A DNA stretch of 63,987 nt, the filler included, from Basidiobolus ranarum (Eukaryota), in assembly GCA_040143965.1 (NCBI GenBank). It is 6 parts of 6 records of this genome, joined end to end, with 100 filler letters (N's around TTAATTAATTAA, not from the genome) between each part and the next. Parts side by side here need not be neighbours in the genome. Positions count along the whole stretch, not along the records: positions 32,128 to 42,719 come from JASJQH010000690.1; 5 more parts are not named here. One strand, given 5' to 3'. The translations under genes were made by a program, and so were the position numbers. Below, piece after piece: positions 1 through 63,987 of this stretch (positions are counted from its first letter, which is position 1; the number at the start of each line of letters is the position of its first letter). The notes under the pieces are model-generated. The model had not been told where the DNA came from. It saw only the letters and a program-made list of their open reading frames with translations, and ran no database searches.

Positions 1-799
1 TTGGGTGTAAGGGAATTCTCCGTTCATGTGAAGTGAGTAAATTATCGCATAAGGGTAATAACGGAGCTTCGAAATTTTGTGTTACAATTGCTCCTTAGCA
101 TGTGAGAAGCGTATGTTGACGATGGTCATACCGCAGATGGATACAGGTTACGTCAATCGGAGTTCTGGCATCCCAATTACCTATACGAGCAGTAGTTGTT
201 ATGGTAGTTCCAATCAAACCTTGGTATCTTCGAGTAGTCTAATTGATGGAATAGAATTCAACAGACCCATAAATTACTGAAACGACTGTAGAAGTGCAAG
301 AACGCAAGTGGAGCTGCGCAATGATTTGAAGGAGTAACTTGAAAGTACACCTGTGGTATTAGTAAGTACAATTTTAGACATGAAATACATGTTAAAGATG
401 CAGATGTTTTAGATGAGAAAATCGCTAGTTACATAATCTATTTTGAAGTGTAATTCAGCGTGATTCCAAATATGCTCAACTCCGTTATAGCTAGTCTTAA
501 TATCAAAAATAGTTAGTAGCAGACCAGAATGCCAATAGGTATCAGTAGGCTTCAGCGATCAAATGCACAGACGCAGCTTTTCTTCACTCCCGTAAAATTA
601 CGCGACTCTGCTCATTATTATATATATTGATGTCATATGTAGATTTATTTATTTGTATGTTTACAATGATTGCAGTCTGGTCTTGGGGTATTTAATTATC
701 ACAAATACAAAAACTTAGGAAGCCTAGTTGACACCATGAAGAATAGTTGGTTTGCCTATTTACAAATAATTCTCGGAAGGAATCCATGAAAAAGACCAT

Positions 800-1190
800 C
801 TAAAGCGCTACTGTGGGGGTCAAAGAGATACGCATTGTTGATTCGGTACGGATTATTTCTTCAAAAGATGGAAGATTACTCTTCTTTCGACGCATTTTTT
901 GAGGTGAAACATTCGAGGAAGTGCTAGGATAGTGATAACTAACAGTTCTCTCAAGAGAGGGCCGGTTAGAGAAAGACAGCTTTCTTTCAATGGTATTTTT
1001 TCGGACTGTTTGCTCAATCATGGCGATATCAAGGTCTTGTTGGGATTTGTAGTAGAGTGAACAACTCGTGTGGTTTGTCCCTTTATATACAATTGAGAAG
1101 AGGAGTATTACGAATAATGAAGATTTCGTCAATGAATCCTCGCTCTGCACGGTGTATGTCACCTTTTTCAGCAGCACCCTGATGAATCAT
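800..1190 (-). CDS. Small hypothetical protein, probably two exons
   Basis: ATG at 1190 (MIHQGAAEKG...) joins in frame to the 800..1177 ORF through a GTAATA...AAG intron. The C-terminus FEEIIRTESTMRISLTP resembles a motif I recall from uncharacterised fungal proteins. Confidence 0.35.
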
Positions 1191-2833
1191 CTGAACAGGA
1201 ATAGTGGCTGTTTTGTTTTTGAACTCAACTTATTACATCAAACTCTCACCTCAGTGCATTTTCAAATACACCTGTCAAATATCTGCCAACTACTTTGGTT
1301 CAAGTAAAACCAGCAGCCCTGGCTCTAGCAAGTGAGATAATAGCTTCACACGCCTTGTTTAACTATCTCACATATTACCAAAGATGTTATGAACATCCCT
1401 TTTTATGACATCATGACCTTGAGCCAGAGTCTTTGTAATGGTTAATGTATCGTAGTAATATAATCAAGCATAAAGTTACTCGGTAGCCTATAGTTTACTT
1501 TGTAGAGGCTCAAGCGTAGAAAAAGTCGGATTTGAACAATATCATACTAGTGGAGTACAAATATGCTTATGATACTTATGCTTGATCGCTGAACATGCAC
1601 ATAATTTGAATTCATGCAGATGGAAATATCGATTCCAAATCCTAGAGCTAGATAAACCTGCACAATCTCATCATAACCTGGTGCCAATGATGCTCATAAA
1701 TATCATCAGCCTTTGCACTTGAAGCAGCCCATGGTCTATCTCCTTTTGGCTTCGCATGGCCTACGTTTGATAATGTAATTCTGAAAAAAGGTTTGAAGGA
1801 GATGATACTATATCATCATCTAGCATATCAAGCTAACAGGTCATGTACAGATATATCTTTGTAGCATTTAAAGGGTAAATGAAGTTCAAAAGATGCTATT
1901 TACATCCAAATTCTCTCAAAAATAGAATCATTTTATGGATGGGCCCATTGCATTTACGCTCGTACATTAGTCCCATGAGTCATAGCTCTCCGAAGTATCT
2001 GTCGAAACATCCCCTCCAGGTTGGAAGACCAAGCAATCAATCAAACATATTTCATGTGGCCTTCGTGGTGGCTCCATGTACTGTGTATGTATCATGGTTA
2101 TGTTATTATCATTGGCCGAGTTTGGCCCACATATCTGACTCTGAGCAACTGGTCGATGCCCCTATTTACCTCCTCCAAACATCATACTATTTTAGCAATC
2201 AGAAATCCTAATCTAGCATATTATTTCCTCCGTGAAACAAAAACGTAATAATATTGTGATGAACACTCCAAAAAGAGTTGACTAAGCTAAACATATCCTG
2301 TCAAAAGGGGGATGACCCAAAGCATTTTCTCAAAACATAGGTTTACCCGCATCAGCTCCATCATCCGTAGACGGGATAAGTCTCAGAAACAATAGAGCAC
2401 GTTTCAAAGAGGTAAGATTAACGAACACTTAAAATGTCAGCATTTCTCAAGCCATACCCACAAGCACGTTGGAATAGAAACCAAGATTTGGTGATGGAGT
2501 GTAGACATTTGGAACGGAATTAGTCTATGGAGATATCCTGCGTGCACGCTTGAACTTTATTTCCAACATCTTTGGACTCGATATTTCTATTGCTCACTCT
2601 TGCTAATGCATATACTTCGCATATATTATATTGAGTCTTCACAATTAGATAACATCTTGATTTGAGCAAGCAAATAATGTGACATACTTTAGTTGATCTC
2701 AATGCTCTTTTGTTCCTTTCTTCTCTATTGTATGGATACACTGATTGAAATTTCCAATAAATATTCTCATCAGAGACTGATAAGAGTCCCTACACAACCA
2801 ATACCTAGCATCTTCATCAATCACACACCTAAC

Positions 2834-3242
2834 TGTTGAAGTATTTTGGGAGTTTGTTGGAAGTGGTTTTTCGAACTAGAAGAATTGGTGGTTTTTGTTA
2901 AAGTATTTGGGAGCCTGTTGGAAGTGGTTTGGAGAACTAGAGAAATTGGTGGTTTTCACTTGTTGATTTATTGAGTATTCAGTTGACATTTATATTTTTG
3001 TCCAGATGTAAATAAACTAATATGTAGAATGTGTTAAGGAAGGTACAGGAACATGTGTGCAAAGTTTGGGGCTTCTAGCACAAGTTTGAAAAATCTATAT
3101 ATCTGAGAACTTTTAAGTTGGTGTCAATATTCTAAGTAAATTCCGATATCGAACAATGGGTAATATCTTAGTTTAATATAGGATAACTAAATACTAAGCT
3201 ATATATGACTATATAGGTGTTTAGGCAATGCTAATTTCAACA
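2834..3242 (-). mobile_element. Solo LTR, family 1 (Copia-like), with a ~62-bp duplicated end
   Basis: TGTTGAA...TTCAACA termini; aligns by eye with 34514-34861 and the reverse complement of 45801-46139. The first ~62 bp (2834-2895) recur from 2896. Confidence 0.8.
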
Positions 3243-4474
3243 ACGTCAAACTATCTCATATCAAAGTAAGTCAGCATCATTTAGTGAGGTGTGGCTGAAT
3301 TCAAGATTGGTCTATATATTTAGGATATATGTAAATTACTCAAGAGTTGGTAAAGTTGAATATGTTCAAAGTCATCTAAATCAACCCAGGATGACTATTT
3401 ACAAATATTTTGAGTATATCCTCATTCTTTTTCTAATATTACCTTCAGATGTAGCAATTTATCAATGCTATACAGGATTTACTAGATACTACAGGGGGAA
3501 AAACAGAATCTGCAGAATTATTGTTATCCCAAGATCAGTGATCACAAAGATTTCAACCTTTCGTGGCACACTGGTTAGAAGCTGAATCAGTGTAATGCCT
3601 CCAGAGGTAGTTTTGTATATAGGCAAATAGACACATACAAGAAAGCTTAGTTTGACTAGTCAGCTTATTGTTGAGATAAAGCAGTTAGAAAATTCAAAAA
3701 AAAACGAATTAATTCTGAACGCTAGTGCAAGTCTCAACATCCTGCTTTGGTGTGATCCCTTTTCTCTGCTTTGCCAGATCACTAATTGCAAAATAGAACT
3801 AGTTTGGTTTTACTATTGATTTTCGAAATACAAGTGCTGTCCACCAAATACCTGCTGATATCCATTTTTTACTTCAAAAGCATCATTGTATGAGAATGGA
3901 AGTGATGCAACTTCAACCTCCTCTACATCAGGTACAAATCACAGTTGAAGCACCATCCTGTGATTCATTAAAGCCAGTACCGGATTGCCATCGCAATTTA
4001 GTAGTTTGTACATACAGAAATAATAAAAGATATGCAAATGATTTAATAAACAACGATCTATGAAGTATGGGTCCGAGAGAACTCTGATGACTAACATTTT
4101 TCGGGATTTCGGGAGGGTGCGAGAAATTAACTGAGCCCTAAATGCTAAACGAGAAGATCTCACTACCGAAATCATGTGAAGAAGTCACAGTTGGATACCA
4201 TCGATTGGTTATGTGTTAACAAGCATATGGCATTTCCAATACTAAATGATCACATCATCACACTGCTTGAGAGTGTCCCCAATTCAGGTGTTATGATTTC
4301 GTTATATATATATATCTTAGATTTGGAATGAATATCAATCTAATATTTCCTCCATATTAAAATAGAAACAACCAAATAGCATTTAGCATTCACGGTTTAA
4401 AAATACATCAGTTGTTCGAGTTCATTACAAGAATTAATCCGCTTCTCTCTCTTTGCTAGATAGAAACAGTCGTT

Positions 4475-5923
4475 ATGTCAGATAATACCAAGCAAAAAAT
4501 AGTCTTTGTTACCGGATGCTCTGAAGGTGGTATAGGTTAGTCATATAATTCACTCTTTTTTAACTTGAAATAATACTTTATCTTAACATTTCCTCCTAGG
4601 TTATGAGCTATGCAAAGAACTAGCCAAAGTTAGTCTTCTCTATTATCAAGGATTTTATTACAGAAACATAGCAAATAACAAAGAGTTTTTATTGATTCTC
4701 AGCGTAACTGCAAAGTGATCGCTTCTGCCCGAAGAGTAGAGGCTATGAATGGCCTGGAGGGTTAGTTCACAGCTAAATCTTTAAACCATTCTCAATTTTC
4801 TTATGCTAGATTTGTCTAGACTTTGATATTGAGAAAGTCAAGATGGATGTTGTTGACCCAGTTTCCGTAAAGGGAACCATTGAAGTATGTTTTCAAGTAT
4901 TACTATCATAATCACCTATCCCAAATCTAAAAGTGATATAAATTACCACCCTCAATTTAGAGCGTGATACAGAAGCATGGACGTATCGGTAAGAATCAAT
5001 ACGAATTTGAGGTGTTTGACTTCTACATATAGTTGATGTTGAAATATTACAGATATTCTTATCAATAATGCTGGAGTCGGTGGATATGGCCCGTTAATTG
5101 AATATGATATCGAGGAAGTCAAAACTGTATATGAAACTAACGTGTTTGGAGTGATTCGCCTGTGCCAAACGGTGGCACCATATATGATAAAGAATGGACA
5201 TGGTCAAATCGTTAATGTCGGGAGTGTTGTTGGCTTTCATGCCACACCGTGGGCAGGTAATTATGACACGAGGAGTCAGTACTTTCGTATAAAAATAACC
5301 TTTTTTCTATATTATCCAGCTGTTTACTGCTCCACAAAGGCAGCATTACATTCTTTATCAGATACTCTTCGATTGGAACTTAAGCCACTAGGGATTGATG
5401 TGACGGTGGTCACTCCGGGAGCAATCAAGTCCAATATTTCTCATAATGCAAAACAGAGAGTTCAGTTGAGTGAAGGTAACTATTGAATCATCATCTTTGC
5501 GTTGATCTTTTATATTTATTTAATGCTGACAAAATCTATCAACAGACTCTTATTATACTTCTGTTCGCAAATATATCGAGGGTCGCCAGAATCTGTCTCA
5601 GAGTATGATCTACATACTTCAAACTTTCCTTGTCTCATGTTTCAATATTTACTGAAAATTAACAGCTGATGCTACTCCAACGAATGAATTTGCTCAGGCT
5701 ACCGCAGAGGCTATCTTATGTCCGAACCCGCCTTCTTACTTTGCGTACGGGGCTAAAGTTACGCTCTTGAAGTTTTTCGGTTGGCTACCAATGTGGGTCA
5801 GAGTAAGTGATGGAAATCTAGGTAATCGTTATGTTGAGCACTTCTAACACGTTGAACCATTAGGATATCATATTTGCACGTAAATTTGGGACTAGCGAGA
5901 TCAAACGAGTCAAGATAGATTGA
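4475..5923 (+). CDS. AYR1: Short-chain dehydrogenase/reductase, Ayr1-like (1-acyl-DHAP reductase family), about 9 introns
   Basis: Spliced model gives VFVTGCSEGGIG (NADP-binding), DILINNAG, catalytic YCSTK and VTPGAIKSNI; short GT-AG introns; stop at 5921-5923. Confidence 0.85.
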
Positions 5924-6412
5924 GAATACTTCTAGTCCACTGATTTACTTGTTAGCTAGGGTACAGTCGATAAACTCTTGAGATTTTTAACTTAACCCTG
6001 AGCAAGGTGGAGAACTATCACGTATTGTTTGTATATTGAGGTTGCGGTAAGTCGAGTAACTGTCTTGATAATTTCAATAAATTATAGCATGGCATCTCCA
6101 AGAAGTCATGAAACTAAAACTTCGAACGCATTGGCCTTCACCGATTGTTATTTCAAAATATGTACTGTCACAAGTAACGATTTCAATCTATATTCCAAAG
6201 CAAAATAGAATTTATGACTTATAGAAGAACGTAAAGGTGATATACATCCACAGTTTATTATGGGAGATGTTTACAATATTAAAACGAGTGACGTATACTA
6301 TCTTAGAGATTGATATTGAATATTAAATAAGCTGGATCGTGGAGGTGTAATAAGTAAAGACAGCTCCAAAGTATTCAGCTAAACATTTACACTGTAGAGA
6401 GGGGTGTGGCTT

Positions 6413-8291
6413 TCAACGCTTAAGGATTTTAATCCTTCCTTCAATAAATGGAGTTAATGGGGTATGTGATCGAATATAGCTCACTAACACGTTACTGATA
6501 TCTTCTATTGGAGTTAGATTTGGAATAGGTCGAATAATTCTATCACCTCCTTGGGCTAGAAAATTTCCAGTAACAATTTGATACTCTTGCTGGTTCAGTA
6601 CCAAGTTATATCGTTTCTGGGCTTTATTCCATATCTCTAACTTCTGTAGCCTCTTGAATTCGGGACCTTTTTTATCAACGGTAATTCGCAGTCCTGAGAC
6701 TTGCAAAAAGCCTTTAATATTCTCCTTAGAATAAACGCTTCTCAATGACAAGTATGATTCCACGAAATCCCGGATTTCTTGACCAGTCATCTTTACTTGC
6801 ACAATGTTATCTCCAAATGGCAGTATGACCATCATGTCTTTCATTGTAATATTTCCACTAGATAGCTCTCCACGAATCGCCCCAGTGTTAATAATGGCTG
6901 CTTCCGCACCATCTTCTGCCTGAAAATCAAGCATAGCATCTGTCACTAAGTTGCCAATCTGACACTCGTGAGACATACATCCACGATGAGAAAAAGCTGC
7001 TGTCGCATATCCAACAACCTCACTCTTGATTTGATCGATTTTCGCACTATGAACACTTATTAGCTCCTCCATTGCGTCATCTTTTTCAATTGAATTTTCT
7101 AACATTCTAGGCGCACCGCTTAGCTTCGTTAACCTGTCTTTTTGGTCGTAGGAGATATCTATGTGGCCAAGGTAACGGCCCCAAGCCCAGGCCTAAAGTG
7201 ATTTTGTTAGGTAAATCGAAGCAATGATATTCCAACTATTACAAATAATTGAACTTACTTGAACAACATATATATCGTTACCATCCAGATCCTTGACGAT
7301 TGTTGGATAAGCCCCCTTGGAGTATTTGAAATTTTGGTCCTTTCTATCGCTCGACAAGTAGGTGTGGCTATGCCCACCAACGATGGCATCCAGTCCACGT
7401 ACTTTTGAAGCCAGATATAGATCATCTATGTAACCATTATGGCTCAAGGCTATTACCTTCTGAATTCCCAAGTTGTTTCTCAAATGATTTACATATTTTT
7501 GGACTGAATATATGGGATCTGTGAATGAGACTGTAGGACCAGCGTTAGAGATGCTACCAGTAACATTTTTAACATAACCAATTACTCCAAGACCGTGACT
7601 CGCAAATACATGATATGGTTTAAGCTGTTTTTAAAAGTTTTTGTTAGTGAATATACTCGAGAATTTTCCTGTTGTTTCTACATTACTACTTACCAGAGCT
7701 CCTAAGCGTGGACTCTGGTCCACTACGCAATTGGCACAAATCACAGGGAAATTCACCTTTTCAATGAAATCAGCCAACGCTTCTGGGCCATCATCAAATT
7801 CATGATTACCTAAAACCTGTATTTCCAATCAATGTTGTGGTCTAACTGCGAGCCCCAAAAGAGCATACAACAATATAAACTCATACCATTAAGTCATACT
7901 GGAGTTCATTCATAACTTGAGCCACTAAATCCCCTTTAAAGATATTATAGAATATCGTGCCTTGAAATTGATCACCGGCGTCCAAGAGCAATAAATCAGG
8001 AGTACTCTTTCTCCATTGCTTAATAGTCTTTGCAAGTCTTCCGACACCACCTAAACATTGTTTCGATACGCGCTCGGCCTCAGTACATTCCTTTCCTTCT
8101 ATATTTATCTCCTCGTAATGCGCATGTAAATCATTCGTATGTAAAATGGTGATATCTTTTAGGGTAGAAAGGCCTAGATTGTATTCTGGAAAGGGAAACC
8201 TTCTTGGGAAAGGTGCTCCTAATGATAGGAAGAATATGAAGCTCACTGATACTAAGAATAAAAACAAAATCCTTCTAGTCAGCGGAGTCAT
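6413..8291 (-). CDS. Secreted or membrane-anchored 5'-nucleotidase (metallophosphoesterase plus 5'-nucleotidase C domain), 3 introns
   Basis: Motifs HTNDLH, DAGDQFQG, LGNHEFD, LSHNG, GGHSHT, GNLVTDAM, NTGAIR, ILPFGD, QVSGL across four exons; hydrophobic N-terminus. Confidence 0.93.
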
Positions 8292-10233
8292 GATACTCGT
8301 AAGGTTTAGTTGGACAATGGAAACAAGGCAACTATGTTCAAATTCCCCAAAATTGATGCCTTTCTATAAAAGATTTATCTCCTACATTAAATTTACGCTT
8401 ATATTGAAAGAGGATCCAATCGATATTGATCATATGTCACAAAGAGCGCCGTCATATCAGAAGTAGTTATTTGACAGTCCTGTCTTATTGATTCAGCCTC
8501 AAAAAAAACATACCGTACTGACGACAATTTGATATGCTAAATACACTGCGAATCGTCTACCACAGAATAACAATCTATGTACTGATTGTTGCAGAGAGCA
8601 ATTAGTGCAGCAGGCGATTTCCGTCTTACGAGAGACCAACTGGTATTCCACTTTTCTCAATTTGTATTAATTAAGCAGTCTCCATCTTGTTATTCTTGCT
8701 GCTTATGAGAGCAAAATGCTCATACTTTTATCTGCTCGCTCCCTTATCTCAGAGCGCATATTGAGGAAGATTTAATTAATATTTCGATTATGCCCTCCGC
8801 TTAATTCGGAGAGACAAGGAGGCCAGGAATAGCAACGTTTATCGAAAGACTAGCTTCAATTCAAAATCGCCTTCTTGCGTTCTACAATTTGTTTCAACTA
8901 AATATTTAGATTCTTCGAATACGATTATATATATCTCATTTTTCCCGAGATGGCTCTGACTCCGATTCTAGTTCTCTCCCCTCTGACTCTATTTTACTTT
9001 ATGGAAGAAATATAATACTTCAGTCTAAGACGCACTCATAGATTGTGAAAAGTTCTGGTAAGGGTTTGAAGCGTGTAATCAAGTTAGTAGGGAATGCACG
9101 TCACGACGAAATTGTTGCTTGGGTTAATATTTTGAAATAGTAGATATTCCCGATAGTAACGACTTTTTCCATCATTTTTTGGATTTGTCTTCGCGAGTTT
9201 CTTTAGAGTTTTAGCCCTCACCTCTAATATCATCTCCACCCCTGCATACAGTGTTCCCTTTGAAACAGTTTTCGGTGAGGACCTGGGCCTCCTTGCCTTA
9301 TGTTCAAGGTTGGATAAACCTTCTCATTGCTTTCAACAAGAGAAGATATAAGAGTGTAAAAATAGTCGTCTTTACACAGCTAATGGTAGAAATGGGAATT
9401 AAATCGTAATCTGGTTGAACTGGAGGTTGCTTTGGATCTAGCCTTCTTGCTACCTTCACACACTTAATAAGACGAGTAACCATTTGTTCTTAACCTTGCA
9501 CCTCTATCTCCATCTGTATCCCTTTTCTCTCAAATAAATATTCAAGCTGATTGTTTATTACTATGCATGATATATAAAGCCTTCTCTTGCCCATTCTAGG
9601 ATGCATAATTTAACCATCGCATTATGCCGGGAGCTCAATAAGTTTAGATTCTTGATGGATTCAGCTCGCCTGCACTACCATCTGCGATCGTGTCTGGGAA
9701 GATATTGTGGCTCCATGGTTTATTTTGTATCTCAGGTTTGAGAGCACATGGTCATGACTGATATTCCAGATATAAATCTGTAGAATAATGCTCTTGCTGT
9801 GGTAAAATAGATTATCAATTGTATTCCCAAATCCACAGGAGATTTCCGCATTAAGAAAATCTTATTTGGAGACACGTCGTCGGTATTTTCGACAATGGGC
9901 TGATGGTTTCATGATGGAGGATGTTCAGGTAGATGATTCGTTACCTGTCTCCATTTTGCAATAGTTTCACGTTAGTCTTGCTATTTACTGCTCAGATGAA
10001 CGAATTCATTGGTATTGACCAGCATTTGTTTCACCAATTATTAAACTTTTTTATTGAACAGTAATGATAACGGATCCATGCTATATCCCCTCTATTTGTT
10101 GTTTCCAAACTCCTTATTACCCCACATAGAATACTTGAAAGTATCAAGTTCGCTTTTACAGAAGTGTACCACTTTCGTTGTTATATTCCAGATAGCGCTG
10201 ATTTTCTTTCTTCATTCGGCTTCCTTTGGTATT

Positions 10234-10614
10234 ATGATCACGCAAGTGCCATTATCAGTTCGTAGAAGAAATCTTTATGCCAGCAATACGGCTCTGTCGG
10301 AAAAGGAATGCGCCATAAGACGCAGAATCGTGGAATATCTACCAAACATTACTAGAGTTAGGCTCTCTGGATTCGCTGGGAACATGGTCAGTTATATGTG
10401 GAACAGTACTTTGAATACATTTTCTTGCTCTTCGAGTAATGCGAAATTCAAAGGCTTTTGCAGTGTAGTTCTCTTCACAACAGAACTATCCTTTTATGTG
10501 ACTTTGCTTGCCTTGTATTACGTACATCGATTAAAAAACCAACATAGTTCTGTAAGCGGAGCACCAGGTTCTGAATACTTTATTTTCACCGTTGCTTTAA
10601 TTCTGGCCAACAAA
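10234..10614 (+). CDS. Pho85-type cyclin (Pcl/Clg1-like), 3'-truncated by contig end
   Basis: Cyclin-box pattern FC..VL..T.LS..V.LLALYYVHRLK...GAPGSEY.IFTVALILANK; likely ATG at 10234. Confidence 0.8.
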
Positions 10615-10714
10615 NNNNNNNNNNNNNNNNNNNNNNNNNNNNNNNNNNNNNNNNNNNNTTAATTAATTAANNNNNNNNNNNNNNNNNNNNNNNNNNNNNN
10701 NNNNNNNNNNNNNN
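10615..10714. other. Artificial contig linker
   Basis: N44-TTAATTAATTAA-N44; the core has stops in all six frames. Confidence 0.99.
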
Positions 10715-11016
10715 CATAGCTTGCCACCAGTTCATCCCGAGAGACACTAATGACCCAGCCATCAAGAACTTTGGAATGTTGAAAGCATCACTGATCCAGA
10801 AGGAGACGAAGTTGAGAAGATCCCAAGTTTGTCTTTCTTCGGGGAGAGGAGCCATATCCTCACTCCAATAGCGGTTGTTTTGATGTTCGACATCACCACC
10901 CTTGGGTTTGACTTCCAACAGTCTAAAAATTAACACAATTATTGGTTTAGCTTTTAATTCATTTTTGTTTTCTTTAAAAATCAAAGTCGAATGAATACTT
11001 ACTGCTTGAGACCCAT
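10715..11016 (-). CDS. NCS1-family (Fur4/Dal4-like) uracil/allantoin permease, 5' part, truncated
   Basis: ATG GGT CTC AAG CA|gtaagt intron, then LLEVKP...RYWSEDMAPLPEERQTWDLLNFVSFWISDAFNI...SLGMNWWQA, typical of the NCS1 N-terminus. Confidence 0.88.
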
Positions 11017-12513
11017 AGATCTTGAGTTAGATATGGAGAGTTGGTTTCTGATCTACATAGGTTCTTGAGCTTGATATTTATACCTTTCCAAGTGAAACTC
11101 GTTTCTCAGCATCGTTGCCACTTATTTCTATGGTGCACTCGAGTTTATGGGCATGTGAACATGTGAGATGATAGCTACACTGTAGCGACAAGTTAGAGCA
11201 ACACTGGTTTTGATCTTGAAATTATGCAGATAAGGCTCATACTGATGAGGAGCGTATATGTCATATAGTCCAGTACTTAATGATCGATCCATGTCTCTAA
11301 GGTCAATTTAAAAATCTTGGAAAACCAGCTCCAATGCGCGTAATACACTAGCAAATAGAAGCGCTATACTCTATTAATCATCTGAGATAGTGAAGACTAC
11401 AAGTGACGGCCACTCGTGTCACCTGAATCCATAGATCACTGATAATCAAATCTAAAACATCTCTCACAGTGATGATTGAAACTCTCCAGATTCCAAATTT
11501 TCGAATGCGGAGTACCCGTTTGTATATTTGAAGAAGTTTCGTTAATTTCCATTATGTTCGTTGGTGATCTGAAGATTAACTCAAAATAGTCTAGTATGCT
11601 TGAATGAGAGTGTGAAATTATCCACGTTGTTGATTCATCCACCTTGAGATCTCGAATTAAATTTCATTTCTTTTTTAAGCATCACGTTAATAACGTTTAT
11701 ATGATTCCTGACGTTAATTTTGACCATCAAAAGTTATTAACGAAATTTTCGTATCTCACCAGCACACCAAGTAATCACATAATAAATATCACCCGACTAG
11801 TCAGAAGATACTCAAGTTGCCAACAAGGATACTTTTTTAATTTTATTGGCATCACAGAACAGCGATAATCCTGATAATCCTACATGCTACACACAGAGTA
11901 ACTATTGTTGACTTTAATTGATGTGTATATCTTAGCCAGGCCAAAATTTCTTCTCAATTACTTTCAACATACAGCATATATGAACTTTACCCATATCTTT
12001 CAAGGAATCGCACCTTTGTACTTTCACCTCATTCTCTATAGAGTAACCAAGCACCAGTAATCAGTTGCTAAGTAGGTAAGGGTCATTACTAGCCTAACCC
12101 TAACTATGATGGTGAAGATTGGTGATTCAATTGACCCTAACCCTCTTTTTTGACCAGTAAAATCATGATCGTAATGTGTCCCAACCTAACAACTTAACAA
12201 TTCAATAGTTTAGATGTAGCTATGCTGAATCATAGGAGATTCCAAATTTATTGAGATTTTTTTTAGACTTCTTTCAGCAGCTTATGATTCGAGTGACTTA
12301 TCCAAAGACTACAAAAAAATGAAGTTTCTCATGTATCATACATTTTAATAAAAAAGCAACTCCCAGAATTTTCCCTTCTTAAGAGTAGTTTGATTAAAGG
12401 GAAAAGAAATGGAAACAAGAAAGAGGGTAATGTTAGTGTGGGAATTTGTGGCTTACTCATAATGGAGGTAAATAGATAAGGGAAGGAATGAGGTTTGAAT
12501 TAGAATAAAGAAT

Positions 12514-15214
12514 CTAAGAGCGACCACCAGCCTTAACTTGGCTACGCTTGTTACGAGTTTGGTTCCACTTGTTATCACCGGCAGGGTAGCGACGATTACC
12601 TTGACCAGTCTTCAAGCCTGTGTTGTTACCAGGGGTGGCAACCTTTTGCTCTAAGGTCTTCTCATTACTTTCAACGAGAGAGGCGGCCTTATCAGCAAAG
12701 AGAAGTGACAAAACTTGGAGACGAGAAGGCTCAACACGATGGAGAACAACAACTCCCTTGACTTGATCCAAAGAAGCTTGAATCTCCTCACTGAAGATCA
12801 TCTTGGATACAATGCTGTAGACAGCTGGTGCAGCGAGATCGAACATGCTACCAAGTTGCTCCAAACCAACTGTAGAGTAGTAGGAGGCATAGGTGAAGAG
12901 ATAGGTACGGAGACCTTCTTCTTGAATCTTACGAGCAAGCATCTCTTTAATATGTTCAGGGTTGGCAATCAATTCCCAAATCTTGATAGAGCAAATCAAG
13001 TCGCGACTCTTGATCCAATCACCGGCAGCCAAAGCCTTAGAAGCTCCCATAATATGATCACGGGTGTTCTCAGGAGGACCAGCAAACACTTGACGTTCAC
13101 TATAATCAAGAAGTCTACGGAATGGCTTGCTGATAACCTTCTTACGAGCTTCAGGGTTGCTACCGGCAGCAGCCATACTGGGGATCTCCAAAAGCATGGA
13201 GCAAGTAAGGTAAACACATTCCAAGAGTTCGAGGTTGATGTGCATATGGAAAGGAAGCTGTCTTTGTTTCTCGAGCTTCTCTTGTTCAGGAGTGAGGTTG
13301 GTATACTTTTGAAGTTGTAAACCTTGAGCCAAAAGTTCCTTTACTCTGCCAGTTCCACTGATTTCTTGGAGACAAGCATGAGCCTCCTTAACCATACCCT
13401 CACGGAAAGCACAGAGACCCAATTGGACCATAGTTCTGTTGTGAAGGATTTGAGTAGCAACATCAGCTTGATGAATGGAATCTTGGAGATGTGACATAAG
13501 AAGCATATCACGAGCGACATGGAAGCGATCATGAATAGAGTGGTGGAACACATGGCAAAGCATAGCACGAGTACGAAGAAGGGATGAAGCATTCTTGTAT
13601 AAATAAACACAGAGAGAATGAATCAACTTGGTAACATCTTCGGTTTGGTCAACAATATGAGACTTGAGGCTATCAGGAAGTGATTTTTGAACTGATTCCT
13701 CAAGAGTCTTGGAGACCTCGGCAGTCTTGTAGTACAAATGCTCAAGACGCTTCATGATGACTCTAGTCAAAGATTCAGTCAAATTTCTTGATTCAAAGTA
13801 AGCTTGGGAGCGAACAATGATAGAGTAAAGGCTGGATTGATCACTCAAACGAGCAAGATACTCGGGAGTATGAGGATCAATAATTTGAAGGGATTTGATG
13901 AATTCCTCATCAAGACGCTCAATGAAGGAAGCAATAGAACCACGAACTTCAGTGGCATTCTTAACTGCTTCTTTATCCTCCTCATCGATTTCTTCGGCAT
14001 CTTCGAATACCTTGATCTCTGGGTGCTCCTCCAAAGTTTTGAAGAGACTGTTGATATGCTCTTCAGCTCTCTTCCAAGATTCAATAGGCATATAACCAGT
14101 GATGCTAGGAACATAATCGAATTGGGAAGAAACCATTACTAGAAGAACCTTAATCTTTTGATAAGGTGTAGCTGACACGGCAAGGAGCTTGTTGAGAATA
14201 GTGATTTGCTCAGTTCTATCGGTATTCTTTTTACCACGAGCTTCAATGATTTCGTTAAGCTTCTTGAAAAGATTTTCGGAAGTATAATCAGCAACCTTTC
14301 CGCCTTTACCAACGGTGGTGAAACCATCATCGATATCAGCAGCAATGTCTTGAGCTGATGCAGCTTCAACAGTCTTTTTCTTTGTAGCGTCTTTCTTGGG
14401 CTTATCAGCAGACTTCTTGAGCCATTTGTTGACACCAGCGCTAGATTCATCATCAGAGTCGGAATCAGAATCCTCATCTTTTTCGTCAGATTCATCATCA
14501 GCACCTTCTTCCTCGACAGGAGCCTTAATTAAATGTTAAAAATACATTCCAATCGAAATAATGGTGGTAGAACTACAAACCTTTCTGAACTCTTCCAAGT
14601 CCTTCTCATAAGCCTTGTTGTTCTTTCTAAGCTTTTGTCTCATACTGTTGAGGGCTTTAGAGTTGGAAGCATTCATCTTCTTCTTGCTGTCAAGAACCTC
14701 TTTCAAACCATCTTCTAAATGAACTAAACAACGGATATAAAATTTGGGGACACCAGAGGTAGAAATAAGGGTGGTAGCCTTAGAGATAAGTTTGGTAAGC
14801 TTATCGAATTCTAAAAAAGAAACAAAAATATTATTAGTAAATTTACAAGAATATAAAGAGAACAGGACAGACTAAGAAGTGAAATAAAATATTACCGCTA
14901 GCAATAGTGACCCAATCGTTAATTTTGAGTCCATTATCAATGACTTTAACTGCTGCGGTCATTTCGTCGTAACGTTTGTCTTTGGCGGACTTAACCACAC
15001 GTTTTACATCCTCATCGTCATCAGAATCCTCATCAACACCACCTCTCATAAAACGGTTAAGACCACCTTGGGCAGCGGTCTTAGACTGGTCTTTTTCTTT
15101 TTCTTCTTCTCCATCAGATTTTTCTTCTTCAGAAGAGTAAAAAGATTCTTCACTAGAGCTAGAAGTGAGATCTTCAGAATCCGAGTCGGAATCACCACGG
15201 AAAAAACGAGACAT
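12514..15214 (-). CDS. NIP1: Translation initiation factor 3 subunit C, 2 introns
   Basis: MSRFF...acidic Ser-rich start, KRVVKSAKDKR, LPFHMHINLELLE, GPPENTRDH, C-terminal PCI domain. Confidence 0.97.
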
Positions 15215-15951
15215 ATTGAGGTGCGTTTAAGGTAGCTAAAAGTAATTCAAAATGAATGTTTAGAATAAATATCTGAATATATATATTCCTCAAGTAAGAC
15301 TAAAAGTAACAGCTCGATATTATTCTCGAGAAGAAAGCGTTTCTCTTTAGAGAAAATCGAAATTTCAATAGAAAAACTTGAAATAGCTTACGTTACGAAA
15401 GCGAACACTTGTCGGAGGGTGGACCAACAACACTTCACTATACTATGTCGATTTCAAGGTAACTCTTTTTTTTTCGTTTTTTCCCTTCACAGTTCCCCCG
15501 AAAAAAAAATCCCTTCATAAAAAAACTGATTGGAAATTATCTCCCCTACTCTGATCTAATTACTGTATTATCTTGAATTCTCTGCTCTGATTCCATTAAT
15601 TGCAGTATTTTTCATCCAATAAATGAGATTAAAATCAGTAATTTTATGTTATGGCAATGCAAAATGATGGAAGTTTACGATGATTTTAGATTACGTAGTA
15701 AATGAACAAGCATTTATTACAATTTAATGAGAATGTGTTGCTGTTTAAACTGGTGTGAAGGATGTATGATTTGGAGTGAGGGTGATGAGAAAAGAAGGTG
15801 GATGAAACGATGATTATTTTAGGATTGCTCTGAAGGAATGTATAAAATTTGAACATCAATCAGAGAATCCCCACTTTTACTATATAACGATATCAAGAAT
15901 ATTCTTTCAAGTTGATATTTCTGCTCATGTAGACAGGAGGGAAAATACCAC

Positions 15952-16375
15952 TTATTTTTGTCTCCACTCAAGATCTAACTTGTTAGCATCGAGGTCGATG
16001 TTATTAACACGTCTAGCAAAACGAGAGATTCCCTCATTCCAAGAGCTTTTGAAGGAAGGAAGTACGTTATCGTTTAAATTCTTCTGGTGTCTGTAAATAT
16101 GGTCTAGGGTGCTAGGTGGCTGTTTGGCCCTAACAATTTCATCAACCTAAGTGGAGCATTAAGAATGAATAAGTGGTTGTAGAGACAAACAAGGGATCTC
16201 AAACACAAACCTTTTTGGAGTTAGTGCCTCCAGGAAGTGTTTCCTCTAATTTTTGACGGGCATCAGAAATGGTTGAACGAACACTCTTAAAATCTTCTTC
16301 AATACTAGTTCTAAAATAATGGAGTAGGGAACCCGACACAAGTATACCTGCTACAGCAGAAGTTAATCTAGACAT
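15952..16375 (-). CDS. Small two-exon protein (119 aa), Mic12/Aim5-like MICOS subunit
   Basis: Exons 16375-16211 and 16146-15952 join in frame over a GT-AG intron: MSRLTSAVAGILVSGSLLHYFR...SFKSSWNEGISRFARRV. N-terminal hydrophobic helix plus KxxWN motif. Confidence 0.7.
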
Positions 16376-16732
16376 TATTTCTTGGTGGGGGAGGAGTAAG
16401 AAAGAAGCGTGTGATGGTATACTTTAGAGGTCTATAATTAATAATTGGAGAAATCAATCTCTTATCTAACTAATGATGGGGTAAAGGTTAATGGTTTTGG
16501 GAACTTATCTTTTCACTAAACATGGATATCATTTTGTATAATGGACTTTGAAAAACTTAACAAACGTATTTAACTAAATCACCTTTGTTAAACGAACAAA
16601 TTTTCTATAATCGATGTTTCTTGCGTAACTCTATGAGTTGTAATTGGTTTAAATTTTAGAATATTTTTAAATGGATTTATTAAATATAGCGGAGTATTTA
16701 ACAAATGAAATAAACAATTAGATAGATTCGAT

Positions 16733-18685
16733 TCATTCTTTGTACCAGAATGATTTCAACCATTGTCGATGTCCCCAGCATTTACCATTAGAAACGTCAT
16801 CATGTTTCAATACCTCTAAAATCGCATACAACCAATTGGCCGTGTTGAATTGTGTGAAGTACTCCTGCTTGGCTTCTTTACGGGCATGCTCTGACATAGT
16901 TCTATAGAGTTCTTGATTGGTAAACAAATCGAACATTTTGTCTACTACCTTTTCAACATTCAAGGCCTCAACTAAATAACCAGTACGACCATCTACAATC
17001 TGCAGCGGAATACCACCTGTATTGTAGGCAACCACAGGGACTCCTTTTGCTAAGGCCTCAGTAACCTTTACTTCAAAGCCTTCTCTGTGAGAGAGTTGAA
17101 GTGCAATATGTGCACCACGAAGTATCGAATTTAACAATTGATCACTTCCCGGTACACGTACAACGCACACATCATTAGCTAGATCCACATATCTATCTTC
17201 TGCCAAAAGGTCTAGTACTTGCTGATAGATGATAGCACCGTCTGGATCATCGACACTACCATGACCACAGATGACCAATTGTGGAGTGGGTCTTTTGTTT
17301 GCTGCCTTCAACCGATCACGGAGAAGTTTGTACGCCTCTAAGACGTCTGGAATGCCTTTTGAGGGATCAAATCTGGCCACTTGGATTATATATGGTACTC
17401 CTTTGCGAAGTTCAGGTGAGTGTTGATCATAACAGATACGATTGAACACTAATCTATAGTATTCCATGTCACGTAGATTCAAACCTTTGTTGAGACCATC
17501 CAAAGGATCAGTTGCGGCTGGTAGCAATACTACCTTATCTTCTGGCACTGATTCAGGAATGAAATTAGCCACCGGATGACTAATGAATAGGTCTACGTCT
17601 TTGATGAAATCCCAGATAAAATTCCACGTCTCGGCTTGTGGGCTGCTCTCATCAGCAACTAAATCAGCACGCACTTCGATATGTGAGCGGTAAATAATTT
17701 TACATTTTGGATTGATTTGTCGGATATATGGGACCAACCCAGATACTTGTGGATCATCAATGATGATAACGTCTGAGTGACGGAACGGTCCGTCTTCCAC
17801 TGACCAACGATCAGCATTGGTTTTAATCCAGTTGCGGTAGACCTCTTTGTCGTCCTCAGATAAACGAACATCTTTAGGAGCAACTCCTTGCAATACGTTG
17901 TGGAATTTACGTTTGGTAATGTCGAATACGTTGGGCTTGGGTTTAACTACAAACCAATGTGCGTCAACTCCTAGCAACCTCAGTAGGCGAATATTGGCAT
18001 GTCTCATTAACGCAACACCTCCACCTCTAGGTGTAGCATTGAAAAAGCTAATTTTGAGTTTACGATCTTTAATCTCGTCAGCAAATTTTGTCAATGCTGT
18101 CCAAGTTTGAGACTCAGTGATTGCCTTGTAGTGGCTCAAGTCACACATGTGAATTTCTCCGTTCAAATCCACATCCACTTCATTGTTATAACTTACTGCT
18201 ACCCGTGTAATGCTTCCCGGGAACTGTGGACTCATCCACATGATAGATTTACGCACAGCAGCGCAAGCCCTTTCATCAGGCGACTGTCCCCTTGTAGCCA
18301 CCAGGAAAGGTATAGCGTCAAACTCAAACCAAAGGCGACCCGCAATACTTGGAGGTGGTGCCTCAATTGAATCGGGGTCTTCCTTATCAGATGGGTAGTT
18401 GCGAGAAATTGCCACTGTATGAATCTTGTAGTGTTGAGCAGAGGCGTAGGATACCAAATCATCCAGGATGCTATCTTCGACTTCTTTCAGTTTTGTTCCT
18501 GCTTCGACAGACTCAATGGAGTAGTCTAGAGGGTAAGAGCCGTCGTGTGTGTAAATGCAGTAAATGGTAGAGTTATCATCCTTGTTATTCTCAATATGGA
18601 TACCGATGTAAATTGGCTGTGGTAAAGAATCATCATGGATAATGCGGGAGTTTTTACGAGGTAATTGCTTTGGAACGTAACTCAT
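16733..18685 (-). CDS. Trehalose phosphorylase / trehalose synthase (GT4, Ccg-9-like)
   Basis: Intronless 650 aa with ATPRGGGVALMRH, FDITKRKFHNVLQG, DDPQV, QVARFDPSKG, CGHGSVDDPDG, LQLSHREGFEVKVTEA. Confidence 0.93.
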   Translation of the reverse strand: MSYVPKQLPRKNSRIIHDDSLPQPIYIGIHIENNKDDNSTIYCIYTHDGSYPLDYSIESVEAGTKLKEVEDSILDDLVSYASAQHYKIHTVAISRNYPSDKEDPDSIEAPPPSIAGRLWFEFDAIPFLVATRGQSPDERACAAVRKSIMWMSPQFPGSITRVAVSYNNEVDVDLNGEIHMCDLSHYKAITESQTWTALTKFADEIKDRKLKISFFNATPRGGGVALMRHANIRLLRLLGVDAHWFVVKPKPNVFDITKRKFHNVLQGVAPKDVRLSEDDKEVYRNWIKTNADRWSVEDGPFRHSDVIIIDDPQVSGLVPYIRQINPKCKIIYRSHIEVRADLVADESSPQAETWNFIWDFIKDVDLFISHPVANFIPESVPEDKVVLLPAATDPLDGLNKGLNLRDMEYYRLVFNRICYDQHSPELRKGVPYIIQVARFDPSKGIPDVLEAYKLLRDRLKAANKRPTPQLVICGHGSVDDPDGAIIYQQVLDLLAEDRYVDLANDVCVVRVPGSDQLLNSILRGAHIALQLSHREGFEVKVTEALAKGVPVVAYNTGGIPLQIVDGRTGYLVEALNVEKVVDKMFDLFTNQELYRTMSEHARKEAKQEYFTQFNTANWLYAILEVLKHDDVSNGKCWGHRQWLKSFWYKE

Positions 18686-19646
18686 ACTTTAGATAGACGT
18701 GAATAAAGTGGGTGACAACTAAACGATCTCTCAAATTTATAGAGAAATCCACGTAGGCCTAGTTTCAATCAAATTCAGCAAACTATGTATTCCAAGACTC
18801 AAGTGTGACGTACAATTATGGGTACTGGGCATATGACTTTGACGTCAATAGGATTATTACAGATTTCAGAAATATTATGGAAGTAATTACTACCAATAGA
18901 AATGCTATCAGATAGCTTTAGTGCATATTAAAAGAAGACCGAACTTTCCACTTTCTAACTTTCGTCATGTCAAGTTAATAGTTTCATGTTTGTTTCCCCA
19001 GTGTGACTGGTTTATAGTTAGGTCTTATTTACGTAATCGATGGGTCCCCACAATGCCATATTTTATTTATCTAATCTACATTTGTCGCTCATTTTACTCC
19101 AGTTCCTATCATGATCTTGCATATCTTCAGTTGATTTGTTTAAATTGAGGAAGCATTACGTGGCCTACCCTAAGCTTTTATATAGTGAAAATACACTAGT
19201 AGCATTGGTGTTGGATTGTTTGAGTGATAAGTATACTTATATGGTAATTCGGCCCAAGCAATAGAATTGGCTGAACTTATTGATGGTAAAAATAGCGCAA
19301 CAGGTAGAGATGTCAATCATTGACGGCTACAACGGGAACTAACATAGATAGGTTGCCTGAGCAACTTCCGAGCCTAAACCGAGACAGTTTGAATGCTTAT
19401 ACATTTTGGGCCTATATATACTTCTCACTATACTATTCTAAGAACCGCTTTCTCCTCAGTATAATATCATAACAACTGTTTGTTTCTCACTACTACGTTG
19501 AAGTTTTTCAAATTTATGAAATGGCCGTCTCACGTGACCATTCATTATTTCTGTTTCTTGGGTGTTTCCACAGAGAAGAGATATGACAACTTACATTGAA
19601 ATGTTTGCTTTCAACATATTAGTCACCACGGCATTCCAAAGCAGAA

Positions 19647-20000
19647 GTCAAATATTAACATATCCTAAACATTTATATAGTCATATATAGCTTAGCATTT
19701 AGTTATTCCATATTTCACTGATATGACCTACGATTCTCAATCTTTCACTGATATGACCTACGATTCTCAATCTTTCACTGATATGACCTACTATTCTCAA
19801 TCCGAATTTGCCTAAGTTTGAAGATATATAAATTTTGAAAACTTGTCCTAGAGGCCCCAAACTTTCCTGGGACCTTCCTTAAACATTGTACACGTTTGTT
19901 TGTACCTAATTATAAATGTCAACTTTTCACTCAATAAGCCAATAAGTGAAAACTATCAATTCTTTCTAGTTCTTCTAGCCACTTCCAAAATACTTCAACA
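19647..20000 (+). mobile_element. Degenerate solo LTR, family 1
   Basis: CCTAAACATTTATATAGTCATATATAGCTTAG...CCAAAATACTTCAACA, colinear with 45801-46139. Confidence 0.75.
19713..19802. repeat. 30-bp tandem repeat, three copies
   Basis: TTTCACTGATATGACCTACGATTCTCAATC x3 head to tail, one mismatch in copy 3, no spacers. Confidence 0.95.
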
Positions 20001-21118
20001 GTATTCAACTTGCAACCATATCCTCTACCTATCCTCACCCTTTCCCATGCTAACCCTATCCCCTTGTATAAACGATCAATATGAGGTCATAAAAGGTATA
20101 TATATCCGGTTTGTTAATTACTCACAAACATTCGGTTTGTAGTATACGATGAAATTAACGAATGTAAAATACTCAGCAATCCCTGGATTAACCAAACTAG
20201 GAGCTAATCCTTAGAGCGACGTTTAAACCAGACCTTGGGATTTCCGATTGGCGCGATGAAAACTTGAATCTAATCAAACGGCTTCATGATCATGGCACAA
20301 CTCGTTCATGAACGGAAGCAATCCGTTCATTAGCCATATACAGGTCGAACTCGATCCCTAAATATTAGAGTTAGAGTTAAGGCATAAAGTTTAAATGAAT
20401 TCTATTTGAGGATTGATTCATTGTAGAACTATTGACTTGATCATTAATACAGTGTCTTTAAGTCTTACTTTGGTAGATTCTTGAACTCAGGTAGTGCAAG
20501 ATTGTGGCCGACAGATTATCGATTGTGATACATCTACTAGTAGTTCCGAACGTCATTTAGTTTACGATGCAATGTATCATTTTACCGGGTGCAAGTCATT
20601 TGACGATTCTCTTTTGAAAGCAATCGCTATGTAGTTCTACAAGGAACGGGGCTATGTCTTATAACTGCTTACATTCTGAAACCACTCATTCAAGTGGCTG
20701 AAGGTTGTCAAAGTAACTGGATTATCCTTGAGATGGAAGGGAGATCAAACAGTATATCATTTAGTATGTGTGGCGGATTTACGAGCGCTGGTTTACGAAC
20801 CATACTCCACTACGTACAAAGATAATCTAACCTAAATAGACTCTATTCTATTGAACGAATCCTATCTGATAGTCGTCTTTAAGCTTAAATCAATTGTGTT
20901 AACACTGTGATGACTATAAGGAAGTATTTTCAAAAAAAACCTCACGCGGACACCATCTAGTGATGGATAATTTGGGACAGAGAACACAGTTCATACAAAA
21001 TTTAGAAAAAGCGAGTCCAACATCACTGTGAAACATTCCCATAACTTAATCTCCACTCTTATAAATAGGCCCCGACATTCCTTGTCATAAATCAGTAACC
21101 TACTCACAAGCAATCAGC

Positions 21119-21322
21119 ATGGATAGACTCAGAAAGTGAGAACCCTTCATTCCCTAAATACTTGAGATATATATTTCATTTTTCATTTGTTAACCAATTT
21201 CTTTCTTTGTACAGTTTGTTGGAAATCAAACCCAAGGGTGGTGATGTTGAGCACGAAAATAACCGCTACTGGAGTGAGGATATGGCTCCTCTCCCCGAAG
21301 AAAGACAAACCTGGGATCTTCT
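21119..21322 (+). CDS. Second NCS1-family permease paralog, 5' part, truncated
   Basis: ATG GAT AGA CTC AGA AA|gtgag intron, then LLEIKPKGGDVEHENNRYWSEDMAPLPEERQTWDL. Confidence 0.85.
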
Positions 21323-21422
21323 NNNNNNNNNNNNNNNNNNNNNNNNNNNNNNNNNNNNNNNNNNNNTTAATTAATTAANNNNNNNNNNNNNNNNNNNNNN
21401 NNNNNNNNNNNNNNNNNNNNNN
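21323..21422. other. Artificial contig linker
   Basis: N44-TTAATTAATTAA-N44. Confidence 0.99.
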
Positions 21423-22666
21423 TCCCACCGAACAACCGCGTAGTGTTGGCAGATGGAGGGAAGAATGGGTCGATTAACTGGGTCGATGCAGATACTGGGA
21501 GCCAAGTGGATGTAGATCGAGTCCTAGAAAACAAGCATACGGTACCGGTGGAGTTGGCGGTGACGAACAAAGCGTTCAACTTACTGGTGGATAACAATGA
21601 AATTCGTAAATACTTGCTTGATATTCGAGTATTTGCCAGAATGAAGCCACACGATAAGGTCGAATGTGTTCAACTACATATGGAACGTGGAGTTACCGCC
21701 ATGTGTGGAGATGGTGGCAATGACTGTGGCGCTCTCAGAGCATCACATGTAGGAGTTGCACTTAGCGATGCTGAAGCATCCATTGTATCACCATTTAGTT
21801 CGAGCAATAGATCAGTCATGTCCTGTGTTGAACTGCTGAGACAAGGGCGTGGTGCGCTGGCAACATCTTTCGCTGGTTACAAGTACATGATCATGTATGG
21901 ACAAACCATGGGATTCGTTAAAATCTTTAGTTTGTACTTCTCCGTCACCATTCCACAGAACGTATGGATTTTAGTGGATGGATTCATCACTATTGGACTT
22001 TCCTGGGCGGTAACGCAATCTAAGCCTGCCAAAAAGCTGGCCAGTAGTAGACCTACCTCACGAATTCTCGGGCCTGAAACCATGGCCTCAGTGATAGGAT
22101 TAGTCGTCATGAATTGGATCTTCGGGTGTGCCGCATTTGGGTGGTTACGTTCACAGCCATGGTATCTTTGTAACGAGTTTGATTCATCCACAGTGGACTA
22201 CGCCAAATGGTGGCTTCTAGGAGATAACTACGAAGCGGAGATCTTAGGATTGGTGACATTATTCCAATTTGTAAATTCCGCTTTCGTATTCAATCTGGGG
22301 TATAAATTCCGTCGTGGATGGTATCGTAACTACGTTCTTCTTATACTCTGGGGAGCATTTGTGGTGATTGTGTCATATATTGAATTGGCGGAACCCAATA
22401 AATTTGGATGTATGTTCCGAATTAATTGTGGCAGTGCAGATGTACTTGAGAAGTTGGGCTATTCTAGACCTAACTTCTACATTGAAAGCTACAACCTTGA
22501 GCAAGGACACAACGTATTACCGAAGGAATTTCGATGGAGATTATGGGGATTCTCCATGGGGAATGTTATACTAGGAATCCTTTGGCAAGCGTTTTTCATT
22601 TTAGGTCCAGTTAGAAAATATTTCGAAAAGAGATATCCATTGGAGCGTCTCCAATTGAAGCGATAG
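21423..22666 (+). CDS. P5-type ATPase (Ypk9/ATP13A-like), C-terminal part
   Basis: VFARMKPHDK, MCGDGGNDCGAL, EASIVSPFSS, LLRQGRGALATSF, followed by multiple TM helices. Confidence 0.93.
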
Positions 22667-23059
22667 TTATATATCTCCAAATGCAACATTTAGTTGATCA
22701 CTAGAATCTCACTCACCGCATATCACTTCACTCCCCTTCACATCATATCATATCATATCATCCATCATCTTTATATTCTTATTAACATTTTTGAACCGGT
22801 AAATTTTCTCTTACATTTCATTAGAAATCTAGCTTAAGTTATGATTAACTTGGATGATTACAGAAATTCAATAACATTAACATTAACCAAAAGTATTCTC
22901 TCTCCTCTATCTTCCCAATCACTTAATCTCAAAACTTCTTATTTCTTCTAGGTATTCAACAACTGATTTAAATGAAATCATTCAACAAATCAACTATATG
23001 TCACACCATGAATGAATTCTTTTATCATCTAGTATTAGTAGTATTATGAATTAAGTAAA

Positions 23060-23141
23060 CTAGATTTCATATCTTAGTGAGTTATAAGATAACTAAGTTA
23101 TATATGACTATATAGGTGTTTAGGCAATGCTAATTTCAACA
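23060..23141 (-). mobile_element. Family 1 LTR terminal fragment
   Basis: TATATGACTATATAGGTGTTTAGGCAATGCTAATTTCAACA is identical to the end of the 2834-3242 copy. Confidence 0.75.
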
Positions 23142-23369
23142 GATATTCCTATTTAGAATATAGGGACTATAGATATGTTGCTTTCTGTTTCTGATATATG
23201 TATCATACCTAAGGTTAACTAAGATGTTGAATAAAGATTAATTATCCAACACAGAGAGTAAGCTGAGGGAGTATAGATAAAAGAAAGATAATAGTCTGTA
23301 GGGTTCTAAAGTATTTTCATCTTAACATTGACTTAGACCTGCCTATCTTTATCATATCATTTAAAGTTC

Positions 23370-23650
23370 AAGTGATTTGAAGAACTAGGAAGAATTGGTG
23401 GTTTTCACTTAATGATTTATTTGAGTATGAGTTGACATTTATACTTTTGTCAAGAAGTAGATCAACCAATGTGTAGAGTACAAAGTTTGGGAACTTTTGA
23501 ACAAGTTTGAGAAAATCACATTATCTGAAAACTTCCAAGTTGGTAAAAATATTCAAAGTAAATTCTGAGTGAAGATATTGAATAATAACATAACTTAAGC
23601 ATCTATATAGTTATATAGCTAGCTACCTAAATCTCACTGTCATTTTCAAC
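23370..23650 (-). mobile_element. Degenerate family 1 LTR
   Basis: GAACTAGGAAGAATTGGTGGTTTTCACTT...AGTTGACATTTATA...CAAGTTTGAGAAAATC...TTTCAACA. Confidence 0.7.
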
Positions 23651-24500
23651 ATTTAGAACTTTCATTCTCTTTTCAATAATGAAAATTCAACTGAATTTAG
23701 AAGATATAGATTTTAATTGAATCTGAATCTGAATCATCATGATATGTATACAATAACATCCATGAAATCGAGAGAAGTGGTAAAGTAAAATTCGTGGAAG
23801 AATGGCAGAAATTAACTGCATTGAAATAGGTATGCATGATAGGTCAGTAATAGGTGTTCATTTCCGGATAATTCTCATACATCTATGATATGATTATTGC
23901 TTGGTATAAATGAAACGCAGAATTCATCGATATACATCCCATTTTCTAAATTAACTTTGTACATTATCAACCTGCAGTACTTGTTGTTTTCTATACGCAA
24001 GATATATTAATAATGGCTATTGTTAACTAGATACTAAAGGCGAATAATACATTAGAACCATATGGTTTTATGTTGTGGAATTTCTGTTTTGTAGTGGTTT
24101 ATTTGCGTTCACGAAAATATCAACAGTTTATAACACTGTACAGACGAGGTCCTTCGTAGTATATTTTGTGTGATTTGTATTTTGGACAGTGCTAGGTGAG
24201 AAGAAAGGAAAACGTGAACTGTAGGAGTTTTGGGCGCACCAAACATTTGGGAATCCGAGTGTGGAGGTGAAGCGAAAAGTAGATGTGGAAGTGAGGTGCA
24301 ATAGGTGTGTGATTGGAGCATATAGAACTGCACCGATTGGTGCTATGTACAATTGAATAATATCTGGTGACGATATGCATGACCAAGTCAGAAAGAGAAA
24401 AATATTTGACCATATGTTTCAAGTGTAATGTGAAACTTAAAAGGCATAAGGGTGGAAAAAGGACAATTTTTAGGTTTGTAAATTTACATAGAGTGATTGC

Positions 24501-25427
24501 TTAACGAACGATAACCCTGCTATCTTGCCACCGTGGCGAAGCACAGGCGCCCGTTGAGTTCGGCACATCTTTATGGAATGGCTCGGAGCTGGAGAGAGAA
24601 GTTACACCGGATTTGAGTTTGAAAGGTGAACTAACATTCTTCTCCTCCTTAACTTCAACCTCCATAGGGACAGGAGAATCGGCTTCGTTGTTGGGGACAT
24701 GAGCATCAGCTTTGTTTCTCATCTCCGTTAACTCGAGGCGTAAGCGCTTGTTCTCGTCTTCCGCTTTGGTCATTGATTCACGAAGGGACTTGATCTCGTT
24801 TTGATGCTGTTGAACTTGTTGCTCCAATGTTGAGATATACTCCTTTCTTCTGACGCGGAAATTCCTGGCTGAAATCTTGTTGCGAAGTTGTCTACGCTCT
24901 TTCGAGCTAAGATTTTGGAAATTAGGATTATTAGGGTCAAGTTCGGTCTCCAATTCGGCCGATGAAGTGCGCTGGATTGGCTTTGGGGGAGATGGGGCGA
25001 TAGACAGTGGAGTAGGAGCGGATGGAGCAAACGAGTTGGTGGTTTTCCGCGGATTGATAGCGGGTGCTAATGATGCAGGAGATGGAGTAGCAGCAGAGGT
25101 TGGAGCCGTCTGCACAAGATTTGGTGCGCCATACAATAATGTAGAGTCAGCCACACCAAATTGAAGGCTTGTCGGGGAACCAAGAAGATTACCAAGTAGC
25201 ATGTCAATATCAGTAGACTCAGACTTAAGGTTAGTCAAAGTAGGTGTGACTTGACTGGTTGGAGGTAGCTGATTAGATAGTTCATTACCGAAGTATAAAC
25301 GAAACAAATCAGCGTTGCTCATATCCTGACTCTGTGGTTCTGACACATACTTGGGATCAATAAATGCGTCAAATACATCACTAACTTCTTCAATGCCTTG
25401 AGATACGTTGTTGGAAGCCATGTTCAA
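24501..25427 (-). CDS. bZIP transcription factor
   Basis: LSSKERRQLRNKISARNFRVRRKEYISTLE basic region followed by a coiled coil; Ser/Pro-rich N-terminus. The 3' end could be spliced further. Confidence 0.9.
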   Translation of the reverse strand: MNMASNNVSQGIEEVSDVFDAFIDPKYVSEPQSQDMSNADLFRLYFGNELSNQLPPTSQVTPTLTNLKSESTDIDMLLGNLLGSPTSLQFGVADSTLLYGAPNLVQTAPTSAATPSPASLAPAINPRKTTNSFAPSAPTPLSIAPSPPKPIQRTSSAELETELDPNNPNFQNLSSKERRQLRNKISARNFRVRRKEYISTLEQQVQQHQNEIKSLRESMTKAEDENKRLRLELTEMRNKADAHVPNNEADSPVPMEVEVKEEKNVSSPFKLKSGVTSLSSSEPFHKDVPNSTGACASPRWQDSRVIVR

Positions 25428-28400
25428 TGATTCTGGGAGACGTACGTAGCTTAATAGGATGTAATGTAATTATATACAAAATTTATGTCCGATGTTCCTA
25501 AGAGTACTGTGATAACAGGGGAATGTAGGCTTGGATGTTAAACTAGAGCACGGGTCAACAGAAGACTAGGATTTGCGATAAGTGATAAAGAGCACACTAA
25601 ATAAAAATGAGCCTGTTCGTATTAATGTGGCAGCTGACCGCTTTATATATGTGTTGACCTCTAGCTGACCCAGGATCAGTAGATATCTTGAAATAATCAA
25701 GGAACAAAACAATCAAGAGTGGGAAGAATAGGAGCCAATATAAACATGTATAAAATGAGGAATGTGGGAGAATGGTGGTCATACCCTGGTAAATCCGGAC
25801 AGATTTCCGCCCCTCGCATCCGTCCCAAATTCATCTAGGTCTCATTCAACATTGACCCACCGTCTTATCTATTACCAATAACATCACCAGGCCATTGTAA
25901 TTAGCATAAATACCACACCAGCACAATCCGATTATTTATGTGGGACTTTATTGAGGCCCAATCTATAGATGACATCGGATGATCACAATTATCAAATAGA
26001 TTGCTGAAACCTGTGCGTTGATTGGTTTTAAAATTATAAACATTGAGTATCTGTATGTGTGATACTGCTACTTGATATCAGATAGAGCACTTTAGAGTGT
26101 ATAAATTAAATTCACGTCGAATCCCATTTAGCTCAGTTTATCTCTACGTCGCTGAAAGCAATGAATAAGTGCTTGTCTAAATACAGTCAGGCCTTTAAGA
26201 TCACTCATGAGAAACCGTCAAGTCGTATTCTAGTCAGCCATTCAAACTAATGCACATTCTTTAATATATTTCGAAGTGATTTGATAGTGATAAGATTTGA
26301 AACCGGCTCTTTTTGGAATAGGACCCGAGCTTGCAGTCAAGTAAAGATCAACGAATCAGAGCCGCCACAAGCTCACATGTACTGTCTTTGAGGGTCAATG
26401 TAGTAGGGTTCCATGCTGGGAGCAGCAGTGTATTTCCATCATACCATGAAGCCTTGGACCAAACCACCGAATACCTAGGTGCGCAGTCACCTCCAGTCTC
26501 TACGGGGCCCAAGGATGCAACGGACTATGCCTGGCCCATTGGATGCTTGGGGTACTTCACCAGGGTGTATGGTGTGATCCTAGTGCTCGGTCGGGTTCTG
26601 AGTAGCTTCAGGGAGAACGGATGAGAGGGAGCTATTGTTCCAACATGATAGGTCTACGCTGGAATAAACTGGGCCAAGCCTGTTGGGGAAAGTCTGAGAA
26701 AACCTGCTTTCGTTTAAGCAATCATCTATCCCTGTTCGACCGCTGCTTGCTCGATAGGCAATTTGCCAATATACCTTCTGATTAAGGTAATTCATGCAAG
26801 GATGGCTTGGCTGATTTTGTGGTAAATCAATAGGACATGAAACAAACATGTCTCAACTCCATTGGGTCATCATTGTTGATCCAAAGCCGCCTTCACCAGA
26901 TATTAATGCTCAGAAAATGCAAAGTGTCAGCAGCAAGCAGACAATACGATCTTCTGTTCAAGCTCAAACATGTCTGCATTTGAATGCTTGGGTGAATCGA
27001 TTATTGACACGCAGATGTTGTATTGAACGCCGCTTTCAACCTCTGAAAAGGATCCAGCGGATTTTCTCACACCCACTCAGCCAGCATGAATCTATTCAAT
27101 TACTCTAATCCTGCTATCCAGATCCGGTGTGAGCATTTTTGGAATACACCGCGTCATATGATCAGGGAGGAGGCTGGGTATCTATTCCATTCTGAGATCC
27201 GATGGAACTTAAGGAAAGCCGCTTCTTTCGGCTAGGTTTTGGGAATTCAGCACAAATGCACCACTTCGCATGCCTTTTGGTGATGTATATGTGTGATATG
27301 AAGCAAGTCCAGGTGTTGATCTCTAGGAATCACTGTGGTTTTACCTAGCTCCATTATTAGAAGCCATTGCTATCCGCTAACACATGGGTAGATTGACAAT
27401 GCTGTGATGGGATGAGAATGGCTTGTTTTGTAGGGTTTTTTCATGGCAGCAACATGCACGAGGTCTCATTTGCACGATATCGATACAGAAACCAAACCTA
27501 AAACCTTGATGCAGCAAGTGTCTCAAATAAAATAGGAGTGAAGAACGTTCACAAGTTGGTCCGTTCATTGCATAAGTTTATGGTCACTCGATAGTTTATA
27601 TAGTACCTTTGTGAATTGATATAGTAGTCTCCAGTGCGATGAAAATCCTCCTTCAGTAACCTCGATGGTCTATGAAAGCGATCCGTTTTTTCTGAACGTT
27701 TATCAGCAGTACCTCACTAACCCTCAATCCCGATGCTCTCTCGAAGCAGGTCTGACCAATACAAGAAGATTGTCTTTCCATCGGCTAATTATCTTATCAT
27801 TACACGATGTTTATTATCAGCAAATCTGAAAATGAAATATATGCAGTCATGACACTAATGTTTGATTTTTCACGCATTAATACCGTACTTTGAGGCTTTG
27901 ATGTTCTTAACCCTAAACCACTTTCAAAGCATGTGCATTTGATGAATCAGATGAAAACGGGAATTCTTTCTACATGCTAGGAAATATAAAGGGACCATCG
28001 ACTCCCCATCTTGCGTTCACTCTTTTCCGATTGAAAGACTTCGGATTAGTCGAGCCTTAAAGTCAGCCTCCGTATACTTGTGTGCTTACGCTGGGAAGAT
28101 TTACATTCAAATGGCTCAGGATGGCTGAGCTTAACCAGCTCATGCTATCCGAGACCATGCGGTTGACATTTGACTCAACCTTCCTCCAGACACCCATGCT
28201 GAATTCGATGGTTGCTTGGGCCTAAAGCATGCATGAAAGTTCAGACATCCACCGTCAGAAACAGTTTTGTGTTGTGACTGAGACTTGGCTAATGATTTTA
28301 CTTGCCAACTATTGAGTTCGGACAAAAGTCTAAATAGTTTCGATTTTCGGCCATAGATCAGTATTTAATTTGGAATATTCCAGCGGTTGTAGTGTACAAT

Positions 28401-31400
28401 GGTCAATATGGCAATATATTACGCTATTTTTGTCCAAGAATCGCAATATTTCGTTTAGGAAGTGATGCAACGGTGATGTTGTACTCATTCATAACTCTGT
28501 CAACAGTTTAGATACAAATATGATCTTTTGTAACACGACACAGCTACAGTCTGGACGGATTCTAGAGAAATCCTGATGGATTGCCATATAAAGTAAGTTC
28601 CATTTGTCCACAGGTTACAATCGATTCCAGAGTGTATTCACTAGGAATATAACTGGCGTAGAGCTTGGGCAAGGGAAATTTCCTATTGATAGCCCAAGGG
28701 TGTACGAACCAAATTGGTATTGCTACACAAGTTTCTCCTACCACAATGAGGAGAGAACACGGATTCGACTCAAAGGGTACATATGAGGTTGTACCATTTA
28801 GATGACATCTCCTATTACAACGAAGTAAGCAGGTTGTTGGGAGTTTTATCTGGCTGTTCAGGGTGCTAAGATTCAGAACCGAGTTCTACCTCGAAGGAAG
28901 CAGACGGAAGTACCTTGAACAAATATCTATCCATATTCTATCGGTCACCTTTGACTACGGTAATTGTCTGCCATGAACTCTATTCTATTCCCAGCCCACA
29001 TGTGTAAACCAAAACCGGATGGGACACATATTTAGTTTAGTTAGAAAAAGGAAATATATCTCGCCAGTTGACTGGAAATGGACGGATTGTAAGCGGACAA
29101 TATTTTGGATCTACCAGTAGACTTGATGAATTTTATGTTTGGCATTGTTCTAGTGTACAACTTTGTCGGCATCAGGTTCAGCCAGGTATTATACACAGAG
29201 CTTTAGCAATCAATTAATGTCTCTAATAGTCCAGTATAAGGTCTGTAAATGGTGCATCGATTCCTTTCTTCGCTTACCGGGGATGCATGGTGGATGGCTT
29301 AGCTGGTAGGGGTTTCATTTCTGGGAACAAAGGAAGTTTGATATTAGGTCAAATGTGCTACAGATAAACATAGAAGTGCTGAGCTAATCGCGCACCATAC
29401 AGTACCGGCATGTATCCCCTTTAATTTGTCTCAATTAAGCAAGAAGCATAAGCAGTGTTTAACCTAAAGTGGGGATAGACAGGCTTGCTTCTAGGCAGCG
29501 TACTTTTGACACCGAGCCTCTACGACTTGGTTTCAGATCAACTGAAGCCATCTTCGACTTATTTCTTACACAGGACTTCCTCCCTTTTGTCTATGCATTT
29601 CATGGGCATTTGCTTGATACGATTCTTATTTAATGTATACAGGATTGTTGTTCCTGTGGTGGTGCTAATTTGTCAGATTCTGATGGGGCAGTAGGGAGAT
29701 TAGAGGTCTCCAATTCTAGCAATTTAGTATATAGAAGCTACAACTATTTATCGTTTCACAGACAAAGATTGATTTCATTTTATTGAGGCTGCAGTAACCA
29801 ACAAACATTAATTACCACTTCGCAACAAAGCGTACATGAATCTCGACATTTACATCTCGGATTTTCTGTTCTTCATATTACCATTTAGCCATAAGCGCTC
29901 TACCGGCATAAGCCCAAGAACGGATCCGGGGGAAACTATTCCAGAGACTCCGAAAATGGGAATCTCCAATCTGGTAAAGCGGGAGCGGTACTGGACTAAT
30001 AAAAACCCCTCAGGATTGATACCGAATGAACTGGTATCCAATGGACCAACAGTAAGAGTTGGGACGTTTGTAATATACTGATCCAGAACACACTTTCAAT
30101 TCGTTGACAAAGCTATAGCGATAGAAACTATGCCGACACGGCGCTTACCATTACTGGAGATTCCAAATCCATCCCGTCTTCCATATATATTGGGCCTTTA
30201 AGAAGCTTGTATTTATTTTTAGACCAAGAAAGTCTTGTGAAACTCGAAGTATTTGAAGCAAGGGTGTGCTAAAATAACAGAAGTTGCTACACTGGTTTGA
30301 TCACTAATAAGCCCCCGTTATAAGCAATGTAAACAATCGGTGTGAATAGCAAGTGCCGTACAACATTATTCCAAAGGAAGTGTCCACACAGATTACCATT
30401 AAAAGAACTACCGCAATAATACAAAGCCACCAACTTCTGGACACAAATAATGCTACCCAAGGAGGCTCAAATCGATCCACTGCCAGTAATTGATTGCCAA
30501 GCTCCTCGATCTCCTGAATTTAGCCATAGTATCCGCACTCGATCGATTCCCTAGTAGTAGTTAGCACTAGGCCTCTGTGGCCTTAAATAGAAAATCAAGA
30601 TAGTATAATCGCCCACCTACGAAATCCTACTAGCTTTCGATTTATAGGCGACTTCCAGTCATTCACTGATCCATATTAGTGCTGGCTCTGGTGCTGCATG
30701 GGGTACAATGTTCTACCTGAGCCTGCTGGAGATCAAGTTTATCTGACAAAAAGATCAAAGGAATTACTTTGGCTATAACCTAAGGTTTCATCTTGACCAA
30801 GAAGGGATAAGTGAAGTGTCGGTAAATTCCATCAAGTCAATCTCCTATTAGTGTGATACTCTAGATGAAATGAATCTTGATGCTAAAAGCAAATTATGCA
30901 GATCCTTTTGCTACATTTAGTTTGATGAAAAGGATGATATGGATATTGATCTGCAGAGCCAAACATTCGCATAAAACAGCCAGCATCGGCTCCATCGCCA
31001 TCGTAAAATGAAGGATCGGTAACTACCATCAGTGGCTAACTTGACGCTGTTGGAGAGTCGTTTTGGCAATTGTTACCATGACCTCACCGTTATCCATAGG
31101 CCATATTGACTTGCTCTATCCGTGAAAAGTGGAAGTTATACTGCTCATTACCACAGACATCCTTTTTGCCAATCAACTGGGCCCAGAAATATAGGCCGGG
31201 GCCGGAAATCCAGCAAGCAACGAACAAATCAAGTCTTTTATGATGTGCAAATGTAACCGCATCTATAGTCAAACAACAGGAAACCCCAAGATTAGAGCAA
31301 TCACTCTACAAAATGTTCGATACCATTGTTACGCTAACAAAGGGTTTGGACGTTACTTGATTCATCTCGATAGGTGGAGCTCTGTGTGTCACCAAATGAG

Positions 31401-32027
31401 GAGGAGAGATAAACTGTAAAGATGACTTGGCAGGTCGCGAATATTCTGGTTTTGACTCGAAGATATGCCTCGAACTTTGCGTATCGATAATGTGTATATG
31501 TCTCAGATTGTACTCTTTGAAAGGATTGATTAAAAGCATTTCTTTACAAGATTAGGGAATTGCTTTCCTAATACAACAGTGGGCGTTCCAATAAGGGGAA
31601 ATTAGTCGACTTTCATGGCTCAAATTTTAACTCAATACCGCTCAAATATACGAGGACTTTGATGTCCGGCATATGATAGTGGCACCAAATTCAGCCTTAA
31701 CTCAAGCCACACATATCTGTGACCCCAGACTATAGAGTGTGAGATTTCACCATACTAAATGCAATAAAGCATATCCTATAGCTAATTCGATCCTTGTATA
31801 TTCTCCTTAGCAACCGTACATCTCGCTCTATTTTCTGAGCTTTGACAGCGAAGTAGAAAAGTTAGAACACCAATACTTTCAAGATACACTCACTTGATGG
31901 AGTCTCTATAAATGGCCCATGAATCACATGCTCCATTGATTCTACATATCTCAATTGGATGAGTAGCACTGCTCTCGATATCTATTGAAACATGCAAACA
32001 CTTGTTCAAATGGTACTGTCTATGTAG

Positions 32028-32127
32028 NNNNNNNNNNNNNNNNNNNNNNNNNNNNNNNNNNNNNNNNNNNNTTAATTAATTAANNNNNNNNNNNNNNNNN
32101 NNNNNNNNNNNNNNNNNNNNNNNNNNN
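32028..32127. other. Artificial contig linker
   Basis: N44-TTAATTAATTAA-N44. Confidence 0.99.
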
Positions 32128-32429
32128 TAAAATATCTCAATAAAGGCATGCATATTAATTCAAATTCCTACAGCAGTAAACCCAGTAATTTGCCATTCGA
32201 AAATTATATTTTTGCAAAAATTGCTGGATATTGAATAATGCATGCCAAATTTGAGGATCAATATTTTAACATGTATAAATACCGCCAAGATACCGTCAAG
32301 AAACCGCCATCACACCATCAAAATCCCTGGCAGAATGCAAGCCAACAATATTGTGACGGTTCTCTGATGGTTTTGCTATTTTAGAGGGTGGATCCGATCC
32401 GGATCTAATCAATTTTATTTTTGTTAGGG
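32128..32429 (+). mobile_element. End of a putative DNA transposon (terminus ...TTTTTGTTAGGG)
   Basis: Homologous to ~35480-35753 (same TGTTAGGG end) and, inverted, to ~38770-38900; it cuts off the adjacent Copia integrase. Confidence 0.6.
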
Positions 32430-34380
32430 ACAGTGATAGCAACAGATTCTGCCCAAAAGTTATGATATGAATTTTGTGCAGTTGCCATATATTTTACCAT
32501 TTTGATTATAGTCCTGTTAGCTCTTTCAGCAACTCCATTTTGTTAAGATGAATAGAGGGCAGTAGTTTCTTGCTTATTTTTGCAAAAGTGCTTAAATAGG
32601 ACATGTTCTTGGTGACAGTGCCAGATTTTGCTTAATATATCATATTGGATAAAGTATTTGAAAGTTTATGTGGCACAATTTAGCATAATCCATCACCCTC
32701 TGGCATGATGAATTTCAATTAAATTTACTCAAATAATTTGATCCAAGGTCTGATAAATCCTGGCTCAATGTAACAAGTCTGTATTGTTGAAGTATAATCT
32801 CCCCCATTATTGGTACATATTTTCTGGATTTTGGTTCCAGGTTCAGTCTCCACAAGGGTTTTAAAATCTCTAAAGATGGAGAGGGCTTCTTCTATTCTTT
32901 CCATATGGTACACCCAAATGTTTACTTTATAATCATCAATAAATGTGACTAAATATCTTTTTCCACCAGATGATAAATTTTGCATGCATCCTCACATAGC
33001 TAAATGAATTAGATCCAATATTCTGATAAATTTGATTTAACCAGAGCTCTTGAACAGCTGCCTGGCTTATTTTCCATATATACAACTCTCACAAATTTCC
33101 TTTTTGGTTGGGTGATTGGTTTGAATTCCAGAGATTAGGCAATTTTCAATCATTTTGCTCAAATAATCAAATCCAGTATGGCAAAATCTCTTATTTTGAA
33201 TATTTTCTTGCTTGGAAAAACTTTTATTCATGTATAAACCATGTGCAATATATTGGAGTTTGCATAAGTTCTGCTCTTTTTCTCCCAAAGCTAAATACTT
33301 ACCATTTTGATATGTGATGGTTTATCCTGACTTATCAAAATTGAATCTTAGCCCTTTTTAGGGGGCCTTGTATAGAACTATTAAGAGCTTTTAACACATG
33401 TTTAAAGGTATACACTCTCTCTTCAGAAGCTCCTGTAAAATTGACTTGAATTGTTTCCATTCCAATGGCATCCAATGTGTGGTCATCCCCCCAGAAAACC
33501 TTTGAGGTTTGGATTTCTTCATAAGCCACAAACCAAAGTTTTTCATTTGTGAAATGTTGGGATGCTCCAGAATTAATATATCAGATCTGAGAATCCTTGT
33601 TGGTAGTCATAGATAGAGCAGATATGAAAAAGTGATTTTCTGTTGTAATCACTTTTCCAGATTCAGTACAATTATCTTTGAGCACAATTCTTTGAAAGCA
33701 GCCTTTGCTTGAATGGCCAGTTTTTTTACTTTAAGCACAGAATGTGTACTCTTCTTCTTAAAGTGGTTTTGCCCTTCATAGGAAGGTTTCTCATAGCCTA
33801 CTAAGGCATTTTCTTCATTCTTGTGGTTGGATCCCAGTATGAATAAACCTTCATCCAGAAGTTGCCCTAATACATAATTTAAGATCATATTTTCAGTTCT
33901 TGATTCTAGACCCATTACTAAGCTCTGAAACTGGTGTGGCAGGCTATCAGGACTGCAACTATGATATCTTGGTCAGTATTAGGTACTCCAATGCATTCCA
34001 TTTCATCCTCTAAAGAAGTTACTCTATTAGTTGGTAATTGAATGTCTTCTCCTGGTTTCATCTTTGAGTTAAAGAATTGTCTTCTTAGAAACAACTGGTT
34101 GCCAGCAGAACTTGTTTGGTAGGTGTCTTTTAAGGCTTTCCATACCTTTGTGGCAGCTTTGGCATTTGAGCATTGAATTAGCAATTTGTCTTCAACATTG
34201 AGACAAATAGTGTTAAAGGCACTTTGTTCTTTTTTAACCTGGAATAAAACTTTGGTTTCAGATAGATTGGCATAATTTTCTTCTCCTAACATAGTGTCCC
34301 AAAGTCCCTTTTCTTGCAGCAGCATTTTCACTTGAATTTTTCAAACTTGAGAATGAGTACCATTCAAACTTTGAGAAGAG
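32430..34380 (-). mobile_element. Decayed Ty1/Copia gag-protease-integrase fragment
   Basis: KMLLQEKGLW and LFLRRQFF (gag), YINSGASQHF (protease), CESCIYGK, GGKRYLVTFIDDY, TNNGGDY, QNGVAERANRTI (integrase); many stops and frameshifts. Confidence 0.92.
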
Positions 34381-34513
34381 GGAAAAGTTGCATAATTTTG
34401 AAAAGTACACATTGCAGAGAGTGCAAGTTTGGGCTGATATGTGATGAAATGGGGCTCCATATCGAATTGTCACTATTATCATATGTTGGTTTGCTTAAGA
34501 ATGTATCAGCAAA

Positions 34514-34861
34514 TGTAAAAGTATTTGAGAGCCTGTTGGAAGTGGTTTGGAGAATTTGATGAATTGTTGATTATCACTTATTGATTTGGTGAGCAGAAAG
34601 TTGACATTTACAGTTATGTCAAGATGTAAACAAACTACAGTTTACAATGTGTTAAGGAACATCCCAGGAACATGTGTACAAAGTATGGGGCTCCTAGCAC
34701 ATGTTTGAGAAAATCTATATATCAAGAACTTCTAACTTGGTAAAAATATTCTAAGTAAATTCTAATTGAGAATAAGCAGTAATAGTATTGTGAGATATAA
34801 GATAAATAAGTACTAAGCTACATATGACTGTATAGATGTTTAGGCAATGCTAATTTCAACA
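34514..34861 (-). mobile_element. Solo LTR, family 1, with 5-bp target-site duplication
   Basis: 348 bp with TG...CA ends, flanked by GCAAA at 34509-34513 and 34862-34866. Confidence 0.88.
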
Positions 34862-35049
34862 GCAAAATCAATGATGGACAAAATACAGTGTCTTAAGAAG
34901 ACTCCATACTATGTTAACCTTGCAACTCAGGGCTCCTTTCAATGTGCTCATGGGTTGTTGCATTGTTTGAGCACAATAACAGCAACAAAACCCAATCCAT
35001 GAACACAGTGTGAGTCTCCCTTGGATTTGGGCTAGTTTATCTATGTGAT

Positions 35050-35753
35050 TGTCTGATGGTATTTCTAGGAAAGCTGCAAGACAGACTTCATGGTGAGATA
35101 TATTGAGATATACAATAATAATGTTTTAGCCATTGGGTAATCTATTAAAGCAATGGCATATCTACTTGTGGCTGGACATTTGTTTACTGCAAGTTGGGGA
35201 TATTTTGATGGAATTCTTTACTGAAATTTGCCAAAATCCAAGAGCTTGTTCTTATTGTCAATGGTAACAAGAGTCAGCTATTAGCCAAGTGTCAACACTA
35301 CTCTAAATCTCCACTATTTAGCAATTATTCCATCTTTAGTTTGTGGGTTGAAAATATTGAGGTTGTTGAGTTATGTCTGATCTGTCAAGTATGTGCATAT
35401 GTAGAGTCTAAACTTAACAAGATTGTTGTATTTTTTGATTCTCTTCTTAGTAGGAATATGCAGCTTAAAAAAGATTTATCAAGTCATGCATATGAATTCA
35501 TACTTTTGATGCAGTAAGACCAGTAATTTGCTTTCAAAATTTGTCAGAAATAAATAAAAGCATGCCAAATATGAGGATCAATACTTCTTCATGTACAATT
35601 ACCATTATAGTACCATTAGAAGGCTGCAGTCTCACCTCCAAGATATTTGGCATAATACAAGCCATCAAAAATGTGACAGTCCTTTGATGGCTTTGTGCTA
35701 CTAATGGATGGATCCAATCCAATCCTGATCAAATCAATTCTTTTTTGTTAGGG
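35050..35753 (+). mobile_element. Older copy of the TGTTAGGG-terminated DNA element end
   Basis: Aligns with 32128-32429 and with the reverse complement of ~38770-39243; ends TTTTTTGTTAGGG. Confidence 0.6.
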
Positions 35754-36399
35754 CTTTGGTGTAGTATTCTACACTGTAATCACTTCCATGCTCCACACTT
35801 TTATGCTAATTTGAGCTCAATCATGCTTTGTTATGATTAAATGCAGCTATGGCTTCTGCTTTTAAGTTGAGAAAGAATACCTGAGTGTATGATGTTTTGT
35901 CATCAATTGAGGTCAATATTTCACTTTTGCCACCAAGTGAAACATTTTTCATAATTTCATAAAGTTAGAATGAGTCAGGCTAAATTCTCAGTAGGTGCAA
36001 TTTCTGCAGAGCTTGAAAATGTTGGTCTATGATGTTTCCATGTAGATATTATGATTTGCAAATCTTAGCAGCTTAAGTATCAGTTAAGTTATGCAACATT
36101 CAGTGTCTTCAGTGTAGCAGTACTATCAGTAAATCAGCATTATTGCCTGGTGATTATTATCAGTGCCATCAGTTATCTATTATGTAGATATCAATTGATT
36201 TTAGTCTGCAGTCATATGATGTTCCATTAATTACTCATAGTAGGGCAGATGATAGTCATATAATCACATTCCATGGAGGGTAATATGAACTTATCCCTTC
36301 CTTTCTATTAGATCATATGATCATCTTGACTACACCAACTCAGGATATCTTGACCAAAAATTGTGTCACACCAGTTTGCTATGACTAGATCTGTATTAA

Positions 36400-37160
36400 A
36401 GTCTATGAACTTGAATCTTTCAGCTAGAAGAAGCCTTTATAGCTAGAGGAGTTCAAGAAGCCAGCAAGCTACTCTATACATCCTTGTATTTGACTGATGC
36501 AGCCCTTCAGTGGTATCATATCATAGCTACAGCAGCAGCTACAGGAGAACTACCACCAATCACACCTGACAACAGCTTAACAAAGAGATTCAAGATGGCT
36601 GTGACCCACCACATCAGCAGTAACTATTTAGAACAAAACCCAGATGGTTGAAGTAAGCAATGATTGTTCAGGAATATACTTACCAGCTCAGAAGCTTAAT
36701 TGGCTAGATCAACCATGTGCATCAGCTAGACTAAGTACAGCACTTTGTTGATGGACTGAAAAGAAGAACCAAGATTGAAGTAAGCAACCATGCCCCAGAC
36801 ACCTTACAACAATCAATTAAGATTAAAATAATTGTTGACACAGTCATGTATGGTGAAGGAAAACTATATGCCTTGGAGGGCTGAAAACAGAAACATTACC
36901 CCAGAAGACCAATGGAAAGAACTTTCAGAGAGATTAGTTCCATAAATAGAGAGCTGACTACTAAAAAATGTAAGCAAAGACAATTGTGCTCCTCATGGCA
37001 TACAAAGGGACATTTTGCTTGATATTATCCAGACAGAGAGCCAACAGAAAGTAAGAAGAGCTTTAATGTTGTTGTGACTATAGAAGAGTCAGACAACAAT
37101 TGGGAAGAAGATGCTGAGGCCTTGTTGCAACAAACAGCTGACCATACTTGCAATGTGGAT
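36400..37160 (+). pseudogene. Ty3/Gypsy-like gag relic
   Basis: LYLTDAALQWY at ~36484 and a degenerate zinc-knuckle-like KGHFA near 37005; heavily interrupted. Confidence 0.45.
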
Positions 37161-37169
37161 GAATACTCC

Positions 37170-37290
37170 CTCTAACAGATATTGCAGGATTGTTATTGAA
37201 ATAAAATTATCACCATTTTAATCCATTTTGGATTGACTATTTACTTGCCATCATACAACCATCAAGGTAGATTTGATTTTGATCATTTTT
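37170..37290 (+). mobile_element. Opposite end of the DNA element, old copy
   Basis: CTCTAACAGATATTGCAGGATTGTTATTG...GATTTGATTTT aligns with 42609-42719. Confidence 0.6.
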
Positions 37291-38769
37291 TCAGATTGAG
37301 TAGTGAAATCTCAAGATCTGGCAAAATAGCTGTACATGATTGACTACAATCTCAGAAAACAATGTATCACTCATGTGCAAAAAACATGACTCAAATTTTA
37401 CACTTTCATCACTTGAATGTTAACTTGTCCCTTCAAAATCCCTGGTTTCTTTGATATATTCTCTCAAATATTCATTTAGAGTTTTGGTCAATACCCTGTG
37501 ATATTGCGCCAATATATATTAGATTCTTCACAGATATATGCATGGTCAACCTAGAGTGAGTGTCAAGTTGACTATTCTTTTGAAATCACTTTCTGCATAC
37601 TTGCATACAATTTTGCCCTTAATAATTCTGAAAATACTCCTCAAGCACTTTACCATTTTATACATCCTTGTAGTATGACATTACTGAGGGTGCTTTGTGG
37701 TGTTTGCATGGCTTTTGCTTGCCTTGAAATTTGAGGGTAATCTTAGCACTTTGAAAGGTACCAGTAGAGGTAGGAGAGCATTGGGTTTTATTTGCTACTT
37801 TTTGAGCTTGTTAAGAGAGGCCAGGTGTTGGATAACCTTCCACATTTAGCACTCTTGCAACTGGTATGCTTAGTTGTATGGTAAAATTTGGCCTTTTTGC
37901 CAGTGTATCAGCTGGTCAATCTGACTCTGGAAATTCATATCTTTGTGATAGTGTGAAAAATTTGGTAAGTGGCACCATAGAGCCTAAACTCACTGGCCTC
38001 TTTGCTTATTTCTTGGGTTAACTAAGTACCAGCTCCGTGAGTACATTTTCAGATGCTTTTAGTTCTGTTCCAGGTCAATACAGGCATACATTTTTGTGAT
38101 CCTACATGAGTTGGCCAGCACTAGCCCAAGTGTCATTTACTTGCAAAAATCAAGAATTAGCCATAGGAATTAAGTCTAAACCTTCTAAGTTATTCCTATT
38201 TTTTGGTTTTTCTACAACTGGCTCAAATTGACATGATTCTGGGCAAGACTCTGCACAGTTTCCAAAATGTTAAATTATTCATCATCAGAACAAGTGACAG
38301 CAGCTTTAATGTCTAAAGTGTTTTGGTTTCCTGGTTTTCCTATGAGATTTCTACTTTCACAAGCCCAAGCAATTTTGGGTCTAGGCATGGGCTTAATTGT
38401 CCAACACACTTTCTGCACTCCTAGATTATTATGGTTATATTCATATAAATGATATGGGATTGCTTGAAATCTCTTATATAAATTGATTGAGGGAGCTGCA
38501 TGTTGCTGTAGCTCAGGTACAGCATTCTGAAGATCTTGTATCATTGTTAGGTGACTCTCTAACTGCTGACTAGCTTCCTCAGAACACTGCATATATTGCA
38601 ATACTATGCCATTCTTACTTCTCATGACCTGTAGAGCTACTTCATAATGTTTACCCATAATGGCATAAAACTCATTATGGGGTTCTGCCTGAGATTTCCT
38701 TGTTCTGATCATTTTATCCAACTTCTGTTTTTAGGGGTGTTCAATAGTTAGTTTTGATGCTGTTTATAT

Positions 38770-39243
38770 GCAGTATATGATCTGCATATTTACAATATGT
38801 TATTTATTTTCTGGCAGCTTTTACAAAAATCTGATTTTTGAATGGCAAATTACTGGGTTGACTGCTGTAGAAATTCAAATTAATATGCAAGCCTTTAATG
38901 AGATATCTTAGGCTTTATATACCAGCCATAATGAGAATCAAAAAGTAAAAGAATCTTGTTATTTCTGGTACCTATATATACACATAGTTGACTGAGCTGA
39001 CATAACACAGCAACATCAATATGCTTTACCAGCAAACTGACAGTGAAAAAATTGCTAAACATCTGAAATTTTGAATAGAATTGACACTTGGCAGATAACT
39101 GACTCTTGTTATCATTCACAATGAGAATGAGCTACTGGATTTTGGCAAATTTCCATAAAAAATGCTAAAACAATAAAACTGCATATCTTGATCCATCTCA
39201 CCAAGAAGTCTGTCTTGCAACTTTCCTAGTAGTACTGTCAGAT
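38770..39243 (-). mobile_element. Inverted copy of the DNA element subterminal region
   Basis: Reverse complement matches 32140-32260 and 35050-35400 (e.g. CTAGGAAAG.TGCAAGACAGACTTC.TGGTGAGAT); the match stops at the LTR starting 39245. Confidence 0.65.
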
Positions 39244-39244
39244 T

Positions 39245-42200
39245 TGTTGAGATTAGGGAAATAGCAATGCATTATTTAGTACTTAGTTTATTCATATTCT
39301 GATTACTCAGCACTCAATTCTGTCATTAAAAAATATATGTTTATTGCTCTAATTGATAGAAATATCAATTAGATCACTTTTACTACTGTTCACTATTTCC
39401 TCAAAACTTATCCATATCTCTTCAATTTCACACATGCTCTACAGGTATGTTTAGTATGATCTAAGTATGCCTAATAGTCTTATTTCATAATAAACTGTAA
39501 ATAGGACCTATTCATTTCATTCAAACTTATGCATCTAATTCACAATTCCAAATATTGTCCAAAACACTTCCAAATCCCTTACACACTTTTATCAGGTTAT
39601 GAGCACCAAGCCAGCTGTTAAAGGAATGTCTACCAGTACTAGTACCACCATTTTTACATCTATAGAGAAGTTTAATGGTGAAGACTTTCACCTTTCAAAG
39701 TTAAAGATGCAAATAATGCTAGAAAACAAGGACCATTGGGGATTTGTTACAGGAGACAAATAGAGCCAAAGGGACAACCAATAGCTATCCTTGCCATTCA
39801 CAAGAAGCAGAGGAAAGCACTCTCTACACTCTGTCTACATCTCAGAGACATTCAATTAAGGCTCATATAATCAGCTATGAATATCCAAAATGCTTGGGAA
39901 ACACTTGAGGGAATATATGAGACTAGAAGTCTGGCTAATAGCCTATATCTTAGGTGAAAATTATTCTTAATTCAGATTCAGTTTGATGATTCCATGCTGA
40001 ATCATTTAAATTGGATAAAAACTATGGTAGATCAGCTCTCATCCATTGGTTCACCTCTAAATGAAAGTGACTTAGTCATGACACTACTTGGGAGCTTGCT
40101 AGATGAGTTTGGGCACCACATAAATGCCCTGGAATCAAGATCAGAGCCATGAACAATGGAATAGGTTGGTGCTAGGCTTTTGAAAGAGGAATTCAGGAGT
40201 TAGAGTTCTCAGCAAAATAATGCATAACAGGAATTTTTTGTAGCTATGAAATGTCCAACAGGCTTCAATAATGGTGCCCCTAGTAGGAAATCAATCATTT
40301 GCAGTACTGCATGAAACTAGGCTATTTATTCAAAGATTACAGAATCAGGATTTTTGTGAAAATGCCAAAATTGGAGCAAGCTAATCAAGTGGGCAGTGAC
40401 AGGGACTATCTAGTTGTGTCTGCCCCATTAGTAACCACTAAAGAAGACTCAGAAATGTGGTACCTTGATGCAGGAGCTTCCCAGCATATGTCAAACAAGT
40501 AAGATAGGTTTTCAAGCTTAAAACCAGTCCATTCAAGAAAATTCTACTTGGCTGATGATATGCACTAGATGCAGCTTGTAAGGGCACAGTTGTATTCAAT
40601 TCAGACCAAAATTCAGCTACACCATCTGCAAAATTGGATGAAGTACTCTATGTATCAAATATAGCCAAGAATCTACTCTGAGTAAGCCAGGAACAACTCA
40701 AGGACTAAGTTTTGTGTTTAGCAAGGCAGGATGCAGTATCACAGATCAGAATTATACCAAATTAGTTACTGGGATCAAAACTCAAAACTTATACAAGCTG
40801 GGAATCAACAAGTTGCATTCTGAGCTTGCAAACTTGGCCAATACCAGTGAACAAGCTGTCAAACATGACATACAAGATTTGGCCACATCAGGGATCAAAC
40901 ACTGACCCAAACAATCCAAAATCAGCTACTTTCAGGTTTAGGAATTGAACATATCACTAGATTGGATCTGTGTGAAGGTTGCATATTTGGGACACATCAC
41001 AGACAGCCATTTTCAAGCTCTGAAGAGATCAAATCCACTCTGAATTTTGCCATGATTTATTCTGACCTATGTGGGCCCATGAAAAATGTCTTCCTAGGTG
41101 GGAAAAGATACTTTATGACCTTTATTGATGACTAAAGAAGAAATACTTGGGCAATCTTTCTCAAATCAAGAGCTGAAGACTTAGGTACATTCAAGCATTA
41201 CAAAGCAATGGCAGAGCAAGAAGCAGCACAAAAAATAAGGGTACTAAGATGTGATAATAGTGGAGAATACTACTCTAAAGACTTTGCTGGCTTTTACTCT
41301 AAACATGGAAATAAGCAACAAACTACTGTACCTTATACTCCACAGCTAATTGAAGTTGCAGAACTTGCTACAAGGACCATAGTGGAGATGGCAAGATTAA
41401 TGTTACATGATCAAGAGTTAGATTACCAATATAGCACTGAGTCTGTCTTCACTCCAGCCTAAATTAAATGCAGATGCTCAACAAGATTGTTGCAAAATTC
41501 TAGTCCATTTGAACCCTATATGGATCAAAACCAAATGAGGATCATCTCAGGATCTTTGGTTGCACAGCATATTGCCTAATTCCAGCTCAAAAATGCTCTA
41601 AATTGGAACTGAAAAGCATAATATGCATATTTCTTGGTCACTGTGATAGACCTAAGGCCTAAAGACTCTTTGATACCAAAATTCAAAAGTTAATCAAGTG
41701 CAAAAATGTGCTTTTTGATGAAAAAGTAAATATTTACCCTCAAATCACAGTTCTTAATCCAGAAAACACAAGCTGCACTATTTAGGAAGTGTCTGGCAAA
41801 ATTCCAGATGTATCCAAGATTGCTTCAGCCAAAATCCCAGTCACTTTTACAAAAGAAGATCATTCAGGACCCAGAAGACCATTCAGCAGAAGAAACAAGC
41901 CAGGAAACTAGTGGAAAACTTCCAATGAGGACTTATATGCTTATGCAGCATTTGGTGACAAACCACAGACTCTAGATCAAGCTGTGTAGTGTCCAGAATC
42001 CAAATTATAGGAAAAAGCAGTGTCAGATTAGTGACAGACTGCAGTGATGCAGACTGTGGAAGAAATTTTTATGATCAAAGATCAACAACTGGGTACACTT
42101 TTCTCTATGGTAATGGATCTATAACTTTGAATAGTAAGAAGCAACTAACCATAGCACTTTCCACTACAGAAGCAGATTATATGGCTGCCTCTGCAACTAC

Positions 42201-42482
42201 ACAAGCAGATATATGGTTAAAGAAGTAATTTATATGTTTAGGATACATGCAATAATGTGCTATTACTGTGACTGAAGATAATCAAAGATGCAATTCATTT
42301 GCCAGACCCCTACCTTTCATGTTAGAACAACACATAGAGATATTTGTTGAAATATATATATTAGATATATAGCTACTCATTATTAAGTACTTGGTGTAAT
42401 AAAATTTGGCCTATTTAGCACTCAATTCTGTCATAGAAAGACATGTGTTTATTGCTCTCATTGATAGAAATCTCACTAAGTA
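39245..42482 (+). mobile_element. Decayed Ty1/Copia retrotransposon: 5' LTR 39245-39594, PBS, gag-PR-IN, RNase H, partial 3' LTR 42345-~42482
   Basis: LTR TGTTG...ATCA; PBS GGTTATGAGC; EKFNGEDF gag start; WYLDAGASQHM; CEGCIFG; SDLCGPM; LRCDNSGEY; SDAD..G...QRSTTGY; IALSTTEADYMA. The 3' LTR shares AGCACTCAATTCTGTCAT...TTTATTGCTCT.ATTGATAGAAAT with the 5' LTR. Confidence 0.93.
39595..39604 (+). promoter_or_regulatory. Primer-binding site for an internal (half) tRNAi-Met
   Basis: GGTTATGAGC directly after the LTR terminal CA, complementary to the tRNAi-Met anticodon stem-loop, as in yeast Ty5 and Drosophila copia. Confidence 0.8.
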
Positions 42483-42484
42483 TT

Positions 42485-42608
42485 ACCAGTGTTTTTGAAT
42501 CCAGAGAGAAGCTTGATGGTGAAGACTCTCCCCTTTGAATTTTCAAGATGCAAATGATGCTAGATGACAAGTACGTTTTTGGATTTGTTACAGGAGAAGA
42601 AATAGAGC
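42485..42608 (+). pseudogene. Second copy of the Copia gag 5' end
   Basis: GAGAAGCTTGATGGTGAAGACT...AAGATGCAAATGATGCTAGA...GGATTTGTTACAGGAGA aligns with ~39650-39770. Confidence 0.8.
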
Positions 42609-42719
42609 CCCTAACAGAAATTTGAGGATTGTTATTGTAGGAAAACCATCACAATTTTAATCCATTTGGGATTGACCGTTTACTTACCGTCATAAAATCG
42701 TCAAGTTAGATTTGATTTT
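42609..42719 (+). mobile_element. Young DNA element end (CCCTAACAGAAAT...), truncated by contig end
   Basis: Starts with the inverted counterpart of the TGTTAGGG ends; homologous to 37170-37290; interrupts the gag copy. Confidence 0.6.
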
Positions 42720-42819
42720 NNNNNNNNNNNNNNNNNNNNNNNNNNNNNNNNNNNNNNNNNNNNTTAATTAATTAANNNNNNNNNNNNNNNNNNNNNNNNN
42801 NNNNNNNNNNNNNNNNNNN
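42720..42819. other. Artificial contig linker
   Basis: N44-TTAATTAATTAA-N44. Confidence 0.99.
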
Positions 42820-43335
42820 GCACAACAGATATATCGCGGACGTCGAATTGTTTGGGGAAAGATAGACGCGGTTGAAAAAGCCCTACCAGAGTATGATTGG
42901 TTACTTTGGCTTGATATGGATGCAGTGATCATGAATGAGGACATTCGAGTGGAGGATATCTTGGAGGAATTTCGTCGGGATTTGGGGGATGATTTATTTT
43001 CTAAAAAGAGTTTGTTCGTGACTAAACCAAAACGGGATCCTATGATTAATGCTGGAGTGTTTCTTCTCAAGAATTCCCAATGGTCACTCGACTACCTTCG
43101 CGAGGTACAACACAGACAGGAAAATTACAACACCGTACTCTACGAACAGCGTGCTATGTGGAATGTGGCACGCGAACCCAAATGGGCCGAGGGTGCTCAT
43201 ATCTTCGGAGATACTAGCGTGTTTAATACATTCCCTAACAGCTATGTTCCAGGGAATTTCGTGGTGCATTTCGCACCAGCTGGTTGCCCTGCAGAGGAGG
43301 TCACGCAAGCGCTGAAGAAAAACAAGCACAGGTAA
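42820..43335 (+). CDS. GT34 glycosyltransferase (Mnn10/Gma12-like), C-terminal part
   Basis: VWGKIDAV...YDWLLWLDMDAVIMN (DxD), INAGVFLLKNSQWS, YEQRAM, PGNFVVHFA. Confidence 0.9.
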   Translation, partial: AQQIYRGRRIVWGKIDAVEKALPEYDWLLWLDMDAVIMNEDIRVEDILEEFRRDLGDDLFSKKSLFVTKPKRDPMINAGVFLLKNSQWSLDYLREVQHRQENYNTVLYEQRAMWNVAREPKWAEGAHIFGDTSVFNTFPNSYVPGNFVVHFAPAGCPAEEVTQALKKNKHR

Positions 43336-45800
43336 TCATATGTATGGTGCCATGTTATTTCGTTCATTGGACTTGGTCTACAAGTCTCCATGTGTATATC
43401 TGTTAATCCACTCTCCACCTACCCTCCAGAAAGTTCCAATTTAATAATTCCCTAGAATGATATTCCATTTTTCTGTATAGTATGATTATATTAAAAACCA
43501 GTGAACCATATATAGACACAGTTAAAAATTCCCTTCGTTCATGTTTATAGAGCATTAGAAAGAACCACATCCGGTGCTACTCTAAGCTCTGCCACTCATA
43601 GTAATTAGAACGAATCAGACCTAAAAGTGATCCACATTCCATCCTAGTTGCTTCAAGTAGCTTTTATTATATGAAAGTCGTTGGCGAGCACTTTTTTCTC
43701 ATGTACTACATAGTATCGTACCAATTCCTTATTGGTTGGATGGCTTGATAGCCATATTTCTACTAACGTCATAGATAAAGAGAATACTATCTCGCACAGC
43801 TTGTTGAGAGCTGTTTGTTCTTCCTGCGAACGGTATATCCGGCCAATGTTTGAGCTTGAATCTGTTTGGATCATATCAGGTTTATTGGCGGTGAAACGTT
43901 GTAGCCCATCGATTTTTAAGTAGCAGTAGTTATCAAGCGCAACTTGGGTATCGCTTTCAGACAGTGGAGTTTCAATCTACTTGTGGCAACTCAACTCCAA
44001 ATCCGTATTTGGACGATAGGTTGGACAGTCTTGAAATAGCCACGAACTAATCTGCTATTCTTAGACCCGAGACACCTAGCAGTTGCGGCCTGCTTGTCCA
44101 AAGTTCACATGGGAGTAGTTACACTCTAATCTAAGTCACCATCCCCTATCGTATCACCTGTCACAAAATACAGAAGACTTGAAATGTGAGCGAAAATTCA
44201 AGCCACAATACTGGATCCAACCATGTCTAACAACGCGGGAGTGCTCACGATTGGGTGGGTGAGACATTCAACAGGATTTCATGGAGATTGTAATGTGAGA
44301 TTCAAACACAACTCATTCCACAGCGATTAGATCACATGAACCATTTCCTTATTGGGTAAATGAATTTATTCCGTCATCGACCATGGTTGAGTGCGTTTGA
44401 AGCCTTGAATGGATTTTCAATGTTACGATGTTTATGGTTATGTCGGACCTGTATACGGTGACAGTTTAACCCTGGAGCACAGCATTCGCTTCACTACAGA
44501 ATACCTCTAACCCTCTGAAAATCTTCTCGAGTGATGGTTCTTCTGTAAGCTGGAGACTCATTTGTTCTTCACCAATAGTAACATCCTTGCTACTCAATCC
44601 CAGGTCACCTTCATTCTGTTCACCATGTAAGTTTTGCTTAGAAGTAGTCACGGGCCCCATTCTAACCTACTGATAATCAACCATCACTAAGACACCAGTT
44701 CGGGTGACATGTGACCTAGCCATCACTTGTTAAATAGAAGAAACTTTCAGTGGCATAAAGTTAAATCCATTAGATCGTATCGATGATTACCTACATCAGT
44801 GATCCCATAGATTAATCATAGAATGAGATAGCGAGTAGCATACCATTACAAATGATTCGTCTTCAACAAGTACATCCAAAGGCTGTGACTTGGTAGAAGA
44901 ACGTAAAGAAGTATGTATTAATCTATTGGTAACTCACTCCGGTGGAGAGTGATCTATACATATATGAGTAAATATGTGGTAAACCTCGAGATTTCCACTA
45001 GCCAAGTCTCGAAATCCTGCCATGACGTCATAATGAACCTCATTTTATTATTTTATAGTGGCTAAATTAATGCTATAATTCTAAAATTTTCAACCAAATT
45101 AATCATCAAATAGTTTACTTCATTTTTGGGATTTAATTTAAATGAAGTTAAGCGTGGAGGAACATTTCCATCATATATATCTTGATTAAGTCGATTTTTA
45201 TATATATCCACTCCGAATTGTAACTAAGTGAAACTTTAACAGAAATCCTTTTCTATGCTTTCAATATTCAGTGGCTGTTTCATATGGTTCAACTCTATAG
45301 CACTGGGTTACTATGACCAACGGCCACAGTTTTGGCTGAAAGAAGCTACATGTTAAGTGGTGAACTTCGTGGTTTGTTGGAGATCAAGAAAAGTACATAA
45401 GATCCATATATTTAGCTCTATCAATTGAAAATATATTTCATTTTTGAATGCCATTGCACTTAATATGGTCAACTTTTGAAATTATGGGAAACCTTTATAA
45501 TACTAATGGCTAGTAAAAAGCTACTTTGACTTCTGGGATAGAGAGTTCCGCGTTAAATCTCATTAAAATAGTCAATTCTAACAAATGGACATGTAGTAGT
45601 AATATAGTCATGTTTCGCCGTTGGTTAGTTGATCCTATGCAAACATATTTCTCAAACTTTCAAGTGTTGCTCCAAAGGTCATTGTGCTTAACGGTAAATG
45701 TTCTTATATTACAGCTGAATGATGAATTTATGGCGAATATTGAGTCTTTGTGAAGATGGTATCAGGATATGCAAAGGCTTTTTTGAACTCAAGATGTTTA

Positions 45801-46139
45801 TGTTGAAATACGCATAGCCTAAACACCTATATAGTCATATATAGCTTAGTATTTAGCTAATCCATATTGAACTAAGATAGCACCTCAAGAGGAATTTACT
45901 TACAGTATTCTTACCAACTCAGAAGTCTCAGATATACATATTTTACAAACTTGTGCTAGAAGCCCCAAACTTTGCACCCAAGTTGGTGGGACTTTTCTGA
46001 ACATATTCTACACGTGTATTTCTCCCATCTCGCCAAAACCATAAATGTCAACTTTTCACTCAATATATCAATATGGGAAAACCATCAGTTTTTCTAGTTC
46101 TTCAAACCACCTCCTACCAACTCCCGAAATATTTCAGCA
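45801..46139 (+). mobile_element. Solo LTR, family 1
   Basis: TGTTGAAATACGCATAGCCTAAACACCTATATAGTC...AAACTTGTGCTAGAAGCCCCAAACTTTGCAC...ATTTCAGCA. Confidence 0.82.
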
Positions 46140-49100
46140 AAATGAGTCTTTGCAATAGTCAGAAAGAGGGGGGAGGGGGAGTGGAGTATTTCAGAAGTTT
46201 TGAGCAACCTATAAAATTTTTCTTTTTTGCAATATTTTTAAGATGTATTCAATGAGGATGTCACAACTTCGATTTTGGTGTATACTGCTTTAGATTTTCT
46301 ACATCATATTTATCTATATATCCAACTATATCACATATCACAATATCTTGATTCCATATATATTAGCTGAGTAGCGGCTAGCTCAATGTTTATCTGTACC
46401 CTAGTGAATTAACCAAGTTGAACTTGAAATTTAACGGATGCTTAAACAAATCCTAGGATGCTACACCTTTGTTACAGGTGATTGAATTGATAACATTTGC
46501 AATCCTTTCAAAATCCAGACAAGAAAGTTGTAATTTTCAGTATTCAATATGAACATTTAGATGATTATCCCTACTACATCAGCAGTTCACTCTCACAGAT
46601 ACTCTTCACAAGAATAAATATGAAGATCACAACTTTCAACAGAAACATGAGATGGACATATTTAAGCGGATAGTTTCCGTATCTACTCCTTCAACTACTT
46701 TATCACATTGGCCAGTTTTCCTGGAAATTTCTAACAATCAAGATACCATTGGCTTACCATTCCATTGCTTGCTTGGTTGTTATCTAAGAACTATATATTA
46801 CTCACATAGAGATGTCAATATCCCCCATAACATAAGTTTCGCGCCTCATTAATTGTATATTAAACTTGGAATTTTTAGAATTTTGCTTCTTGATACTTGC
46901 GATTGATTTCGCAGTAAAATAATCCTAGTATTGTTGACAAATGGATGTGGCAAAATACTTGAATTCAGCATCCAAAACATTGACATGCCTGTCACATATA
47001 ATATTTATTTAAAATGTATTGCCACACTGCAGTAGAATTGGGAGTGCAATTGGAAGTGTATAGGATAAGTAGAAGTAATATATGATTTATATGTAATACT
47101 CTATATTACAATAGGATGGTGTTATTCGAATGCTGAGGAGGATGGGAAAGGGTTTCAAAACTCTTCTTTTTCTTAACATGGGATAGATATCAGAAGATGA
47201 AATCTTCGAATTGATCTAAAATTTACCAAACTTTTTCTGAAACTTCCTAGTATCCTAGTAACCATGTGTTAGTGCTTAAGTCCAATGTGGCAACATCCTC
47301 GATACCTGACACTGGCTTGAAACCACATACAAGCAGTATCTATATGGTGGCACTATTGTAATCATGCACTATCTTGATCAATTAATAACTTTACCAATAC
47401 TCGGTCTGAGTCTGTTTCCATAAGAATAAACACTAATTAATGGGCTGAAGAGCCATTCTTTATCTCTACTCCTATCCTGGATTCAGAGACTCCCAGGCAA
47501 TTCTCTCGATAATGGGAATGCTTCGAAACTGCAAGTAAATGAGAAATCACATATTTTGGGTTTGGCACTAGAAAGCAATCATTTTCGCTGCATTAAATAA
47601 GCTATCATGATGAATAATTTGCTATCGAAACTACTATGACAAACTACACTGCCAACGTGCAGCGAGGCATTTGCTGGCTATCAATGTATTGGTGGAGTAT
47701 GTACTGCTATATATAGCCTGTTAATGTCGAACCTTGTGTCGGCATTCCTGTTGAAGTTCACATAGCTTGACTAACATCTCTCTCTTTCTACAACACATCA
47801 GAATTGGTACGGCCAAAGCATTATGTGATCTGAAAAGACACTGACCTGAAAAGACAAGCACCAGAATGTGAATCTCTTATTAGGACTGCAAGTATTTATG
47901 TTGAATATGCTTAGTAACTGTCAATCTGTGCCACATGTTACCGATAATTGAATCTAAATACATGGGTCAAGACAGCTGAATAAAATCGCAACCAAGCTTA
48001 CCTAACCATATATAATGGCTTAGGGGAAATCGGGCTCATATTTTCCCGATACAATTGAAAAAGGAATGCTTTGTTGGATCGTGGACTTCATAGTATATTC
48101 ATCACCAACGCTGAAATAGAATTGTGATTCCAAAATCGGCGCAGAACAAACACGACCATTACTAGTTATATGCTGAAGTCACATTCTTAATCTGGCAGTG
48201 GTACAAGTATGGAAATCGAGGTGGCCCAATTTATACTCCTTCATTTACTGGTCCATCTTTGTAATACTGCCGAGACAGGTGTGAATTGCTTTTAACTTTT
48301 GAATTCAGCATTTTTGGTGTGGTGCTACAGCTGTCCAGGATACCATTTCATGACATTTCCCATTATGCTCCAAAAGCGGATCCATTCCATTGTAAAGCTT
48401 ATTTAATCGGCAAGCCGTGGTTGATCAGAGTTATCCAACACGTAGCAGGGGTTTCTTGGGCTATGGCCAATCTTCTATTTTGGAGAGGACATTTCAAGGC
48501 ACATTCCGGTTTAAATATGCGATAATCTAGTGCTGGGAGAAACCATTTGAGGTGGCTGAGAGCATCTTCTTGAGTGATGTGGCTGAGATACTCCCGTTGG
48601 CTGGGAATAAACACCACAAGCAAGTATTTCCAGGGATATCTTGGATGTAATTACAACTTTGTCCCTCTAAGCTCCGATTTTTCAGTTAGTATCTAAGCAG
48701 CGATCAGGTATGTTCGAGATAAACCTCATCAAGAATATATGTGTTGTCTGATGGATATTGGTGGCCTGATTATATTTGTACAACACAGAGCGCTTTTTTT
48801 GCAGAATAGCAATGCTCTGTGCAGAATCCCATATTTATGAAATCTCTGCATTCTTCTCTATCAAATCCAAATATCATGAAATCCCGAGTTTCCGACCGGA
48901 GCGGCTTCCTCCGATCAAACAATATTTGCAACATACATATCACGTGGCTTTGTCGACACATAGGTTAGTCACAGAACCAACCCATCATTGCTGTAGGTAG
49001 ATGCAAAACATATACGACGCTCCCATGAAATTGACCATTGGATGTTCTACAAGATTCTGATCTTCATCTGATTTTATCCTCTGGTTTCTTAAAACATCGA

Positions 49101-50247
49101 CTGGATGTTGTATGTTGCAGGCGTTGCTGTTGTACATCTGAAACGAGGCGAGTCTCTCAAACTAGCCTCGGCGGAAACTATGATCTAGTCAAACCTGGAT
49201 TGATTATCACTCACAACAACAGTACCACTTGGCGAACAATCATCCGAAATTAAGCCGAAAGATTGAATCGATCATATGAAATCACATAATGGCCTTTGTG
49301 GATTGATGATTCCAGAATGAGACGTTGATTCATTGGGTGAACGAATCATGAACACTCACAGCTGCTTTTGGCACCAAACTCTGTAATCATTTCACATATC
49401 TTGCCGTTCATGCGTAAGCGAAGCTTGGCCGGCCCTATATGCGTAGAGCGTGTCGTAAGTTTCGTATTTTTTGTTGCTTATGTCATGGAAGCAAACCCAA
49501 TTCCTAGTATCAACACTTGAGAGCTCGTCAGTCCGACTTCTATATATATGTTGAGAACATTGTGATGGTGACGAAGACGCATTCGAGACAGTTTGAATGC
49601 TGGATCGTGATGTCTCATATGATGAATCAACAACAGGTTTCTTGGCATTTCTGGTTGCTGATCTAACACAGATTTGTTTCACTGACAAAACACGGGAAAT
49701 CGCTGATCCGTCGAAACATGGATCTGGCAACGCAGATGGAACGTCACATCGATTGAATCACTTCATTTTGAATTACTCCACATATGAAAGCTAAATGGTT
49801 GCTTTGTTTCACCTATGTGCAACACCAGATCACGCTTCCTTCCTGATATCATCTGTTTCTAGTTTTGTAGTCGCCTAGTTTATTGTCACGAGCAATGGCA
49901 AGATGATAGGTGGATCCATGGATAAGGTTGGATTTGAATTTCTTTCCAAAAGAATTCCATATTCAGCCATGCTGCTCAGTGGTGATGCACACCCTCAAAC
50001 CTGAAGCCAAGCTAAATTTATATCAGCCGGAAAGGTTATAAGGCCTGTCAAATAGAATATATATCGGCCTCAGGTCCCTCAGTTTGTCTGATCATTTACT
50101 AAGATAAACATCTCTGCCCCTTTTTATTCTTCTCTGCTTCTGTGGAGCTCTTTGTAAACATACTCGATACAAATCTTACAGTGTTTATAGAATTTCCTTC
50201 TCTTATATCTGTGTCTACACCGTTACTTGATCTTATTCCCGTTGGTA

Positions 50248-51081
50248 ATGTCTATCATGATTGAAGTTCCAATGGTAGACGCTGCGTCTACTTCATTTCC
50301 GCAACGACGCGCCTTTCCCAAGTCGGTTTTCTTGGCCTGTTATGGGTACCCAATACTGTTTATCTTGCTGCACTTTGTATTCCGTTACAACAAGTTCTAT
50401 CAGTCTTTACGCCCCTTACACCGCTTCCAGTTTCGGAACAAACTTGTCGCTACTCTGCACGCAGCAGTGGCCACCTTCTGTGCTATGAGAATTGCCTTCT
50501 TCAGTGATTGGTCGCAGCTTCACCTCATCTACAATGACCACCCAGAGACAAAATTTGTTACAGGCCTTGAGTTAGGGTATCTATTTCAAGACACCATCTC
50601 CGAGCTTTATAAAGCGGCTCGTTTTGGAATCTACGACAAAGTTACTTTAATTCACCATTTGGCTTTCTCAACAGGGATAGTATACTACTTGGTGATATAC
50701 GGAGGACCGGCTAAAGGTGATTATTTCATCGCACTAATTCTTTTGATGAATGCCTCAACTCCCTTATTACATTTACGTTGGGTATTTGAAAAGATGGAGG
50801 TTGTCGGCCTAAAGTTATGGAGTGTCAACATCGGGTTGATAGGATTATTCTTCACATGTAGACTCTATCTGGTCTATTTCATGTACTGGATCTATGCGTA
50901 CAGACATCATGAGCCATGGTATATGACCATGTTTCGAATTCCTTGGTTTTGCACTGTATTTTCATCTGCTCTGATCATCTTGAACGGAGGGTGGCTCTAT
51001 GCCTTGTGCAAAAGAATATTCGCCTCGAAGACAAGCAGCTGTGAAACCCCCGTCATTGTTCTTAAGCCGAAGGACTCATGA
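50248..51081 (+). CDS. TLC (TRAM/LAG1/CLN8) domain membrane protein
   Basis: Intronless multi-TM ORF with LVATLHA, GYLFQDT, LIHHL, LMNASTPLLHLRW, FFTCRL, LN..W. Confidence 0.88.
   Translation: MSIMIEVPMVDAASTSFPQRRAFPKSVFLACYGYPILFILLHFVFRYNKFYQSLRPLHRFQFRNKLVATLHAAVATFCAMRIAFFSDWSQLHLIYNDHPETKFVTGLELGYLFQDTISELYKAARFGIYDKVTLIHHLAFSTGIVYYLVIYGGPAKGDYFIALILLMNASTPLLHLRWVFEKMEVVGLKLWSVNIGLIGLFFTCRLYLVYFMYWIYAYRHHEPWYMTMFRIPWFCTVFSSALIILNGGWLYALCKRIFASKTSSCETPVIVLKPKDS

Positions 51082-63987: not shown

Follow-up and report, generated by a model that had tools for sequence, protein, structure and literature searches.

A nest of dead retrotransposons in Basidiobolus ranarum with CpG almost completely replaced by TpG and CpA

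The window surveyed here, a 63,987-nucleotide stretch of the Basidiobolus ranarum genome, consists of six whole contigs and the spacers between them, and one of these contigs is filled by a zone that is extremely poor in CpG (positions 32430-42608). In it lie decayed copies of Ty1/copia elements, a weak trace of a Ty3-like gag, one solo-LTR-like repeat and a TIR-like element represented by old copies. At both of its boundaries (32429/32430 and 42608/42609) the CpG-bearing end of a younger repeat meets CpG-free DNA. The features recognized on this contig, and a second CpG-free island found on another, are as follows:

22798..23768, strand not assigned: small island without CpG, the second found, surrounding two R350 fragments of a gene-rich contig
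32128..32429, plus strand: TIR-like repeat, younger CpG-bearing copy (3' end), at the left contig end; truncates copia copy A
32430..34433, minus strand: decayed Ty1/copia copy A (gag, protease-region barrel, pre-integrase, integrase core; Pfam, tblastn)
34514..34869, plus strand: R350, a ~350-bp TG...CA repeat, solo-LTR-like (blastn)
35052..35753, plus strand: TIR-like repeat, old CpG-free copy, 3' part (blastn, alignment to left edge)
35754..36039, minus strand: copia integrase fragment (blastn, tblastn)
36415..36881, plus strand: possible Ty3/gypsy gag remnant (weak Pfam match)
37160..37285, plus strand: TIR-like repeat, old CpG-free copy of the 5' end (blastn, alignment to right edge)
38278..38730, minus strand: 151-aa open frame, no family assigned (protein homology search)
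38790..39242, minus strand: TIR-like repeat, old copy, inverted and truncated (inverted repeats I1, I2 and I4; blastn 73-84% identity)
39252..42230, plus strand: decayed Ty1/copia copy B (gag, pre-integrase, integrase core, pol tail; Pfam, tblastn)
42360..42608, plus strand: third copia copy, start only (leader and gag N-terminus; direct repeats, tblastn)
42609..42719, plus strand: TIR-like repeat, younger CpG-bearing copy (5' end), at the right contig end

The copia-type domain order Retrotran_gag_2, Pol_BBD, gag_pre-integrs, rve was recognized in two copies, with four of the seven matches above the Pfam cut-off; the RT region was not recovered in the copia copies of the zone. Copy A, which has many stops and frameshifts and no CpG, matched Retrotran_gag_2 (1.4e-25), Pol_BBD (7.9e-13), gag_pre-integrs (2e-9) and, weakly, rve (1.3e-3), and the outgroup protein P0121 was found by tblastn to share 52-56% identity with it over 32797-34433. 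Copy B showed 33-36% identity to P0121 and a Retrotran_gag_2 match at 8.1e-10, its gag_pre-integrs and rve matches being below the cut-offs. The third copy, cut off by the young repeat, retains one CpG (42574); direct repeats D2 and D3 link it, at 78-79%, to 39252-39372 and 39640-39756, and its tblastn match covers P0121 residues 16-57. The integrase fragment at 35754..36039 is inverted relative to 40990-41280 (70% identity) and matches P0121 residues 494-536. A search for intact copia gag relatives gave one protein from 78 candidates, which was rejected as an ancestor because it is too distant (54%).

Classification is poor in the middle of the zone. The Ty3_capsid match at 36415..36881 (E 0.0012, 18.7 bits) lies below its cut-off of 29.1, and 60 short ORFs in 34860-39560, when scanned against Pfam, yielded sub-threshold matches only. 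No Pfam family was found for the 151-aa frame at 38278..38730, which had four matches among 1.84 billion representatives; the best of them, P0122, is 59% identical and named a B. ranarum hypothetical protein, and the frame has a paralogue elsewhere in B. ranarum. Every one of the six contigs has a single R350 copy, that of the zone being 67-83% identical (blastn) to those of c1, c2, c3, c5 and c6. The presence of R350 in all six contigs and the B. ranarum paralogue of a zone ORF place the zone and the genic contigs in one genome. One protein is 100% identical to a B. ranarum entry, which identifies the organism as Basidiobolus.

Only four CpG (34463, 37507, 38036 and 42574) were counted in the 10,179 bp of the zone, an observed/expected ratio (o/e) of 0.012, compared with o/e 0.66-0.71 in the other five contigs, 0.65 in their non-ORF DNA (741 CpG in 33,644 bp) and 0.73 in their ORF proxy. 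The first-pass annotation had described about 10 kb nearly without CpG between exactly these boundaries, had named the isolated sites at 34463 and 37507 and had noted many CpG in genes of other contigs, all of which agrees with the counts; one of its own conditions for abandoning the idea, a CpG o/e equal to that of intergenic DNA, is far from the values found (0.012 versus 0.65). If the zone were as dense in CpG as the other contigs, about 263 would be expected in it (Poisson P(<=4) = 1.4e-106). All 92 of the 1-kb windows inside it contain 0-2 CpG, whereas the 482 windows outside have a median of 26, the lowest count being 1. By other dinucleotides, the zone has o/e 1.24 for GpC, 1.33 for TpG and 1.42 for CpA. 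Relative to the other contigs it lacks 259 CpG and has gained 103 TpG and 115 CpA (TpA -7), so that TpG and CpA together offset 218 of the 259 (84%), and it is symmetric as a whole (788 TG, 816 CA). Its GC content, 35.7% versus 38.6%, is lower by 2.9 points, a drop of the magnitude predicted from CpG loss alone.

Across the six-contig window the depletion is restricted to repeats and spares both genes and ordinary intergenic DNA, and it is graded: the young edges stand at o/e 0.76 and 1.03, the dispersed R350 copies at 0-0.52, gene-rich contigs included (the zone copy, 34514..34869, has none), and the old nest at 0.012. Depletion therefore grows with copy age, on few data points and with ages that are relative and undated. 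The only other long CpG-free stretch in the window is the 971-bp island at 22798..23768, which surrounds repeat fragments and has 0 CpG where 12 would be expected at o/e 0.65 (P 6e-6). Stretches of the zone without identified homology are also affected (CpG 0, 0 and 2 versus 6.9, 6.7 and 21.6 expected), and loss that extends across unrelated repeat families and such stretches fits a domain-wide mark.

The direction of change can be read from the TIR-like repeat, of which the contig has both young and old copies. The left edge has 7 CpG in 302 bp and the right edge 3 CpG in 111 bp. The two edges are inverse to each other at these tips: the left edge closes with TGTTAGGG and the right edge opens with CCCTAACA, the first 13 bases of the latter agreeing at 12 positions with the reverse complement of the left tip. 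Old CpG-free copies of the left-edge repeat are found at 35466-35760 and, in inverted orientation, at 38790-38915. The old copy at 35052..35753 is 68% identical to 32140-32429, and six of the seven left-edge CpG align to it ungapped, all changed (CA 4, TG 1, CT 1), the seventh facing a gap. The old copy at 37160..37285 is 83% identical to 42608-42719, and the three CpG of the right edge read TA, CA and CA in it. Thus the ten edge CpG, comprising 7 CCG, 1 ACG and 2 TCG, are without exception changed or gapped in the old copies; TCG, CCG and ACG are all lost, which differs from the TCG-only loss of the Pucciniomycotina pattern. Both copy pairs picked out in the first reading were recovered: GTGACGGT at 32353 and GTGACAGT at 35673 are present and align to each other, and all three CpG in the young string at 42672 are changed to TA or CA as described, with the old string starting at 37233 rather than 37232.

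Over six alignments of CpG-bearing against zone copies, none of the 14 ungapped CpG cells was kept, compared with 50-77% of cells for the other 15 dinucleotides. The fates were CA 8, TG 1, TA 2, CT 2 and AG 1, so that CA, TG or TA was the outcome in 11 of the 14, in keeping with the claimed enrichment of C-to-T change at CpG; the sample is small, with one site counted twice, and CA outnumbers TG in it by 8 to 1, although the zone overall is symmetric. Six zone-to-zone pairs with 1,063 aligned sites gave 116 transitions and 127 transversions, and general C-to-T hypermutation is absent from the zone. TG in one old copy opposite CA in the other was the commonest double mismatch, but gives only a weak signal of independent decay (7 of 60). 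Arg positions of P0121 read C, W, stop, H or Q at 8 of 46, versus 16 of 112 Lys positions, and all 15 retained Arg at P0121 positions use AGR codons. A TGA at about 39955 had been proposed to replace an Arg codon; copy B does contain TGA there, at an Arg position of P0121, but the sister copy has AGA, so the codon may have come from CGA or AGA and the example is ambiguous. Neurospora-type RIP is indicated by TpA/ApT above ~0.89 and (CpA+TpG)/(ApC+GpT) below ~1.03. The zone, with 0.78 and 1.63, lies on the other side of both thresholds, and a transition excess between copies is also absent, consistent with the earlier view that the process is unlike CpA-biased RIP.

The zone is thus a pile of dead retrotransposons in which CpG has gone almost entirely, and unusually completely, to TpG and CpA. 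This long-dead transposable element (TE) nest comprises at least three Ty1/copia copies, the solo-LTR-like repeat, the old TIR-like copies and possibly the Ty3 gag trace. Its CpG were probably lost by methylation-driven decay, that is, by deamination of 5-methylcytosine (5mC). The repeats would carry symmetric CpG methylation maintained by a DNMT1/UHRF1-type system; 5mC would deaminate to thymine, the T:G mismatches would often be fixed, and CpG would turn one by one into TpG or CpA. This process would either still be active or have lasted a long time, since CpG newly arisen through ordinary mutation are gone as well. While the CpG-specific loss, the gain of TpG and CpA, the restriction to repeats and the direction in copy pairs are observed, we infer the methylation itself and the enzymes laying it down. 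In the congener B. meristosporus, DNMT1, two Dim2-like genes, UHRF1 and two HELLS are listed, and DNMT3, DNMT5 and DNMT4 (the RID class) are marked not detected (Funabiki et al., 2023, PMC10538959, fig1-data1). Repeat-restricted CG methylation is described, in the parts of these papers drawn on here, for Phycomyces and the zoopagomycete Linderina (Lax et al., 2024, PMC11258239), and CG methylation for the TEs of Rhizophagus (Dallaire et al., 2021, PMC8647823). It counts against methylation-driven decay that 5mC is overall scarce in Zoopagomycota, as stated in the same portion of Lax et al. (2024, PMC11258239), and so do the small size of the copy-pair sample and its excess of CA over TG.

The completeness of the loss also bears on the mechanism. 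In simulation 30-170 CpG per 10 kb remain when the CpG excess is 10-20-fold, and a figure of 2-15 requires about 100-200-fold; the equilibrium estimate of the rate excess is 111-fold (range 43-409). In mammals the CpG rate excess is about 10-20-fold. An effect of mammalian size would leave far more CpG than the zone has, which is a point against passive decay, and CpG loss at about 100-200 times background C-to-T leaves room for an enzyme-assisted process.

Active CpG-specific hypermutation of repeats, RIP-like without RID and faster than passive 5mC decay, is the strongest alternative, although a distinctly less likely one. A DNMT1- or Dim2-class enzyme, for example, might catalyse or promote cytosine deamination on repeat or heterochromatic DNA; in Neurospora, Dim-2 drives a RID-independent RIP pathway. 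The extreme depletion and the implied CpG C-to-T rate (~100-200 times background under a simple model) speak for it, but weak T:G repair or long dormant phases could also give a high rate ratio. The congener has two Dim2-like genes, but its RID class is marked not detected (PMC10538959). Possible RIP outside Dikarya has been raised for entomophthoralean fungi in the part of Stajich et al. (2024, PMC11105155) considered here, which favours this alternative. The pattern of loss fits it less well, being graded and not all-or-none, lacking a transition excess at non-CpG sites, extending to DNA where no repeat partner is detectable, and affecting copies now less than 80% identical, where homology-guided RIP should stop. 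A more specific proposal, and a more doubtful one still, is that Basidiobolus has RID-independent, strictly CpG-directed repeat hypermutation in which a DNMT1- or Dim2-class enzyme deaminates or marks its own CpG targets. If so, CpG would be erased at least 100-fold above background C-to-T, including new CpG in copies too diverged for homology-based RIP, and a RIP-like genome defence with a different target and trigger would exist outside Dikarya.

It is improbable that the elements were CpG-poor from the start, through intrinsic avoidance or a foreign CpG-poor origin, with no decay in place. The low CpG of every R350 copy, even in gene-rich contigs, would suit such an origin, but the younger TIR-like copies have normal densities, with CpG where the old copies read CA, TG or TA, the loss is common to several unrelated families, and the TpG and CpA excess balances most of the deficit. 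Intrinsic avoidance, contamination and foreign origin are largely refuted by these CpG-bearing young copies and by the repeats that the contig has in common with all five genic contigs. An artefact of sequencing or assembly, such as a wrong consensus where CpG is modified or the use of conversion-chemistry reads, is listed for the completeness of the loss alone, and no evidence was found for it; it is scarcely credible and was rejected, given the 10 CpG in the contig's ends (7 + 3) and 4 inside the zone, the normal CpG of neighbouring contigs, and changes that sit in copies 17-32% diverged overall and are therefore old sequence change and not base-calling error.

CpG decay is the standard sequence footprint of heritable repeat methylation. 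Under methylation-driven decay, its near-total extent here would imply long-standing, repeat-targeted CpG methylation in the zoopagomycete lineage of Basidiobolus, a host that bears out the initial guess of a probably early-diverging fungus. No report of a Basidiobolus methylome or of CpG decay was found in the literature searched, and on our best reading this is a known kind of process that is new, as far as that literature goes, in the Basidiobolus lineage. With this footprint, silenced repeat domains could be mapped at little cost where the assemblies of early-diverging fungi are fragmented. The ~100-200-fold effect estimated under a simple model also raises the question of whether passive deamination is enough, or whether early-diverging fungi possess an enzyme-assisted eraser of CpG that is connected with how RIP arose.

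Among the known systems, Neurospora-type RIP is RID-dependent, CpA-biased and repeat-directed. The zone shares with it an irreversible, repeat-directed C-to-T inactivation of transposons, and differs in its opposite indices, in a GC content lowered by only 2.9 points and in the RID class being marked not detected in the congener (PMC10538959). Phycomyces and Linderina (PMC11258239) and Rhizophagus (PMC8647823) are alike in the presumed cause, CG-context 5mC confined to repeats or TEs; those studies, in the portions cited, map methylation and report no mutational footprint, whereas the Basidiobolus zone is known from its mutational footprint alone. In the TpCpG RIP-like hypermutation of Pucciniomycotina repeats also lose C before G, but the target, in the part of Horns et al. 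(2012, PMC3318451) used here, is strictly TCG, while the Basidiobolus zone has lost 7 CCG, 1 ACG and 2 TCG. The TEs of Microbotryum, Puccinia, Melampsora and Tuber resemble the zone in having C-to-T change concentrated at CpG, a signature associated with an enzyme of the Masc2/DNMT1 class and with a lack of RID; as far as the sections consulted extend, that set covers Dikarya only and copies picked by Ti/Tv > 2 (Amselem et al., 2015, PMC4352252), compared with an old-copy Ti/Tv of ~0.9 in the zone. The rust Austropuccinia psidii, in the part of Tobias et al. (2021, PMC8063080) referred to here, shows TE CpG depletion that rises with TE age, lowered GC and no classic RIP index signal, for which its authors also invoke 5mC deamination. 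It differs in being a member of the Basidiomycota with a DNMT1/DNMT5 tool-kit and a genome-wide trend, whereas Basidiobolus is a zoopagomycete, with DNMT5 marked not detected in its congener and a near-total loss of CpG from the zone (o/e 0.012).

The depletion of CpG between 32430 and 42608 (the zone), which is transposon DNA in contig c4, is real and very strong. Only four CpG (34463, 37507, 38036 and 42574) were found in its 10,179 bp, compared with 263 expected from the CpG density in the other contigs (Poisson P(<=4) = 1.4e-106). The observed/expected ratio (o/e) for CpG is 0.012, whereas it is 0.66-0.71 across the five other contigs; GpC is not depleted in the zone (1.24), and TpG (1.33) and CpA (1.42) are in excess. 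With stop-to-stop frames of 100 aa or more taken as a proxy for ORFs, CpG o/e in the other contigs was 0.73 within the frames and 0.65 in the remainder. The zone, for which the first-pass annotation had proposed CpG-targeted repeat silencing, thus lies about 50-fold below the intergenic background (0.012 versus 0.65), the comparison on which that annotation let its proposal stand or fall, and the strings and coordinates quoted in that annotation are correct to within one base. All 92 of the 1-kb windows in the zone hold 0-2 CpG, whereas the 482 elsewhere have a median count of 26 and go down to 1. The zone also contains the three longest stretches of the window that lack CpG (4,537, 3,043 and 2,062 bp); the fourth longest (971 bp) is in c3.

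The 63,987 bases are a concatenation of six contigs, each about 10.6 kb long, with N runs around a TTAATTAATTAA spacer between them. As these are whole contigs and not one locus, neighbourhood arguments across the joints are meaningless.

Contigs and joints
1-10614: contig c1
10715-21322: contig c2
21423-32027: contig c3
32128-42719: contig c4, almost completely filled by the zone
42820-53409: contig c5
53510-63987: contig c6
10615-10714, 21323-21422, 32028-32127, 42720-42819 and 53410-53509: joints, each of 44 N, TTAATTAATTAA and 44 N

The suggestion of an early-diverging fungus as host was borne out. In a glycosyltransferase tree built from 33 of the 120 matches listed, hand-picked to span phyla, the window protein groups with Zoopagomycotina and Kickxellomycotina (98% SH-aLRT), and, for the eIF3c frame at 12514-14535, identity is 100% to a protein that NCBI assigns to Basidiobolus ranarum and 87% to B. 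meristosporus. The eIF3c gene region (12001-14000) has a CpG o/e of 0.50, compared with mostly 0.65-0.88 in other genic 2-kb windows, a difference for which gene-body methylation or codon usage may account. Contig c2 carries a 106-bp inverted repeat of 92% identity near both ends (10815-10920 and 21217-21322). Two long frames rich in Ser, Thr, Pro and Glu lie at 52639-53457 (minus strand) and at 57805-58683. They contain internal repeats, with blastn self-matches at 52924-53396, and resemble low-complexity proteins of a secreted or wall type.

Pfam matches were obtained for seven of 22 ORFs (stop-to-stop, at least 60 aa), four of them exceeding the curated cut-off, and these group into two decayed Ty1/copia elements. 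P0121, an intact protein of 570 aa, was the sole match among 78 candidates for a copia relative; through many stops and frame changes, its identity is 52-56% with copy A and 33-36% with copy B. A Ty3_capsid trace in mid-zone is below the Pfam threshold.

Repeats and frames of contig c4
32128-32429: left end, younger copy of a mid-zone repeat, 7 CpG, o/e 0.76
32430-34433, minus strand: Ty1/copia copy A (Retrotran_gag_2, Pol_BBD, gag_pre-integrs and rve by Pfam)
35052-35753, 37160-37285 and, inverted, 38790-39242: old copies of the repeat that also forms the two contig ends, middle of the zone
35824-35952: integrase scrap, by P0121 alignment
38278-38730, minus strand: 151-aa frame, the longest open frame of the zone, no Pfam family
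39252-42230, plus strand: Ty1/copia copy B, by Pfam
42360-42608: third gag, start only, by P0121 alignment
42609-42719: right end, younger copy of a mid-zone repeat, 3 CpG, o/e 1.03

The 151-aa frame has just four relatives in 1.84 billion representatives; since the closest, a 59% identical hypothetical protein, is named B. ranarum, the frame may be an unclassified repeat-borne gene. The two c4 ends are mutually inverted at their outer termini (CCCTAACA... versus ...TGTTAGGG) and agree there at 12 of the first 13 bases, which suggests that they are the two extremities of one young TIR-bearing element. It is probably within these young, high-copy insertions that the assembly broke.

Another repeat, R350 (about 350 bp with TG...CA ends), resembles a solo LTR and is present in all six contigs, at about one copy every 10 kb.

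Copies of R350, one per contig
2896-3242: c1
19654-19988: c2
23069-23141 and 23370-23572: c3, two fragments
34514-34869: c4
45793-46142: c5
53510-53706: c6

Its occurrence in each of the five other contigs shows that c4 and the genic contigs come from one genome. Identity among the copies is 67-91%, and every copy is CpG-poor (o/e 0-0.52), including those in gene-rich contigs. Both c3 fragments are enclosed in an AT-rich island (22798-23768, 971 bp, 28% GC) between two genes, with no CpG against 12 expected (P 6e-6), which looks like a miniature of the c4 zone. Three zone stretches with no identified homology hold 0, 0 and 2 CpG, compared with 6.9, 6.7 and 21.6 expected; this fits a domain-wide mark reaching beyond recognisable duplicates, although the stretches may be repeats that escaped recognition.

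The direction of change was read from six aligned pairs of an outside-zone and a zone copy (the two c4 ends against three old copies, plus three R350 pairs). CpG was kept in none of 14 ungapped cells (CA 8, TG 1, TA 2, CT 2, AG 1), a count that site 32198 enters twice and that leaves four more cells on gaps; the remaining 15 dinucleotides were retained in 50-77% of cells. The CpG contexts at the ends were CCG (7), ACG (1) and TCG (2), so CpG outside TCG were lost as well. Nine columns of the R350 alignment have CG in at least one copy, where the other copies show TG (7), CA (5) or TA (4) in 16 of 28 cells, and conservation of CG (0.26) is the lowest of the seven dinucleotides tested (the rest 0.32-0.54). 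Presuming an ordinary starting CpG content in the elements, the balance of the zone against the other contigs is CpG -259, TpG +103, CpA +115 and TpA -7 (unchanged), and the gap in GC (35.7% versus 38.6%) is about that predicted from CpG loss alone.

Neurospora-type RIP indices (0.78 and 1.63) give no RIP signal in the zone, and a general C-to-T storm is absent, given that old copies compared pairwise differ by 116 transitions and 127 transversions per 1,063 sites. TG opposite CA, as expected from independent decay, is the commonest double mismatch between them, though in just 7 of 60 cases. With P0121 as outgroup, C, W, stop, H or Q occurs at 8 of 46 Arg positions versus 16 of 112 Lys positions. 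The TGA at 39955 does fall on an Arg position, as the first-pass annotation held; the codon may derive from CGA or from AGA, because the sister copy has AGA there.

An equilibrium estimate resting on the four surviving CpG and on 788 TpG and 816 CpA back-mutable sites puts the C-to-T rate at CpG in the zone at about 111 times the non-CpG rate (Poisson range 43-409). In mammals the corresponding excess is about 10-20-fold. In a crude forward simulation (Ts:Tv 1, AT-biased transitions, five runs per setting, the first 10,179 bp of c5 with 263 CpG as stand-in ancestor), a 10-20-fold effect left 30-173 CpG at divergences of 0.05-0.25, a 100-fold effect 3-16 and a 200-fold effect 1-8. Set against these models, the depletion goes further than would be expected of ordinary passive decay, and under them newly arisen CpG must also have been removed.

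The best explanation of these sequence patterns is methylation-driven decay of CpG to TpG and CpA in a silenced transposon nest, for which we infer both the methylation and its enzymes. The most interesting reading remaining, also possible, is an enzyme-assisted, CpG-specific and RID-independent hypermutation of repeats. In the data table of Funabiki et al. (2023, PMC10538959, fig1-data1), B. meristosporus is listed with DNMT1 (ORX99839), two Dim2-class genes, UHRF1, two HELLS and DNMT2; DNMT3, DNMT5 and DNMT4 (the RID class) are marked ND there and the 5mC column is blank.

Methylation-driven decay of repeat CpG is a known kind of process, here near-total and in a lineage for which no report of 5mC mapping or CpG decay (Basidiobolus) was found in the literature searched. 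In entomophthoralean fungi, RIP has been looked for with no index other than the classic composite one (Stajich et al. 2024, PMC11105155). According to Lax et al. (2024, PMC11258239), 5mC is scarce in Zoopagomycota overall, and in Phycomyces, as in Linderina, it is nearly confined to repeats and chiefly at CG; high mCG is described for Rhizophagus TEs (Dallaire et al. 2021, PMC8647823). CpG-directed C-to-T change in TEs of rusts, Microbotryum and Tuber has been ascribed to 5mC deamination (Amselem 2015, PMC4352252; Tobias 2021, PMC8063080). The variant described in Pucciniomycotina is restricted to TCG (Horns 2012, PMC3318451), whereas the loss in the Basidiobolus zone also extends to CCG and ACG.
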